Source: a virus
Lineage: Duplodnaviria > Heunggongvirae > Uroviricota > Caudoviricetes
Length of the DNA stretch: 21,296 nt
Direction: 5' to 3' (one strand)
IMG/VR virus record: IMGVR_UViG_2695420380_000006
Shown here: positions 1-21,296 of the stretch, in pieces
Layout of the letters: every line of letters starts with the position of its first letter
Numbering within the stretch: position 1 is the stretch's first letter
The notes under the pieces: generated by a model
Database searches by the model: none
What the model saw: only the letters and a program-made list of their open reading frames with translations
Told to the model about the DNA's origin: nothing
Program-made: the position numbers and the translations under genes

Positions 1-319
1 TACGCCGGACCACCGTTCCGCCGACCAGACTCTGTAGATCTTCCGCCATCCCGGTGACCATACCGTACAGGTTAGAAACCATCAGCGTGGGGCGCGTACT
101 GGTGCCTTTGCCATTCAGTTCAAAACCACTCCCCTGAATGGGATACGGCTGATACTGTCGCCCCTGCCAGGTGACCGGCTCACCTTTTTCGTTCTGCTCA
201 TTACAGAAAAAATAACGTTCACCACCGACCTCTGTCAGATCGATTTCCCAGAGCACCACGCTGGCCGACTGCTCCGCACGGGTGCATTCATTCAGTGTTT
301 CCTGCCGGATATCCTGCAT
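1..319 (-). CDS. L: Minor tail protein L (lambda gpL-like), partial; 3' end runs off the left edge of the window
   Basis: Minus-strand translation from the ATG at 319-317 reads MQDIRQETLNECTRAEQSASVVLWEIDLTEVGGERYFFCNEQNEKGEPVTWQGRQYQPYPIQGSGFELNGKG..., matching the lambda gpL N-terminus as I recall it. The start overlaps the M stop (TGATG). Not in the ORF track because the frame has no stop inside the window. Confidence 0.8.
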   Translation of the reverse strand, partial: MQDIRQETLNECTRAEQSASVVLWEIDLTEVGGERYFFCNEQNEKGEPVTWQGRQYQPYPIQGSGFELNGKGTSTRPTLMVSNLYGMVTGMAEDLQSLVGGTVVRR

Positions 320-648
320 CAGTTCACCACCTGTTCAAACTCTGCGCTGAACTCAACACGCAGCATACTGACCCGCGACGACCATTTTGCGCAGGTCACC
401 TTTATCTGCCGCCACTCATAAGGCGGCGTCCACAGAAAGGCTTTCCAGCCCCCGTGCTCTTCCAGAAACGACTCCAGTACCATGGCCTCCTCACGGGGGA
501 CAGAAAGCGTCACGCTGTACGTTTTCAGGTTGGCATTCAGCCCGGCAGGCGCTCGCTGGGAATAGCCATCACCAAAGCGCACCTTTCTTACAGAAGGGGC
601 CGAAGCCACATCCATACCGGGTTTCACTTTCCAGCGGAAGGTTTTCAT
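319..648 (-). CDS. M: Minor tail protein M (lambda gpM-like)
   Basis: 109-aa ORF (MKTFRWKVKPGMDVASAPSVRKVRFGDGYSQ...) of gpM size, sitting between H and L in lambda order; its ATG overlaps the H stop (ATGA). Confidence 0.85.
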   Translation of the reverse strand: MKTFRWKVKPGMDVASAPSVRKVRFGDGYSQRAPAGLNANLKTYSVTLSVPREEAMVLESFLEEHGGWKAFLWTPPYEWRQIKVTCAKWSSRVSMLRVEFSAEFEQVVN

Positions 649-3247
649 CGTCCACCTCCGGAGAACAGGCCACCATCACGCATCTGTGTCTGAATTTCAT
701 CACGGGCACCCTTGCGGGCCATGTCATACACGGCCTTCATCATCTGTGGACCTGGCAGACCATTCGTACCGTCGTTCTGAATCACCACGTGATTGTTCTG
801 ATTAAAATTAATGCCTTCAGCCCGCCGCATCTGCGCCGGACTTCCGGCACCGCCCACATAACCACCTTCCGCATAGCCGCGCATCAGCCGGTAGAGATTC
901 CCCACGCCAATCCGGCTGGTTGCCTCCTTCGTGAAGACAAATTCACCACGGTGAACAATCCCCGCTGGCTCATATTTGCCGCCGGTTCCCGTAAATCCCC
1001 CGGTTGCAAAATGGAATTTCGCCGCAGCGGCCTGAATGGCTGTACCACCTGACGCGGATGCGCCGCCACCAACAGCCCCGNNNNNNNNNNNGCGCTGCCG
1101 ATACTCCCGACTATCCCCACCATCGCCTGCTTCAGAAAAATCTCTGTNNNNNNNNNNNNNNNNATCTCTGTCAGCATGGACAGCACAGAACGGGTGAAAC
1201 CACGCCAGTTCTGTTCGCTGCCGATCAGCATCGCTGCCATATTCTGTGCAATACCGTCAAAGGTCTGCGTGGCCGCGTTTTTAACCTGCGAAAAACTGTC
1301 CGTCGCACTTTCCGCCCACTCGCCCCAGCCGGACTTCATCCCGGCCATCCAGCTTCCACGAAGCTGCTCCTCCGCAGACCAGGTGTTCTTCAGTGCAGAT
1401 GTGGCCTTCGCCAGCGCAGCCGGATTATCACCGTACACCTCACGAAGGCGCTGCTCTTCCGACTCCCGCTGCGCCTGACGGTCGGTGAGTCCGCGGGCTT
1501 TTGCGCTGATTGCCGCCTGCTTCGCGCTCTGCTGCTGTTCAAACCGCGCCGCCTGCTGTGCCAGCTCATTCAGCCGTTTCTGGTGTTCAATCTTGTCGCC
1601 CAGCTCAGCCAGCTGGCGTTTGTACTCCAGCGTTTCTTTCTCATGGGCCAGCAGGGATTTTTCCTGCTCAGATAACTGCCGTTTCGTGGCGGCCTCTTTC
1701 AGGACCACATACTGATTTTCCGCTTTCCATAAATCACGGCGCTGCTGGCTGATTTTTTCATTCGCACCGCTGTGCTTCTCCAGCGTCCTGAGCTCAGTTT
1801 CAAGCGCCAGCAGGGCTGCATGCGCCTGGTCTTCCTGGCGCTCACCGGCAGACACCTTCACACCGGACGGCTTTTTCTGCGTCGACTCATAATCCTTTTT
1901 TGCCGACGCCATCAGCGTGTTGTAATCCGCCTGCAGGATTTTCCCGTCTTTCAGGGCCTTATTCAGCTCTTCCTGCCGGGCGGTATATTTCTCCAGTGGC
2001 GTCAGCAGGCGCTCATACGCCTTCTGCGCCTCTCCGGTATACTTCAGCTGTGACGACTCACGCTCAGCCCTGTCCCTTGCCGCCAGTTCACCGGCTTTTT
2101 CCATATCCGACTGCAGCGTTGCCGCTGCCAGACCCAGACGGGCATTTTCCCGGTCATCCCATGCGCCCTGAAGGTTGGCCCGGAAAGAGGAGGTTTTACC
2201 GCGGCGCTGGCTCCGACTCTGGTACCACTGCCATTTTTTATCCGCCTCATCAAATGCCTTCTGCGCACTGGCGAGCATATCCGCTGAGGATTCCGGACGA
2301 CCGATATCCAGAATGGCATCCCACATCGATTTGAATGCCTTCCCTGTTTTATCCGCCCAGGTCTCCAGTGTTCCCATGTTTTCTTTCAGGCGACGGGTCT
2401 GCTCATCAAAGCCTTTCGTGGCGATATCGTTCGCCGCCTGCAATGCCCCGGCCTCGTCTCCGGAACGCTGCAGCTGTGCAACATACGCAATCTGCTCTGC
2501 CGTCACGTTACGGAACTGGCGCGCCATCGCCATCAGTCCCGACGTCGGGTCAGTGGTCAGCTTCCCGAAGGCTTCAGCGACTTTATCCACCTCCACACCG
2601 GATGCAGACGCAAAACGCGCGACACTCTGGTTGATGGCATCAAACTGTTCACCACCACGCACACCGGCATTCACCAGGGCTGCCAGTGACTCTCTCGCCT
2701 GGTTAAACGTCAGCCCTGCTGCCTGCCCGGCTCTTGAGAGAGTCAGCATACGATCGGCAGTCAGTCCGGACTGATTACCGGAAAGAACCAGGGTTTTATT
2801 AAACGCTGAAAGCGTGGAATCTCCCTGGTACCAGGCGTACACCAGTGCACCTGTCGCCACCGCCAGCGAGGTGACCCCGACCATCGGCAGGGTGATCGCA
2901 TCGGCAAGCCCCCTGAACATGGGGATCATCCCGCCGAAGGAGTCCTTCACCTGACCGCCCTGTTGCAGCAGGATCAGCCAGGGATTCTGACCACCGGCAA
3001 GCTGCGTGGCGATATCCGTAAACTGTGCGGGCAGGGTTCGCATGGCCGCTTTATACTGCCCGACGGAAATCCCGGCTTTTTGTGCAGCCAGCGCCTGGCG
3101 GCTCAGGCCCTGTTCAACAGCACTGGCGGTTTTTCTGGCGTCGGTATCCAGACCTGAAAAATGACGCCTTACCCGGCTCATCTGCTCATCGAAACGGACA
3201 GCATCCAGACTCAGGTCAATAACAAGATCACCAACCGGCTGGGACAT
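645..3247 (-). CDS. H: Tail tape measure protein H (copy 1), interrupted by N runs at 1081-1091 and 1148-1163
   Basis: Track ORF 884-3247 (MSQPVGDLVIDLSLDAVRFDEQM...) is the H body. Track ORF 645-905 (...GNLYRLMRGYAEGGYVG...DEIQTQMRDGGLFSGGGR) is the H C-terminus in another frame, and that frame is open back to 1080 (…GGKYEPAGIVHRGEFVFTKEATSRIGVGNLYRL). The apparent frameshift coincides with the two N runs, so it is very likely artefactual. Confidence 0.8.
925..1080. repeat. 156-bp segment of H copy 1 that is identical to 6876-7031 in H copy 2
   Basis: By base-by-base reading the two segments are identical, whereas adjacent homologous H sequence (1092-1147 vs 7043-7098) shows several mismatches. 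Confidence 0.7.
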
Positions 3248-4099
3248 ATCTCACACCTCCCGGAATCCCCGCTGAAGCCATCATTAATGCGGCATCATCC
3301 ACCATGACATCCGCCACATCCGCAGACGATAAAATATCGCGCCCTCCGTCCCCACCGAACCGGACGCCTCCGGCAAGTCCTGCCGCTTTCTGCATCAGCA
3401 TTTTGTCCTCATCCGGCCTCTCCACCTGCTCTTCCTCATGCCGGGGGACAAGCAGGCTGAAATCAGAGGGATGCATATCCGGATCGCAAAAAAACAGGCT
3501 GAGTACAGCGTACGTCAGCCCGGAAAAATGCATATCCAGCTGGGTATCCTGAAAATAATGCGTGCGGTAAAAACGGCGCCAGTCGGCATATTCGGTGGAT
3601 GTCATCCCGGCAAGCATGGCGCGCCAGTCGGGTCTCCCCATCTCACGCGCCAGTCTGAGGGCAAAGTTCAGCTCGCCGTCGAAGACTTTCCCGCAGAAAA
3701 ATCATCATCAGTCAGCGTGTTATTTTTCGCCACTTCAGTAATATCAGTATCCGGACGAACAGCTTCGATCATCCCGGACAGGCACAACACCACGTCTTCC
3801 GCCCGGGCAATGGCATCGGCAGGCCAGGTGGTGAGCACTTCCTGCTCTATCTTCATCACGGCCTCATTCATTGACGGTGACTGCGTTTTCTGTGGATGGT
3901 TATGCCACAGGGACATCGCCACCAGAAACGCGCCGGTTCTGACGAGATCTTCCACGCTTACCTGCAGGTTGCCGCTGGATTCTGCCTGTTCTGCACGCCG
4001 TTTCAGGAGGGCAAGATGCTCGATACGCTGCAGCGCAGACAATTCGGAAAGCGTGACAGACACACCGTTATATTCAAATTGTTCTGTTTTCAGAAACAT
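3228..4099 (-). CDS. T: Tail assembly chaperone G-T fusion (copy 1), made by -1 programmed ribosomal frameshift at 3686-3692
   Basis: The G frame (3668-4099) ends ...DDDFSAGKSSTAS*. The T frame (track ORF 3228-3641) is open upstream to the slippery heptamer. The minus strand reads GCG-GGA-AAG at plus 3686-3692 (ctttccc), the lambda-type G GGA AAG slip site. Confidence 0.75.
3668..4099 (-). CDS. G: Tail assembly chaperone G (copy 1)
   Basis: 143-aa ORF MFLKTEQFEYNGVSVTLSELSALQRIEHL..., lambda gpG-like, in the conserved position between V and T/H. Confidence 0.85.
   Translation of the reverse strand: MFLKTEQFEYNGVSVTLSELSALQRIEHLALLKRRAEQAESSGNLQVSVEDLVRTGAFLVAMSLWHNHPQKTQSPSMNEAVMKIEQEVLTTWPADAIARAEDVVLCLSGMIEAVRPDTDITEVAKNNTLTDDDFSAGKSSTAS
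3686..3692 (-). promoter_or_regulatory. Slippery heptanucleotide G GGA AAG for the G to G-T -1 frameshift (copy 1)
   Basis: Plus-strand ctttccc is minus-strand GGGAAAG, 6 codons before the G stop; the T frame is open from here. Confidence 0.75.
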
Positions 4100-4112
4100 G
4101 TATTACCTCCGT

Positions 4113-4865
4113 TTACCCTGCAGCGCCCGCTTCAGTAACGGTGACTTCAGCCACTGCGGCGAACTGACCATTTCCGCTCACCACAGGGATCTGCACCTTA
4201 CCTGTCGCCACGCCGTTTACCGTAATTGTCATATCTTTCACACTAATGGTGGCTTTCGACGGATCGGCGGAAACCGCTCTGAACGTCTTGTCGGTTGCAC
4301 TTTCCGGCTCAAAAGAAACCGTCAGGGTGGTTGTTTTCCCTTTTGCCACCGTACCGGATGTCGGCGTCACCTTAATCGCACTGACCGGCGTAATTTTGCT
4401 GCGTTCTTCCGCTACAGAAGGTTTACCCACGTTAGTGACTTTCACCGTGCGGGTGATCACTTCTTTCGCCGTCACGGCCTTACCGATACTGCTGACCCAG
4501 CCACGAAACACATCCACCGTGCCATTCGGAAAACGGATTTTATAGGCCCGGACATCGCCGCTTTCAACCCAGCCTATAAGCCCTTTCTGGCCTTCCTCTC
4601 CCGGTTTCCAGGCCAGCGTAAAACTGGTATCACCTGCAGATTTCTGCCCCTGCCCGGTCGCGCTCCAGTCCGCGTCTTCATCATCCAGGTAGTTATCATC
4701 ATAGGATTCAGCCGTCATCTCGCCCGGCGTCAGATCCTTCACCTTAGCCAGTCGCTGCCAGTCATCGTCTGACAACGGGTTTGCATAAGCATCAGCCTTG
4801 CCGTTGTAAACCCACAGAGTGGTACCGGCACCTTTTACCGGCTCCAGGGGATTTGGTGTTGCCAT
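4113..4865 (-). CDS. V: Major tail tube protein V (copy 1)
   Basis: 250-aa [39 protein letters not shown]..., lambda gpV-like including the C-terminal Ig-like region; sits between U and G. Confidence 0.85.
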
Positions 4866-4872
4866 ATCGTCC

Positions 4873-5268
4873 TCACATCTCGTATGTAATGGAATAAGTC
4901 AGATCCGCAGAGCTCCATAACGCCATATCGTCATCACGACGATACTCATAGCCCTGCGTAACCATCGTGGTAATCAGTCCTGCCAGTGCAGGGATCGCAG
5001 TCATCGCCGGATAAATCCGGCTTTCCATCCACTGATCGAGCTCCGAATCAGGTACCTGTGCCGGTAAAAACACCTCAATATGCAGTGTGGCCCGCCAGGT
5101 ATCTGCATCCAGCTCTTCACCGGTATACTCTGCATCCGTCAGATAAACCGCGATCGCAGGAAAATCCTCTTCGTCAAAAACAACGGGGCGACCATCAAAC
5201 AGCGTCGCCCCGTGTTCATGCTGCTCGAGTGCATCCAGCACTGCGGCACGAATGTCAGTGTGTTTCAT
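4873..5268 (-). CDS. U: Tail tube terminator protein U (copy 1)
   Basis: 131-aa [46 protein letters not shown]..., lambda gpU-like; its start overlaps the Z stop. Confidence 0.85.
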
Positions 5269-5840
5269 CGTTTTATCGCAATCCTCAGTTGTTGTTTCAG
5301 CGCGTATGCCAGTTCTTTAGGCAGGCGTTCACGCCGGATACGGTCAACATTCTCATCAAATGCCTGTTTCAGTGGGGCCGCCATCGGGATTTTCACCACC
5401 TGAATGGGAAGGCGATTACGCTTTTTCCTTCCCTTGTCGTCATTGCCCTCCTCATATCTGGCCTGGGGAAGACGTTGCATAACATGCCAGCGCCCATTAT
5501 TTAATCGCTGGATAAATGCCCGCTGATAACGATGCTGACCGGCTTTGAGTATGCTGTTCGGACGACGCCCCAGCATTCTGATCCCCAGCTTAATCACAGG
5601 GAGATCACCGCGGTTAACGATAATTCTGGCATTCGGATTTCTGACCGTCGCCCGTTTCAGTCTGGACCGTTCCTTTACCAGTTTCCGTCTCACCCTGGTT
5701 TCCCGGGCAACCTGTGACGAAGACTGATTAATCGCCGTTGTGGCCACGCGGTTAATGGTCATTGCAGAAGCAGCCGGAATGGCGTTTTTACGAACCCGGC
5801 TCAGATTGTCAATCGCCTGATCAAGCCCTTTTATCGCCAT
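5265..5840 (-). CDS. Z: Tail completion protein Z (copy 1)
   Basis: 191-aa ORF MAIKGLDQAIDNLSRVRKNAIPAASAMTINRVA..., lambda gpZ-like. Confidence 0.85.
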   Translation of the reverse strand: MAIKGLDQAIDNLSRVRKNAIPAASAMTINRVATTAINQSSSQVARETRVRRKLVKERSRLKRATVRNPNARIIVNRGDLPVIKLGIRMLGRRPNSILKAGQHRYQRAFIQRLNNGRWHVMQRLPQARYEEGNDDKGRKKRNRLPIQVVKIPMAAPLKQAFDENVDRIRRERLPKELAYALKQQLRIAIKR

Positions 5841-5854
5841 AATTCACCCTGCGT

Positions 5855-5929
5855 TTATCGTCGCCGGTTAACTGCGGGTGGTTGCCCACGGTTGAGCCAG
5901 AGATAACAGCTGCCCCCGTCATCCGGAGA
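5855..5929 (-). pseudogene. FII: FII-like (head-tail joining) gene remnant; only the last ~24 codons remain, 5' part replaced by the IS element
   Basis: Minus-strand translation of 5929-5855 gives ...SPDDGGSCYLWLNRGQPPAVNRRR*, which parallels the C-terminus of the intact FII at 11734-12087 (...SPDDGGSCHLWLGRGVPPAVNRRR*). The reading frame runs directly into the IS terminus at 5930. Confidence 0.7.
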
Positions 5930-6874
5930 TGTCAGCGCCAGTGATATAAGACGGTAATTCGCCATTTGGATTGTCCGCTCCACCCAACATGTTGTTTCCT
6001 TAAGGTTCTCACACCAGAAAGGACATCAACATGCTGAGCAGAGAGGACTTTTACATGATAAAGCAAATGCGCCAGCAGGGCGCGTACATCGTCGATATTG
6101 CGACTCAGATTGGTTGCTCTGAACGGACGGTCAGACGCTACCTCAAATACCCTGAACCGCCAGCCAGAAAGACCCGCCACAAAATGGTTAAGCTGAAACC
6201 GTTTATGGATTACATCGACATGCGCCTGGCAGAGAATGTCTGGAATAGCGAGGTTATCTTCGCGGAGATTAAGGCAATGGGTTATACGGGCGGACGTTCC
6301 ATGCTGCGTTACTACATCCAGCCCAAACGTAAAATGCGTCCGTCAAAAAGAACAGTTCGCTTCGAAACTCAGCCTGGATACCAGCTCCAGCATGACTGGG
6401 GCGAAGTTGAGGTGGAGGTTGCCGGGCAACGGTGCAAAGTTAACTTGGCGGTTAATACGCTGGGGTTCTCCCGCAGCTTCCATGTCTTCGCCGCACCAAA
6501 ACAGGATGCTGAGCATACCTACGAATCACTGGTTCGCGCCTTCCGCTACTTCGGTGGTTGTGTGAAAACGGTGCTGGTTGATAACCAGAAGGCTGCGGTG
6601 CTGAAGAATAACAACGGGAAAGTCGTGTTCAACTCCGGATTCCTGTTGCTGGCTGACCACTATAACTTCCTGCCACGGGCATGCCGTCCACGCAGGGCCA
6701 GAACAAAAGGTAAGGTTGAGCGGATGGTGAAATACCTCAAGGAGAACTTCTTCGTCCGGTACCGCAGGTTCGACAGCTTCACTCATGTCAATCAACAACT
6801 GGAGCAATGGATAGCCGATGTGGCTGACAAACGGGAGCTTCGCCAGTTCAAAGAAACGCCGGAACAGCGCTTCG
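5930..6874 (+). mobile_element. IS21-family (IS100-like) insertion sequence, 5' fragment only (left terminus plus truncated istA); no istB or right terminus
   Basis: Begins TGTCAGCGCCAGTG... immediately after the FII remnant. Encodes the first ~281 codons of an IstA-type transposase and ends at the ambiguous base 6875, where H-homologous sequence starts. IS100-like assignment is from recalled IstA sequence, not a search. Confidence 0.7.
6031..6874 (+). pseudogene. istA: IS21-family transposase IstA, 3'-truncated
   Basis: Track ORF 6031-6885 (MLSREDFYMIKQMRQQGAYIVDIATQIGCSERTVRRYLKY...QFKETPEQRF) has an HTH N-terminus and an IS21/IS100-type IstA body. Full-length IstA is about 340 aa as I recall it, and here the frame is cut at the 6875 junction. 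Confidence 0.75.
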
Positions 6875-6875
6875 N

Positions 6876-7031
6876 TCCTTCGTGAAGACAAATTCACCAC
6901 GGTGAACAATCCCCGCTGGCTCATATTTGCCGCCGGTTCCCGTAAATCCCCCGGTTGCAAAATGGAATTTCGCCGCAGCGGCCTGAATGGCTGTACCACC
7001 TGACGCGGATGCGCCGCCACCAACAGCCCCG
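6876..7031. repeat. 156-bp segment of H copy 2 that is identical to 925-1080; begins right after the ambiguous junction base
   Basis: See 925-1080. Confidence 0.7.
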
Positions 7032-9157
7032 CCAATGGCGCTGCCGATACTCCCGACAATCCCCACCATTGCCTGCTTAAGCAGAATTTCTGTCATCATG
7101 GACAGCACGGAGCGGGTGAAGCTGCGCCAGTTCTGTTCACTGCCGGTCAGCATCGCCGCCATATTCTGTGCAATACCATCAAAGGTCTGCGTGGCTGCAC
7201 TTTTAACCTGTGACATACTGTCCGTGGCGCTCTCTTCCCACTCACTCCAGCCGGACTTCAGGCCTGCCATCCAGCTCCCGCGAAGCTGGTCTTCAGCCGC
7301 CCAGGTCTTTTTCTGCTCTGACATGACGTTATTCAGCGCCAGAGGATTATCGCCATACTGTTCCTTCAGGCGCTGTTCCGTGGCTTCCCGCGCTGCCTGC
7401 CGGTCAGTCAGCCCCCGGTTTTTCGCATCAATGGCTGCCCGTTTTGCCCGTTGCTGCTGTGCGAATTTATCCGCCTGCTGCGCCAGCGCATTCAGGTGCT
7501 CCTGATACGTAACCTTGTCACCAAGTGCAGCCAGCTGGCGTTTGTACTCCAGCGTCTCGTCTTTATGCGCCAGCAGGGATTTCTCCTGTGCGGACAGCTG
7601 GCGACGTTGTGCCGCCTCCTCCAGTACCGCGAACTGACTTTCTGCCTTCCACAAATCCCGGCGCTGCTGGCTGATTTTCTCATTCGCTCCGGCATGCTTC
7701 TCCAGCGTCCGGAGTTCTGCCTGAAGCGTCAGCAGGGCCGCATGAGCACTGTCTTCCTGACGATCGCCCGCATACACCTTCACGCCGGACTGTTTCGGCT
7801 TTTTCAGCGTCGCTTCATAATCCTTTTTCGCCGCCGCCATCAGCGTGTTGTAATCTGCCTGCAGGATTTTTCCGTCTTTCAGTGCCTTGTTCAGTTCTTC
7901 CTGACGGGCGGTATATTTCTCCAGCGGCGTCTGCAGCCGTTCGTAAGCCTTCTGCGCCTCTTCGGTATATTTCAGCCGTGACGCTTCGGTATCGCTCTGC
8001 TGCTGCGCTTTTTTGTCCTGTTGACGCTGTTGATCTACCCTCTTTTGGGCTGCATCCCGCTCCAGGCGTTTTTTTTCACGATCATCCCAGTAACGCGCCC
8101 GTGCTTCATCGTTAACGAAATAATCATCCTTGCGCAGATTCCAGATGTCGTCTGCTTTCTTAAACGCAGCCTCTGCCTTAATCAGCATCTCCTGCGCGGT
8201 ATTAGGACGACCAATATCCAGCACCGCATCCCACATGGATTTGAATGCACGTGCAGTCCTGTCTGCCCAGGTCTCCAGCGTGCCCATGTTCTCTTTCAGG
8301 CGGCGGGTCTGGTCATCAAACCCTTTCGTTGCGGCCTCGTTCGCCGCCTGCAATGCCCCGGCTTCATCGCCGGAACGCTGCAACTGAGCAACATACGCAA
8401 TCTGCTCCGCCGTCACGTTATGGAACTGGCGTGCCATCGCCGTCAGCCCCGACGTCGGGTCTGTGGTCAGCTTCCCGAAGGCTTCAGCGACCTTGTCCAC
8501 CTCCACGCCGGATGCAGAGGAGAAACGCGCCACACTCTGGCTGATGGACGCAATCTGAGCCTCACCGCTTACCCCCGCCTTAACCAGTGCGCTGAGTGAC
8601 TCGCTGGTCTGGTTAAACGTCAGCCCTGCCGCCTGCCCGGCTCTGGACAGGACCAGCATACGATCTGCCGTCAGTCCCGCCTGATTACCGGAAAGGACCA
8701 GCGTTTTGTTGAAATCGGACAGGGTTGAGTTGCCCTGATACCAGGCATACGCCAGCGCACCGGTCGCCACCGCCAGCGAGGTGGCCCCCACCATCGGCAG
8801 GGTGATCGCGCCGGCAAGCCCCCTGAACATGGGGATCATCCCGCCGAAGGAGTCCTTAACCTGACCACCCTGTTGCAGCAGGATCAGCCAGGGATTCTGC
8901 CCCCCTGCAAGCTGCGTGGCCACGTCGGTGAACTGTGCAGGCAGCATACGCATGGCGGCTTTATACTGCCCGACGGAAATCCCCGCTTTCTGTGCAGCCA
9001 GCGCCTGTCGGCTCAGCGACTGTTCAACGACTGCCGCTGTTTTTTTCGCATCACTTTCCGTACCGGAAAAATGACGCCTGACTCTGGCCATCTGCTCGTC
9101 AAATCTGGCCGCATCCAGACTCAAATCAACGACCAGATCGCCTACCGGTTCAGCCAT
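6876..9157 (-). CDS. H: Tail tape measure protein H (copy 2, lambda-like), 3'-truncated at the 6875 junction
   Basis: Track ORF 6848-9157 (MAEPVGDLVVDLSLDAARFDEQMARVRRHFSG...GGKYEPAGIVHRGEFVFTK) follows lambda gpH as I recall it up to the junction. The last ~90 codons present in copy 1 (645-924) are missing. Confidence 0.8.
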
Positions 9158-9988
9158 ACCGGACTCCTCCTGCGATCCCTTCTGATACTGTCATCAGCAT
9201 TACGTCATCCTCCGTCATGTCCGCCACATCCGGGGAAGCGGGGATAACTTCATTCCCGTCCGGGCCAAAGCGGACACCTCCGGCAAGCCCTGCCGCTTTC
9301 TGCATCAGCACATCATCTTCAGGCTCTTCGTCAGCCTCGCGCCGGTTCAGCAGACTGAAATCCAGCGGATGCATCTCCGGATCGCTGAAAAACAGGCTGA
9401 GCACGGTGTACGTCAGCCCGGAAAAGTGCATATCCAGCAGAACATCATGAAAATAATGGGTACTGTAAAAGCGGTGCCAGTCGGCATACTCCGTGGATGA
9501 CATCCCGGCAAGCATGGCGCGCCAGTCGGGTCGCCCCATCTCACGCGCCAGTTTCAGGGCAAAACTCAGCTCACCGTCGAACACTTTCCCGCAGAAACAG
9601 GCTCTGCAGGCCCGGCGTCCTCTGCCTGTTCAGGAGCATCATTCACCACAAACTCATACATACCGGACAGCCGGTACACCACGTTTTCAGCATGAGAAAT
9701 TGCCTCTGTGGGCCAGGTGGTAAGCACTTCCTGCTCAATCTGTTTAACGGCTTCATTCATGGACGGCATCTGCGTCTTCTTCGGATGGTTATGCCACAGG
9801 GACATCGCAACCACAAAAGCGCCGGTTCTGATGGCGTCTTCCACAGTAAACTTCCGGTTGCTGTCTGACTCCGCCTGTTCTGCCTGCCGTTTCATCAGGT
9901 CGAGATGCTCAATACGCTGCAGGGCTGACAGTTCAGAAAGCGTGACGGTCACACCGTTATGTTCAAATGATTCGGTTTTCAGGAACAT
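9150..9988 (-). CDS. T: Tail assembly chaperone G-T fusion (copy 2), made by -1 programmed frameshift at 9584-9590
   Basis: G frame 9566-9988, T frame track ORF 9150-9584; plus-strand ctttccc at 9584-9590 is minus-strand GGGAAAG. Confidence 0.75.
9566..9988 (-). CDS. G: Tail assembly chaperone G (copy 2)
   Basis: 140-aa ORF MFLKTESFEHNGVTVTLSELSALQRIEHLDLMKR..., lambda gpG-like. Confidence 0.85.
   Translation of the reverse strand: MFLKTESFEHNGVTVTLSELSALQRIEHLDLMKRQAEQAESDSNRKFTVEDAIRTGAFVVAMSLWHNHPKKTQMPSMNEAVKQIEQEVLTTWPTEAISHAENVVYRLSGMYEFVVNDAPEQAEDAGPAEPVSAGKCSTVS
9584..9590 (-). promoter_or_regulatory. Slippery heptanucleotide G GGA AAG for the G to G-T -1 frameshift (copy 2)
   Basis: Same heptamer and same spacing to the G stop as in copy 1. 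Confidence 0.75.
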
Positions 9989-10003
9989 CGCTGACTCTCC
10001 GGA

Positions 10004-10744
10004 TTAACTGGCGGTGACGTTGATTTCTGCAACCGCAGCAAACTCACCATTACCAGATACGACCGGAATGTTGACCTTGCCTGCAGCAACACCTTTCACG
10101 GTGATGGTCATACCACTGACCGACACGGTGGCTTTTGTTTTATCCGCAGACACCGCACGGAAGCTCTTGTCGGTTGCGCCATCCGGCTGGAATGCCACGG
10201 TCAGCGTGGTGCTCTGCCCTTTCACTACGGAAGCACTGGCGGGTGTCACCGTCATGCCGGTCGTCGCCGTCACCGTGCTGCGATCTTCTGCCATCGACGG
10301 ACGTCCCACATTGGTGACCTTCACCGTGCGGGTAATCACCTCCTTCGCCGTCACCGCCTTACCGATACTGCTGACCCAGCCACGGAACACATCGACCGTG
10401 CCGTTCGGGAAGCGGATTTTATAGGCACGGGTATCACCTTCATTAAACCACGCCAGCAGCGCCTGCTGCCCCTGCTCTCCGGGCATCCACGCCAGCGTGA
10501 AGCTGGTATCTCCGGCAGATTTCTGCCCCTGCCCGGTCGCAGTCCAGTCTGCATCTTCATCATCGAGATAGCTGTCGTCATAGGACTCAGCGGTCAGTTC
10601 GCCGGGCGTCAGGTCTTTAACTTTTGCCAGACGCGACCAGTCAACGTCTGAAAGCGGGTTCGCATAAGGGTCACCGCTCCCCTTATAAACCCACAGGGTG
10701 GTCCCGGCACCTTTCACCGGCATTGTAGGATTTGGTACAGGCAT
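10004..10744 (-). CDS. V: Major tail tube protein V (copy 2, lambda-like)
   Basis: Track ORF 10004-10774; the likely true start is the internal [36 protein letters not shown]..., which matches the lambda gpV N-terminus. Confidence 0.85.
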
Positions 10745-10751
10745 AGCGTCC

Positions 10752-11147
10752 TCACATTTCATAGATAATGACATAAGTCAGATCGGCTGAACTCCACAGG
10801 CCCGCATCATCGTCGCGCCGGTAGTCATAGCCGCTGGCCACCATACTGGTGATCAAATCTGACAGTGCCGGGATATCGCTCATCACCGGATAAATCCGGG
10901 ACTCCATCCACGAATCCAGCTCTGAATCCGGCACCTGAGCAGGCAGGAAAACTTCAATATGCAGCTCCGCCTGCCAGGTATCGCTGTCCAGCTCTTCGCC
11001 CGTGTATTCAGCGCCGGTGAGATAAACGGCAATTGCCGGAAAATCTTCCTCATCAAAAACAGCGGGGCGACCATCAAAAAGCGTCGCCCCGGTGTCATGC
11101 TTCTCCAGTGCATCCAGTACGGCTGCACGGAGTTCAGTATGTTTCAT
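10752..11147 (-). CDS. U: Tail tube terminator protein U (copy 2)
   Basis: 131-aa [46 protein letters not shown]..., lambda gpU-like. Confidence 0.85.
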
Positions 11148-11722
11148 CGCTTTATTACCATTCTCAGTTGATGCTGCAGCGCATAGCCCAGCTCTTTCGG
11201 AAGACGTTCACGCCGTATCCGTTCAATATTCTGTTTAAACGCCGTGGTCAGCGGCACCGCCATCGGGATTTTCACCACATCAATGGGGTAACGGTTTTTC
11301 CCGGCCACACGCTGCATAACATGCCACCGGCCGTTTTTCAGTTGCTGAATAAACGCGCCGGGAATACGACGGTTACCCACCACAAGCACGCTGCCGCCAC
11401 CTTTCAGGGATGAACGCTGCCCCTTTTTATGACGCCTGCGGCGGGACAGGACAACCCGCGCATTACCCAGCTTGATTACGGGCAAATCCCCCCGGTTAAC
11501 TTTGATTCTGGCCTGCGGATTTTTGACCGTGGCCCTTTTCAGCCTGGCCCTTTCCTTTACCAGTTTCCGGCGTACCTTTGTCTCACGGGCAACCTGTGAC
11601 GCAGACTGCGATATCGCGGATGAAGCAACGCGGTTAATGGCCATTGCGGCGGCACCGGGCACCGCCGTTTTGCTGATACGGCTGAGGTTTTCAACGGCCT
11701 GCTCAAGACCTTTTATGGCCAT
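11144..11722 (-). CDS. Z: Tail completion protein Z (copy 2)
   Basis: 192-aa ORF MAIKGLEQAVENLSRISKTAVPGAAAMAINRVA..., lambda gpZ-like. Confidence 0.85.
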   Translation of the reverse strand: MAIKGLEQAVENLSRISKTAVPGAAAMAINRVASSAISQSASQVARETKVRRKLVKERARLKRATVKNPQARIKVNRGDLPVIKLGNARVVLSRRRRHKKGQRSSLKGGGSVLVVGNRRIPGAFIQQLKNGRWHVMQRVAGKNRYPIDVVKIPMAVPLTTAFKQNIERIRRERLPKELGYALQHQLRMVIKR

Positions 11723-11733
11723 ACATCCCCCTT

Positions 11734-12087
11734 TCAGCGGCGACGGTTAACGGCAGGCGGTACGCCCCGTCCAAGCCAGAGATGACAACTTCCGCCATCA
11801 TCCGGCGAAACCCGATCTACCCAGAAATTTTCCTCACCGATGGTCAGCGTGTCTCCACGCCGCAGCTGCCGCACCTCATCAGTCCGGACAAACAGGGACG
11901 GGCTGGAGCCTTCAACGCGCACGCCCTGTCCGGCATAGCTGATATTTTCAGGGTCATCAAAAACACCACGTATCACCGCACCTGACTGCTCACCGGATGT
12001 CATGGTGGCTGACGTTCCCATGTACCCGCGTATCGTTTCATCGGCGCGGGCAATGGCAGCATCGAACAGGTTATCGAAATCAGCCAC
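11734..12087 (-). CDS. FII: Head-tail joining protein FII
   Basis: 117-aa ORF MADFDNLFDAAIARADETIRGYMGTSATMTSGEQSGAVIRGVFDDPENISYAGQGVRVEGS..., lambda gpFII-like. Confidence 0.85.
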   Translation of the reverse strand: MADFDNLFDAAIARADETIRGYMGTSATMTSGEQSGAVIRGVFDDPENISYAGQGVRVEGSSPSLFVRTDEVRQLRRGDTLTIGEENFWVDRVSPDDGGSCHLWLGRGVPPAVNRRR

Positions 12088-12098
12088 AGCGCCTCCCG

Positions 12099-12497
12099 TT
12101 ATTGCATTCTGGCCAGGCCGCGCTCTGTCATTTCGGCTGCCACACCGGCAGAGACACGAAACGCCGTTCCCGGCAGCACAAATGCCACAGGTTTATCCCG
12201 CGTGGCGTGAAGTGCATCAGTATGCAGCGTCACCAGTGCCACGACCGTGACCAGTTCAGCCGTATCCTGAATCACGGTATCCGGCTGCGCTGATACCACC
12301 TCATTTTCATGCCCGGTCAGCACATTTTCCCGGCTGAGAGGGGTGTCCTGACCGGCAGTTTCATCCGTGTCATCAAGCTCTTCTTCCAGCTCTGCCACAC
12401 GAAGCGCCAGTTCTTCTTTCGTTCCCGTCAAACTGACATCGCGGTTCAATTGCTCACCCAGCTCCTGAAGACGGGCAATCAGTTCATCTTTCGTCAT
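12099..12497 (-). CDS. FI: DNA-packaging / head assembly protein FI
   Basis: Track ORF 12099-12536 has a 13-aa N-terminal extension. The internal ATG (MTKDELIARLQELGEQLNRDVSLTGTKEELALRVAEL...) is preceded by GGAGGA with 5-nt spacing and gives a lambda gpFI-like 132-aa product. Confidence 0.8.
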   Translation of the reverse strand: MTKDELIARLQELGEQLNRDVSLTGTKEELALRVAELEEELDDTDETAGQDTPLSRENVLTGHENEVVSAQPDTVIQDTAELVTVVALVTLHTDALHATRDKPVAFVLPGTAFRVSAGVAAEMTERGLARMQ

Positions 12498-12518
12498 GAA
12501 CTCCTCCACAGAGAGAAA

Positions 12519-12536
12519 ATGGCCCCGAAGGGCCAT
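12519..12536 (-). terminator. Intercistronic stem-loop between E and FI: AUGGCCC-UUCG-GGGCCAU on the late mRNA, followed by a U/C-rich tract
   Basis: Perfect 7-bp GC-rich inverted repeat with a UUCG tetraloop, starting 2 nt after the E stop codon and ahead of the FI ribosome-binding site. Confidence 0.5.
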
Positions 12537-12538
12537 GA

Positions 12539-13564
12539 TTACGCCAGTTGAACGGACACGAACTCATCAGGATCAGCCAGCAGCATCAGCGGTGCTGACT
12601 GAATCATGGTGAACTCACGCGCCGGATCGCCGGTGGTCACCCAGTTTTTCGGGTAACGGGCAGAGGCGTTAATGCCTTCGCGCTGTGCGTCCGCATCCTG
12701 AATGCAGCCATAGGTGCGCAGACCGCGAGCCTGAGTGTTCCCCAGCACCATCGTGTTGTCCGGCAGGAAGTTCTTTTTGACGCCGTTTTCCACGTACTGT
12801 CCGGAATACACGACGATGGCCACATCGCCATACATTCCCTTATAGGACACCGCTTTGCCCAGGTCTTTTACCGCTGTCTCCAGCTCGGAATGAGAGCCGC
12901 GACGGGTATCCAGCTTCTCCTTGACGGCTTTGAAGGAACGGAACAGCGCCCAGCCTTTCGGGTCAAACACGATGATATTCACCACACCGCTGGCGTTCAG
13001 CGCGTAGGCTTCGATATCGTCGGTCGGGTCATACGTGGACTTGTCACGCTTGCTCCACTCCGTGACGCCGGACTGTGTGATGTTGTTCGCCGCACTGCGG
13101 CCCATATCCACCTCAACCGGATCGAAGGCTTCACCGGTCATGGTGTATTTGCCCTTGAGCACGGCAGAAACTGCCTGCATCTCTTCGACCTGAGCAATGG
13201 CCAGCTCTTCGTCACGCATGTTCTGCATGATGATGCGACGGCGGCGGTAAGCCGGGTCCGCCAGATTCTGCGGATCTTCATCCGGCAGGCGACGCAGGGT
13301 CATCTGCGGATTCACCTCATGCTTGGGTTTGACATATCCCGGCGTAAATTCAGAGGTGGAGCCGCCACGGGAACGGATAACCTCACCGGAAACAATCGGC
13401 GAAACGTACAGCGCCATGTTTACCAGTCCCGGAATTTGTGAGAGATAGACTTTCTCCGTAGTGAAGGGATAGCTCTCACGGAAAAAGAGACGCAGAAACA
13501 GCGGATCAAACTTAAATTTCTGCTCATTTGCCGCCAGCAGCTGGGCGGTTGTGTACATCGACAT
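12539..13564 (-). CDS. E: Major capsid protein E
   Basis: Track ORF 12539-13591; the likely true start is the internal MSMYTTAQLLAANEQKFKFDPLFLRLFFRESYPFTTEKVYLSQ..., lambda gpE-like. The 9-aa upstream extension overlaps the intergenic hairpin and is unlikely to be translated. Confidence 0.9.
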   Translation of the reverse strand: MSMYTTAQLLAANEQKFKFDPLFLRLFFRESYPFTTEKVYLSQIPGLVNMALYVSPIVSGEVIRSRGGSTSEFTPGYVKPKHEVNPQMTLRRLPDEDPQNLADPAYRRRRIIMQNMRDEELAIAQVEEMQAVSAVLKGKYTMTGEAFDPVEVDMGRSAANNITQSGVTEWSKRDKSTYDPTDDIEAYALNASGVVNIIVFDPKGWALFRSFKAVKEKLDTRRGSHSELETAVKDLGKAVSYKGMYGDVAIVVYSGQYVENGVKKNFLPDNTMVLGNTQARGLRTYGCIQDADAQREGINASARYPKNWVTTGDPAREFTMIQSAPLMLLADPDEFVSVQLA

Positions 13565-13577
13565 AAAAAAATCCCGT

Positions 13578-13599
13578 AAAAAAAGCCGCACAGGCGGCC
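13578..13599 (-). terminator. Intercistronic terminator-like hairpin between D and E: GGCCGC-CUGU-GCGGC followed by U7, then ACGGGA-U7 directly before the E start codon
   Basis: GC stem at 13585-13598 with a T-tract at 13578-13584 on the minus strand; a second T7 run lies at 13565-13571 immediately upstream of the E ATG. Confidence 0.5.
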
Positions 13600-13619
13600 T
13601 TTAGTGATGAAGGGTAAAG

Positions 13620-13765
13620 TTAAACGATGCTGATTGCCGTTCCGGCAAACACGGTCCGTTTTTTCGTCTCGTCNNNNNNNNNNCGTCTCGTCGCTGGCAG
13701 CCTCCGGCCAGAGCACATCCTCATAACGGAACGTGCCGGACTTGTAGAACGTCAGTGTGGTGCTG
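13620..13765 (-). CDS. D: Head decoration protein D, visible C-terminal part only; the 5' part lies in the 282-N run and a 10-N run interrupts the last codons
   Basis: Minus-strand translation of the visible sequence gives ...STTLTFYKSGTFRYEDVLWPEAASDET[N run]DETKKRTVFAGTAISIV*, a lambda gpD-like C-terminus with stop at 13620-13622. Confidence 0.75.
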
Positions 13766-14047
13766 NNNNNNNNNNNNNNNNNNNNNNNNNNNNNNNNNNN
13801 NNNNNNNNNNNNNNNNNNNNNNNNNNNNNNNNNNNNNNNNNNNNNNNNNNNNNNNNNNNNNNNNNNNNNNNNNNNNNNNNNNNNNNNNNNNNNNNNNNNN
13901 NNNNNNNNNNNNNNNNNNNNNNNNNNNNNNNNNNNNNNNNNNNNNNNNNNNNNNNNNNNNNNNNNNNNNNNNNNNNNNNNNNNNNNNNNNNNNNNNNNNN
14001 NNNNNNNNNNNNNNNNNNNNNNNNNNNNNNNNNNNNNNNNNNNNNNN

Positions 14048-14434
14048 CCGGGTTACCTGCAGCCAGCGGTGCCGGTGCCCCCTGCATCAGACGATCCAGC
14101 GCAGTGTCACTGCGCGTCTGTGCACTCTGTGGTGCTGCGGCCAGAATACGGCGGGGCGGNNNNNNNNNNNNNNNNNNNNNNNNNNNNNNGTTTCCACGGT
14201 CATACCGGGGGTTTCGGCCAGCACGCGTGCCTGTTCTTCGCGTCCGTGAGCCTCCTCACAGTTGAGGATCCCCATAATGCGACTGTTTTCTGCCGCAACC
14301 GCTGCGGTGATCTGCGCGTTCACGTCCGGCTGCGCCGCGCTGGCGTTCTCGCCCTCCGTCGCTTGCACCACGCCAGTAACGTCAGCCTGCGAAGCAGTGG
14401 CTGAAACAGTTGTTGATTGAGTCTCTTTGGTCAT
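14048..14434 (-). CDS. Nu3: Scaffolding protein Nu3, nested in-frame in the 3' part of C (internal start at 14434); 3' end masked
   Basis: Internal ATG at 14432-14434 preceded by AGGAGG with 4-nt spacing (minus strand CAGGAGGGCGA-ATG-ACC), giving MTKETQSTTVSATASQADVTGVV... In lambda, Nu3 is the in-frame C-terminal segment of C. Confidence 0.6.
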
Positions 14435-15338
14435 TCGCCCTCCTGAGAGACGGGATTTACGTGCATCCAGTGCATCACGCATGACGGTGATCGCATCGGT
14501 ACTGTTAACAAGTTCATCAGCCAGTCCGGCATCAATGGCCTCCTGACCGCTGTACACTGCAGCCTCGGTATCCAGCACAGCCTGCACGGACAGGCCGGTA
14601 TATGCCGACACCTTCTGTGCAAACATCCGGCGGGTTGCATCCATCCGGGACTGCAATGTTTCCCGGACATCATCCGGTAGATGGCTGTAGGGGTTGCCAT
14701 CCACCTTATGGCTGCCGCTGTAAATCAGCGTGATTTCCACGCCCTGTTTCTCCAGTGCAGCGCCGTAATTACTGTGAGCCATCATGACGCCGATGGAGCC
14801 TGTCCGGGCGGTCTGCGTGACCAGACGCCGGGAGGCGGCACTGGCAAGCAGCTGACCTGCGCTGCAGTTCATGTCATTGGCCAGCGCCCATACCGGCTTT
14901 ATGTCACGCACACGGGCGATGATGTCAGCGCAGTCAAATGCTCCCGCCACCATTCCGCCCGGTGTGTCCATATCGAGCAGAATGCCGTCCACCATCGGGT
15001 CGCTGGCAGCCTGTTGCAGACGGGCAATAATGCCGTTGTAACCGGTCATCCCCGAGTACGGCTGCAGCGCCCGCGTCCGGCTGACCAGCGTGCCGGACAC
15101 CGGCAGCACGGCGATGCCGTTCATTACCTGATAACTGCGGGCCTGTCGTGGTCCGTCATCATCACCGGATAACGCCAGCGCCGCGGGTGCCTCTCCGGCA
15201 GTCAGGCTGTCGCCGGATACTGCATCCGTCAGGCAGCTGATCCCAAGCTGGCCTGCAAGCGCACAAAAGAAAACCCGCGCATAGGCGGGTTCAAGCATCA
15301 GCGGCTCATTAAAAGCCATGCTGGCAATATGCGGGAGA

Positions 15339-15358
<20 letters not shown>
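14048..15358 (-). CDS. C: Capsid assembly protease / scaffold protein C (ClpP-like), GTG start; contains a 30-N run and its 3' end lies in the 282-N run
   Basis: Minus strand reads AGGAGGAGAAGA-GTG-ACAGCAGAG..., i.e. a strong ribosome-binding site then VTAELRNLPHIASMAFNEPLMLEPAYARVFFCALAGQLG..., lambda gpC-like. The C-terminal ...LMQGAPAPLAAGNP is visible at 14049-14087 in a different frame from the body, i.e. across the 30-N run. Confidence 0.8.
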
Positions 15359-19071
<3,713 letters not shown>

Positions 19072-19097
<26 letters not shown>

Positions 19098-19617
19098 TCA
19101 GCAACCCCGGTATCAGTTCATCCAGCGCGGCTGCTTTGTTCATGGCTTTGATGATATCCCGTTTCAGGAAATCAACATGTCGGTTTTCCAGTTCCGGAAA
19201 ACGCCGCTGCACCGACAGGGGGATCCCGTCGAGAATACTGGCAATTTCACCTGCGATCCGCGACAGCACGAAAGTACAGAATGCGGTTTCCACCACTTCA
19301 GCGGAGTCTCTGGCATTTTTCAGCTCCTGTGCGTCGGCCTGCGCACGCGTAAGTCGATGGCGTTCGTACTCAATAGTCCCTGGCTGGAGATCTGTCTCGC
19401 TGGCCTGCCGCAGTTCTTCAACTTCCCGGCGCAGCTTTTCGTTCTCAATTTCAGCATCCCTTTCGGCATACCATCTTATAACGGCGGCAGAGTCATAAAG
19501 CACCTCATTACCCTTGCCACCGCCTCGCAGAACGGGCATTCCCTGTTCCTGCCAGTTCTGAATGGTACGGATACTCGCACCGAAAATGTCAGCCAGCTGC
19601 TTTTTGTTGACTTCCAT
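19072..19617 (-). CDS. Nu1: Terminase small subunit Nu1
   Basis: 181-aa ORF MEVNKKQLADIFGASIRTIQNWQEQGMPVLRGGGKGNEVLYDSAAVIRWYAERDAEIENEKLRRE..., lambda Nu1-like with an N-terminal HTH. Confidence 0.9.
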
Positions 19618-19796
19618 TGTTCATTCCACGGACAAAAACAGAGAAAGGAAACGACAGAGGCCAAAAAGCCCGTTTTCAGCACCTGTCGTTTCCTTTCTTT
19701 TCAGGGGGTGTTTTAAATAAAAACATTAGGTTACGGCGAAGAAGAACGGAAACGCCTTAAACCGGAAAATTGTCATAAATAGCGAAAACCCGCGCG
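19618..19796 (-). promoter_or_regulatory. cos region: cosB (Nu1 binding / IHF region) plus the cosN-equivalent 12-mer at 19785-19796
   Basis: The minus strand upstream of Nu1 reads ...GGGCGGAAGGCG-CGCGGGTTTTCGCTATTTATGACAATTTTCCGGTTTAAGGCGTTTCCGTTCTTCTTCG..., closely resembling the lambda left end as I recall it. The flank on the other side (19797-19950) resembles the lambda right end. Confidence 0.7.
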
Positions 19797-20005
19797 CCTT
19801 CCGCCCCGTAACCTGTCGGATCGCCGGAAAGGACCCGCAAAATGATAATAATTATCATCTACATGTCACAACGTGCATCTACGCCATCAAACCACGTCAA
19901 ATAATCAATTATGACGCAGGTATCGTATTAATTGATCTGCATCAACTTAACGTAAAAACAACTTCAGACAATACAAATCAGCGACACTGAATACAGGGCA
20001 ACCTC

Positions 20006-20239
20006 ATGTCAACGAAGAACAGAACCCGCAGAACAACAACCCGCAACATCCGCTTTCCTAACCAAATGATTGAACAAATTAACATCGCTCTTGTTCAAAA
20101 AGGGTCCGGGAATTTCTCAGCCTGGGTCATTGAAGCCTGCCGCCGGAGACTGTGCTCAGAAAAAAGAGTTTCGCCTGAAGCAAACAAAGAAAAGAGTGAC
20201 ATTACTGAATTGCTCAGAAAACAGGTTAGACCAGATTGA
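20006..20239 (+). CDS. Small basic prophage protein of unknown function; resembles YlcI/YnfO-type (DUF3950-like) proteins found beside cos in lambdoid prophages
   Basis: 77-aa ORF MSTKNRTRRTTTRNIRFPNQMIEQINIALVQKGSGNFSAWVIEACRRRL..., in AT-rich DNA and oriented opposite to the late operon. Family assignment is from memory, not a search. Confidence 0.55.
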   Translation: MSTKNRTRRTTTRNIRFPNQMIEQINIALVQKGSGNFSAWVIEACRRRLCSEKRVSPEANKEKSDITELLRKQVRPD

Positions 20240-20296
20240 AGCAATTTAGATAATCGTGCAGACTACGCCCCCTCATATCACATGGAAGGTACTACA

Positions 20297-20707
20297 ATGG
20301 CTCAGGTTGCCATTTTTAAACAAATATTCGATAAAGTGCGAAATAATTTAAACTATCACTGGTTTTATTCTGAACTAAAACGTCACAATGTCTCACATTA
20401 CATTTACTATTTAGCCACAGAGAATATTCATCTTGTTCTTGAAAACGATAATACGGTTTTAATAAAAGGACAGGGTAAGGTTGTAAATGTAAGATTTTCA
20501 AAAAATAAATGCCTTATAGAAGCCACCTTAAAAGGATTCAAATCAGGAGAGTTATCATTTTACGAATACAGGAAAAATCTTGCTACAGCAGGGGTTTTCA
20601 GATGGATTACAAATATCCACGAAAACAAAAGGTATTACTATACCTTTGATAATTCATTACTCTTTACTGAGAACATACAGAACACTACACAAATATTTCC
20701 GCACTAA
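20297..20707 (+). CDS. Prophage protein of unknown function; resembles YbcV/YdfO-type (DUF1398-like) proteins
   Basis: Track ORF 20282-20707; the likely start is the internal ATG at 20297 ([31 protein letters not shown]...), preceded by GGAAGG about 8 nt upstream. AT-rich codon usage unlike the structural genes. Confidence 0.55.
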
Positions 20708-20963
20708 ATCATAACGTCCGGTTTCTTCCGTGCCAGAACCGGACTCGCTGGCATGATGAAATATGTGTACCCGGTAACCCCGGTGTGCATCGTTTTTGAT
20801 TATTCCCGCACACTCGCGCAGAAGGAGTTCCCCGTCGGGCTACGGTCTCTGTTAATACGGGAATACGGCGACGATACAGCGCATGATGTGTCAGGCTTGA
20901 ATACCTTTATCCGTTAAAAGGGATATCAGTTAAGTTATCCCGTGTAGGGTATAAGCCATTATC

Positions 20964-20990
20964 AAAGCCACTCTGTAGGAAGTGGCTTTT
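20964..20990 (+). terminator. Candidate intrinsic terminator for plus-strand transcripts
   Basis: Stem AAAGCCACT / AGTGGCTTT with an 8-nt loop, followed by TTTTG, about 260 nt downstream of the 20297-20707 ORF. Confidence 0.45.
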
Positions 20991-20997
20991 GTAATGG

Positions 20998-21025
20998 CAA
21001 TAAAAAGCCCCGCGAATGCGAGGCT
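20998..21025 (-). terminator. Candidate intrinsic terminator for minus-strand transcripts entering from the right edge
   Basis: Minus strand reads AGCCUCGC-AUUC-GCGGGGCU (8-bp stem with one G-U pair) followed by UUUUUAUU, about 33 nt downstream of the candidate stop at 21059-21061. Confidence 0.5.
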
Positions 21026-21058
21026 AAATCCTGGTATTTGTAATGACTGGCTCTTATC

Positions 21059-21296
21059 TCAACGCAGCCCCTTACCGCGCGCAAAATGCTCAATATCAAG
21101 CATCAGCAATGAGATGTTTAATCTGGATTCACTCCAGAAGTGAGCACCACCCTGTCTACAGAGCCAGATGTGAAGGATGATGAGTAAAATTATCGCTATC
21201 ATCGAAGGCATTGCGTCCTGATGTATTCCTGAAGCGTTCTCAGTGCTGTTTGGTCGCGGATAATTCCGTCCCGGATACCGAGAACGTTTCGTCCAG
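21059..21296 (-). CDS. Possible 3' end of an unidentified minus-strand gene running in from the right edge (79 open codons; 5' end outside the window)
   Basis: The frame is open from the window edge to a TGA at 21059-21061 and is followed by the minus-strand terminator. The sequence (…MPSMIAIILLIILHIWLCRQGGAHFWSESRLNISLLMLDIEHFARGKGLR*) is not recognisable, and two other minus frames are also open for 18 and 31 codons from the edge, so the frame choice is uncertain. Confidence 0.25.
   Translation of the reverse strand, partial: WTKRSRYPGRNYPRPNSTENASGIHQDAMPSMIAIILLIILHIWLCRQGGAHFWSESRLNISLLMLDIEHFARGKGLR

Follow-up and report, generated by a model that had tools for sequence, protein, structure and literature searches.

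Do the two lambda-type tail modules found on this DNA lie in tandem in the chromosome, or was their order created during assembly? The window, that is the whole stretch of DNA that was analysed (21,296 nt), is the entire public scaffold CXCT01000069.1 (GCA_001249045.1), Ns included. A preliminary description of the window had proposed three explanations: two adjacent prophages, one of which retains only tail genes; a hybrid prophage whose tail genes are redundant; or a scaffolding artefact joining two prophage loci. We conclude, with a probability of roughly 93%, that the tandem layout is a scaffolding artefact, in which 5.8 kb of one prophage (prophage B, the source of copy 1) has been misplaced inside the tape-measure gene H of another (prophage A, the source of copy 2). 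The coordinates of all features are collected in Table 1.

Table 1. Features of the scaffold, with the prophage to which each piece was assigned.
Positions	Strand	Feature	Prophage	Remarks
1-325	-	Tail gene L, 5' part	A	Runs off scaffold end; Pfam Phage_tail_L 3.9e-35
319-648	-	Tail gene M, 109 aa	A	Pfam Phage_min_tail 7e-40
645-1080	-	H2, 3' end	A	H2 nt 2127-2562 of 2562; contig stops at gap
925-1080	.	Exact duplicate	A	Un-merged overlap of two truly adjacent contigs
1081-1091		Gap, 11 N	A/B	False join, within 29-nt stretch common to both H alleles
1092-1147	-	H1 contig, 56 nt	B	Exact to prophage-B locus L003 14670-14725; no match in prophage-A locus L013
1148-1163		Gap, 16 N	B	Flanking contigs truly overlap 8 nt, ATCTCTGT on each side
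1164-3247	-	H1, codons 1-694 of 857	B	Pfam TMP_2, Tape_meas_lam_C
3228-3641	-	T	B	Pfam Phage_tail_T 3.4e-14
3668-4099	-	G	B	Pfam Phage_TAC_2 1.9e-51
4113-4865	-	V, major tail tube protein, 250 aa	B	Pfam Phage_TTP_12 1.4e-67, Big_2
4873-5268	-	U	B	Pfam Phage_tail_U 1e-61
5265-5840	-	Z	B	Pfam Minor_tail_Z 1e-50
5841-5929	-	FII 3' remnant (~25 codons) and short spacer before Z	B	Gene cut by IS
5930-6874	+	IS21-family left end and first 281 istA codons	B	Pfam rve, HTH; contig stops inside IS
6875		Single N	B/A	False join, IS21 fragment to H2
6876-9157	-	H2	A	H2 nt 1-2282; final 156 nt repeat 925-1080
9150-12087	-	T, G, V, U, Z, FII (tail module proper)	A	ORFs; 97.6% to lambda
9157 downward	-	H, copy 2	A	ORF
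9150-9584	-	T, copy 2	A	ORF
9566-9988	-	G, copy 2	A	ORF
10004-10774	-	V, copy 2	A	ORF
10752-11147	-	U, copy 2	A	ORF
11144-11722	-	Z, copy 2	A	ORF
11734-12087	-	FII, copy 2	A	ORF
13674-13683, 13766-14047, 14160-14189, 15391-15555		Remaining N runs (seven in all)		

Open reading frames and Pfam matches bear out the description of two lambda-type Z-U-V-G/T-H blocks in one orientation, both on the minus strand. All copy-1 ORFs match the expected Pfam families above curated cut-offs, with E-values from 1e-14 to 1e-69. In both copies a GGGAAAG slip site, where a -1 frameshift is predicted to yield the GT fusion, is found on the minus strand just before the G stop (3686-3692 and 9584-9590). The two peptide strings quoted earlier from the copies are present in the window, and the copies have indeed diverged: their DNA is 75-80% identical over ~5 kb, which upholds the view that this is no recent tandem duplication. 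At the protein level, identity between copy 1 and copy 2 amounts to 65% for Z, 82% for U, 76% for V, 67% for G, 65% for T and 79% for H. The homology stops at 5929, equivalent to 11808, within copy-2 FII.

The preliminary description had not noticed that runs of N lie exactly at the joins (1081-1091, 1148-1163 and 6875). The block 1092-6874 is flanked by N at both ends, and unbroken sequence is found across neither of the two junctions between the modules. At 6875, the prophage-B locus (L003) and the prophage-A locus of CP032523.1 (L013) run on into unrelated sequence, and a search there for microhomology that could accompany a real join gave only a trivial CTTCG likeness. The scaffolder SSPACE places a single N where a predicted contig overlap is not found, which would fit this position. 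Elsewhere in the scaffold, 8-9 nt are repeated on the two sides of gaps, and N runs of 10, 282, 30 and 165 nt stand for true distances of -9, 256, -2 and 55 nt, respectively. Because the flanks are duplicated and the N lengths are unlike the true distances, the runs are scaffold gaps. That they are instead masks laid over a continuous underlying sequence has a negligible probability on the same evidence, and the public record carries identical Ns at identical positions.

The sequences on either side of the inserted block also indicate a mis-join. Positions 925-1080 are identical to 6876-7031 in 156 of 156 bases, in modules that are elsewhere 75-80% identical; at a background identity of 79%, the chance of a perfect run of this length is ~1e-16. 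This sequence is present in the prophage-A locus and has no exact match in the prophage-B locus. When the two flanks are merged at the overlap (1-1080 with 7032-9157), the reference sequence is restored, giving an intact H ORF of 853 aa with its stop ending at 645 and 851 of 853 residues identical to H of prophage A in CP032523.1. Copy-2 H is thus whole only once the inserted contigs are taken out. As deposited, neither H gene is intact, and the 787-aa and 769-aa ORFs found in their place are products of the gaps.

The same comparison reassigns the genes M and L. The preliminary description had made copy 1 their sole carrier, which is wrong: positions 1-1080, comprising L', M and the last 145 H codons, show 1 mismatch in 1080 to prophage A of CP032523.1. 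We also considered that 1-1080 might be a collapsed repeat common to both prophages and rejected this, the corresponding region downstream in prophage B being ~78-79% identical. Copy 1 as laid out consists of 694 of 857 H codons followed by a gap, with its own M and L absent.

Together, 1-1080 and 6876-20097 (the comparison reaches 20097, the end of the reference locus) are 99.5-100% identical to prophage A in five records (CP032523.1, CP104423.1, CP061367.1, CP026802.1 and AKNC01000068.1). Prophage A, with the gene order Nu1-A-W-B-C-D-E-FI-FII-Z-U-V-G/T-H-M-L, is apparently a complete lambda-like prophage. Over 9150-12087 it agrees at 99.5-99.7% identity with the five complete records used for comparison, Shigella sonnei ATCC 29930 among them.

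The inserted block is made of two contigs (56 nt and 5.7 kb). It covers the first 694 H1 codons and the genes T, G, V, U and Z, followed by the FII 3' stub and by 945 nt belonging to an IS21-family element. The H1 portion is identical to the H prefix of the prophage-B locus in 694 of 694 residues, and an exact match to the copy-1 V protein was found in the source scaffold alone. Within 5930-6874, istA shares 99.9% identity with IS21-family istA genes annotated in E. coli records. The prophage-B contig ends 945 nt into this element, unlike two other drafts (L029 and L030), which end at window position 5928, the edge of the IS; this difference is a point against the artefact reading. More generally, 1164-6874 (5,711 nt) is 99.91-99.97% identical to an IS21-FII'-Z..H locus in five finished genomes (CP032523.1, HE616528.1, CP044191.1, CP026802.1 and CP041511.1), and all five have the same FII'/IS21 junction. 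An exact-pattern scan for that junction in GTDB representative genomes gave no match, a result that is uninformative on rarity, since that collection probably treats Shigella as part of E. coli. Compared as a whole with complete E. coli genomes, the window matched single-module lambda-like prophages at ~93% identity, and neither inter-module junction was present in any of 5,426 complete E. coli genomes. The top E. coli match, E200139, has an IS21-family element near its prophage; this element lies in rrrD and is unrelated to the junction in the window.

Aligning the modules to finished relatives answers whether they occupy one locus or two. CP032523.1, which we take to be an S. sonnei AR Bank strain, has the two prophages at 4.28-4.30 Mb and 4.83-4.85 Mb, and CP026802.1 has them at 0.92-0.93 Mb and 0.36-0.38 Mb. 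In these two finished genomes, which are relatives of the isolate and the two in which separate loci were seen directly, prophages A and B share one orientation and are separated by ~554 and 560 kb. An 857-aa H and an M and L of its own are present in prophage B of both genomes; in finished genomes it has no head genes, and its FII is cut by the IS21-family element. Wherever prophage A or prophage B was examined in a finished relative, it was contiguous and not interleaved. We assign the species because CP026802.1 is S. sonnei ATCC 29930 (PMC9430107) and HE616528.1 is S. sonnei 53G (PMC5447701). In these strains the head-less, IS21-disrupted remnant, to which 1164-6874 corresponds with its FII'/IS21 junction included, is found at 2,086,411-2,096,824 (53G, HE616528.1) and 923,109-933,522 (ATCC 29930, CP026802.1). 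There the remnant continues through the C-terminal part of H and through M, L, K and I of its own, and on the IS side it is bordered by a truncated istB and by an element of the IS3 family, whereas in the window gaps cut both ends.

These arrangements bear on the first of the proposed explanations, namely that the two prophages are truly adjacent, one being tail-only, and that the scaffold merely blurs their boundary. Half of this proposal stands: prophage B is indeed reduced, having no head genes, an FII cut by IS21 and, in locus L003, lysis genes immediately past IS elements. The adjacency does not stand. Because 1-1080, beyond the prophage-B piece, is prophage A, prophage B would have to lie within prophage-A H and not beside prophage A, and the finished genomes separate the two by ~555 kb. 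We regard true adjacency as extremely unlikely.

The second explanation, a hybrid prophage in which tail genes are redundant, would require that the layout is real, the 5.8 kb of prophage B and its truncated IS21-family element having inserted into prophage-A H. The deposited scaffold does give that order, both prophages are directly oriented, and a hybrid H1/H2 joint is conceivable through a crossover in the 29-nt run that both alleles share; IS elements and recombination between prophages are, moreover, frequent in Shigella. Yet each join is an N gap that no contiguous sequence bridges, and the scaffold's other gaps can be shown to have wrong lengths or to be spurious. Such an insertion would also require an exact 156-nt target duplication around the insert, whereas IS21-family elements duplicate only a few bp of target, and it would leave an IS broken mid-istA and joined to H2 without homology. 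Furthermore, relatives carry each prophage un-interleaved, and the two lie far apart in both genomes from which both were retrieved. The hybrid is therefore unsupported, and a real insertion is in our view very improbable. We hold it similarly doubtful in the extreme that the isolate or a subpopulation carries some true rearrangement, for example an H1/H2 joint within the 29-nt identity, like the novel joint of a 555-kb duplication; in that case true read pairs spanning the joint would have led the scaffolder astray.

The third explanation, a scaffolding artefact joining two prophage loci, is the one that accounts for the N gaps, the 156-nt overlap, the restored H and the distance between the loci. 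In finished genomes of the lineage, the insert has its near-identical match at another locus. The ends of the contigs are informative as to how the error may have arisen. Contig ends 1080 (prophage A) and 1092 (prophage B) both fall in the 29-nt run common to the H alleles (H1 nt 2113, H2 nt 2101). The next prophage-A contig ends at 6876, H2 nt 2282, inside a 20-nt run common to H1; the end at 6874 lies inside the IS21-family element. We infer that a short-read assembler broke the contigs in H at these 20- and 29-nt runs, and that a scaffolder would then have threaded the prophage-B contigs between two adjacent prophage-A contigs overlapping by 156 nt. Short-read mis-joins at repeats of paralogous prophages are known to have N-gap joins and shared short runs, as here, as well as un-merged contig ends and wrong gap sizes, both of which are seen in the window.

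Taken as a biological feature, the tandem double tail module is not real. This case cautions that short-read draft scaffolds can interleave prophage paralogues, so that modules falsely seem duplicated, ORFs are fused and genes are cut short; the artefactual ORFs in this scaffold are the two 'H' products and a 961-aa 'B-C'. Counts of prophages, tail modules or tape-measure lengths taken from CXCT01000069.1 would mislead. The underlying biology is already present in finished S. sonnei genomes, as a lambda-like prophage and, ~555 kb off, a head-less, IS-eroded lambdoid remnant.

All genes in the window are >96% identical to known phage genes, and by sequence comparison both the copy-1 and the copy-2 alleles are already known. 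Copy 2 had been described as close to canonical lambda, and window 6876-12100 is 97.6% identical to the lambda tail module (J02459.1, 7599-12823) over its full length and in the same gene order. Lambda also shares the GGGAAAG slip site and an H of 853 aa, as in the reconstructed copy-2 H. Unlike lambda, copy 2 belongs to a prophage resident in an S. sonnei-type chromosome, and the scaffold breaks it with a contig of foreign origin. Among temperate lambdoid coliphages, Escherichia phage 204576 (CP025907.1) and PhiR12 (PV340549-PV340554), for example, have tail modules in the same gene order, to which copy 1 is 96-98% identical across 92-99% of its length; these phages are complete and have head genes, whereas copy 1 comes from a defective prophage.

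Two diverged Z-U-V-G/T-H tail blocks share one orientation and lie about 6 kb from each other, as the preliminary description had stated. This observation is correct and far beyond chance, because every copy-1 gene is backed by a Pfam match, the slip site GGGAAAG lies at the end of both G genes, and the two copies are 75-80% identical in DNA and 65-82% in protein. All long ORFs of the window are on the minus strand. Copy 2 is 97.6% identical to phage lambda (J02459, 7599-12823) and 97.9% to phage 434. Copy 1 shows identities of 96-98% with lambdoid phages 204576 and PhiR12 and of ~79% with the lambda group. By these alignments, both tail alleles are known ones, and nothing here is novel. For V of copy 2, the longest ORF (256 aa, from an upstream ATG) equals the old lambda annotation 'V;256', while gene callers choose a 246-aa start in relatives.

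Features of the window and the source of each piece (FII', 3' stub of the head-tail joining gene FII)
Feature	Position	Strand	Match or remark
Lambda head module Nu1, A, W, B, C, D, E, FI, FII	~19617 down to 11734	minus	
Copy 2 tail block	Z 11144-11722, U 10752-11147, V 10004-10774, G 9566-9988, T 9150-9584, H from 9157 down	minus	
IS21-family element, 945 nt	5930-6874	opposite to tail genes	
FII 3' stub, 89 nt	5841-5929	minus	
Copy 1 tail block	Z 5265-5840, U 4873-5268, V 4113-4865, G 3668-4099, T 3228-3641, H from 3247 down	minus	Pfam
M	319-648	minus	
Start of L	1-325	minus	
Piece	1-1080		lambda-like prophage of CP032523.1, 1/1080 mismatch
Piece	1092-1147		IS21-FII'-Z..H locus (prophage B), exact; 8-nt overlap with next contig
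Piece	1164-6874		IS21-FII'-Z-U-V-G-T-H locus of CP032523.1, HE616528.1, CP044191.1, CP026802.1, CP041511.1; 99.91-99.97% over 5,711 nt
Piece	6876-20097		lambda-like prophage of CP032523.1, CP104423.1, CP061367.1, CP026802.1, AKNC01000068.1; 99.5-100%

An exact match to the copy-1 V protein is found in only one public contig, CXCT01000069.1 (GCA_001249045.1), which is also 21,296 nt long and carries identical Ns; the window is therefore a whole scaffold from a fragmented draft assembly. Its seven N runs are scaffold gaps, not masks, and three stand at critical points (1081-1091, 1148-1163 and the single N at 6875). SSPACE writes a single N where an overlap was predicted but not found. Repeats of 8-9 nt flank the runs at 1148-1163 and 13674-13683, and N-run lengths of 10, 282, 30 and 165 differ from the true distances of -9, 256, -2 and 55 in a finished genome. 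Contigs beside 13674-13683 and 14160-14189 really overlap, by 9 nt and ~2 nt, and base errors adjoin the latter run (GGGGCGG versus GGGCC in finished genomes), which indicates contig ends of low quality.

To assign each piece to its source, finished chromosomes were retrieved by exact-protein look-up with copy-1 Z, copy-2 G and copy-1 T, and the window was searched against them by BLAST. On this comparison, the scaffold consists of the lambda-like prophage A (copy 2, tape-measure allele H2) and 5.8 kb of prophage B (copy 1, allele H1), placed between two contigs of prophage A that in reality adjoin and overlap each other. M and L had been attributed to copy 1; this is wrong, as 1-1080 differs from prophage A at a single position and shares only 79% identity with prophage B, the one disrupted by an IS. 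Positions 925-1080 and 6876-7031 are identical (156/156), although the modules are otherwise ~78% identical; the chance of such a run at 79% background identity is ~1e-16. One copy stops right where the 1081 gap begins, the other starts right after the N at 6875, and, of the two prophages, only the lambda-like one contains the segment. Merging 1-1080 with 7032-9157 through the overlap yields an unbroken H of 853 aa, the length of lambda H, identical to the finished-genome H at 851 of 853 residues.

In finished genomes the two prophages are separate loci in the same orientation: B at 4.28-4.30 Mb and A at 4.83-4.85 Mb in CP032523.1, B at 0.92-0.93 Mb and A at 0.36-0.38 Mb in CP026802.1 (S. sonnei ATCC 29930; PMC9430107). 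The distances between them are some 554 kb and 560 kb, respectively. The record HE616528.1 belongs to S. sonnei 53G (PMC5447701). Neither scaffold junction is present in any complete E. coli genome searched, and a real strain-specific rearrangement in the isolate is very improbable. Given the gaps at the joins, the 156-nt overlap, the restored H and the separate loci, the preliminary description was right to list a scaffolding artefact: the sequence features are real, and we put at roughly 93% the probability that their juxtaposition is artefactual.

H1 and H2 have several exact common runs of 20-50 nt, by which the assembler may have been misled. The prophage-A contig end at 1080 and the prophage-B contig start at 1092 both fall inside a common 29-nt run (H1 nt 2113-2141, H2 nt 2101-2129), and the contig of prophage A that starts at 6876 has its end in a common 20-nt run (H2 nt 2266-2285); the prophage-B contig breaks off after 945 nt of the IS. 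Contigs of other S. sonnei drafts (L019, L029, L030) likewise end in this stretch of H and at the edge of the IS. The WGS accessions of the CXB series, neighbours of CXCT01, are drafts from the S. sonnei collection of Holt et al. 2012 (PMC5447701), to which CXCT01 perhaps also belongs.

The suggestion of two adjacent prophages, one reduced to its tail genes, holds for the reduction and fails for the adjacency. Prophage B is a genuine remnant that lacks head genes and has been eroded by IS elements, as its gene content in finished genomes demonstrates: it has its own H (857 aa), M, L, K and I, and on the IS side an IS21-family istA, a truncated istB, an IS3-family element and then genes for lysis and late regulation (holin, DUF1327, nanS-like SASA, Q antiterminator). 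The IS21-family element cutting FII is itself damaged, with istB down to 179-184 aa and abutting the IS3-family element (loci L003, 6871-9810, and L024, 1-2611, of finished S. sonnei genomes). Both loci lack the head region entirely, with nothing left between the lysozyme gene and FII, which suggests IS-mediated deletion. Another decay state of this remnant is found in CP029794.1 (2,591,543-2,601,956; 4.54-Mb genome), where the IS21-family element beside Z1 is apparently gone (only ~125 nt align), holin and DUF1327 genes are nearby, and H1 is internally duplicated or rearranged, with two alignments each for window 1707-1833 and 1989-2115.

Within prophage A, the apparent portal-protease (B-C) fusion, a 961-aa ORF at 14087-16972, is an artefact: it reads through the N runs 14160-14189 and 15391-15555, and in relatives B (533 aa) and C (439 aa) are distinct genes. 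At 15660-15669, B is missing an in-frame stretch of 78 nt (26 codons) that is present in 7/7 prophage-A loci compared, of which five are complete records. The missing stretch is located between two copies of the 10-nt direct repeat GCTTCCTGAA, and its loss could be an assembly collapse at this tiny repeat or a real portal-gene deletion. Upstream of Nu1, 19700-21296 has a GC content of 0.40-0.42 versus ~0.55 elsewhere and two plus-strand ORFs (20006-20239 and 20282-20707); at the equivalent place, E. coli E200139 has an annotated YlcI/YnfO family protein and a DUF1398 protein.

What the first reader, a model, noticed from the sequence alone, without database searches (positions are those of the whole stretch)
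925..1080. 156 bp of perfect identity between the two H genes, against a diverged background, ending at an N run on one side and the ambiguous junction base on the other
925-1080 equals 6876-7031 base for base, while the next homologous stretch (1092-1147 vs 7043-7098) already shows about 10% mismatches. The identical block is bounded by the 11-N run at 1081 in copy 1 and begins right at the n at 6875 in copy 2. That fits a repeat collapsed or duplicated by an assembler (the same reads placed twice), or a genuine recombination or gene-conversion tract between the tape-measure genes.
Basis: seen in the sequence. Interest (0 to 1): 0.5.

Follow-up and report, generated by a model that had tools for sequence, protein, structure and literature searches.

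The report
Prophage repeat written twice by assembler
The 156 identical bases are the visible edge of a stretch that two resident lambda-like prophages normally share at the end of their tape-measure genes, and its sharp ends are break points of a short-read draft scaffold, so this is ordinary.

Summary
In detail: 925-1080 equals 6876-7031 exactly. The window is one whole draft scaffold (GCA_001249045.1, CXCT01000069.1) that strings together tail and head genes of two E. coli lambdoid prophages.

Three details need correcting.
- The 11-N run stands for 6 bases (CCAATG), so exact identity really runs 182 nt, with the first difference at 1112/7058.
- The correct register is 1092-1147 against 7038-7093, not 7043-7098.
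- Gene H of copy 1 ends at about 645, not 884.

The "diverged background" lies on one side only. In complete genomes these two prophage types share a near-identical H-3'/M/L module next to H-5'/T/G/V/U/Z at roughly 73-79% identity. Strain NCTC9082 carries both types, with exact runs of 261-387 nt.

Each copy of the block sits at a contig end. The single N at 6875 joins it to the middle of an IS21-like transposase gene, which is a scaffold join and not a biological junction. Other N runs in the scaffold hide contig overlaps of 8 and 9 nt.

Best reading: a real inter-prophage repeat at a known mosaic boundary, written once in full and once as a stub. Whether the two copies are truly 100% identical cannot be settled without reads. 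Interest is low.

The parts
925..1080 (-). Copy 1 of the identical block. It is the right-hand end of contig 1-1080 and encodes a C-terminal stretch of tape-measure protein H (GAVGGGASASGGTAIQAAAAKFHFATGGFTGTGGKYEPAGIVHRGEFVFTK).
   Evidence: Exact match to 6876-7031; translation; 100% identical to complete-genome prophages L004-L006
6876..7031 (-). Copy 2 of the identical block. It forms the first 156 nt of contig 6876-13673 and is the truncated 3' end of the second H gene.
   Evidence: the block and its right flank are continuous with, and identical to, L004-L006 through window-copy-1 position 1400 (about 470 nt), with the first few differences appearing after that
1081..1091 (.). 11-N scaffold gap that stands for 6 nt (CCAATG). 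It shifts the reading frame, so gene callers split H into two pieces.
   Evidence: Alignments with L001-L009; gene-1080 and 884-3247; the corrected ORF is intact
1092..1111 (-). Continuation of the exact identity between the two H genes behind the gap (equals 7038-7057). The first real difference is at 1112/7058.
1148..1171 (.). 16-N run plus an 8-nt direct duplication (ATCTCTGT). This is an undetected contig overlap; the true gap is -8.
   Evidence: Duplication found. With the Ns and the duplicate removed, the sequence matches 160 complete genomes at 99% or better in one ungapped piece.
6875..6875 (.). Single-N scaffold join between an internal point of an IS21-like istA gene and the internal point of gene H. 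It is not an IS end.
   Evidence: The reference IS (L013) continues CGCTGGAGCAGG... past 6874 for about 1.2 kb more
5931..6874 (+). The 5' 944 nt of an IS21-like element: the left inverted repeat TGTCAGCGCC... and istA residues 1-281. It is inserted in the FII-like head-tail joining gene of prophage 1.
   Evidence: Pfam rve/HTH hits; 1 mismatch to L013
645..3247 (-). Tape-measure gene H of prophage 1, which is intact once the two N runs are corrected.
   Evidence: Pfam TMP_2 and Tape_meas_lam_C; corrected ORF of 857 codons; synteny with the annotated CDS in L001
6876..9157 (-). Tape-measure gene H of prophage 2. About 280 nt of its 3' end are missing because the contig ends here.
   Evidence: Pfam TMP_2 and Tape_meas_lam_C; the full-length homologues in L002 and L004 extend further
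1..924 (-). The rest of contig 1-1080: the 3' end of H, gene M, and the 3' part of gene L. In complete genomes this module is shared by both H lineages. It is present only once in this scaffold.
   Evidence: M and L proteins have identical accessions in type-1 and type-2 prophages; L001 vs L002 show 5 mismatches in 924 nt.

Best explanation
The window is a complete short-read draft scaffold that chains pieces of two different lambdoid prophages of E. coli. Both prophages carry a lambda-type tape-measure gene H.

In this phage group the 3' part of H, together with the downstream genes M and L, forms a module that is nearly identical between lineages. The 5' part of H and the genes T, G, V, U and Z differ by 20-27%. 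The 156-bp block lies just inside that shared module, next to the mosaic boundary. The first real difference is at 1112/7058.

Because the module is a repeat within the genome, the assembler broke there. It wrote the repeat once in full (contig 1-1080, chained to prophage 1) and once as a 156-nt stub at the start of prophage 2's contig. The stub is most likely an extension by reads whose mates are anchored in prophage-2-specific sequence. The stub's left end and the single N mark where extension or scaffolding stopped, and the adjoining IS21 fragment is an unresolved or false scaffold join.

Shown: the identity, the draft nature of the record, the gap artefacts, the mosaic pattern in complete genomes, and the non-terminal IS cut. 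Inferred: that both prophages in this strain really carry the block, identical or nearly so, and the exact assembler steps (a Velvet/SSPACE/GapFiller-type pipeline).
For: - The source is the whole record CXCT01000069.1 of GCA_001249045.1, and it has seven N runs.
- Each copy of the block abuts a gap on one side and is continuous on the other.
- The N runs are only estimates and hide overlaps. 16 N plus an 8-nt duplicate equals a gap of -8. 10 N plus a 9-nt duplicate equals -9. 282, 30 and 165 N stand for 256, about 2 and 55 nt. 11 N stand for 6 nt.
- GapFiller closes a gap only when it finds an overlap of at least 10 nt, and it extends contig edges with mate-anchored reads (PMC3446322). The authors of one such pipeline state that SSPACE and GapFiller are greedy and can make false joins (PMC5320598).
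- 6874 is an internal position of the IS21-like element.
- The shared module is seen in complete genomes. L001 (type 1) and L002 (type 2) differ at 5 of 924 nt left of the block and carry identical M and L proteins.
- The long-read genome NCTC9082 holds both types. They share about 1.7 kb at 97-100% identity with exact runs of 387, 324 and 261 nt, and identity then falls to about 70-80%.
- Copy 2's block and its right flank match L004-L006 with no mismatch for about 470 nt, and those loci also continue leftward exactly like window 871-924.
- Natural H genes that join an L004-like block to the prophage-1 variant exist: L011 and L012.
Against: - No reads are available, so the depth over 1-1080 (about 2x would be expected) is unknown.
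- The exact 156-bp haplotype is rare, found in 6 of 3616 complete genomes with a match.
- The closest complete-genome relatives of the prophage-1 right flank (L007-L009) differ from the block at 16-27 of 156 sites.
- No complete genome carries the reconstructed copy-1 junction at 99% or better; the best is 97.9%.
- Contig 1-1080 as a whole matches no complete genome above 98.7%. Copy 1's block could therefore be prophage-2 sequence laid over prophage 1 by bubble-popping or mis-scaffolding.
- It is unexplained why the scaffolder linked the IS fragment to contig 6876 onward.
Confidence: 0.68

Rival explanations
1. Chimeric scaffold. Contig 1-1080 belongs only to prophage 2 and is the true left neighbour of contig 6876 onward, with the 156 bp being their end overlap. 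Prophage 1's own H 3' end, about 10% different and L007-like, lies elsewhere in the assembly. The identity would then be one locus written twice, and the two H genes would not share it.
For: - The block plus copy 2's right flank, and also 871-924, are identical to the single-locus sequence of L004-L006.
- L007-L009, which match 1092-1600 at 99.8%, differ at 16-27 of 156 sites in the block.
- The reconstructed copy-1 junction is absent from 5426 complete genomes at 99% or better.
- The haplotype switch falls exactly at the 11-N gap.
Against: - A de Bruijn or overlap assembler needs a branch in order to break at 1080-1111, which implies that prophage 1 shares at least a k-mer's length of sequence there.
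- Chaining 1-1080 to 1092 onward requires read pairs between them.
- Natural H genes with this kind of junction exist, differing from the window's block at only 2-4 of its 156 sites (L011, L012).
- Correcting the gap gives an intact 857-codon H, though any homologous 3' end would do the same.
Confidence: 0.17
2. Genuine short gene-conversion or recombination tract. The two co-resident H genes were recently homogenised over a discrete tract of about 182 bp, with real ends at about 924/925 and 1111/1112, and the assembler broke at those ends.
For: - The exact run of 182 nt compares with a next-longest run of 46 nt.
- Independent lineages in complete genomes almost never share the exact block: 1-6 mismatches within the common haplogroup, and zero only within one lineage.
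- The haplotype is rare, so two independent copies being identical by descent alone is unlikely.
- The right end of the tract, at 1112, lies in continuous sequence.
Against: - The left end is unobservable because the contig stops at 6876.
- In complete genomes the shared region normally runs on through M and L for more than 1 kb, so a discrete 182-bp tract is not required.
- Short-read assemblers merge near-identical repeat copies, so identity in the file does not prove identity in the genome.
Confidence: 0.12
3. Real rearrangement. An IS21-associated or illegitimate recombination event fused the interior of istA to the interior of H in prophage 2, giving a composite prophage region in the order shown.
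For: - The scaffolder placed the two contigs next to each other with a minimal gap.
- A 5-nt microhomology (CTTCG) occurs at 6870-6874 and 6878-6882.
- The IS21 left-end insertion into FII at about 5931 is genuine.
Against: - The junction is not at an IS terminus.
- A real junction would have been read through without an N.
- Contig 6876 onward begins with the H-specific bases TC before the microhomology, so it is not derived from junction reads.
- A 5-nt match is within chance.
Confidence: 0.03

Closest known systems
Modular mosaicism of lambdoid phages and prophages, meaning sharp transitions between near-identical and diverged modules, including inside genes. This is well documented for E. 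coli prophages; the attribution rests on my own knowledge of the field.
   Same: There is an abrupt change from 100% to about 90% and then about 75% identity within gene H. The H-3'/M/L module is shared between lineages whose H-5'/T/G/V/U/Z differ. The same pattern was reproduced here in complete genomes.
   Different: Only one boundary of the shared segment is visible here (1112). The other is cut off by the end of a contig.
Repeat-boundary artefacts of short-read scaffolds of the Velvet/SSPACE/GapFiller type: residual N runs, small duplications around gaps, and false joins (PMC5320598, PMC3446322).
   Same: - N runs whose lengths disagree with the reference.
- 8- and 9-nt duplications flanking N runs, just under GapFiller's 10-nt closing threshold.
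- A single-N join between unrelated sequences.
- A repeat written at two contig ends.
   Different: The assembler used for this record was not verified. It is inferred from the pattern of gaps and the type of record.
Homologous recombination or gene conversion between co-resident lambdoid prophages, as described for multi-lysogenic E. coli such as O157 (own knowledge).
   Same: Two prophages in one genome carry an identical rare haplotype in a gene that is otherwise diverged.
   Different: The tract's extent and its true identity cannot be shown from a collapsed short-read assembly.

Membership tests
Lambda-type tail tape-measure protein (gpH) | TMP_2 N-terminal domain plus the lambda tape-measure C-terminal domain | tested here: met
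   Both copies hit PF06791 (E = 4e-69 and 5e-70) and PF09718 (E = 2e-15 and 3e-21)
Lambda-type tail tape-measure protein (gpH) | Synteny: G/T chaperone genes upstream, M and L downstream | tested here: met
   Phage_TAC_2 and Phage_tail_T lie upstream of both copies. Phage_min_tail and Phage_tail_L lie downstream of copy 1. For copy 2 the downstream part is missing because the contig ends.
Scaffold-gap artefact (unresolved contig overlap or estimated gap) | N-run length disagrees with homologous complete sequence, or the run is flanked by a short direct duplication | tested here: met
   11 N = 6 nt. 16 N plus an 8-nt duplicate = -8. 10 N plus a 9-nt duplicate = -9. 30 N = about 2 nt. 165 N = 55 nt. 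282 N = 256 nt.
Assembler-collapsed or duplicated repeat | The repeat copies sit at contig ends next to gaps | tested here: met
   Copy 1 ends at the 11-N run, and copy 2 starts right after the single N
Assembler-collapsed or duplicated repeat | About twofold read depth over the collapsed copy, or mixed bases at sites where the copies differ | not testable with these tools
   No reads are available. The record was identified as GCA_001249045.1.
Gene-conversion tract between paralogous genes | Both tract boundaries are visible in continuous sequence in both copies, with diverged flanks on each side | tested here: inconclusive
   The right boundary, at 1112/7058, is seen. The left boundary is unobservable because copy 2 stops at 6876. 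In complete genomes the left side is usually also shared.
IS21-family insertion | Terminal inverted repeat at the junction with the target, followed by istA and istB | tested here: met
   This applies to the left end only. TGTCAGCGCC... starts at about 5929-5931 inside the FII-like gene, and istA has rve/HTH domains with 1 mismatch to an annotated IS21-like element.
IS21-family insertion | The junction at 6874/6876 is the other terminus of the element | tested here: not met
   6874 is 944 nt into an element of about 2.1 kb, and the reference sequence continues with istA

The most novel reading that the evidence does not exclude
The two co-resident prophages really underwent a very recent, short (about 182 bp) gene-conversion event confined to the C-terminal region of their tape-measure genes, with true ends at about 925 and 1111. 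That would give a dated example of micro-scale homogenisation between prophage tail genes within one chromosome.
Probability: 0.12. Interest if true: 0.2.

Novelty: already known. Interest (0 to 1): 0.08.

Why it matters
The value is mainly practical. The finding shows that this record is a scaffold that chains two prophages across unresolved repeats. Three consequences follow for anyone using it:
- Gene order across 1081-1163 and across 6875 should not be trusted.
- Both H gene models are damaged by gaps.
- The apparent IS21::H fusion protein is not real.

Biologically it only re-illustrates the well-known mosaic boundary inside lambdoid tape-measure genes. It opens no new question.

Tried and rejected
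- I searched 5426 complete E. coli genomes for one carrying the same FII::IS21 junction, which would mark a close relative of the source strain. None was found; no match covered 80% or more of the query. An independent long-read version of this genome was therefore not available.
- I searched the reconstructed copy-1 junction. There was no match at 99% or better. I first read this as evidence for a chimera, then weakened that reading after L011 and L012 showed natural near-equivalents.
- I searched contig 1-1080 as a whole. The best match was 98.7%, so it could not be assigned to either H lineage.
- I considered the 5-nt microhomology CTTCG at the 6875 join as a sign of a real deletion junction. 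I rejected this because contig 6876 onward starts with H-specific bases before the microhomology, and 5 nt is within chance.
- A literature search for the accession found nothing.
- The assembler's identity could not be verified. The Velvet/SSPACE/GapFiller attribution is an inference from the pattern of gaps.

Full report
**Observation.** Window 925-1080 and 6876-7031 are identical over 156 nt, and the block occurs nowhere else in the window. The window has seven N runs: 1081-1091, 1148-1163, 6875, 13674-13683, 13766-14047, 14160-14189 and 15391-15555. A look-up of the chimeric ORF at 6031-6885 shows that the window is the entire record CXCT01000069.1 (21,296 bp) of NCBI assembly GCA_001249045.1. 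It is therefore a draft scaffold.

**What the region is.** All phage genes lie on the minus strand.
- Prophage 1 contributes L' (1-319), M (319-648), H (about 645-3247), T, G, V, U, Z (up to 5840) and the 3' remnant of an FII-like gene.
- At about 5929-5931 the left inverted repeat of an IS21-like element begins. Its istA gene runs to 6874.
- After the single N, prophage 2 follows: H from 6876 to 9157 with its 3' end missing, then T, G, V, U, Z, FII, FI, the capsid genes, portal, terminase A and Nu1.
- Both H proteins carry the TMP_2 and lambda tape-measure C-terminal domains.

**Corrections to the finding.**
- Alignment with complete genomes shows that the 11-N run replaces 6 nt, CCAATG. The next 20 nt (1092-1111) are also identical to copy 2 (7038-7057). 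If the hidden bases match, the exact run is 182 nt, with the first difference at 1112/7058.
- The correct register for the next stretch is 1092-1147 against 7038-7093, with 6/56 mismatches.
- The 16-N run at 1148-1163 is flanked by an 8-nt duplication. With the Ns and the duplicate removed, the sequence matches 160 complete genomes at 99% or better in one ungapped piece.
- With both corrections, H of prophage 1 is an intact 857-codon ORF. The apparent stop at 884 is a frame artefact.

**Is the identity more than chance?**
- Against the sequence to its right, yes. The two tail modules are 73-79% identical over 4.9 kb, and the next-longest exact run there is 46 nt.
- Against the population, also yes. 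The exact 156-bp haplotype occurs in only 6 of 3616 complete genomes that have a match.
- Among eleven prophages taken from complete genomes, independent lineages differ by 1-6 sites within the common haplogroup and by 14-27 sites from a second haplogroup. Zero differences occur only within one lineage.

**What lies on the other side.** The block is not an island.
- L001, whose H 5' part is of the prophage-1 type, and L002, of the prophage-2 type, differ at only 5 of 924 nt to the left of the block. They also encode identical M and L proteins.
- The long-read genome NCTC9082 carries both types at different loci. The two share about 1.7 kb (L, M and the H 3' end) at 97-100% identity, with exact runs of 387, 324 and 261 nt. 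Identity then falls to about 70-80%.
- Another complete genome, E275a, holds a pair that does not share this module; its longest exact run is 56 nt. Both situations therefore occur in nature.
- The mosaic boundary in gene H is a recurrent and ordinary feature of these prophages.

**Where the block's haplotype belongs.**
- Copy 2's block and its right flank match L004-L006 with no mismatch through window-copy-1 position 1400, about 470 nt, with a few differences after that. Those loci also continue leftward exactly like window 871-924.
- The right flank of copy 1 (1092-1600) matches L007-L009 at 99.8%, but those loci differ from the block at 16-27 of 156 sites.
- The reconstructed copy-1 junction is not found at 99% or better in any complete genome; the best match is 97.9%.
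- However, the best matches L011 and L012 are natural H genes that join an L004-like block (4 and 2 mismatches) directly to the prophage-1 variant. The copy-1 arrangement is therefore biologically plausible.
- Contig 1-1080 as a whole matches no complete genome above 98.7%.

**Assembly evidence.**
- Each copy of the block is at a contig end.
- The N-run lengths are estimates. 10 N plus a 9-nt duplicate equals -9. 282 N stand for 256 nt, 30 N for about 2 nt, and 165 N for 55 nt.
- Duplications of 8 and 9 nt are just below the 10-nt overlap that GapFiller needs to close a gap. GapFiller extends contig edges base by base, using reads whose mates are anchored in the flank (PMC3446322).
- A widely used pipeline of this kind (Velvet, SSPACE, then 120 GapFiller iterations) is described by its authors as greedy and liable to false joins (PMC5320598). 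That this record came from such a pipeline is my inference.
- Position 6874 is 944 nt into an IS of about 2.1 kb. The reference IS continues with istA, so the single N is a scaffold join and not an IS terminus.

**Explanation.** The most likely reading (0.68) is that both prophages of this strain carry the H-3' segment, identical or nearly so, as part of the shared module. The assembler broke at the module's right boundary. It wrote the module once (1-1080) and also wrote a 156-nt stub of it at the start of prophage 2's contig. The IS join is unresolved or false.

Rivals:
- Contig 1-1080 belongs only to prophage 2, and the 156 bp are a contig-end overlap of a single locus (0.17).
- The block is a genuine discrete conversion tract of about 182 bp (0.12).
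- The IS::H fusion is real (0.03).

Read depth, mate positions and mixed bases in the original reads, or a long-read assembly, would decide between these.

**Novelty and interest.** Mosaic boundaries in lambdoid tail genes and repeat artefacts in short-read scaffolds are both well known. The practical lesson is that the order of this scaffold and its H gene models are unreliable. Interest is low.

Noticed in passing
window 5856-6874: An IS21-like element (1 mismatch in 947 nt to an annotated copy) is inserted in the FII-like head-tail joining gene of prophage 1, with its left inverted repeat at about 5929-5931. None of 5426 complete E. coli genomes has this insertion junction.
   Followed up: yes
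window 6031-6885 (+) and 6848-9157 (-): Gene callers produce a chimeric 284-aa 'IstA' that reads across the single N into H antisense sequence, and an H model that reads into the IS. Both are artefacts of the scaffold join and are present in public protein collections.
   Followed up: partly
window 732-870: The C-terminal part of H has a cassette of about 140 nt with two strongly diverged forms in complete genomes. The L001/L002 form is the one in the window; the L003-L006/L011/L012 form differs at roughly one third of sites. Near-identical sequence flanks the cassette on both sides, so it is a mosaic patch inside the otherwise shared module.
   Followed up: partly
window 1-1080: This contig is a haplotype mosaic: 1-731 is like L002/L004, 732-870 is like L001/L002, and 871-1080 is like L004. 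No complete genome matches it above 98.7%. It could be a natural recombinant or a consensus blended from two collapsed prophage copies.
   Followed up: partly
window 13674-13683, 13766-14047, 14160-14189, 15391-15555: Further N runs lie in the head genes of prophage 2, and their lengths disagree with the homologous complete sequence: -9, 256, about 2 and 55 nt against 10, 282, 30 and 165 N. The first is flanked by a 9-nt duplication, CGTCTCGTC.
   Followed up: yes
L007 (NZ_CP033762.1), equivalent of window 1060-1091: One complete-genome H gene lacks 27 nt in frame in the Gly/Ala-rich stretch that spans the end of the block. This indicates length polymorphism at exactly the place where the scaffold has its 11-N gap.
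   Followed up: no
window 20282-20707 (+): A DUF1398 family gene lies beyond Nu1 at the right end of the scaffold, on the opposite strand to the phage structural genes. The rest of 19700-21296 was not examined.
   Followed up: no

What the first reader, a model, noticed from the sequence alone, without database searches (positions are those of the whole stretch)
5855..6875. Truncated IS21-family element bridges a disrupted FII gene and a truncated tape-measure gene, with an ambiguous base at the breakpoint
The IS left end (TGTCAGCGCC..., 5930) lies inside an FII-like gene, leaving only its last 24 codons. The element then stops mid-istA at 6874, after about 281 codons, with no istB and no right terminus, and is fused to H copy 2, which loses about 90 C-terminal codons. 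Both partners are cut at a single n (6875), with short microhomology (cttcg on the IS side, ccttcg on the H side). This is either an IS-mediated deletion or recombination that fused two phage modules, or a chimeric assembly join. If real, the upstream lambda-like module has no intact H, M, L or distal tail genes of its own and would depend on the downstream module.
Basis: seen in the sequence. Interest (0 to 1): 0.6.

Follow-up and report, generated by a model that had tools for sequence, protein, structure and literature searches.

The report
Scaffold misjoin, not an IS-mediated fusion
The apparent fusion of a cut-off insertion sequence to a cut-off phage tape-measure gene is a false join between two contigs in a draft scaffold; only the insertion of the IS into the phage FII gene is real, and that is ordinary.

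Summary
An IS21-family left end lies at 5930, inside an FII gene that keeps its last 24 codons. istA stops after 281 codons at 6874. There is one N at 6875. The tape-measure gene H2 lacks its last 93 codons. But the junction is an assembly artefact. The window is a draft scaffold with seven N-runs. Window 6876-7031 is repeated exactly at 925-1080, and the "missing" H2 end, plus M and part of L, sits at 1-924. Three finished chromosomes and one sister draft place window 1-924 directly next to 6876, giving an intact 853-aa H. A finished chromosome (CP032523.1) that is 99.965% identical to window 1164-6874 reads straight past 6874. There istA is intact, istB is cut at IS position 1821 by a complete IS600, and phage lysis genes follow. 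So block 1092-6874, from a second and defective prophage, was wrongly placed inside prophage 2's H gene. It is bounded by gaps at a 29-nt H1/H2 identity and in the IS. Sister scaffolds join the two prophages by single Ns at other points. The FII::IS21 insertion is real and shared by a lineage. The fusion, and the idea that one tail module depends on the other, are not supported. Interest is low.

The parts
5855..5929 (-). Remnant of the prophage-1 (P1) FII gene (head-tail joining): last 24 codons plus stop. This is a real truncation caused by the IS insertion.
   Evidence: The translation equals the C-terminus of the 117-aa FII in L010. Phage homology in E. coli genomes stops exactly at 5929. 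The same junction is in 7 IMG/VR contigs and in the finished CP032523.1.
5930..6874 (+). Positions 1-945 of a 2130-bp IS21-like element: left inverted repeat (5930-5940) and istA codons 1-281 (6031-6873). The right-hand end at 6874 is a contig or gap-fill end, not a biological truncation.
   Evidence: 99.9% identical to complete copies annotated istA/istB. IRs and TSD seen in L002. L004 and L011 carry the same FII junction and continue to IS position 1821.
6875..6875 (.). Single N: a residual scaffold gap that marks a false join between two contigs.
   Evidence: One of 7 N-runs in the window. No junction-spanning match in 5,426 complete E. coli genomes, in the GTDB species representatives or in IMG/VR. 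Each flank continues differently in finished relatives.
6876..9157 (-). Codons 1-760 of the prophage-2 (P2) tape-measure gene H2. The gene is intact in reality; its remainder is at window 645-924.
   Evidence: 99.6-99.7% identical to finished chromosomes L020, L022 and L023, where H is 853 aa. The rebuilt ORF is intact.
6876..7031 (.). 156 nt that duplicate window 925-1080 exactly. The same genomic segment is represented twice in the scaffold.
   Evidence: 0 mismatches in 156 nt; multiple alignment.
645..1080 (-). The true 3' end of H2: the last 93 codons at 645-924, plus the 156-nt overlap at 925-1080. It is followed by M (319-648) and part of L of P2.
   Evidence: Window 1-924 maps to L020rc 5949-6872, directly next to window 6876 at L020rc 6873. 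Contiguous in L006. Only 80.6% identical to the P1 H/M/L region of the finished relative.
1081..1091 (.). N-run where the scaffold switches from H2-type to H1-type sequence. It lies within a 29-nt stretch that is identical in H1 and H2. This is the other false boundary of the misplaced block.
   Evidence: Alignment. The longest shared stretch is CCGCCAATGGCGCTGCCGATACTCCCGAC.
1092..5854 (-). P1 (defective prophage) tail genes: H1 codons 1 to about 715 (with a zero-length gap written as 16 N at 1148-1163), then T, G, V, U and Z. Together with 5855-6874 this forms the misplaced block.
   Evidence: 99.965% identical to the finished CP032523.1 over 1164-6874. About 78% identical to P2. The flanks of the 16-N run overlap by 8 nt.

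Best explanation
The window is a draft, short-read scaffold of an E. coli/Shigella-type genome that carries two lambda-like prophages.

- P2 is a complete morphogenesis module. It occupies window 1-1080 and 6876 onwards.
- P1 is a defective prophage whose FII gene was hit by an IS21-like element. It occupies window 1092-6874.

Contigs broke at two repeats: a 29-nt stretch that is identical in the two tape-measure genes, and the multi-copy IS. A scaffolder then placed the 5.8-kb P1 block inside P2's H gene. Gap filling walked from both edges into the supposed gap, about 900 nt into the IS from the left and 156 nt into H2 from the right.

Shown:
- the exact duplication in the window;
- the read-through of both flanks in finished relatives;
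- the inconsistent single-N joins in sister scaffolds.

Inferred: the particular software behaviour (SSPACE/GapFiller-like).

The real biology, taken from near-identical finished and sister sequences, is this order: P1 lysis genes, a complete IS600, the IS21-like element (positions 1821 to 1, with istA intact and istB cut), the last 24 codons of FII, then Z, U, V, G, T, H1. This is an ordinary IS-degraded prophage that has lost its head genes.
For: - Seven N-runs lie in 21 kb.
- Window 925-1080 equals 6876-7031 with 0 mismatches in 156 nt. Joining 9157..6876 to 924..645 gives an intact tape-measure ORF ending ...RDGGLFSGGGR*, like the references.
- In the finished chromosomes CP104423.1, CP180280.1 and CP044191.1, window 1-924 lies immediately next to window 6876, with H of 853 aa followed by M, L, K, I and J. 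The sister draft L006 shows the same.
- The finished CP032523.1 matches window 1164-6874 with 2 mismatches in 5711 nt. It continues past 6874 through an intact 390-aa istA to IS position 1821, then IS600, then holin, SASA esterase and Q. Contig L004 is identical in structure.
- The scaffold switches from H2-type to H1-type exactly at the N-run 1081-1091, inside a 29-nt H1/H2 identity.
- Four sister contigs with the same FII::IS junction stop 35-48 nt into the IS, which is typical of a repeat break.
- Two sister scaffolds join P1 and P2 through single Ns at quite different points.
- Neither junction occurs in 5,426 complete E. coli genomes.
- Other gaps in the window have flanks that overlap by 8 and 9 nt but were left unmerged, and a 68-nt loss sits at a 10-nt repeat. 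This fits a gap filler that merges only at 10 nt or more (PMC3446322). The authors of one such pipeline state that these greedy tools can make false joins (PMC5320598).
Against: - No reads are available, so the join cannot be disproved directly for this particular isolate.
- The finished and sister genomes are near-identical relatives, not the same strain.
- I could not show which assembler or scaffolder was used. The GapFiller paper does not state explicitly that one N is left behind.
- L008 also places P2 distal-tail DNA after P1's IS edge in the same orientation, though 1.1 kb further out. This could hint at a recurrent read-pair link between the two regions, which I attribute to shared repeats.
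Confidence: 0.94

Rival explanations
1. A real IS-mediated deletion or illegitimate recombination in this isolate fused istA (codon 281) to H2 (codon 760). The result would be a hybrid element in which one head/tail module lacks its distal tail genes.
For: - IS-rich lineages, here carrying an IS21-like element and IS600, do suffer such rearrangements, and P1 itself has lost its head genes next to ISs.
- A 5-nt CTTCG lies on both sides of the N.
Against: - The junction is an N in a scaffold with six other N-runs.
- The supposedly deleted H2 end is present in the same scaffold with an exact 156-nt overlap.
- Both flanks read through in near-identical finished genomes.
- Two separate copies of CTTCG are not the signature of microhomology-mediated joining, and the chance level is 4%.
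- No such junction occurs in any collection searched.
Confidence: 0.02
2. The contig order is right but the gap is under-estimated. P1's IS end would truly lie upstream of P2's H in the chromosome, with unsequenced DNA hidden behind the N.
For: The sister scaffold L008 also puts P2 distal-tail sequence after P1's IS edge in the same orientation.
Against: - In finished relatives the DNA to the left of window 6876 is window 1-924 (the H end, M, L) and then K, I, J. It is not an IS.
- The DNA to the right of the IS21-like element is IS600 and lysis genes.
- The scaffold already places H2's true left neighbour (1-1080) on the far side of the P1 block, so at least one of the two joins must be wrong.
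- L006 joins the two prophages in a different way.
Confidence: 0.03
3. The N is only an ambiguous base call inside one continuous, correctly assembled contig.
For: It is a single character, unlike the other N-runs of 10-282.
Against: - Homology to the IS ends at 6874 and homology to H2 starts at 6876, to the base.
- Sister scaffolds from the same lineage use single Ns as contig joiners.
- There is the 156-nt duplication.
Confidence: 0.01

Closest known systems
False scaffold joins and partly filled gaps in short-read bacterial drafts (paired-read scaffolding followed by edge-wise gap filling, e.g. SSPACE + GapFiller; PMC5320598, PMC3446322)
   Same: - Contig ends lie at repeats (the IS, and a 29-nt identity between paralogous genes).
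- N-runs have estimated lengths.
- Unmerged overlaps of 8-9 nt flank some gaps.
- Sequence has been extended into the gap from both edges.
- The partners are unrelated to what finished relatives show.
   Different: The software used for this record is unknown. The single residual N is attributed to such a tool from my own knowledge, not from a tool result.
IS21 family insertion sequences (istA transposase plus istB helper ATPase)
   Same: - The left terminus and 281 istA codons are 99.9% identical to complete 2130-bp copies.
- Those copies have an istA of 390 aa, an istB of 265 aa, 11-nt terminal IRs and 4-bp flanking repeats.
   Different: - In this window only positions 1-945 are represented.
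- In the lineage's real copy, istB is cut at position 1821 by IS600 and the right terminus is absent.
IS-degraded defective lambdoid prophages of E. coli/Shigella
   Same: - P1 keeps tail genes Z to I and late/lysis genes.
- It has lost Rz through most of FII next to nested ISs (IS21-like and IS600).
   Different: Nothing unusual. The same structure is already present in a finished public chromosome.
Phage lambda tail tape-measure protein gpH
   Same: - The rebuilt H2 is 853 aa.
- The identical-length protein in finished relatives carries PF06791 and PF09718.
- It sits in lambda gene order: G, T, H, M, L.
   Different: In the scaffold the gene is split into two non-adjacent pieces with a 156-nt overlap. 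This is an artefact.

Membership tests
IS21 family insertion sequence | Two consecutive genes: istA (DDE/rve transposase) followed by istB (AAA+ helper ATPase) | tested here: met
   The complete copy L002 has istA of 390 aa and istB of 265 aa, annotated by RefSeq. The 390-aa product in L011 hits PF00665 rve and PF22483. The window holds only istA codons 1-281.
IS21 family insertion sequence | Terminal inverted repeats at both ends | tested here: met
   IRs are TGTCAGCGCCA and TGTCAACGCCA in L002, and the element is 2130 bp. The window has the left IR at 5930-5940. The right end is absent from the window, and from the lineage's P1 copy.
IS21 family insertion sequence | Short target-site duplication (4-8 bp) flanking a transposed copy | tested here: inconclusive
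   TATA flanks both ends in L002. At the FII site this cannot be tested, because the right end was removed by IS600 and the adjacent deletion.
Scaffold gap / false join (assembly artefact) | The junction coincides with N, and homology of both flanks ends exactly there | tested here: met
   IS homology runs to 6874, N is at 6875, and H homology starts at 6876.
Scaffold gap / false join (assembly artefact) | Each flank continues into different sequence in finished genomes of near-identical relatives | tested here: met
   IS side: CP032523.1 and L004. H2 side: CP104423.1, CP180280.1, CP044191.1 and L006.
Scaffold gap / false join (assembly artefact) | The sequence said to be deleted is present elsewhere in the same scaffold and overlaps the contig end | tested here: met
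   Window 925-1080 equals 6876-7031 exactly, and the H2 end lies at 645-924.
Scaffold gap / false join (assembly artefact) | No reads span the junction | not testable with these tools
   No read data are available.
Lambda gpH-type tape measure protein (for H2) | TMP_2 (PF06791) and Tape_meas_lam_C (PF09718) domains, with the gene lying between G/T and M | tested here: met
   Precomputed Pfam hits on the 853-aa product of L020, L022 and L024, with the gene order G, T, H, M, L. Window 6876-13765 is 99.6-99.7% identical to L020, L022 and L023 and 97.2% to L024. The rebuilt ORF is intact.

The most novel reading that the evidence does not exclude
This particular isolate, unlike its finished relatives, really carries the P1 block (H1 5' part to FII'::IS21-like 1-945) inserted into P2's tape-measure gene, with a 156-bp duplication. 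That would make a hybrid H1/H2 tape-measure gene plus a truncated H2 fused to istA, and both junctions would happen to fall on assembly gaps.
Probability: 0.02. Interest if true: 0.25.

Novelty: not a real feature. Interest (0 to 1): 0.04.

Why it matters
It matters mainly as a caution. Taken at face value, the scaffold suggests a truncated IS, a truncated tape-measure gene, and one prophage module that depends on another. None of these exists. Any annotation of this record would call three false pseudogenes: an istA fragment, H2 lacking its C-terminus, and a chimeric H1/H2 "copy 1". The real features are routine for E. coli/Shigella genomes and are already present in finished public chromosomes. 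They are an IS21-like insertion in FII with a nested IS600 and loss of head genes in one prophage, alongside an intact lambda-like morphogenesis module in the other.

Tried and rejected
- I searched for the IS/H2 junction, allowing any base at the N, in GTDB representative genomes and in IMG/VR, and found nothing.
- I searched for the FII::IS junction in GTDB representatives and in metagenome contigs, and found nothing. It was found only in IMG/VR and, through the exact Z protein, in one finished NCBI chromosome.
- My first idea was that H2's break point corresponds to the N-run at 1148-1163 in H1. The alignment rejected this: 6876 corresponds to 925, and the switch between prophages is at 1081-1091.
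- A look-up of the V2 ORF from its first ATG failed because that start is wrong. It succeeded with the start 10 codons downstream.
- A literature search for CP032523, to name the organism, found nothing. "Shigella-like" is therefore only an inference. It rests on IS600, on the junction being absent from 5,426 complete RefSeq E. coli genomes, and on chromosome sizes of 4.7-5.0 Mb.
- Microhomology-mediated joining was considered and rejected. There are two separate CTTCG copies, and the chance level is 4%.
- The GapFiller paper was read for a statement that a single N is left when extensions fail to overlap. It describes filling from both edges and the 10-nt merge rule, but does not state this explicitly.

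Full report
**Observation**

- On the - strand, 5855-5929 encodes the last 24 residues and stop of a lambda FII-type head-tail joining protein. They are identical to the C-terminus of an intact 117-aa FII (PF05354) in related prophages.
- At 5930 the sequence TGTCAGCGCCA begins. From there to 6874 the window is 99.9% identical to many complete copies of an IS21-like element.
- One complete copy (L002) is 2130 bp. It has istA of 390 aa, istB of 265 aa, terminal inverted repeats TGTCAGCGCCA/TGTCAACGCCA, and TATA on both flanks.
- In the window, istA starts at 6031 and runs for 281 codons, so the element stops at IS position 945.
- Position 6875 is N.
- From 6876, homology to lambda-type tape-measure genes begins on the - strand, 280 nt (93 codons) short of the stop.
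- The CTTCG "microhomology" exists, but as two separate copies. A shared 5-mer within 10 nt of a random junction in this window occurs 4% of the time.

**What the window is**

The window has seven N-runs: 1081-1091, 1148-1163, 6875, 13674-13683, 13766-14047, 14160-14189 and 15391-15555. It is therefore a draft scaffold.

It holds two lambda-like modules on the - strand, about 78% identical to each other.
- P1 occupies 1092-5929: the 5' part of H1, then T, G, V, U, Z and the FII remnant.
- P2 runs from 6876 onward: H2, T, G, V, U, Z, FII, FI, E, D, the protease, the portal, W, A and Nu1.

None of 5,426 complete E. coli genomes contains the IS/H2 junction or the FII/IS junction.

**The IS side reads through in relatives**

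The FII::IS junction was found in seven IMG/VR contigs.
- Four of them are plain contigs that stop 35-48 nt into the IS. This is how short-read contigs end at a multi-copy repeat.
- One, L004, continues. The IS is 100% identical to the reference copy through position 945 and on to position 1821. There a complete IS600 follows (L004 about 2009-3272, with its own inverted repeats). After that come the holin, a DUF1327 gene, a SASA-family esterase, a methylase and Q of a lambdoid late region.

The exact Z protein of P1 then led to a finished chromosome, CP032523.1 (L011), with the same layout. Window 1164-6874 matches it with 2 mismatches in 5711 nt, colinear through the FII junction and ending exactly at 6874. 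The finished sequence simply continues with the rest of istA.

So the IS insertion in FII is real and shared by a lineage. In that lineage istA is intact, istB is cut by IS600, and P1 has lost Rz through most of FII.

**The H2 side also reads through, and the missing piece is in the window**

- Window 925-1080 is identical to 6876-7031, with 0 mismatches in 156 nt.
- A five-way alignment shows that window 880-1080 is H2-type sequence, identical to the sister draft L006. After the N-run 1081-1091 the scaffold becomes H1-type, identical to the finished P1 sequence.
- That N-run lies in a 29-nt stretch, CCGCCAATGGCGCTGCCGATACTCCCGAC, which is identical in H1 and H2.
- Joining 9157..6876 to 924..645 gives an intact tape-measure ORF with the normal C-terminus, its stop overlapping the M start.
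- In the finished chromosomes CP104423.1, CP180280.1 and CP044191.1, window 1-924 maps immediately next to window 6876. H there is 853 aa and is followed by M, L, K, I and J. L006 shows the same continuity.
- Window 1-1147 is only 80.6% identical to the H-end/M/L region of the finished P1, so it does not belong to P1.

**Conclusion on the junction**

The 5.8-kb P1 block (1092-6874) sits in the scaffold between two overlapping pieces of one P2 gene, and both of its boundaries are gaps. At least one join must be false. Finished relatives contradict both.

Sister scaffolds of the same lineage use single Ns to join the same two prophages at other points.
- L006 joins P2's V gene to P1's L/M region.
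- L008 joins the IS edge, 39 nt into the element, to P2's L gene.

The joins are therefore not reproducible.

**Likely mechanism (inferred)**

1. Contigs broke at the 29-nt H1/H2 identity and at the IS.
2. A paired-read scaffolder made a false join.
3. An edge-wise gap filler extended both contig ends into the presumed gap until only one N was left. It went about 900 nt further into the IS than plain contigs reach, and 156 nt back into H2.

Other features of the window point the same way.
- Two N-runs are really zero-length gaps. Their flanks overlap by 8 and 9 nt and were left unmerged.
- A 68-nt segment of the finished sequence is missing at a 10-nt direct repeat next to the 165-N gap.

GapFiller fills from both edges and merges only at overlaps of 10 nt or more (PMC3446322). 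The authors of a widely used bacterial pipeline state that SSPACE and GapFiller are greedy and can make false joins (PMC5320598). I could not establish which software produced this record. That a single N is what remains after failed closure comes from my own knowledge.

**Comparison with the known, and novelty**

The junction is not a biological feature. The real features are all ordinary and already present in finished public genomes.
- An IS21-family insertion in FII.
- A nested IS600 with loss of head genes in one prophage.
- An intact lambda-type morphogenesis module in the other.

The organism is probably a Shigella-type lineage of E. coli. The grounds are the IS600 content, the absence of the FII::IS junction from all complete RefSeq E. 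coli genomes, and its presence in other finished chromosomes of 4.7-5.0 Mb. This is an inference only (one search found no paper naming the record).

**Verdict**

- The biological interpretation is not supported.
- Interest is very low.

Noticed in passing
window 884-3247 (- strand), with N-runs at 1081-1091 and 1148-1163: The ORF that looks like "H copy 1" is a chimera. Its 5' part (3247 to 1092) is H1 of the defective prophage. Its 3' part (1080 and below) is H2 of the other prophage. H1's own 3' end, M and L are not in the window; the finished relative has them at only 80.6% identity to window 1-1147.
   Followed up: yes
window 1140-1171 and 13665-13692: The 16-N and 10-N runs are not real gaps. 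Their flanks overlap by 8 nt (ATCTCTGT) and 9 nt (CGTCTCGTC), and finished relatives show continuous sequence. The Ns and the duplicated bases would create false frameshifts in H1 and in a head gene.
   Followed up: yes
window 15556-15669, next to the 165-N run at 15391-15555: Relative to three finished chromosomes, 68 nt are missing with no N, between two copies of a 10-nt direct repeat (GCTTCCTGAA). The 165 Ns stand for only 55 nt. This is probably a false gap closure at a 10-nt overlap. It would frameshift the head gene (portal/protease region) called across it.
   Followed up: partly
L004 188-3272 and L011 (CP032523.1, locus coordinates 5871-8810): In the lineage's real P1 prophage, the IS21-like element is cut in istB at IS position 1821 by a complete 1264-bp IS600. 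All genes from the lysozyme/Rz region through most of FII are absent. P1 is thus a defective prophage with no head genes, keeping only its late-regulation genes, a partial lysis region (holin) and its tail genes.
   Followed up: partly
L028 (GCA_900159865.1, contig FUBD01000096.1) 14146-15187: Another draft contig of the P2 prophage shows two tandem copies of the M gene (109 aa each), with window 1-950 and 240-1147 both aligning. This is probably another assembly artefact in the same repeat-prone region.
   Followed up: no
L009 (IMGVR_UViG_2698536458_000001) 4793-5934: In this N-free sister contig, H1 is H1-type across the 29-nt identity. Further downstream it becomes much closer to the window's P2-type M/L sequence (95.8% overall, against 80.6% for the finished P1). 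This suggests either real mosaic exchange of distal tail genes between the two prophages in some strains, or a chimeric contig.
   Followed up: no

Follow-up and report, generated by a model that had tools for sequence, protein, structure and literature searches.

Two families of small proteins, YlcI/YnfO (DUF3950) and YdfO/YbcV (DUF1398), are already known and annotated as a gene pair that occurs in lambda, in K-12 and in most E. coli. In the Qin prophage of K-12, ynfO and ydfO lie next to a Nu1 homologue, and the DUF3950 gene is followed by one in-frame TGA, a 57-nt spacer and the DUF1398 gene. At the right end of lambda (a ylcI-like ORF, lambdap79 and lambdap78) and in DLP12 (ylcI-ybcW-ybcV), both families are found between Rz/bor and cos, parted by approximately 0.55 kb that carries an opposite-strand ybcW-like gene (lambdap79); the DUF3950 ORF is unannotated in lambda records, and bor comes after the DUF1398 gene (lambdap78). 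A further member of the DUF1398 fold family is encoded by ycgX, which adjoins bluR and is present, outside any prophage, in about 94% of E. coli genomes. Lambda also carries the morons bor and lom, late-region accessory genes with deviant composition and their own signals that are dispensable in the lytic cycle and expressed in the lysogen. Their products are envelope proteins with serum-resistance or adhesion roles, and bor was found to be non-essential (PMC10695390).

The window, i.e. the whole 21,296-nt stretch of DNA analyzed here, is filled by the late region of a lambda-like (pro)phage, which is read on the minus strand and is intact, whereas Qin is a decayed prophage. The packaging genes comprise Nu1 (19617..19072, minus strand; PF07471, E 2e-101) and A, the large terminase subunit (19097..17172, minus strand), the latter assigned from the ORF list, a family match and the annotation of the E. 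coli D3 locus. The 3' end of an Rz-like spanin gene (21199..21296, minus strand) is cut by the window end; its annotation was transferred from the same D3 locus (99.1% identical, offset 13699), and a 50-aa ORF in the ORF list (21059-21211, minus strand) overlaps it. Since the final base of lambda (J02459 position 48502) has window position 19807 as its alignment partner, the 12-nt cohesive-end segment of cosN was placed at 19795..19806 by alignment to lambda-type loci. On the minus strand this segment reads GGGCGGAAGGCG, as compared to GGGCGGCGACCT in lambda, and the variant found in the window was present in 29 IMG/VR contigs. The segment forms one boundary of an accessory slot, the 3' end of Rz being the other border, and a two-gene AT-rich block begins approximately 45 bp past cosN. 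Within 19830..19858 there is an AGGACCC heptamer (GGGTCCT on the minus strand), which we take to be cosQ-like, followed on its 3' side by a perfect palindrome, ATGATAAT-A-ATTATCAT (19842-19858).

The original prediction, made from the sequence letters, had described a pair of plus-strand ORFs beside cos that was AT-rich, deviant in codon usage and antisense to late transcription, and had regarded these features as hallmarks of acquired accessory genes. Both ORFs were present in the ORF list, and the description of their setting was borne out. GC content was 0.369 over 19850-20707 (0.444 in ORF 1 and 0.314 in ORF 2) as compared to 0.562 over window positions 1-19700, while GC3 was 0.45 in ORF 1 and 0.31 in ORF 2 versus 0.56 in Nu1 and 0.61 in A. 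The two genes oppose the late operon (Rz, Nu1 and A are all on the minus strand), and the alignment of the lambda end confirms that they lie beside cos. An accessory origin is supported by the deviant composition, by the variable content of the slot between Rz and cos, and by the dispensability of the lambda DUF1398 gene discussed below. A further ORF of 54 aa (20753-20917) was rejected as a gene, having no family match, no RefSeq annotation in a 99% identical locus and a reading frame that is disrupted in lambda; the region was treated as conserved non-coding DNA.

Comparison of the block with sequenced phages and genomes revealed a wide distribution. A 1.6-kb stretch of the window matched 4798 of 5426 complete E. 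coli genomes, the match spanning at least 80% of the query in 982 of them, and the pair is annotated there as 'YlcI/YnfO family protein' and 'DUF1398 domain-containing protein', with RefSeq entries identical or near-identical to the proteins of the window. Phage Kati was 98.5% identical across the whole stretch; lambda, HK629, HK630 and DE3 were 87% identical with an indel. Many apparent occurrences beyond the enterobacteria look like contamination with lambda control DNA. The families, orientation and position match those of lambda and DLP12, where the DNA is 87% identical over the shared parts. The arrangement in the window is nevertheless compact and Qin-type, lacking both ybcW and bor, and its DUF3950 protein has 77 aa, as compared to 64 aa with another tail in lambda and DLP12. 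Qin deviates from the window by only 1-2 bases in the spacer, promoter block and PdhR box, and its DUF3950 protein is 97% identical. Its DUF1398 protein reaches only 76% identity; the window carries a different DUF1398 allele, which E. albertii and phages Kati, Chlobot, ev099 and PhiR49_1 share at 100% identity.

The first gene (20006..20239, plus strand) encodes a protein of 77 aa with a pI of 10.86 (17 K+R, 8 D+E), identified from its ORF and its HMM matches. The family guesses of the original prediction were upheld by the HMM check, which returned 72.8 bits against PF13132 DUF3950 (cut-off 25) and 35.2 bits against NCBIfam NF041551 YlcI_YnfO_N (cut-off 30) for this protein, and a DUF1398 match for the second; the first protein also matched phrog_949 (E 6e-33). 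Its first 50 residues are almost invariant in the family (MSTKNRTRRTTTRNIRFPNQMIEQINIAL.QKGSGNFSAWVIEACRRRL), followed by a variable tail. The dN/dS ratio of approximately 0.06 for this core (first 50 codons, dS 0.8), together with 0.21-0.35 for DUF1398 in comparisons with the Qin, lambda and DLP12 prophage copies, establishes that both ORFs are real genes under purifying selection and not chance ORFs. Between ycgX and its Citrobacter counterpart, dN was 0.13 and dS was saturated. An AF2 model of DUF3950 (core pLDDT about 85) consists of a basic arm followed by helices 19-32 and 37-53, the N-terminal arm being rich in Arg/Thr. The suggestion that the protein resembles ribbon-helix-helix (RHH) proteins gained weak backing: with hhalign, residues 13-33 aligned to residues 10-30 of Arc (sequence checked against 1ARQ) with strand and helix in the expected register (E 0.042, probability 1.3%). 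On the other side, the Pfam RHH models matched none of 13 DUF3950 members at E <= 10, and neither a PDB profile search nor a BLASTP search for RHH relatives returned anything, such that DUF3950 differs from the Arc/Mnt/CopG repressors and the RHH antitoxins in having no significant sequence or profile similarity to them. From the model and the register of the alignment, residues ~13-50 probably form an RHH domain. Because of this probable domain and the Arg-rich N-terminal arm, the product of gene 1 would be a small dimeric DNA-binding regulator.

No confident promoter had been recognized upstream of 20006, and a permissive scan for sigma-70 promoters likewise found none that was convincing. 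The region does contain an inverted repeat, ATCAATTATGACG / CGTATTAATTGAT (19904..19936), with arms of 13 nt that are 85% complementary and 7 nt apart, situated 70-100 nt before the start of the DUF3950 gene; speculatively, it could be an operator. The region around it is 98% conserved in lambda-type loci and absent upstream of the DUF3950 gene of Stx phages. This gene stands alone in an Stx1 phage, between Rz and an HNH/HK97-type terminase module and opposite to the late genes, and homology begins around its start codon, the DNA upstream being unrelated.

Two roles that are tied to the packaging site were considered. According to the first, DUF3950 would be a cos-proximal DNA-binding factor for packaging or for late read-through across cos, with DUF1398 as unrelated cargo. 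The placement of DUF3950 between Rz and the packaging genes with both lambda-type and HK97-type terminases, its very strongly conserved core, and the palindrome and inverted repeat between cos and the gene are in its favor. However, DUF3950 is missing from many phages that share this cos and terminase, conservation of the upstream DNA does not extend to the Stx phage, and the DNA right of Rz is dispensable in lambda, according to the CRISPRi study (PMC10695390). Lambda vectors with deletions in that region point the same way, so that a cos role seems scarcely probable. According to the second, the genes would function at the time of infection and not in the lysogen, being expressed before the remaining genome enters, e.g. 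against host defenses. For lambda it is established that the right DNA end, located in the tail, is the first to be injected. As both genes point inward within 1 kb of this first-entering end, they could be expressed early: from the right cohesive end at 19807 it is 200 bp to the start of gene 1, which is read in the direction leading away from that end, and DUF3950 remains beside the packaging site even with a different type of terminase. This role is very unlikely, given that a search of the DNA ahead of gene 1 yielded no convincing promoter, that lambda injection is fast and the positional advantage correspondingly small, and that ycgX and the cryptic-prophage copies persist without an infection cycle. 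Furthermore, CRISPRi knock-down of p78 left plaquing unaffected in the laboratory host.

The second gene (20297..20707, plus strand) belongs to the YdfO/YbcV family according to its ORF, its HMM match and its alignment to PDB 2HH8. The ATG at 20297 given by the original prediction was retained, while the stated length of 137 aa had counted the stop codon and is corrected to 136 aa. An in-frame alternative ATG is present upstream at 20282; the start at 20297 is preferred since it is preceded at 7 nt by the Shine-Dalgarno-like GGAAGG (20284..20289, plus strand, read from the sequence), since RefSeq uses the same start in the 99.1% identical E. coli locus, and since homologues begin with MAQ or MDQ and the 2HH8 alignment begins at the same Met. 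The product matched PF07166 DUF1398 with 147 bits (cut-off 22) over profile positions 1-119 of 119 and has approximately 80% identity with E. coli YdfO; it shares the fold of this family member, which was solved by NMR (2HH8). The domain is an internal duplication of a helix-helix-three-strand unit, the halves of which align with each other (hhalign E 0.0012). Only L27 and G99 are invariant family-wide, no conserved Asp/Glu/His/Cys set was found across the family, and no hydrophobic segment was found in the protein, which is predicted from its sequence to be soluble and cytoplasmic. A search of BFVD for remote fold relatives yielded nothing at E <= 0.001, and fold comparison revealed no enzymatic, effector-like or known toxin fold. 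The family is narrow: 1.84 billion representatives yielded only 189 clusters at 50% identity. DUF1398 is a soluble orphan fold and, to judge from the missing conserved catalytic residues, an argument limited by the shallowness of the family, more likely a binder than an enzyme; the protein would bind a host protein or a small ligand rather than catalyze a reaction. Two existing labels for DUF1398, 'head protein' (phrog_413) and 'putative envelope protein' (lambda p78), were found to be unfounded and have no support.

The DNA preceding gene 2 is consistent with transcription under host control. Among the Escherichia/Citrobacter DUF1398 paralogs, homology reaches back approximately 75 nt before the ATG and ends at a GGTnnnACC box, and this promoter/leader block is common to all of them, including the chromosomal ycgX, whose product is 44% identical to that of the window. 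Two candidate promoters were identified within it by their match to the consensus: TAGACC-16-GATAAT (20227-20254, plus strand), the best match in the allele of the window, and TTGAAG-17-CAGACT (20236-20264, plus strand), the position of which is kept in all paralogs. Directly upstream, inside the 3' end of gene 1, is a PdhR-type box, AACAGGTTAGACCAGAT (20220..20236, plus strand). The leader (20255-20300) is unstructured, with less folding than in shuffled sequence. Genomic SELEX has placed PdhR on a matching box between ynfO and ydfO in Qin, which differs from the box in the window by a single spacer base (c to t), and on a related box at ybcV/ybcW; in a pdhR mutant, ybcV mRNA was down 10-fold (PMC7660256). 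The link to PdhR is thus based on genomic SELEX and qPCR with the K-12 paralogs. In addition, ydfO was strongly induced by an ionic liquid (PMC4077768). It is inferred that DUF1398 is driven by a host-regulated promoter of its own; this promoter and the unstructured leader, together including the PdhR-type box, would overlap the last codons of gene 1.

Downstream of gene 2, a long imperfect hairpin was detected at 20955..20998 (dG -24.9 kcal/mol, z -5.6; 0 of 200 shuffles fold as well), with an inner stem GCCACU/AGUGGC followed by UUUUGU. Its features make it a likely transcription stop for the plus-strand genes, and it is possibly bidirectional. A separate terminator-like hairpin with a T-run is found on the late strand downstream of Rz (21006..21025, minus strand; dG -15.2, z -2.95). 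A search of Rfam at a permissive threshold returned only chance-level hairpin matches. The presence of two in-frame ORFs parted by one TGA also suggested a programmed read-through fusion, and a cluster of 233-aa DUF3950-DUF1398 'fusions' has 761 members. This candidate was rejected: the encoding contigs hold the TGA and give no fusion under table 11, an extra C in the spacer of one locus breaks the frame, and 19 stop-free codons are nothing unusual. Because the contigs carry the TGA, the 'fusions' appear to have arisen in gene calling, through translation of TGA as Trp.

The term 'pair' used in the original prediction overstates the link between the two genes, which are shown by comparison of loci to be separable modules that are often juxtaposed and do not form an obligate pair. 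Phage records with DUF3950 numbered 152, as compared to only 43 with DUF1398. Besides the Stx1 phage, DUF3950 occurs alone in L069; DUF1398 occurs alone in L034, and its distant homologues are likewise alone in chromosomal contexts. None of the ycgX-type paralogs (44-53% identity) has a DUF3950 gene within 4 kb, a feature which, together with the lack of a prophage, distinguishes YcgX from the gene of the window. DUF3950 remains at 97% identity beside a DUF1398 that matches at either 100% or 76%. In both lambda and DLP12 the two genes are split by an insertion of ybcW, and another tail has taken the place of the original one in DUF3950. Among the 29 contigs sharing the cos variant of the window, approximately 13 carry both genes, and others have different cargo between Rz and cos (e.g. 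a KilA-N-like gene), nothing, or DUF3950 alone. As its promoter block accompanies DUF1398 in every Escherichia/Citrobacter paralog, the genes appear to be independently transcribed as well as separable. Across these loci the slot between Rz and cos is recombination-prone and both genes behave as accessory (moron) genes, being present or absent at a fixed position and unlike the surrounding genome in base composition.

Another reading is that of a type II toxin-antitoxin or abortive-infection module, in which DUF3950 would be an RHH antitoxin encoded upstream of DUF1398 as the toxin. The comparisons leave this reading very improbable. RHH antitoxins have an obligate partner toxin, whereas DUF3950 is without one; linkage is not obligate, the divergence of the two genes is discordant, and the DUF3950 tail does not co-vary with the type of DUF1398. 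A promoter-like block lies between the genes, and in lambda and DLP12 they are interrupted by an opposite-strand gene, with the C-terminal tail of DUF3950 replaced. In addition, DUF1398 is unlike any known toxin fold, and YdfO was made alone for its NMR structure (2HH8), which argues against strong toxicity.

In light of these findings, the block is interpreted, with a probability of roughly 0.5, as a two-gene moron cassette in the Rz-cos slot with a role in host physiology exerted from the prophage. Neither gene would be needed for lytic growth, as has been shown for the DUF1398 copy of lambda, p78, which was non-essential by CRISPRi (PMC10695390). The genes would then be expressed while the prophage is repressed, controlled by PdhR or similar host regulators, and adjust the physiology of the host, in a role that would parallel those of the lambda accessory genes bor and lom. 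The proteins of the window are nonetheless predicted to be cytoplasmic, in contrast to Bor and Lom.

Variable accessory slots often hold defense genes, and the same features of the cassette could also indicate anti-phage defense or superinfection exclusion, in which DUF1398 would block an incoming phage under regulation by DUF3950. The cargo of the slot differs between related phages, and the cassette is AT-rich, prophage-borne and dispensable for lytic growth. Such a role is considered unlikely, however. PADLOC-DB 2.0 yielded no match for DUF3950 and, for DUF1398, only a chance-level match to Csx23 (E 0.023); the fold is neither enzymatic nor effector-like; and lambda lysogens are not known to display an exclusion phenotype beyond rexAB and sieB. 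The persistence of ycgX with the same promoter block in non-prophage regions of about 94% of E. coli chromosomes is better accounted for by host physiology than by a defense directed at phages. None of the roles proposed in the original prediction, namely lysogenic conversion, superinfection exclusion or defense, gained support.

The record of phenotypes for these families counts against the host-physiology role. YdfO overexpression has been claimed to protect against oxidative stress (PMC4077768, citing Wang et al. 2010). This role was rejected, as the cited work names YfdO of CPS-53 and never ydfO; because the cited paper concerns YfdO, the stress phenotype of YdfO appears to be a mix-up of gene names. 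No phenotype is attached to either the DUF3950 or the DUF1398 family. A further reading, regarded as distinctly unlikely, is that the pair represents an unrecognized prophage-borne host-takeover or immunity function, composed of an RHH regulator at the first-injected end and an orphan, pseudo-symmetric binder that sequesters a factor of host or phage. Were this reading true, the domesticated ycgX would serve the cell in the same way.

The finding is correct but ordinary, since both families are catalogued and are found in lambda and in most E. coli genomes, and the window contributes no new kind of element. Its practical gains are a DUF1398 gene with a candidate promoter of its own and a PdhR-type box, the recognition of wrong database labels, and the tracing of the YdfO phenotype to a probable mix-up. 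As the two genes are separable, they merit separate testing, and the assignment of a function to them would fill a gap in lambda, one of the best-studied phages.

The 12-nt cohesive end in the window (19795-19806) reads GGGCGGAAGGCG on the late strand, whereas that of lambda reads GGGCGGCGACCT. The lambda sequence was retained in relatives whose large terminase is 99.8% identical. The cohesive-end variant of the window was recovered in 29 IMG/VR contigs and is therefore natural. Two repeat structures occupy the interval between cos and the DUF3950 gene (YlcI/YnfO family; 20006-20239, plus strand, 77 aa): a perfect palindrome, ATGATAAT-A-ATTATCAT, at 19842-19858, directly adjoining a heptamer that we take to be cosQ-like, and a 13-nt inverted repeat at 19904-19936, located 70-100 nt upstream of the DUF3950 gene. 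Both repeats are kept in lambda-type phages. Furthermore, a segment in the 5' coding part of DUF3950 (20019-20052; ACCCGCAGAACAACAACCCGCAACATCCG), in which the direct repeat AACCCGCA is present twice, was unchanged, synonymous sites included, in copies of the gene that have otherwise diverged, namely those of the homologous locus L069 (dS 0.8) and of an Stx1 phage. This identity could reflect either recent recombination or an overlapping DNA or RNA signal.

The DUF3950 gene and the DUF1398 gene (YdfO/YbcV family; 20297-20707, plus strand, 136 aa) lie in the same frame with a single TGA between them (20237-20239; spacer 20240-20296). A protein cluster of 761 members (P0014), derived from metagenome gene calls, consists of 233-aa proteins in which the two families appear fused. 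The TGA is nevertheless present in the contigs encoding these proteins (loci L083-L085), and gene calling therefore seems to have translated it as Trp; the DUF3950-DUF1398 fusion protein was accordingly rejected as an artefact. AT-rich islands suggested by the composition profile near 13.6-14.2 kb and 15.2-15.8 kb were ruled out, since the apparent GC dips result from masked sequence. Runs of N, totaling 515 bases, occur at 1081-1091, 1148-1163, 6875, 13674-13683, 13766-14047, 14160-14189, and 15391-15555.

In lambda, the DUF3950 and DUF1398 families are separated by lambdap79, a ybcW-like gene that is absent from the window. lambdap79 is named six times in a September 2026 bioRxiv preprint on an NADase immunity domain. 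With respect to the DUF1398 family, overexpression of YdfO was claimed to increase oxidative-stress resistance (PMC4077768, citing PMC3105296). In the cited work, however, the effect belongs to YfdO, a different protein encoded by CPS-53, and ydfO is nowhere mentioned (PMC3105296). The two names are swapped in PMC9181523 as well.

The slot between the spanin gene Rz and cos holds alternative cargo in phages that share the cos variant of the window, including a KilA-N-like 165-aa protein with an 85-aa protein (L054, 6309-7060), 141-aa and 105-aa ORFs (L049, 5055-6068), and a 95-aa ORF (L069, 4178-4465). The block at 20708-20950, immediately 3' of DUF1398, is conserved; it adjoins cos in phages lacking the gene pair (L049, L054) and lies upstream of bor in lambda. 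A 54-aa ORF within this block (20753-20917) had no family match and no RefSeq annotation, and its frame is broken in lambda. The block is probably conserved non-coding DNA. An imperfect 44-nt hairpin (20955-20998; dG -24.9 kcal/mol, z -5.6), far more stable than shuffled sequence, has the convergent plus-strand genes on one side and, on the other, a terminator-like site of the late strand (21006-21025). The Rz-like gene is overlapped at its end by a hydrophobic 50-aa ORF on the late (minus) strand (21059-21211), which carries the annotation hypothetical protein in RefSeq relatives (WP_001139678.1).

Many occurrences of DUF1398 and DUF3950 in unrelated organisms were found on contigs of approximately 3.5 kb or 48.5 kb carrying lambda-type copies of both genes (loci L012-L033 and L044-L047, as well as protein clusters from the ~3.5-kb contigs). 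Sources included Kitasatospora, Brevibacillus, an Arcanobacterium "plasmid" (3566 bp), Staphylococcus, and a spider. These copies look like contamination by lambda control or spike-in DNA, and such likely contamination inflates the apparent host range of the DUF1398 and DUF3950 families.
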